Positions 1-30,822 of a stretch of DNA of 30,822 nt are shown one piece after another. Numbering within the stretch: position 1 is the stretch's first letter; the number at the start of each line of letters is the position of its first letter. The stretch comes from Bugula neritina (lineage: Eukaryota > Animalia > Bryozoa). The notes beneath the pieces are model-generated. The model saw only the letters and a list, made by a program, of their open reading frames with translations, had not been told where the DNA came from and ran no database searches. The DNA lies in the NCBI GenBank assembly GCA_964035545.1, contig CAXIUT010000129.1:1-30822 (forward strand). The letters run 5' to 3'. The translations under genes and the position numbers were made by a program.

Positions 1-92
1 CCCAACCCCAACCCCAACCCAACCCCAACCCCAACCCCAACCCCAACCCCAACCCCAACCCCAACCCCAACCCCAACCCCAACCCCAACCCC
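1..92 (+). repeat. Left telomere, (CCCCAA)n
   Basis: Perfect C4A2 hexamer run from base 1, ending CCCC|ttatac; this is the Tetrahymena-type ciliate macronuclear telomere repeat. Confidence 0.98.
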
Positions 93-783
93 TTATACTA
101 CTGTTATACTATTCTATCAAAACAATATTTAAAAAATGTGCTTTCAAAAATCATATAGAATTTATTTTATCAAAAATAATCAATGCTTTAAATGCTTAAT
201 TTGAATGAGATAAATCACTAAACTTCCATCTTCTTTGATAAATAACCTTTAAACGTTAAGATTTTATTTAAATTTTTGCCAACGATCGTGTTTCATCCAT
301 AACTTGCAATATCATTCATTATTAAATTAATAATACTCTTTTTTTTAACTTTTCTTTTTCAGAATATTTTTTAAGATAGTTTTGATGCTTTTCGAATTAA
401 TTTAAAGTTTTTTGTTTCATGATATTTATCAAGATGTTGACTCTAAATAAAAATAAAACATGATGATTGATATTTATAGTTCATCAACTAATATCAAAAT
501 AATCTAATATTAATTCAATTTAAATTTTCGAAGTGTTTTGAGGCCTTGTAGAGAATTTAAAGGTTAAGGAGTTAAGTTTGAATAATTCAAGAATAATTTA
601 AATTTAAATTTTCAACAAAAATCATATTAAACGAACCTTATTGACTCGGTATTATCTGATTTGCTATCTAAATAACTTACATATTTTTTAAATAGTCTCC
701 CAGTAAATGTTGAGCCTTTTTTAAATCGGTTTGATAAACTTCAATCTATATTCTTTCAAATTCTTAACTATATTCAAACTAAC

Positions 784-3700
784 ATGTCCAGCCTAAAGCT
801 ACTATTGGTTCTAGCTCTTATGCTAGCCTCCATGAACGCCCTAGATGTTGGTGAGTGTGTCTAAAGACACAGTGATGGGTGGAGCTGCCTTAAGTGCAGG
901 GATCACTATCATCTCTTTGAGGGTAAATGTTACATTGATATCCTTGGATGCACCGAATACCATGATGGTGCCATCTGCAAGCAGTGTTAATCTGACTACA
1001 TGCTTGTGAACAATCTTTGTTGTGACCCTGTCTGCCTATCAAAGATATTCAGTTCAAACAAAGAAGGACTCATCAAAAAAGATTATTCAGATAAGTCTCA
1101 AGCACTTTCAGTTGTCCTCCCCTTCATCTAAAATGACTGTCTAAACGGAAGTACATATAAATTAGAAACTATCCACTCTGTTGAATATTAACACGAAGTC
1201 CGTTATAAACTTCTCTATCAGGTTATCAACTCATATGAAGGATCTTACATTTCAAAGAGAGCTATTGTTGATTACCACAAGAATACAAAGAAACCATGCA
1301 AAATTGATTGGAGTGAAGTCACAAAGGAAAGAAACTACGGAAAAATTGAAAAACAAAATTTAAATAAAAAATAAAATAAAGATGTACTAGCTTTATTCCC
1401 TGAGCTTTATTCTAGCTCTGAATAATCTAATTCCTATTCAATTCAAAAACACCTTGTAAATGAAGTCGAATAATACAGAATTGTTTTCAAAAACAAGGCA
1501 ATGAATAAAATTTAGTGGAAAATTGTTTATCGTTGCTCAGGAAAACTAGTTGTTTTAAAATAAGGAACTAGACCTATGAAAGGATTTTAAGCTTATAGAA
1601 AAGTATACAAAAACTTAACTGAATTAGCTACTGCTTAGAAAAATGATAAAAAATTAAAAGGAGCAGTTTCTCATGCTATTAGTCTTCCCTCTATGATAGA
1701 GTGTGTATGCACTATTAGAAAAGTCGTTGAATCAGCTAAAAAGGCTTCACTTATTACCTATAGGTTTGTTGCTGAAAATAGTACTCATATTCTCAAGATT
1801 GTGATTCAATTTTCAAGTTCGAAGAAAAAATATACAGTTGTTGATGAAGAATTCAAAAAGAAATAGCCTGATTCTCCTACTCCGATAATTATTCCTTGTA
1901 CTACTGATATTATTGATGAAGAAGATGGTGAATAAACTGAAGTTTTGTAATATCCTCCTGAAGATACTCATAAAGATAAATTCAGAAAGAAAGCTGAAGA
2001 ATATATCAAGGAATTAGAAAAAGTTATTGATTCTGAAAGACAAGAAGAAGTTTCTTATGTTCGTTCTCTTCTTGAAAAAAGACCAAAATCTATGTCAATG
2101 AATAGAAACTGTAAATACAAATAAATAACTATCAAGTATAAACTTTAAAATATTTTTACTTTTATCTATTTCTTGGAAGAAAAGAATACTAAAGAAATTA
2201 AATATGTTGGATATACCAATTCTTCTGATGCTAAAGATCAAAAAATCAATACTAAAATAGACTTTGAGCCTTAGTAGTTTAAATAAATCTTCGGATATAG
2301 AGCTCCCTTTTCTAAAACTTCAATCAAAAAGGTCAAGCTTAGATAAAACTCAGTCTACAAAAGAAAAACTATTGTTGTGAAAGCTGATGGAAATAAAGTA
2401 AACAGGTATCACATGTACTTCAACAAAATGGCTGCTTCTGGAAAAGTTGAAAAACTTGTTAATTTTGTCTGCAGAGGCAATAATGGAGAACATAAACATA
2501 AATAAAGTTGGTCTGATATATTAGGAGTTCAAGGAGTTCGATCTGATGATATCTAAGACGTCACCAGCAAAGATGAAATTGCTGTTTAAGTTATAAAGTT
2601 CTGTAGAGCTAGTAACGTTATCCTTGAGAAATATCTTGTTGTCGAAATTAAACTTACACAATATGAATTAAAACTTGAATATGTTATTATTTTCATGAGA
2701 GAAAAAACTGAAAAAGCTATTGCTGTTGTTGTTCATGATAAAAAAGATCATTCTAATGTTTTAGTAACTGTCGACTTCCTTTCTCTCAAGGAATTTAAAC
2801 AATTTAATAAAACCTAAAGCACATAACTTATCAAACCAAATAGACTTTCTAAAGAAATATTTACCAATCAAGTTGTAACTAAAGTTCTTGAAAAAACTAA
2901 ATAAATACAAAAACCTCAAATAAAAGGATGTATTAGAGGTAGTGAAGCTCCAAATGCTGAGAAAAATATCATTCTTGTTAAAGATTAATAAAAATCATTC
3001 TGGATGGTCATCTGTATTACATCTAGAATCGATACATCGAGCTCAGTTGAACCAATTATCTAAGAAGTGACTGAAATTGATGAACAAATTGTAAAAACTA
3101 TCCTGAAAAAAGGATAAGATCCTTCGAAATAAATTCAAGAAGAAATCTAAGAGCCATAAAGAGTAACATGTGGTACTATTTACAATGGTGGAGCTTATCA
3201 AAATGATCAAAATGTTAAAGAAGAGAAATTAAATAAATAAATGAAAGAATTTCTTAAGTTTATCAAAAGCAAGTAAAATAAAGACAAGCTACCTGGAAAA
3301 CTTTTCAATATTGAACAACATTCTGATGGAGTTGTAAATGAATTCTCATTTAATTTCATTCAAGAAGATGGTAGCTATCACAGATACTTTGTAATTAAAA
3401 AACTACCAAAAGGATAAAAACATGAGATTTTATTTTATATGGGATCAGATATAACGACTTTAAATCCTGAAAAAAATCTATATTTTACACCAACTGATCC
3501 AGTTGAAATCAATAAAGCCTCTGAATAACATCAAAATACCATTAAATTAGTTAACTAAGAAGAGAAAAAAACTTATAGTCAATAAACAAAAGCTGAAACT
3601 TGGACAAGAAAATATCCATTGGGTAACAACTATCATGTGACATATTTAGTTGAGACTTCACATGAAGCAGCAGTATATATAATTAAGCTAAATTCAAAAA

Positions 3701-6700
3701 GGAAAATTATTTAATATATCTAAACGAATAATGAAAATATTAAAGAAATCATACCAGTTATTTCTGTTTGTGTAGGATAAAATAAAAATTAAAATATAGG
3801 TATAAGCACTTGTGAAAAAATAGATGAAAAAATTTAATAAGAATAATCTTTAAATTAAAAGGAATAAGAATAAGAACTTTCTGAATAAAAACCTTCTGAA
3901 TAAGGATAAAAACCTTCAAAACCTGAAATTACTTAGCCAGTTAAGCCAGTAGACAAATCATGTGCTAATATTGTTGTTAATGGAGGTTTCCAAAGACCTA
4001 ACACTAAAAATAATTGGAATAAATTCGATAAAATTCCAGGATGGAAAGGAGAAGGAATTGAAATTGGTCAAGGAAAATTCTACAATAAAGGATGGAAAAG
4101 TCAAGTTTGTGAACTCGATAGTCACAAAAATTATGCTATTAGTCAAAAATGGAACTTCGATAGTGACTACCAACTCAAGGATAGCAAGAATAAGCTTTCC
4201 CCTGCTCCAATCCTATCTAACAAGTTTATTATAACACTTAACTATGCCTGTAGATAAAATGTCAAATTAAGTTCATGCAAGGGTGTATTGACTTGGAATG
4301 GTAAATAATATCAAATCAATCCTGATAATCATGCTGTTAAAAAATTCAAAGTCTAAGTTTAAGTCAAGTAAGGACAAAACACACTATAACTCAAAGGATC
4401 AGGCTAAAGTGATTATGTTGGTCTCACAATTGATAATGTCAAAATGAGAAGAGTATGCCCAAAAGAAAAAGAAGAAGAATTATCTTAAGGAGTTATTGTC
4501 ACCACTGAAGGATAAGAACCTTCTACATAAGAAATTTCTGAAAAAGAATAAGAACCTTCTGGATAAAAACCTTCTGAATAAGGATAAAAACCTTCTGGAT
4601 AAAAACCTTCTGAATAAGGATAAAAACCTTCTGGATAAAAACCTTCTGAATAAGGATAAAAACCTTCTGGATAAAAACCTTCAAAACCTGAAATTTCTTA
4701 GCCAGTTAAACCAGTAGACAAATCATGCGCTAATATTGTTGTTAATGGAGGTTTCCAAAGACCTAACACCAAAAAGAGTTGGGGTAAATTTGATAAAGTT
4801 CCAGGATGGAAAGGAAAAGGAATTGAAATTGGTTTTGGAACAATCTACAATAAAGGATGGAAAAGTCAAGTTTGTGAACTCGATAGTCACAAAAATTATG
4901 CTATTAGTCAAAAATGGAACTTCGATAGTGACTACCAACTCAAGGATAGCAAGAATAAGCTTTCCCCTGCTCCAATCCTATCTAACAAGTTTATTATAAC
5001 ACTTAACTATGCCTGTAGATAAAATGTCAAATTAAGTTCATGCAAGGGTGTATTGACTTGGAATGGTAAATAATATCAAATCAATCCTGATAATCATGCT
5101 GTTAAAAAATTCAAAGTCTAAGTTTAAGTCAAGTAAGGACAAAACACACTATAACTCAAAGGATCAGGCTAAAGTGATAAACTTGGTCTCACAATTGATA
5201 ATGTCAGAATGAGAAGAGTATGCCCAAAAGAAAAAGAAGAAGAATTATCTTAAGGAGTTATTATCACCACTGAAGGATAAGAACCTTCTACATAAGAAAT
5301 TTCTGAAAAAGAATAAGAACCTTCTGGATAAAAACCTTCTGAATAAGGATAAAAACCTTCTGGATAAAAACCTTCTGAATAAGGATAAAAACCTTCTGGA
5401 TAAAAACCTTCTGAATAAGGATAAAAACCTTCTAGATAAAAACCTTCAAAACCTGAAATTTCTTAGCCAGTTAAGCCAGTAGACAAATCATGCGCTAATA
5501 TTGTTGTTAATGGAGGTTTCCAAAGACCTAACACCAAAAAGAGTTGGGGTAAATTTGATAAAGTTCCAGGATGGAAAGGAAAAGGAATTGAAATTGGTTT
5601 TGGAACAATCTACAATAAAGGATGGAAAAGTCAAGTTTGTGAACTCGATAGTCACAAAAATTATGCTATTAGTCAAAAATGGAACTTCGATAGTGACTAC
5701 CAACTCAAGGATAGCAAGAATAAGCTTTCCCCTGCTCCAATCCTATCTAACAAGTTTATTATAACACTTAACTATGCCTGTAGATAAAATGTCAAATTAA
5801 GTTCATGCAAGGGTGTATTGACTTGGAATGGTAAATAATATCAAATCAATCCTGATAATCATGCTGTTAAAAAATTCAAAGTCTAAGTTTAAGTCAAGTA
5901 AGGACAAAACACACTATAACTCAAAGGATCAGGCTAAAGTGATAAACTTGGTCTCACAATTGATAATGTCAGAATGAGAAGAGTATGCCCAAAAGAAAAA
6001 GAAGAAGAATTATCTTAAGGAGTTATTATCACCACTGAAGGATAAGAACCTTCTACATAAGAAATTTCTGAAAAAGAATAAGAACCTTCTGGATAAAAAC
6101 CTTCTGAATAAGGATAAAAACCTTCTGGATAAAAACCTTCTGAATAAGGATAAAAACCTTCTGGATAAAAACCTTCTGAATAAGGATAAAAACCTTCTAG
6201 ATAAAAACCTTCAAAACCTGAAATTTCTTAGCCAGTTAAGCCAGTAGACAAATCATGCGCTAATATTGTTGTTAATGGAGGTTTCCAAAGACCTAACACC
6301 AAAAAGAGTTGGGGTAAATTTGATAAAGTTCCAGGATGGAAAGGAAAAGGAATTGAAATTGGTTTTGGAACAATCTACAATAAAGGATGGAAAAGTCAAG
6401 TTTGTGAACTCGATAGTCACAAAAATTATGCTATTAGTCAAAAATGGAACTTCGATAGTGACTACCAACTCAAGGATAGCAAGAATAAGCTTTCCCCTGC
6501 TCCAATCCTATCTAACAAGTTTATTATAACACTTAACTATGCCTGTAGATAAAATGTCAAATTAAGTTCATGCAAGGGTGTATTGACTTGGAATGGTAAA
6601 TAATATCAAATCAATCCTGATAATCATGCTGTTAAAAAATTCAAAGTCTAAGTTTAAGTCAAGTAAGGACAAAACACACTATAACTCAAAGGATCAGGCT

Positions 6701-9700
6701 AAAGTGATAAACTTGGTCTCACAATTGATAATGTCAGAATGAGAAGAGTATGCCCAAAAGAAAAAGAAGAAGAATTATCTTAAGGAGTTATTATCACCAC
6801 TGAAGGATAAGAACCTTCTACATAAGAAATTTCTGAAAAAGAATAAGAACCTTCTGGATAAAAACCTTCTGAATAAGGATAAAAACCTTCTGGATAAAAA
6901 CCTTCTGAATAAGGATAAAAACCTTCTGGATAAAAACCTTCTGAATAAGGATAAAAACCTTCTAGATAAAAACCTTCAAAACCTGAAATTTCTTAGCCAG
7001 TTAAGCCAGTAGACAAATCATGCGCTAATATTGTTGTTAATGGAGGTTTCCAAAGACCTAACACCAAAAAGAGTTGGGGTAAATTTGATAAAGTTCCAGG
7101 ATGGAAAGGAAAAGGAATTGAAATTGGTTTTGGAACAATCTACAATAAAGGATGGAAAAGTCAAGTTTGTGAACTCGATAGTCACAAAAATTATGCTATT
7201 AGTCAAAAATGGAACTTCGATAGTGACTACCAACTCAAGGATAGCAAGAATAAGCTTTCCCCTGCTCCAATCCTATCTAACAAGTTTATTATAACACTTA
7301 ACTATGCCTGTAGATAAAATGTCAAATTAAGTTCATGCAAGGGTGTATTGACTTGGAATGGTAAATAATATCAAATCAATCCTGATAATCATGCTGTTAA
7401 AAAATTCAAAGTCTAAGTTTAAGTCAAGTAAGGACAAAACACACTATAACTCAAAGGATCAGGCTAAAGTGATAAACTTGGTCTCACAATTGATAATGTC
7501 AGAATGAGAAGAGTATGCCCAAAAGAAAAAGAAGAAGAATTATCTTAAGGAGTTATTATCACCACTGAAGGATAAGAACCTTCTACATAAGAAATTTCTG
7601 AAAAAGAATAAGAACCTTCTGGATAAAAACCTTCTGAATAAGGATAAAAACCTTCTGGATAAAAACCTTCTGAATAAGGATAAAAACCTTCTGGATAAAA
7701 ACCTTCTGAATAAGGATAAAAACCTTCTGGATAAAAACCTTCAAAACCTGAAATTTCTTAGCCAGTTAAACCAGTAGACAAATCATGCGCTAATATTGTT
7801 GTTAATGGAGGTTTCCAAAGACCTAACACCAAAAAGAGTTGGGGTAAATTTGATAAAGTTCCAGGATGGAAAGGAAAAGGAATTGAAATTGGTTTTGGAA
7901 CAATCTACAATAAAGGATGGAAAAGTCAAGTTTGTGAACTCGATAGTCACAAAAATTATGCTATTAGTCAAAAATGGAACTTCGATAGTGACTACCAACT
8001 CAAGGATAGCAAGAATAAGCTTTCCCCTGCTCCAATCCTATCTAACAAGTTTATTATAACACTTAACTATGCCTGTAGATAAAATGTCAAATTAAGTTCA
8101 TGCAAGGGTGTATTGACTTGGAATGGTAAATAATATCAAATCAATCCTGATAATCATGCTGTTAAAAAATTCAAAGTCTAAGTTTAAGTCAAGTAAGGAC
8201 AAAACACACTATAACTCAAAGGATCAGGCTAAAGTGATAAACTTGGTCTCACAATTGATAATGTCAGAATGAGAAGAGTATGCCCAAAAGAAAAAGAAGA
8301 AGAATTATCTTAAGGAGTTATTATCACCACTGAAGGATAAGAACCTTCTACATAAGAAATTTCTGAAAAAGAATAAGAACCTTCTGGATAAAAACCTTCT
8401 GAATAAGGATAAAAACCTTCTGGATAAAAACCTTCTGAATAAGGATAAAAACCTTCTGGATAAAAACCTTCTGAATAAGGATAAAAACCTTCTGGATAAA
8501 AACCTTCAAAACCTGAAATTTCTTAGCCAGTTAAGCCAGTAGACAAATCATGCGCTAATATTGTTGTTAATGGAGGTTTCCAAAGACCTAACACCAAAAA
8601 GAGTTGGGGTAAATTTGATAAAGTTCCAGGATGGAAAGGAAAAGGAATTGAAATTGGTTTTGGAACAATCTACAATAAAGGATGGAAAAGTCAAGTTTGT
8701 GAACTCGATAGTCACAAAAATTATGCTATTAGTCAAAAATGGAACTTCGATAGTGACTACCAACTCAAGGATAGCAAGAATAAGCTTTCCCCTGCTCCAA
8801 TCCTATCTAACAAGTTTATTATAACACTTAACTATGCCTGTAGATAAAATGTCAAATTAAGTTCATGCAAGGGTGTATTGACTTGGAATGGTAAATAATA
8901 TCAAATCAATCCTGATAATCATGCTGTTAAAAAATTCAAAGTCTAAGTTTAAGTCAAGTAAGGACAAAACACACTATAACTCAAAGGATCAGGCTAAAGT
9001 GATAAACTTGGTCTCACAATTGATAATGTCAGAATGAGAAGAGTATGCCCAAAAGAAAAAGAAGAAGAATTATCTTAAGGAGTTATTATCACCACTGAAG
9101 GATAAGAACCTTCTACATAAGAAATTTCTGAAAAAGAATAAGAACCTTCTGGATAAAAACCTTCTGAATAAGGATAAAAAACTTCTGGATAAAAACCTTC
9201 TGAATAAGGATAAAAACCTTCTGGATAAAAACCTTCTGAATAAGGATAAAAACCTTCTAGATAAAAACCTTCAAAACCTGAAATTTCTTAGCCAGTTAAG
9301 CCAGTAGACAAATCATGCGCTAATATTGTTGTTAATGGAGGTTTCCAAAGACCTAACACCAAAAAGAGTTGGGGTAAATTTGATAAAGTTCCAGGATGGA
9401 AAGGAAAAGGAATTGAAATTGGTTTTGGAACAATCTACAATAAAGGATGGAAAAGTCAAGTTTGTGAACTCGATAGTCACAAAAATTATGCTATTAGTCA
9501 AAAATGGAACTTCGATAGTGACTACCAACTCAAGGATAGCAAGAATAAGCTTTCCCCTGCTCCAATCCTATCTAACAAGTTTATTATAACACTTAACTAT
9601 GCCTGTAGATAAAATGTCAAATTAAGTTCATGCAAGGGTGTATTGACTTGGAATGGTAAATAATATCAAATCAATCCTGATAATCATGCTGTTAAAAAAT

Positions 9701-12700
9701 TCAAAGTCTAAGTTTAAGTCAAGTAAGGACAAAACACACTATAACTCAAAGGATCAGGCTAAAGTGATAAACTTGGTCTCACAATTGATAATGTCAGAAT
9801 GAGAAGAGTATGCCCAAAAGAAAAAGAAGAAGAATTATCTTAAGGAGTTATTATCACCACTGAAGGATAAGAACCTTCTACATAAGAAATTTCTGAAAAA
9901 GAATAAGAACCTTCTGGATAAAAACCTTCTGAATAAGGATAAAAACCTTCTGGATAAAAACCTTCTGAATAAGGATAAAAACCTTCTGGATAAAAACCTT
10001 CTGAATAAGGATAAAAACCTTCTGGATAAAAACCTTCAAAACCTGAAATTTCTTAGCCAGTTAAGCCAGTAGACAAATCATGCGCTAATATTGTTGTTAA
10101 TGGAGGTTTCCAAAGACCTAACACCAAAAAGAGTTGGGGTAAATTTGATAAAGTTCCAGGATGGAAAGGAAAAGGAATTGAAATTGGTTTTGGAACAATC
10201 TACAATAAAGGATGGAAAAGTCAAGTTTGTGAACTCGATAGTCACAAAAATTATGCTATTAGTCAAAAATGGAACTTCGATAGTGACTACCAACTCAAGG
10301 ATAGCAAGAATAAGCTTTCCCCTGCTCCAATCCTATCTAACAAGTTTATTATAACACTTAACTATGCCTGTAGATAAAATGTCAAATTAAGTTCATGCAA
10401 GGGTGTATTGACTTGGAATGGTAAATAATATCAAATCAATCCTGATAATCATGCTGTTAAAAAATTCAAAGTCTAAGTTTAAGTCAAGTAAGGACAAAAC
10501 ACACTATAACTCAAAGGATCAGGCTAAAGTGATAAACTTGGTCTCACAATTGATAATGTCAGAATGAGAAGAGTATGCCCAAAAGAAAAAGAAGAAGAAT
10601 TATCTTAAGGAGTTATTATCACCACTGAAGGATAAGAACCTCTACATAGAAATTTCTGAAAAAGAATAAGACCTTCTGGATAAAAACCTTCTGAATAAGG
10701 ATAAAAACCTTCTGGATAAAAACCTTCTGAATAAGGATAAAAACCTTCTGGATAAAAACCTTCTGAATAAGGATAAAAACCTTCTGGATAAAAACCTTCA
10801 AAACCTGAAATTTCTTAGCCAGTTAAGCCAGTAGACAAATCATGCGCTAATATTGTTGTTAATGGAGGTTTCCAAAGACCTAACACCAAAAAGAGTTGGG
10901 GTAAATTTGATAAAGTTCCAGGATGGAAAGGAAAAGGAATTGAAATTGGTTTTGGAACAATCTACAATAAAGGATGGAAAAGTCAAGTTTGTGAACTCGA
11001 TAGTCACAAAAATTATGCTATTAGTCAAAAATGGAACTTCGATAGTGACTACCAACTCAAGGATAGCAAGAATAAGCTTTCCCCTGCTCCAATCCTATCT
11101 AACAAGTTTATTATAACACTTAACTATGCCTGTAGATAAAATGTCAAATTAAGTTCATGCAAGGGTGTATTGACTTGGAATGGTAAATATATCAAATCAA
11201 TCCTGATAATCATGCTGTTAAAAAATTCAAAGTCTAAGTTTAAGTCAAGTAAGGACAAAACACACTATAACTCAAAGGATCAGGCTAAAGTGATAAACTT
11301 GGTCTCACAATTGATAATGTCAGAATGAGAAGAGTATGCCCAAAAGAAAAAGAAGAAGAATTATCTTAAGGAGTTATTATCACCACTGAAGGATAAGAAC
11401 CTTCTACATAAGAAATTTCTGAAAAAGAATAAGAACCTTCTGGATAAAAACCTTCTGAATAAGGATAAAAACCTTCTGGATAAAAACCTTCTGAATAAGG
11501 ATAAAAACCTTCTGGATAAAAACCTTCTGAATAAGGATAAAAACCTTCTGGATAAAAACCTTCTGAATAAGGATAAAAACCTTCTGGATAAAAACCTTCA
11601 AAACCTGAAATTTCTTAGCCAGTTAAACCAGTAGACAAATCATGCGCTAATATTGTTGTTAATGGAGGTTTCCAAAGACCTAACACCAAAAAGAGTTGGG
11701 GTAAATTTAATAAAGTTCCAGGATGGAAAGGAAAAGGAATTGAAATTGGTTTTGGAACAATCTACAATAAAGGATGGAAAAGTCAAGTTTGTGAACTCGA
11801 TAGTCACAAAAATTATGCTATTAGTCAAAATGGAACTTCGATAGTGACTACCAACTCAAGGATAGCAAGAATAAGCTTTCCCCTGCTCCAATCCTATCTA
11901 ACAAGTTTATTATAACACTTAACTATGCCTGTAGATAAAATGTCAAATTAAGTTCATGCAAGGGTGTATTGACTTGGAATGGTAAATAATATCAAATCAA
12001 TCCTGATAATCATGCTGTTAAAAAATTCAAAGTCTAAGTTTAAGTCAAGTAAGGACAAAACACACTATAACTCAAAGGATCAGGCTAAAGTGATAAACTT
12101 GGTCTCACAATTGATAATGTCAGAATGAGAAGAGTATGCCCAAAAGAAAAAGAAGAAGAATTATCTTAAGGAGTTATTATCACCACTGAAGGATAAGAAC
12201 CTTCTACATAAGAAATTTCTGAAAAAGAATAAGAACCTTCTGGATAAAAACCTTCTGAATAAGGATAAAAACCTTCTGGATAAAAACCTTCTGAATAAGG
12301 ATAAAAACCTTCTGGATAAAAACCTTCTGAATAAGGATAAAAACCTTCTGGATAAAAACCTTCTGAATAAGGATAAAAACCTTCTGGATAAAAACCTTCA
12401 AAACCTGAAATTTCTTAGCCAGTTAAACCAGTAGACAAATCATGCGCTAATATTGTTGTTAATGGAGGTTTCCAAAGACCTAACACCAAAAAGAGTTGGG
12501 GTAAATTTAATAAAGTTCCAGGATGGAAAGGAAAAGGAATTGAAATTGGTTTTGGAACAATCTACAATAAAGGATGGAAAAGTCAAGTTTGTGAACTCGA
12601 TAGTCACAAAAATTATGCTATTAGTCAAAAATGGAACTTCGATAGTGACTACCAACTCAAGGATAGCAAGAATAAGCTTTCCCCTGCTCCAATCCTATCT

Positions 12701-15700
12701 AACAAGTTTATTATAACACTTAACTATGCCTGTAGATAAAATGTCAAATTAAGTTCATGCAAGGGTGTATTGACTTGGAATGGTAAATAATATCAAATCA
12801 ATCCTGATAATCATGCTGTTAAAAAATTCAAAGTCTAAGTTTAAGTCAAGTAAGGACAAAACACACTATAACTCAAAGGATCAGGCTAAAGTGATAAACT
12901 TGGTCTCACAATTGATAATGTCAGAATGAGAAGAGTATGCCCAAAAGAAAAAGAAGAAGAATTATCTTAAGGAGTTATTATCACCACTGAAGGATAAGAA
13001 CCTTCTACATAAGAAATTTCTGAAAAAGAATAAGAACCTTCTGGATAAAAACCTTCTGAATAAGGATAAAAACCTTCTGGATAAAAACCTTCTGAATAAG
13101 GATAAAAACCTTCTGGATAAAAACCTTCTGAATAAGGATAAAAACCTTCTGGATAAAAACCTTCAAAACCTGAAATTTCTTAGCCAGTTAAGCCAGTAGA
13201 CAAATCATGCGCTAATATTGTTGTTAATGGAGGTTTCCAAAGACCTAACACCAAAAAGAGTTGGGGTAAATTTAATAAAGTTCCAGGATGGAAAGGAAAA
13301 GGAATTGAAATTGGTTTTGGAACAATCTACAATAAAGGATGGAAAAGTCAAGTTTGTGAACTCGATAGTCACAAAAATTATGCTATTAGTCAAAAATGGA
13401 ACTTCGATAGTGACTACCAACTCAAGGATAGCAAGAATAAGCTTTCCCCTGCTCCAATCCTATCTAACAAGTTTATTATAACACTTAACTATGCCTGTAG
13501 ATAAAATGTCAAATTAAGTTCATGCAAGGGTGTATTGACTTGGAATGGTAAATAATATCAAATCAATCCTGATAATCATGCTGTTAAAAAATTCAAAGTC
13601 TAAGTTTAAGTCAAGTAAGGACAAAACACACTATAACTCAAAGGATCAGGCTAAAGTGATAAACTTGGTCTCACAATTGATAATGTCAGAATGAGAAGAG
13701 TATGCCCAAAAGAAAAAGAAGAAGAATTATCTTAAGGAGTTATTATCACCACTGAAGGATAAGAACCTTCTACATAAGAAATTTCTGAAAAAGAATAAGA
13801 ACCTTCTGGATAAAAACCTTCTGAATAAGGATAAGAACCTTCTGGATAAAAACCTTCTGAATAAGGATAAAAACCTTCTGGATAAAAACCTTCTGAATAA
13901 GGATAAAAACCTTCTAGATAAAAACCTTCAAAACCTGAAATTTCTTAGCCAGTTAAGCCAGTAGACAAATCATGCGCTAATATTGTTGTTAATGGAGGTT
14001 TCCAAAGACCTAACACCAAAAAGAGTTGGGGTAAATTTGATAAAGTTCCAGGATGGAAAGGAAAAGGAATTGAAATTGGTTTTGGAACAATCTACAATAA
14101 AGGATGGAAAAGTCAAGTTTGTGAACTCGATAGTCACAAAAATTATGCTATTAGTCAAAAATGGAACTTCGATAGTGACTACCAACTCAAGGATAGCAAG
14201 AATAAGCTTTCCCCTGCTCCAATCCTATCTAACAAGTTTATTATAACACTTAACTATGCCTGTAGATAAAATGTCAAATTAAGTTCATGCAAGGGTGTAT
14301 TGACTTGGAATGGTAAATAATATCAAATCAATCCTGATAATCATGCTGTTAAAAAATTCAAAGTCTAAGTTTAAGTCAAGTAAGGACAAAACACACTATA
14401 ACTCAAAGGATCAGGCTAAAGTGATAAACTTGGTCTCACAATTGATAATGTCAGAATGAGAAGAGTATGCCCAAAAGAAAAAGAAGAAGAATTATCTTAA
14501 GGAGTTATTATCACCACTGAAGGATAAGAACCTTCTACATAAGAAATTTCTGAAAAAGAATAAGAACCTTCTGGATAAAAACCTTCTGAATAAGGATAAA
14601 AACCTTCTGGATAAAAACCTTCTGAATAAGGATAAAAACCTTCTGGATAAAAACCTTCTGAATAAGGATAAAAACCTTCTGGATAAAAACCTTCAAAACC
14701 TGAAATTTCTTAGCCAGTTAAGCCAGTAGACAAATCATGCGCTAATATTGTTGTTAATGGAGGTTTCCAAAGACCTAACACCAAAAAGAGTTGGGGTAAA
14801 TTTGATAAAGTTCCAGGATGGAAAGGAAAAGGAATTGAAATTGGTTTTGGAACAATCTACAATAAAGGATGGAAAAGTCAAGTTTGTGAACTCGATAGTC
14901 ACAAAAATTATGCTATTAGTCAAAAATGGAACTTCGATAGTGACTACCAACTCAAGGATAGCAAGAATAAGCTTTCCCCTGCTCCAATCCTATCTAACAA
15001 GTTTATTATAACACTTAACTATGCCTGTAGATAAAATGTCAAATTAAGTTCATGCAAGGGTGTATTGACTTGGAATGGTAAATAATATCAAATCAATCCT
15101 GATAATCATGCTGTTAAAAAATTCAAAGTCTAAGTTTAAGTCAAGTAAGGACAAAACACACTATAACTCAAAGGATCAGGCTAAAGTGATAAACTTGGTC
15201 TCACAATTGATAATGTCAGAATGAGAAGAGTATGCCCAAAAGAAAAAGAAGAAGAATCTAAATAAATTGTTGTATAAGATGGTGGTGATTCTTCAAAACC
15301 TCCTATTTGTGTGTTACCTCCACCTCATTCTAAAACTTCTCTTTAAATAGCTCTGTAATATTTACATAAGACTACTAAATTAAAAGGTTGTTAACTCTAG
15401 AATTATTAATAAACTATATTCAATTCAGCCGTTACATTTATATTGGATTTAAAATGTAAGTAAAATAAAAAAACTATTAAATGTTCTGCTTCCGTATCTT
15501 TGTTATCAAATTCAAATAAAATTCTTAACTATGAAGAATGTGAAGAACCTTAAGTTAATCCTAAACCAGATTAATTCAAACCACCTATCGTTACTGGTCC
15601 TGAATAAGAAAATAATGGAGAAGGTAAAGAATAAGATAGTATTTAAATATGTGGATAACTAGATGATGAGGAGGAGAATGTAGAAGAATAAGTACTTGAC

Positions 15701-17314
15701 CCTAATGAAGCCTACATTCTTGAAGCTATTGAACTAATCAATGAAGAATAAAGTCATGACAAATCTCTTGCTCCTGTTGACTCAGACATTGCAGCTATTG
15801 ATGAGATTATTATCTATCTTAGAGCTTCATATGTTGTCCTCGATAATTGTGCTGTTATCAAAGTTAGTCAAGACATTTCATATACTGTCAATAACAAACA
15901 AAGATACGTTATCTACTGTTTTAATGCTCCTGAACCTGGTCAAAAATATATTGTCTATAGATCAATAGTTGATTTTGATGAGTCAACTGAATAAACTAGA
16001 ATCATGATTCTTGCTTTTGATGTCTATATTAAAAACGACAAAGTTCTTATTTCTGTTCCCAAAAAAATTAAAAAAGCTATCTCTAAAGCTTAAAGTTTGG
16101 ATGTAGATGTCGCCTATGGATATGAAAATATTGATTTATCAGCTGCTGAATCAGATCAAAATGTTAAAAGTATCCTCAGTCAAATCAACTCTAAATATAG
16201 TACTCTTACTAAAGGTAAAACTTTACAATCTATTGAGCTGATGGAATTGAAAAATGGAAAACTTAACTACAAAATAATGTTCTTTGATCCAGTTACTCAT
16301 CTTAATGTCAAGTTTATCGTATATTACGATCCTTCCATTCAAAAAGTCATGCTTTTGAACACAGTTAACCTTCCTTCATCTCAAAGATTTGAAGAACTAT
16401 CTGAATCTGAGAAAATGAAAGATTCTCAACTTACTGATATCTTAAAACTCTTGCATAACCTTCATGAAAAAGAAATGAGTGGCTACAAATTACAATGTGT
16501 CAGTAAAGGAACTGTTGAAGCTAATGTTGTTGAGTATCATGTGACATGGACTTCCTCAGGAATTCAATACAGATCATATGTCAAATCTTTCTCAGGATCA
16601 CTTGAATAAACTTCCTTTGGATAACTTCAAACTATTTCTCTTGATCATTACAGATTAGATGAGTTCGAAAAAATGTTCATCATGAACTATCAAAAGCTTA
16701 GTGACAATGAAATTAAAACTGATACCAACTTCCATACTGCCTACTAAACACTTTTGTCAGAAAACAAAAATCTTGCCTAGTCATCTCTTATTGGAGCAGC
16801 TCAAAAACCTTTAGGTCTAGGCTTCGTTTATCACATTTTCTCAAGAATCTCTGGAGGTGCTATCATGAGATCCGAAGTATTCCTTGAATTGTACACTCTA
16901 AAAGCTACTGTTAAGAGTGTTGTAAATGAAGATTTTAAGAATGGATTTGTTTCTCTCAGTCAATAAGACAAGTCAATCAAAAAAATTATTTCTGTTCTTG
17001 ATAAGCAAGCAACTAAACCATCTCTTCAAAAACAACAATATAAAGTTCAGTCAGTCTAAGGAAAAGATTTTATCTTCGGAAAACTTTACAAAATCACTGT
17101 TTCTCTCAAAGGAAGACCTTTCACTGCCTTTGAATACCATGATGAATCATCAGAAGAAGTTCTTCTTTTGAACTGGTCAAATCAAAACAAACCTACTGGT
17201 TGTGCTACAGAAAACAATGATGGTCAGTGCTCAAAATGCGTCTAAGGATATACTCGTATTAATGACATGTGTATCTATGGCTGTGGAGTCCTATGCAAAG
17301 CAATTGAGTTCTGA
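784..17314 (+). CDS. Giant secreted repeat protein (~5,511 aa after restoring five 1-bp deletions): signal peptide, Cys-rich ends, cystatin-like repeats, 15 DUF642/CBM-like domains
   Basis: With TAR=Glu, ATG784 opens MSSLKLLLVLALMLASMNA|LDVGECVERHSDGWSCLKC... with no TGA until an indel-generated TGA at 10657. The frame resumes downstream and ends ...CIYGCGVLCKAIEF-TGA17312-17314. No introns are needed. Five single-base deletions relative to sister repeats lie at ~10640, ~10648, ~10671, ~11189 and ~11830. No C-terminal TM or GPI segment is seen. Confidence 0.85.
3890..15256 (+). repeat. Coding tandem array: 15 copies of a 765-bp (255-aa) unit
   Basis: Domain starts (CANIVVNGGF) at 3961, 4726, 5491, 6256, 7021, 7786, 8551, 9316, 10081, 10843, 11643, 12443, 13208, 13973, 14738. 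Spacing is 765 except 762, 800 and 800. Copies 2-15 are almost identical. Each linker carries a nested 36-bp repeat (PSGEKPSEEGEK) x3, or x4 in two units. Confidence 0.97.
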
Positions 17315-17406
17315 AAATGATATTCATTCTATAGTTATGTTAATTATCTACTTATTAAAATTAATTCATTATGTATTGATAATTAAAGTTTTTAAAATAT
17401 CTGATA

Positions 17407-18467
17407 TCAAAAATCTTCATCAGTTTTATATCTAATTTTCTCTTTTTACTGACCTGTTTTCTTTAAACCAGATGATTTCTTTTTTAAATTTTTATTTGAC
17501 TTGGATTTTGGCTCAATTTACATCATCAATCCCTGACCAGAAGTACCAATATTTCTTTGAACTCCATCTCTTTCTATAAGCTATTCTTAAGGATCAGCTA
17601 TCACTACTCTATTTCCACATAAAGCTTTTATGATATTTTTAAAACAAAAATTTCTATATCTATGATAAAATACTTTCTAAAGGGATTCCCTGCGACTGCA
17701 TTCCATGTGTTTTTACAAAATTCGTTTGTAGTTTGGTTGATAATTGAGAGATAGATATGAAAGAAAAATAAAGATGATACAAAAGCCCACGCTAAAAATG
17801 CCAATACAACAAGAACTATGTTGAAAGCAAAAGCTACACCAGATTAGAGGTCTTTAGCCACTAAAGCTCCTTGAATTACTACCAATATACTTTAAATCTA
17901 TAATGATGTAACAAATCCAATAAAAAGAGCATAATTTCTTTTACCAACACAAGTGCCAATCCAAGGACAATGATGATCAAATTTTTCTATACACATATTA
18001 CATTAATAGCAATGAGATGTCCTCGGAGGTCGATAGACATAACAAGTAGAACAAAATTTTAACCTCAAAGTATGAGTTTTGATAACTATTGGGTAGATAT
18101 TTTAACGGTCTCGCATAGAACCTTCTGTATATCGTTTGCTTATAGGTATTCTTTTTAGTTCCTGTCTCTAAAATTAACTAAAAATTTTAGGAATTGTCCC
18201 TGGATCTTTGAATCCTAAGGCTAATAACAAAACTTGCAAGATGATATTTATAATTCCAGTTATTACTACAAAAGCAATTGAAGATCTCCATGCGCAGACT
18301 CCGTAGTAAAGTCCCATAATAATCCATACAATGAGATGAGTGCCAATATATTTTTTCGGTTAAGAGAGTAAAAAACCACAACAAGATCTATACATTTTAT
18401 AGTTGGGAATTTGTGAGACCTAACTCGCCTTAATGATGTGCTTTTATCGATGCTTTTATTTAGGCAT
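17407..18467 (-). CDS. DHHC-type S-palmitoyltransferase (346 aa; intron 17654-17673)
   Basis: DPG motif; [43 protein letters not shown]; TM segments; NQTTNE and NPF motifs; a 20-nt GT-AG intron restores the frame; ends TGA. Confidence 0.95.
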
Positions 18468-18834
18468 ATAGAGAATTGATAACTATGAACTTTAGTTTAA
18501 TTAATAAAGCTTTGAATTGAAAAAAAATCTTTAGACAATAATTATCAACAATCATGAGAGTTAAATTATGTTTAAAATAATTAAATTGATAAATTCGACT
18601 CATTTTTTAATTCTAACTGAAAAAAAAAAACATTCATCATGATTAAAATATTTTTGGCCTCGATTTTTATTATCAGTTTCTTACAAGCAAAATATTTGTT
18701 TTTAATCTTTTTTCAAGATAAATATTCTTTGAATCATAAAATAATTATTAATTATTACGATTGAAAGTTATCTTGGATATCGTAATTAATCTATAAAATC
18801 CTAAATTATAATTTTTACTTAAGTTATTAGACAA

Positions 18835-19475
18835 ATGGGAGGACTTTGTTTGAATAAATAAAAAGAACCTGAGGCGCGATAGATCCCGAAACACAAAGTT
18901 CAGACTCAAGTACAAAATGTAGATGTGATTAAAATGAAATTAAAGCAAACTCGTGACAGAATCAAAGTTTTCATTAACAAAAAAAATGCCGATATAAATC
19001 AACTTGACAAAGAAATCAAATCTAAACTTCCTAAGTATGAAGAAACAAAGAATAAAAAATAGTTAATACCTCTTTTAAGAGCTAAAAAAGATCTGTTGAA
19101 TGCAATTGATCAGGGATAAACTCGGCTAAAACTTGTCAATTAAAAGCTGAGTGAAGTAGAAATGAGTTAAATCAACAAATAGGTTAAAATATAGTAATCT
19201 AGACCATTGATGTGCTTGACGACTCCAACAAGTATATTAGATAAGTTCAAGAATAACTCGAATAAAAAGATTGGAGAGGCGTTCTAGCTGATGCTCAGAA
19301 TAAGTATGAACTAGAATGGCCTGATGACAGTTAATAAGTTCAAGAAGATCCAGATTTTCAAAAGATGTGGGACGATATTGGAGGAAATAAACTGCCAAAA
19401 CAAGTTGCAAAAAAAGGAGTAAAAGTTGAAGTTAATGAACACTAAAGAGCAAAATAAAAATTAGAAATCGCTTGA
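18835..19475 (+). CDS. VPS20: ESCRT-III Snf7-family protein, VPS20/CHMP6-like (206 aa; intron 19183-19202)
   Basis: MGGLC myristoylation-type start; DVIKMKLKQTRDRIKVF, LIPLLRAKK and VEMSEINKETIDVLDDSNKYI align by eye with CHMP6 helices; basic N-half and acidic C-half; divergent. Confidence 0.7.
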
Positions 19476-19632
19476 TAAAGTAATCTTCTTTAATTAGTCA
19501 AAATAACTCGAACTATTATCATGAAAAATACTTTAAATTAGAGTAAATCTTTCTATTTTAGAAGATTTAATCATAAATTTCATATTTTATCTTATATTAT
19601 CAATAATATTAACTACAATAATATCAAGATTT

Positions 19633-21263
19633 ATGTAAGGGGTTGGGGTTGGGGTTGGGGTTGGGGTTGGGGTTGGGGTTGGGGTTGGGGTTGGGGTTGG
19701 GGACATATTTAGCAAATCAGATCCATATGTCAAATTATCCTATAAAAGAGATTATACTCAGCAATATTTTTCTCAGATAGGGAGGACATAAACAATTAAA
19801 AATAACTCTAATCCAAATTTTTCAAAAAGCTTTGTCATTGATTTCGTATTTGAATCTAGACAAGAGATCAAATTCGATATTTACGATGATGATGAAGGAA
19901 AAGATTAATTGATTGGTTATGTTGAAACAACTGTTGGTAATTTAATGGGTTCAAGAAGTCAATCTGCAACCTTAGACATAAAAAATGATTCAGAGATTAA
20001 AAAAGCAACTGGAAAACTAATAGTACGTTGTTAAAAAACACAGTAAACTTTAGGTATTGTTAAATTTATATAGGAATTTTGCAGATGCTTTGGAAAGCTG
20101 ATAAATTGTACAATGTAGATTCTTGGTTTGATTTTTGGGATAAAAGTGATCCATATATTAAATTTTTCAAAGTAAGAAATGATGAAAGCAGTATTTAAAT
20201 AAAACGAACAGAAGTTGTCAAAGATAATTTAAATCCTTCCTGGAAATCTATTTAAATCTAAACTTCTAGATTAATTAATCCAAAAAAGCAAGGATTTAGG
20301 CTTTAAGTTTGGGATTGGTAAGAAGATGGAGAGGATAGAATCATTGGGTCAGCATTTGTCCCTTTAACACAATTAAATAATGGTGCAACTGTTGCTTTAA
20401 CAAGCTCTTAAAATAAAAATCCTGGTGTCCTCACACTCTAAAATATCAAATGGATTCAAACTCCAACTTTTATCGACTATTTAAGAGCAGGATTATAACT
20501 GAACATGATCGTAGCTATCGATTTTACTGCTTCTAATGGATTATCTAAATTTCCTGATGCTCTTCATTATGTAAGTTAAAAAACTATTAATCAGTATCAA
20601 TTAGCTATTTCATCTGTTGCTCAAATATTGATGAACTATGATAGTAATCAAAAGATTCCAGCTTTTGGTTTTGGAGCTAAAACAAAGTTTGATGGAATCT
20701 TAACACATGTGAGTCATTGCTTTCCTTTAAGTGGAAATTTTAATTAAACAGAAGCTACTGGCATTTAAGATCTCATGAACTTATATAAAAAAGTTTTAAA
20801 TTATATCTAACTTTCTGGTCCAACTCTTTTTGGACCAATTATTTAAGAAACTATGAAACTAGCTTTCAGATGTAAACAATAGGGCTCAAGAATTTATCAA
20901 ACTCTATTAATATTAACTGATGGTTAAATTCATGATATGGATCATACGATATAGTTGATAATAAAGGCAACATATCTTCCAATGTCCATTATAATAGTAG
21001 GAATTGGAAAATAAAGTTTTTAAAAAATGTCTTGTCTTGATGGAGATAACGGATTAGTAGATTCAAATGGTCAAAAAGCACCAAGAGATATTGTACAGTT
21101 CATACCATTTAGATAATTGCAAATGAATGGAGATCTTTTAGCAAAATAAGTTCTAGCATAACTTCCCAATCAAGTCATACAATATATGACTATGCTCGGA
21201 AAATCTCCAGGATAGTTTGTCCCCATTAAAATAGAATAATTGATGAAAAACAAACAATTATGA
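19633..21263 (+). CDS. Copine (C2A-C2B-vWA); native 5' strand replaced by telomeric repeat; intron 20054-20073
   Basis: DIFSKSDPYV...GRTETIKNNSNPNF (C2A); WDKSDPYIKF...RTEVVKDNLNPSW (C2B); VAIDFTASNG, AFGFGA, SGPTLFGPII, LTDGEIHDM, LPMSIIIVGIG, RDIVQFIPF (vWA). Recognisable sequence starts at 19702. ATG19633 is in frame (536 aa) but the true start is uncertain. Confidence 0.9.
19639..19702 (+). repeat. Internal telomeric tract (GGGGTT)10GGGG
   Basis: Perfect 64-bp G4T2 run in right-end orientation, with no C4A2 counterpart after it. Confidence 0.97.
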
Positions 21264-21346
21264 TACTTAAAGTTTTATTTATTTTCCTTAAGAGAAACTT
21301 ATTTTATTAGAATAGATTCTTTAACAAGATGATAGTTTCTCATAAA

Positions 21347-21744
21347 TCATTCTTCAAGGTTAATAGAATTTCCAAATTTGTTATAAAGAGTTGCCTTTAA
21401 TTTCTTTAATTTCTTTTCAACGTCATCATGCTCTTTATTTGACTGTTTTAGATCTTATTTCACTTTTTCAATATCTTTTTCTACAAAGGCTCTAACTTGA
21501 ATCACTACTTAATAAAATGAATACCTGGAAGATGGAAAAAGCAGGTTCCAAATCTGTATTGCAAAATTTAATCATCATCAGAGAGTTAAATTTAGTCAAT
21601 AGTATCTTGATGTTGATTGACTTTTTATTTCAAACGAATCAAAGTTTAATCAAGTTCTTGTCTTTTTTGATATAGTTTTGAAAAAGTATTTATACTATTT
21701 TGATCTTCCTTTGTCACATGTGCGTCAGATCCTATTTTTTGCAT
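21347..21744 (-). CDS. PFDN4: Prefoldin subunit 4 (125 aa; intron 21505-21524)
   Basis: VTKEDQNSINTFSKL...YRFGTCFFHLP...LKATLYNKFGNSINLEE-TGA, characteristic of PFDN4/GIM3. Confidence 0.92.
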
Positions 21745-21877
21745 TTTTACCAACACTAATTATTATTTAAAATCAAATTACTCAAAATATTAATAAATCT
21801 GAGAAAAATAATCTTTTCATTTAATTCTTTTCAAATCAATATTCTTTATTTTATCAAAAGGTTTGTAATTTAAAAAT

Positions 21878-23608
21878 ATGATCTCATTAAAAATTCTATA
21901 TGCATTTCTTCTAACCTTTTTGTTCAATTGCAAACTCAAATAAATCGATAACTTTGTCTCTATTGCTATTATTGGAACTAACGATATACATGGAAATGCC
22001 TTTCCTATTGAACTCTAACGCTCTGATAATAAATAATCCTATAAGTATGGAGGACTACAATACATGGCTTCTATGATCTAAACTATTAAATAATAACACA
22101 AAGGCAACTTTCTTTATTTCGATGCTGGAGATCAATTTCAAGGAGGAATATAGTCTTCTCCTCTTGTTAGTTCAGGATAAATTATGAATGACTTTTTCAA
22201 TGAAATCAAAGTCGATAGTTCTGCAATTGGCAATCATTAGTTTGATTTTGGATCTAATTTCCTTCTCTATTATTTGTTAAATCGAAAAGGTTCTTCAAAC
22301 TTGGCTGCAAATTTAAAATCTTCTCAAGGAGAATAATAATTTTTGCCAGAACATAAAAATATCAAACTTTTTACCTTATAATCGGGAATCAAAATAGGAG
22401 TCATTGGTCTAACAACTCTTTAAACTTTAAGTACTACAAATGCTTTCCATAATAAGGCTTTTCCATTATACTAATTCCATGATTATGTCGAAATAATTAA
22501 AAAGCAAAGTAAAATATTACGTTAGCAAAGAGCAAATGCTATTATTTTAGTTGGTCATTTAGGAAATCGATGTAATGCAGATTCTACTTTTGGTTGGTGG
22601 TACTAAAGTACGATGCAACCAAGTGAATGTAAAAAAAATGATTAAATCAGTAAAATAATTGATTCTTTGCCTTCAGGAACAATAGATGCAGTTGTTCAAG
22701 GACATAGACATACTTTTTCGCATCATTTTGTTAATGGAATACCTATCATGAGTACAATTAATGGAGGAGCATACTTTAATATTCTATATTTATAGTTTTA
22801 TAATAACCAAATCGTTCAAAAGTTTATCTAAGGTCCTATTCCTGTCTGTTAAAAAGTTTTTTCTAATCTTAGAAAATGTGATTATCAAACTAAATAAGCT
22901 TTGAAAACCGCAGGAGATCTCGTTGAGTGGTAATTTCATGGTAAAAAGGTAAAATCTCATCCAAGAATAGAGAAACTTTTCTAAATAAAATGGATACCAA
23001 AAATGAAAGAATTTATGTAACCTTTAGTTTTAAATGAGGTCTATCTTCGATCTTAATTTGATTGTGAAAGTAAAATGGGAAATCTAATAACTGATCTTAT
23101 AGATATGTCCTTTCCTTAGAACGATTTTATCATTATCAATGAAGGAGGATTTAGAACAACTTGGTTTCCTGGAACTATTCAATTCCAACATTTTTATAAC
23201 ATGTTTCCTTTCACTGATAGTTTAGTGTCTTTTTAAATAACAGGTTAAGAACTTTTAAAAACTCTTTCGATTGTTCAAACTGGTAAAAAAGCCTTTTATC
23301 CGACTAAAAAATTAAAACAGGCAATTAGAATATATTCAAATAGTTCTAAGTAGTTTGTGTACGCAACTTTCTCTGATGATAGTCCTATTTAATTATCAAG
23401 CATTTACCGAGGAATTTCACTTGATTTTTTAATTAATGGAGGAGATTAATTTCGAAATGTTGTCCATAAAGTAGCTTAGTTTAAAAATATAAAAGAGTTA
23501 GGTGATTATAGAGATACAATCAAATTTCAACTTTAAAAACTTGGAACCATCAAATAAAACAAACTTATCGACCTCGAAAATCCTAGAATATTGATAAATA
23601 AAATTTGA
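21878..23608 (+). CDS. Secreted 5'-nucleotidase/apyrase-family metallophosphoesterase (576 aa)
   Basis: Signal-like N-terminus; GTNDIHG, DAGDQFQG, AIGNHEFDFG, VGHLG, QGHRH; C-domain ESKMGNLITD, NEGGFR, MFPF, LINGGD; intronless; ends TGA. Confidence 0.93.
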
Positions 23609-23885
23609 TTTTTTTTTGTTTTATTGATCAAAAAGTACGATTATTAAATCAACAATACTAATATTAATCTTTAAAATAAACTCTTTAATTTGATTAAATC
23701 CCTTATATTAACCCGATTTTTTTGGTTATTTTTTATCAAGAACATTATTCTGACTGTTATTATATCATAAAAATCTCTTAAACAAATTTGTGACAAAAAA
23801 AAAATCATTAAAACTTTTATTTATTTATCAAATTTTTAAATTTTCATTCAATCTTGCTAAAAAAGATAAAAACAATCAAAAACTT

Positions 23886-24677
23886 TCAATTTTTTCTTTT
23901 TCTTTTCTTTTTAACTTGATTCTATCGTTCTTTTATTGGATCATCTTGTAATAATATTTATTCATTATCATGTATCTACCATGCACTTATTTATTTTTTC
24001 CTTTCATATGAAGTTTGTTTTCTGTTAGAATATTTTTTATTAGATTTTAGCGGATAAGGATGACTATATTTTTACTTTACTATCTTTTACTCGGATATTT
24101 AATCTTTTCCATTTTTTTTATTCATTGCTGATAAAGGTCTTTGTTTTAGAATAATTATATATTAATTTTTCTTCTAGAATTTTTATCTTTTAGAATTTAA
24201 GTCATATTTAGTGTGATTTATTGATAAATCAACTTTATTTCTTTTCATTTTAGTTCCGTACTTTAAACTTTTCAAAAAATTACTTGCTTAATCATTTGCT
24301 TTCTTTTGATTTCTATAATATATTGAATCATCTTTAATATTATTTTAAGTATTTAATCTTTTAGGCTGATTATTGCTCTATTTAAGCTTTATTTTAGATA
24401 ATTCTACAAGATCCAAACTATTTAAAACCAACTCAGTTGCATCTAATTTTGAAGGAGAATATCTTTTAGATCCTTTGCTTATCTTTTTGGATTTACTTTC
24501 AGACTATTATGTGGCTTTTTTCAATTATCTGATACTTCGATACTTTGTCAAAGTTGAATTTAATCGATATTATGTCGAATTTTGATGACATACTTTCGAG
24601 TTCTTTTGACAATATGAACGAAAATTCTCTAATGTTAATTTTAAACGAATAGGATATTACTATGCCTACTTTTTCAT
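23886..24677 (-). CDS. Hypothetical Lys/Ser-rich protein (263 aa) or 3' exon of the preceding gene
   Basis: Open frame MKKEAEEYPIRLKL...VKKKRKRKN-TGA with an NLS-like C-terminus; only 47 bp from the upstream ORF's stop. Confidence 0.5.
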
Positions 24678-24724
24678 ACAATAAATTTTACATTTATATC
24701 ATAAAAGATAAATATCTTGAAAGT

Positions 24725-25330
24725 TCACAATACTTTCTGTGAAATACAAAGGTCGTTATTTTCGTTTTTTTTCTAAGAATTCAATATTTTCGCAGATTAG
24801 AAAGTTTCTTTTTTTTACTCTGGTAACACTTGAGTGATAGGAAATCCTTCGTCTCCGGTATTTTTATCGATATCTCCTTTTACAGCTTCAATAGATTTAG
24901 ATGAAGGTCCAAAAGAAGGTTTATCTTTGATCTACCTTTCTGACAATCTTTTACTTTATCTCTTTACAGTTGTTATTCTATTTTCCTCTATCACTCTATT
25001 TTCATTTGGATCAGCTTTTATCTCGATTATTGGAATTTCTTCAATGAATACTTCAGATTGATATTTCTTCTTATTTTAAAAATTCTACTTATTTTAGTTT
25101 TAACATCTTTTTTCATCTTCTGCATCATTTTTTACGATAGTCTGCTTTGGTTTAATGTTTTATTTATCTTCCAGAAATACTTAAGGAGATTCTTCTTTTT
25201 TTTAATTTTTCAAATTTTCATTCAAAAGATCAGATTCATGACATTTATTGAACTGAGCTTTATTTTCATTGTCAAGTAAAGGCGTTTATTGAGTTGGAAC
25301 GCCCATCATTTGAGAATTTTAACATCCCAT
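24725..25330 (-). CDS. Hypothetical Glu/Lys-rich protein with MGC acylation-type start (201 aa; may splice to the downstream ORF)
   Basis: Open frame MGCENSQMMGVP... to TGA; Glu codons TAA/TAG are frequent; no recognised domain. Confidence 0.55.
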
Positions 25331-25406
25331 TTTGTCCTTGTATTAAATATAAAGTCTTCGATTATAATTTTAAAATATTTATTTATGAAATTTATGTGCC
25401 TATAAA

Positions 25407-26306
25407 TCATTCTTTTCTTTAATTTTAGGGAAAATGCCATTCTTTTCCAGGAGTATAACGCAATAGTTCATAAAGTTATTTCCTTGTTTGCATACGATTA
25501 GCAAATTATTTCTGAGTGCCATTTGTTTTTAAATCAGTAAAAAACTCATCTATTGCTTTCATAGCTACTCTAAGAGTTGAAACAGGATATATCACACAGT
25601 TATATCCATAATCTTTAAAAGTATCAATATCAATGTAAGGAGTTTTCCCGAATTAAGTCATATTAGCCAATAAGAATACATCTTTTTTATGATTTTTAAG
25701 AGCTTTAGCAACTACTTTAAATTCATCAGCAGTGTCCAAACCTTCAGGGAAAATCATATCTGCTCCAGCATCAATATATGCCTTCGATCTATTGATACAT
25801 TCATCTAATCCGATCACTCCTTTAGCATCAGTCCTTGCACAAACTACAAATTATCCATCTGATACTTTCACAGATGTCTATCTAGCTATTTTTATCTTAT
25901 CGATCATTTGTTGAGTTGGAATCAGTTATTTTCCTCCAAGATGTCCACATCGCTTGGGAAATACTTGATCTTCTATATGTAGTCCAGCTGCTCCGGAATA
26001 AAACATATCACTAACTGTTCTGGCACACATTTCTCCTTACCCGAATCCAGTATCAGCATCGACAATAACAGGTAAATTAGAGAACATACTGACATCTTTA
26101 ACAACAGAGGTAAATTCTGAAAGAGTACGAAGACCAACATCTGGAACTCCTGATGAGGCAGTAAGAGCACCGCCTGAAATGTAAAGAGCTTTAAAGCCAT
26201 GCACAGCTGCTAGACGAGCTACTAAGCCATTATAACATCCAGGAACCATCAAGCATTCAGAAGAAAGGAGTTTTCTGAATTCTTTACATCTTGCAATTAG
26301 CTGCAT
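25407..26306 (-). CDS. prpB: 2-methylisocitrate lyase (299 aa)
   Basis: YISGG, GVPDVGL, DADTGFGE, HIEDQVFPKRCGH (the KRCGH motif typical of MICL), ARTDA, IFPEG, LANMTEFGKTP, YPVS; intronless. Confidence 0.93.
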
Positions 26307-27314
26307 TTTATTTCTGGTATAAATTATTAGTTTATTTAAATATTAACAAGAGCCTATTAATAGATTAGTCAAGGTTGATTGAATATTTAAATTATCTCAA
26401 ATATATTTAGAAGAATATATCATTTGTTAATAGCTTTTAAAAGAAAAATTATGATTCTTTTTGTAATCATACTTACTAAATCGATTTTTAACTTAAAGTA
26501 CGTTAATATTTTACAATACAAATATTAGAACATTTTTTATTATTTAGGATATCATGATATTCAGGTTGATGCTCTTGATATATATTCCATTATAGAAGAA
26601 AATGGTTAATTTTTTTATTATCTTAAATTCGATAAGGGCTATAGTTGACACATACTTATGGTGGTATAATTAATAAGCTTCTTGATCATTTTTATTTAAA
26701 TTATAATTCTTAATTTCTAATGTAAAAAGTTAAAAGATAGTAATCATAAAACATCAATATTTAAATGTTTTGAATAAGATGATGATTTTAAATATGAATA
26801 ATATGAATGTTTATGATTAGTTCTGAATCCTAATGTAATTTATGGTAGACTTTATTTGTCGATGATCATTCTGTAAACAACCTTCTAAAACTATTTCTAT
26901 TATATAGATCTTACTATTTACTTAGACTCATTGTCATTAATAGCATATTTAAAGATCAGCTTTATTCTATACATAATTTAACTAAATATCATCATCATTA
27001 TTTATTTAGCTGATAGTAAACAGTGATATTTATCAATTTTTGAAAGACTAAAGAAGATCTACAAAGAAAATCAAACAAAATAGATGATATTTTTTGAATA
27101 AAAGGTTTTATTTTTGAATAAAATTGGAAGTGTTTGGAAGAAGAATCAGATTTATTCATAACCAAATCATTCAAAAACAAATACAAAGATTGAAAAATAT
27201 AAGTATAATATAAATTCAAAGCTGTTATATGAATAACGGCACAATATGTTCCATTTATGGTGCATCAACTCGTGAATATTATATTAATTCAATTCTAAAG
27301 CTATCAACTCCAAA

Positions 27315-29989
27315 ATGAAGGAAAACACTGAAAAAGAACATCAATAAGTTAAATATCATAAAAATTAATAAAAAAATCTTTTTAACAATGTTAGCAAGCA
27401 ATCAGCATCAACAAAGGCAAATTAGGAAATGAAAGGCATAGAAAATGCTGATTAATTTTTTTATATTAAAAAAGAAAAGCCAGGTAGAGGAAGACCAAAA
27501 CTAAGTGCAAATGAACGTAAAGCCCGTTGCTAAAGAGTTTAAAGTTTCCAAAAAGAAGTTAATGCCAAACAGGCGCCTAAAGATAATTCATTTCCTGTAA
27601 AGTTATAGAGTATAAATAAAATTACAAACAAATAATAATATGCATCCCATAAACTAAAATAAAAAGAAAAAAAGAAAAAATTAAACTAACAACTAACTCA
27701 TATCAAAGAAGCCACCTTAATGTACATGTCTATCGATATAGTTTGGAACCAAAAAGTAAAAAAGAACAAAAATAACTGAAAAAAGCTGAAAAATTGAAAA
27801 ATATGAATAATATGAAATAAATCAAATAATAAGCTAGTTAGTCAGCTATTTTGTTGAAAAAAGAGCAGGATTAACAATTTTCAATAGAATTAGTAAACCT
27901 GTTTAAGGAAAAATATCCATTCTATATATCAGGAGATTCTTCAATTAGCTTTCCTATTGAAGATAGTCTTTTATATATCTACCCTGAATTTAATTCAAAT
28001 CAAATTAATAATGAATATGAAAATATTGAGAGTATAACTTAAAAATTACCTGATACTTTTGTTAAAGAGCTACAAATTTGGAATATTTTAGTTTAAAATT
28101 CTTCATTTTTTCAAATAAAAGAATAGATTTTAGTCACAGATATCCCTAAAATTGTAGCTATATTCTAATTTAGTTTCAAAACTATTAAGGATAACTATTT
28201 AACAAACTTTGGAAACAGTTCTTTAGATTCTTTCTTAATGACATATTATATCACCGGTATGAAGACTCAATGTCCGAAGACTATCATCCATTTATATCTC
28301 TATGGAGATATACAGATGAAAACTTATTCATTGACAAAGTCTTTAATACCAACTGGAACCTTTTTCTAATCTTTTACATTCGTTTAATAAAACCTAATTA
28401 TTCTAATACAAAAGTCATTCATGAACTCAATAATTTTGATGAAAAGATAAGTGAAGATTTAAGATAAGGAAAGTTTAATCTACCTGAATCTTATGATTAG
28501 ATGCTTGATTACTTGGTATTAATAATAAATATCTGTTTCTAAACACATACTTTCAAGTCATTAATAAATGGAAAAATGCTTTTCTTTAGAGATAATAACA
28601 AGATGAAAAATTAATTACTTTAAAACAAAAAAACTTAGTAAAATAACCTTTGGGAACTTAAATAAAATTAAAAAATCTTAATTAAAAAGTAAAAAGTAGC
28701 AAGAAAGTCTCAAAAGAAATAAATAAAAAACCAAAATTAAAGCAAAGTTTAAGATTATTAACAATAAATATAAGAAATTACTCAAGCAAGAATATAAATA
28801 CTCAATCGAAAGTAATATTATAATAAAAAAATTATTGATATTGATAATAAAATATACGAATTATGCTGTCTACCTTAATTTTCAAATGTTTGGCTACTAG
28901 GATAAGACAGAGATCGACATCTATATTGGTTTGTTCGTGAACAATAAAATGCTATCTATCGAGAAGATCATATTTCTGGAGAATGGAGCATCATAAAAGG
29001 ATAAAATATTGATAAACTTCATCAATATCTCAATCAAAAAGGAATTCGTTAACTTAAGTTATATTAAAAAATACTCTATTATAAGCAACTTGGGTATATT
29101 AAAACTGAATAAAACATCAATAATTCTGCTCAATAAATAAAAGAAGATGAAAATATGAAATAGGAGGGTAAATAGTAACTGAATTAACCTGATGTTCTTG
29201 TTTCAAAAATCTCAGAATAAAAAAATATTAAATTTTCAAATAAAAATAACAAATATGAAGGATAGTAAAAGATGACATTCGATTCAAGTGACTTTGATAA
29301 ATTTATTTATGGATAGTTTAATTTAGCTACTCCTTATATTGTGAAGCTAATGCTTCTAAAATGCGAATGGTTAATGACTAAATATCTCTATTAGCGTAAC
29401 TCTAAATGGACTTCTGAAGAACATCGTCAATAATATGTAAATAAGTCTTAATTCAGATCAACAAAATGATTAATTGCGATTTAAAAGACTATTCTATTTA
29501 TGATTAACTAACTAATGACCTTCGAATGTTCAATTAAAAAATATGTGTCGTAGAGATTCACATTAAAACTAATTAAAATGATGTTGAACTTAAAACAAGA
29601 AAAATACAAAGTAATAATGATATAATTTAGCTAAGATATGGGGAATAAATTAAAAATACAAACATTTTTGGTATTATTACTCAAGAAAATGTAAAATACT
29701 TTCTGATCTTCACTTTCTTGTTTCAATTCTTTACCTCACTGTTTAGAGATATGTAAATAAAACAAGAAAGCCTAATAACACAAAATATTTCTTCAAAACA
29801 GTCGAATTTGATTAAAATAATGATATGTGTTAACTATGCCAAACTATTGGATAACTTCAAAGTTGTTCAAACTGCGATTCTTTATTCCATATCGATTGTC
29901 TTTCTAAACATAGTGAATAATGTGCCAGAAAAATGAAGGAAGCTGATGAATTTGCTGATATAGAGATGGGTTTTGATTTAAATCCTTGA
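27315..29989 (+). CDS. BAZ/ACF1/Itc1-like ISWI-partner chromatin protein (AT-hook, DDT-like, WHIM/WSD, PHD-like; 864 aa; introns 27722-27741, 28154-28173, 29437-29456, 29611-29630)
   Basis: KPGRGRPK AT-hook; FPIED; LLGEDRDRHLYW and LNQKGIRELKL (WSD); CELCQTIGELQSCSNCDSLFHIDC (PHD-like). Four 20-nt introns give one continuous frame. The start codon is uncertain. Confidence 0.75.
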
Positions 29990-30092
29990 ATGATTATCTA
30001 TGTTTGTCTTTATTTCTAATTATCAATAACTACAAAATCAAAAACATAAATTGATATTTTTAAATTAAAAACTCATGATAATTGAATGGGAA

Positions 30093-30596
30093 TCATTTTA
30101 TTTTCATGGCATTTTATTGAGTGAAGTATGGAGAAGAACTTAGAGTAGATTCTATGAGATAAAATTGTTTTCTTCTTCGATTTTTGAGGAATAATTCATG
30201 AGCTTTCTTCTTCTCAATTTTCTTTTCTTCTTCCTAATTCTTGAATCTTTTGATTGATTAGGCCTTGATTCTGTGTTCTTCAGTGATTTTTTTGAGTTCA
30301 AATGGAATGAAGTCGAGGAAGAACTAAATAAAGAACTTTATTACAACCAAAGCTTATCCATGATCGGGAAATTGATCAGCAAGAAGTTCACAGTTATGAT
30401 TTTTGATTACTTTGGTGGGTGGATGGATCCATGTAGAAGGGGTATATTCACTACCAAGAAGTTCTTTGAGGTTGAAGCATTCGCGTATGAAGACTATACA
30501 TTCATCAAGGTTGACTGAATGCTATCTCTACCATAGAGGAACTAGAGTTTCTAAATCTTTTAGAGAAGAAGTCGAGGTATTTTGATTGCAGTACAT
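30093..30596 (-). CDS. Hypothetical protein (167 aa; possible in-frame 21-nt intron 30324-30344)
   Basis: Open frame MYCNQNTSTSSLKDLETLVPLWEREH...AMKIK-TGA with coding-like codon usage; starts 133 bp from the telomere. Confidence 0.65.
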
Positions 30597-30729
30597 TTGA
30601 ACTATTACAAATAATATAAAAGCCGGCAATAATAGATGACTTTAAGAAGATTTTTAATCTTAAATAAAACTTGATGAATAATAATTTCATTTATATTCGA
30701 AGATATTTAATATTTTAAAACTAAATAAA

Positions 30730-30822
30730 GGGGTTGGGGTTGGGGTTGGGGTTGGGGTTGGGGTTGGGGTTGGGGTTGGGGTTGGGGTTGGGGTTGGGGT
30801 TGGGGTTGGGGTTGGGGTTGGG
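30730..30822 (+). repeat. Right telomere, (GGGGTT)n
   Basis: Perfect G4T2 run to the end of the window. Confidence 0.98.

Follow-up and report, generated by a model that had tools for sequence, protein, structure and literature searches.

A candidate multivalent extracellular protein with fifteen DUF642-type beads, encoded on a ciliate chromosome that appears to read TAA and TAG as glutamate

The reading that we favour, to which we assign a probability of roughly 0.55, is that the giant gene described here is a real ciliate nuclear gene which reads TAA and TAG as Glu and encodes a multivalent extracellular cross-linker or adhesive carrying beads of the DUF642 type. The predicted product of about 5,500 residues consists, in order, of a signal peptide, a Cys-rich cap, an N region, an array of 15 domains, a C region and a Cys-rich end (Table 1). 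A role in an extracellular matrix or in adhesion is plausible, and the protein would then be a variant of the known type of multivalent lectin-repeat matrix protein.

Table 1. Features of the giant gene and of the window, numbered from the first base of the window.
Feature	Position	Strand	Remarks
Left telomere, (CCCCAA)n	1..92	.	Sequence
Giant gene	784..17314	+	Intronless; 5,511 codons plus TGA; 398 in-frame TAA/TAG read as Glu
Signal peptide, ~20 aa	784..843	+	Hydropathy 1.91; cleavage site placed by eye
N-terminal Cys-rich cap	856..1035	+	10 Cys at aa 25-84; two C-x8/9-C-x2-C-x10-C units
N region	1036..3966	+	aa 85-1061; divergent repeats of a ~90-120-aa module; acidic run at end
Array of 15 DUF642-like jelly-roll domains	3967..15232	+	163 aa each; 14 linkers
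Frame-break stretch	10640..11827	+	Gaps after 10640, 10647, 10670, 11188 and 11826; units 9-11
C region	15233..17200	+	44-56% identity across 8 aligned metagenome contigs that read through TAA/TAG; also on others
C-terminal Cys-rich cap	17201..17314	+	6 Cys in last 37 aa; GCGVLCK end
Right telomere, (GGGGTT)n	30731-30822	.	Sequence

Genetic code and reading frame

The window, by which we mean the whole 30.8-kb stretch of DNA that was analysed, possesses a telomere at both ends and is therefore a complete macronuclear chromosome. An earlier note on this DNA had proposed that its TAA and TAG codons specify Glu, and this is borne out by two comparisons. TAA/TAG positions in the bead-domain alignment are too variable within the family to decide the code, and conserved enzymes and an alignment of the C module were used instead. 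When set against E. coli PrpB and UshA, TAA/TAG fall on Glu at five conserved sites (within the motifs NIT-E-FG, TRN-E-LYE, GNH-E-FD, DF-E-F and TW-E), on Asp at a sixth, and never on Gln. In the alignment of nine C-module sequences, the columns containing TAA/TAG hold 37.6% Glu elsewhere versus a background of 5.0%, an enrichment of 7.5-fold for Glu as against 2.3-fold for Gln. The orthologue contigs that reach the 3′-end of the gene also stop at TGA. These alignments support a code in which TAA and TAG are Glu and TGA is the only stop, as in the peritrich code (NCBI table 30). From the code and the G4T2 telomeres, the ciliate is most likely a sessilid peritrich. Matches to chitin synthase in the same assembly were dismissed as ciliate evidence; they lie on contigs of more than 12 Mb and resemble metazoan exons.

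In the assembly the giant gene is split over several ORFs. When TGA alone is taken as a stop, the plus strand is open at 205-10659, 11049-11972 and 11795-17314. Five one-base gaps, seen against the repeat consensus, disrupt the frame, and all of them sit in homopolymers of 2-5 bases. The in-frame TGA at 10657-10659 arises from these gaps. Placing an N at each of them yields a continuous ORF with five X, in which no internal TGA is found before the stop at 17312-17314 and in which the codons read as Glu comprise 376 TAA and 22 TAG. Among 1,745 non-repeat codons, TGA occurs 0 times in the coding frame, compared with 23 and 120 times in the other two frames. The single gene claimed in the earlier note is thus recovered over its full 5,511 codons, but only after the five gaps, at 10.64-11.83 kb, have been bridged. 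The breaks are probably assembly errors, the loss of one base from a homopolymer being the usual error of long reads. Programmed frameshifting was ruled out because the remaining 12-14 units carry intact sequence at the matching places.

An oligo-dT seawater metatranscriptome contains one 201-nt contig which corresponds to 17096-17294 with one mismatch; coming from an RNA library, it gives a hint of transcription, though it could derive from DNA. The depth of run X1 is approximately 110-130 over the 3′ part of the gene and drops to 0 within some 30 nt of the stop codon, which suggests cDNA rather than the DNA of one chromosome; no library type is recorded for X1, X3 or X24.

Secretion signal, caps and flanking regions

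The segment that starts at Met784 is the sole one in the whole protein to exceed a Kyte-Doolittle value of 1.6; no further hydrophobic segment was found with this scale, and the C-terminus is not hydrophobic. These data agree with the proposal of a signal peptide without a membrane anchor, and support secretion of the predicted protein.

Both ends of the protein are rich in Cys, and the Cys motif of the N-terminal cap recurs in the C-terminal one. To call them rich in CxxC, as had been done, was generous, since there are two CxxC among the ten Cys of the N-terminal cap and a single CxxC among the six of the other. A Pfam search with ten stop-free pieces gave nothing significant. Furin-like_2 matched the N-terminal cap below threshold (E = 0.028), and neither cap matched VWD, C8, TIL or CTCK in Pfam, the short stop-free pieces limiting the sensitivity of that search. 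The GCGVLCK end motif is conserved in the orthologues, being retained on all six contigs that reach the 3′-end (L009, L012, L031, L034, L036 and L037).

The stretch ahead of the array had been described as about 1,000 residues of unique sequence. Its length is confirmed (1,061 aa), but its uniqueness is not, as weak internal repeats can be seen, and the module of which they are composed recurs in the C region. No Pfam match to the N region was found with stop-free pieces, and homologues of its piece 1639-1863 were not found. The further 650 or so residues expected after the array are present as a C region of 693 aa. There the predicted secondary structure repeats a pattern of one helix and three to four strands. 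AlphaFold, run without an alignment on a 171-aa piece of this region, gives the same pattern twice, at a pLDDT of 51. When the flanking module was compared with PepSY and cystatin-like modules, the Atlas language model returned "PepSY" (0.90), with low recognition. Both flanks appear to be weak repeats of an undescribed helix-plus-sheet module.

The C module is single-copy in this assembly and recurs on the contigs L009, L012 and L031-L038, all of which read through TAA/TAG. A metagenome scan with a single C piece gave no match; a profile of the C module detected eight loci, and all of these contigs break 0.7-1.4 kb upstream, inside repeats. Wherever sequence upstream of an orthologous C module could be read, it consists of low-complexity tandem repeats that are rich in either Thr/Ser/Pro or Glu/Lys/Pro. 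Neither a profile search of PDB sequences nor Pfam searches with orthologue fragments produced a match. Judged by these alignments, the C-terminal 650 or so residues define an unnamed family, with members on at least nine further metagenome contigs that read TAA/TAG as sense.

The bead array and its fold

The earlier note's 15 domains with long acidic linkers are found in the sequence. There are exactly 15 repeat units (starts at 3937, 4702 ... 14714) with a period of 765 bp, except for units 10 and 11, which measure about 800 bp; units 2-14 share 98.7-100% DNA identity. The depth of repeat words relative to the unique part is 24-fold and 16-fold in two independent runs. Each of the 14 linkers is 92 or 104 aa in length and includes five or six copies of a 36-bp sub-repeat; they are composed of 31.5% Glu, 14% each of Ser, Lys and Pro, and 9.5% Gly, with a net charge of approximately -17. 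Every bead contains five Cys, the fifth of which has no evident partner.

On the strength of sequence links and a modelled fold, the bead is a divergent jelly roll of the DUF642 type, which is CBM-like. A phmmer search with a stop-free half of the bead (106 aa) recovered 164 proteins among 1.84 billion, the best at E = 5e-93. These include the DUF642-carrying proteins P0003 (5.7e-40), P0043 (3e-12) and P0085 (1.7e-08), and in several of the relatives Pfam DUF642 covers the matched domains. An HMM of the family spans the DUF642 segment of P0043 (888-1044) at 2.4e-34, and 17 of the 84 family domains reach Pfam DUF642. The 106-aa half itself gave no match to Pfam DUF642 (PF04862) at E <= 1, nor did the nearest stop-free full domain, P0004:338-503. 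The nearly invariant residues of the family are all present in the bead of this gene.

The evidence on fold comes from a proxy, the same P0004:338-503, which is the closest stop-free relative and is 45-55% identical to the bead. AlphaFold models this domain as a beta-sandwich (pLDDT 92). Its best matches in the ESM Atlas are DUF642 clusters with TM scores of 0.83 and 0.82 (rmsd 2.2-2.3 over 152-154 residues), and its best Foldseek matches in PDB include CBM35, CBM16, a porphyran CBM and the sugar-binding domain of Fbs1. Non-lectins of the same jelly-roll superfamily, namely the HpiC1 cyclases and MAM domains, score equally in the PDB search. The glycan-binding core of the earlier note therefore stands as far as a fold of carbohydrate-binding type is concerned, given the DUF642 links and the CBM matches; that the beads bind glycans we infer from this modelled fold, the leads from the language model being weak.

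None of the sources searched yielded a named eukaryotic relative of the bead, and a literature search found no paper linking DUF642 with ciliates. The claim that the architecture is undescribed holds insofar as no source names any relative, but arrays of the bead also occur elsewhere: the contig C108 of the same assembly carries at least 37 more domains of this type, and protist contigs bear arrays of four to seven.

Possible roles and comparable systems

As a cross-linker or adhesive, the protein might function as follows. Each bead would bind polysaccharide weakly; 15 such beads on flexible tethers would therefore attain a high avidity and could bridge fibrils or surfaces. The acidic Glu/Lys/Pro/Ser linkers are presumed to be extended and flexible, and the Cys-rich ends, together with the seemingly partnerless Cys of the beads, may join molecules by disulfides. 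The target could be a stalk, holdfast, lorica or cell coat, or else the surface of another organism, whether prey, symbiont or host.

A more specific role, which we think unlikely, is that of a matrix polymer in the stalk, holdfast or lorica of a sessile peritrich, with the beads binding chitin or another polysaccharide of the stalk and the linkers acting as entropic springs, whose acidic, Pro-rich character would tolerate contraction and recoil. In favour of this role, the genetic code indicates a peritrich, the C module occurs solely on TAA/TAG-reading contigs, and the predicted product is a very large, multivalent, secreted protein; but the giant protein is not singled out for the stalk, because dozens of further secreted proteins with lectin-like repeats are encoded in the same genome.

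Less credible again is a surface or oral lectin coat, or the cargo of an extrusome, which would serve to catch bacteria, retain ectosymbionts or adhere to the cuticle of a host. A multivalent, CBM-like, secreted protein would be appropriate to this task, and peritrichs feed as bacterivores (PMC12411067). The rest of the assembly resembles that of a larger eukaryote, with its contigs of more than 12 Mb and metazoan-type chitin synthase exons, so the ciliate could be an epibiont. Against a coat, there is no anchor that would keep the protein on the cell, and epibiont status is itself a deduction.

It is improbable that we are dealing with the principal elastic component of the matrix in a peritrich stalk or attachment disc. 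In such a scheme the beads would grip chitin fibrils, and the linkers, as entropic springs, would supply the passive recoil by which the stalk is re-extended. The C module of some 650 aa, which ends in the GCGVLCK cystine motif, would then be a polymerisation domain specific to peritrichs and common to an entire family of matrix proteins of mucin-like type.

Least probable is a decaying or truncated gene in which the five frameshifts are genuine and the product is at most an N-terminal 3,291 residues ending at the TGA created by the gaps: the breaks are present in the sole assembly available and cluster within 1.2 kb, but all five are one-base losses of the kind typical of long reads, the 1,839 codons downstream remain free of TGA, the C module is conserved relative to its orthologues, and independent contigs, drawn from three studies, match the 3′ part without indels at an identity of at least 99%.

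To our knowledge, little appears to be known of the proteins behind the stalks, loricae and adhesive discs of sessile ciliates; the composition of the peritrich stalk is reportedly the subject of a 2025 study by Jiang et al. (J Eukaryot Microbiol e70006, cited in PMC12411067). The giant gene, the C-module family and the many paralogous bead proteins offer concrete candidates for the building of these structures. Relatives are present in public protein sets just as unnamed fragments cut at TAA/TAG, and gene callers using the standard code miss the giant gene; for these reasons whole classes of secreted peritrich proteins are probably missing from databases. Should the protein prove to be one lectin-repeat protein among many, the case would be an ordinary one.

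Among known systems, the CBMs of the family 35/16/6 type and Fbs1 (galactose-binding-like) share the beta-sandwich (Foldseek E ~1e-5, TM 0.5-0.64), but with 12-20% identity and no binding-site residues that can be mapped. Proteins with DUF642 (PF04862) have the same jelly roll as the bead, with an N-x-[LIV]-x-N-G-x-F start, PGW, ELD and an IDNV end, are secreted, and commonly contain several copies, as in plant cell-wall proteins and bacterial multi-domain surface proteins such as the "Ig-like domain-containing" proteins of Planctomycetota. In contrast, the bead and its nearest ciliate-type relatives score below the Pfam threshold, and the bead is distinguished by a mid-domain loop of about 20 residues, five Cys, 15 copies, 92-aa acidic linkers and an array joined to undescribed terminal modules.

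The mucin- or vWF-like layout suggested previously applies to the overall plan. Like the gel-forming mucins and vWF, the protein is giant and predicted to be secreted, with Cys-rich ends flanking a long central repeat, and the C-module orthologues have Thr/Ser/Pro-rich repeats in the central position. The resemblance does not extend to the domains themselves (VWD, C8, TIL and CTCK were not detected by Pfam in the stop-free pieces), and the centre here, instead of being a pure glycosylated PTS region, alternates folded beads with Glu/Lys/Pro/Ser linkers.

The bead proteins of C108 and of the metagenome contig L003 possess the same domain at 45-61% identity, signal peptides, TAA/TAG as sense codons, and linkers rich in Ser/Pro/Glu or in Pro. 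They differ in having neither an N region nor a C region like those described here, and in having circularly permuted units, with the C-half first, the N-half last and the linker placed in the mid-domain loop.

Chromosome and genetic code

The window (30,822 bp, ~31% G+C) comprises one entire contig, C138, of its assembly. Telomere repeats at its two ends, (CCCCAA)n on the left and (GGGGTT)n on the right, mark it as a complete telomere-capped ciliate macronuclear chromosome. G4T2 telomeres of this kind are compatible with the Oligohymenophorea. Nothing evident ties the function of the other genes on the chromosome (see table) to that of the giant gene. A telomere-like tract, (GGGGTT)n or its complement, also lies internally at 19633-19720, just upstream of the copine-like reading frame, and similar tracts are present in loci L029 (~7050-7200) and L030 (~6480-6560) of contig C108; these translate as (GV)n or (PN)n, and suggest either that chromosomes have alternative ends or that several macronuclear chromosomes are chained in one contig.

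Reading frames on the chromosome
Feature	Position	Strand	Remark
Long open frame	205-10659	+	TGA-only stop
Long open frame	11049-11972	+	TGA-only stop
Long open frame	11795-17314	+	TGA-only stop
DHHC palmitoyltransferase	17604-18551	-	in-frame TAA/TAG
Copine	19989-21260	+	in-frame TAA/TAG
5'-nucleotidase with its own signal peptide	21803-23605	+	in-frame TAA/TAG
PrpB/isocitrate-lyase-family enzyme	25410-26396	-	in-frame TAA/TAG

The giant gene contains 398 in-frame TAA/TAG codons as against 366 GAA/GAG. Comparison of two conserved enzymes of the window with their E. coli counterparts PrpB and UshA shows that, in the well-conserved blocks, TAA/TAG falls on Glu at NIT-E-FG, TRN-E-LYE, GNH-E-FD, DF-E-F and TW-E, on Asp at DP-D-FV, and in no case on Gln. 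In a nine-sequence alignment of the C module, the C-terminal ~650 residues of the giant protein, Glu makes up 37.6% of the residues in the other sequences at TAA/TAG columns versus a background of 5.0% (7.5-fold), the enrichment of Gln being just 2.3-fold. These alignments bear out the reading of TAR as Glu proposed in the earlier note. TAA/TAG is likewise read as sense on the C module contigs L009, L012 and L031-L038, and the six that reach the 3'-end of the gene share a TGA stop after ...FGCGVLCK.... Glutamate at TAA/TAG combined with a TGA stop corresponds to NCBI table 30, a code which, to our knowledge, is confined to peritrichs.

Reading frame and expression of the giant gene

With TGA as the sole stop, the gene is covered by three long open frames whose translations run on from one another. 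The non-repeat parts have no TGA among 1,745 codons of the coding frame; the remaining two frames have 23 and 120. Alignment of the 15 units reveals five one-base losses relative to the repeat consensus (three in unit 9, and one each in units 10 and 11), all within homopolymers of 2-5 bases; those in unit 9 add up to -3 and result in the TGA at 10657-10659. Inserting N at the five positions gives an unbroken reading from Met784 to the TGA at 17312-17314 (5,511 codons, five of them X). The losses are probably long-read errors; the units are 98.7-100% identical, and the comparison covered contigs of public runs. The coordinates and counts first put forward are accurate, but the single ORF is, as assembled, interrupted by five frame breaks.

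The stretch 14900-17300 is matched, at 99% identity or more and without indels, by contigs of public sequencing runs that come from three studies and bear three organism labels. The ratio of repeat to unique word depth is 24x in run X1, 16x in X3 and 1.7x in X24, the first two agreeing with at least 15 units. In X1 the depth is ~110-130 over the gene and drops to zero ~30 nt past the stop and through the next 350 nt of the chromosome, which is easier to explain if the library, whose type is not on record, is cDNA rather than DNA. One oligo-dT seawater metatranscriptome adds a contig of 201 nt lying on the C cap; the two observations are a hint, not proof, of expression. Within 14900-17700, one X1 contig has a loose end reading GGGGTTGG before 15173, just past the last bead; this could reflect coincidence or the infrequent addition of a telomere within the gene.

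Protein layout and the bead domain

The signal peptide is the sole segment of the giant protein with hydropathy >1.6, and neither a transmembrane segment nor a hydrophobic C-terminus was found by hydropathy over its whole length, in keeping with a secreted protein lacking a membrane anchor, as first described. A Cys-rich cap (aa 25-84, 10 Cys) is followed by the N region, which extends to aa 1061. There follow 15 domains of exactly 163 aa, separated by 14 linkers of 92 aa (two are of 104) built from a 36-bp sub-repeat and composed of Glu (31.5%), Ser, Lys and Pro (14% each) and Gly (9.5%), with a net charge of ~-17. The C region has 693 aa, with six Cys in its final 37 residues. Each domain carries five Cys: a pair kept in the ciliate subfamily (YACR...SC.G), two flanking the domain ends, and one, in QVCELD, where the family usually has Val.

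The stop-free 106-aa half of the bead has no Pfam match. An exhaustive phmmer search retrieved 164 proteins, the top one at E = 5e-93; many of them carry 2-9 copies of the domain, and DUF642 covers the matched segments in bacterial and some unnamed relatives. Among 84 aligned family domains, Pfam assigns 17 to DUF642, four to CBM35 and two to HpiC1-like; the domain of the giant gene keeps all nearly invariant residues. The nearest stop-free relative, modelled with the 84-sequence alignment, is a beta-sandwich (pLDDT 92), whose Foldseek neighbours are CBM35, CBM16, a porphyran CBM, the Fbs1/Fbs2 sugar-binding domains, HpiC1-type cyclases and MAM, and whose ESM Atlas matches are DUF642 clusters (TM 0.83 and 0.82). 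We accordingly class the bead as a divergent jelly roll of DUF642 type, for which glycan binding would be a reasonable inference.

The bead is multicopy in the assembly, with at least 37 more on contig C108 across several secreted genes, and other contigs encode proteins with 4-7 beads. One multi-bead contig (L001) has standard stops, and the multi-bead protein P0007 (locus L004) is encoded beside kinesin and SecY/Sec61-type genes. No relatives surfaced from annotated ciliate genomes, and among the papers searched none mentions both DUF642 and ciliates. Secreted paralogues on C108 (L028, L029, L030) and at L003:363-3989 have a circularly permuted order, with the C-half directly after the signal peptide, the N-half at the protein end, and Ser/Pro/Glu- or Pro-rich linkers within the mid-domain loop. 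Two readings are possible: the individual units are permuted domains, or half-domains associate with one another across the linkers, so that the terminal halves have no partner.

By sliding-window phmmer, stretches of the N and C regions resemble each other weakly, as do the two caps (best E = 2e-4), so that the flanks look like divergent arrays of a ~90-120-aa module. The N-terminal sequence earlier called unique shares these weak repeats with the C region. The module has no match in Pfam or among PDB sequences; a language-model search gave PepSY as a weak pointer, and a poor single-sequence AlphaFold model (pLDDT 51) of a 171-aa stop-free C piece shows a helix plus 3-4 strands, twice.

Setting and possible role of the giant protein, and relatives of the C module

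The assembly (216 Mb, 321 contigs, some >12 Mb) contains exon-wise chitin-synthase matches with EDRW...QRRRW motifs, typical of animal chitin synthases, on contigs C3, C4, C5 and C8 (L039-L042). Contigs of this size and metazoan-type exons suggest that the ciliate is a cobiont sequenced within a larger organism's assembly.

The evidence agrees with a secreted scaffold whose multiple domains, on flexible polyanionic tethers, probably bind glycans; the giant protein would hence be an extracellular cross-linker or adhesive. A stalk, holdfast or lorica component would be an attractive assignment; sessilid stalks are reported to contain chitin (Jiang et al. 2025, as cited in PMC12411067). Many similar candidates are encoded in the same genome, and since the ciliate appears to be a cobiont, the protein may instead serve to attach to a host or to bind prey or symbionts. 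The interpretation in the earlier note is supported in part, namely in the code, secretion, the carbohydrate-binding-type fold of the beads and a mucin-like overall plan; its peritrich stalk, holdfast or matrix polymer is a conjecture.

The C module occurs once in the assembly. Its C-terminal piece has 12 fragment matches (54-75% identity), none of them named, and eight contigs align with the giant gene at 44-56% identity over ~650 aa. Upstream, these relatives carry tandem low-complexity repeats, Glu/Lys/Pro-rich, Thr/Ser/Pro-rich or TDKPAV-like (for instance PSTGDLTSPTPSTGEPTPTPT, TeTSTQAPTTTTN..., EeKPRKDEE and EPEEEeKPEKPETGKPT), which are very regular in L009:3-845, the first ~500 nt of L034/L035 and the first ~300 nt of L031-L033. 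The contigs break within the repeats, and beads may or may not occur farther upstream. By their sequence the repeats look like those of mucins, and they are the strongest argument that these proteins follow a mucin-like plan ending in a conserved C-terminal module.
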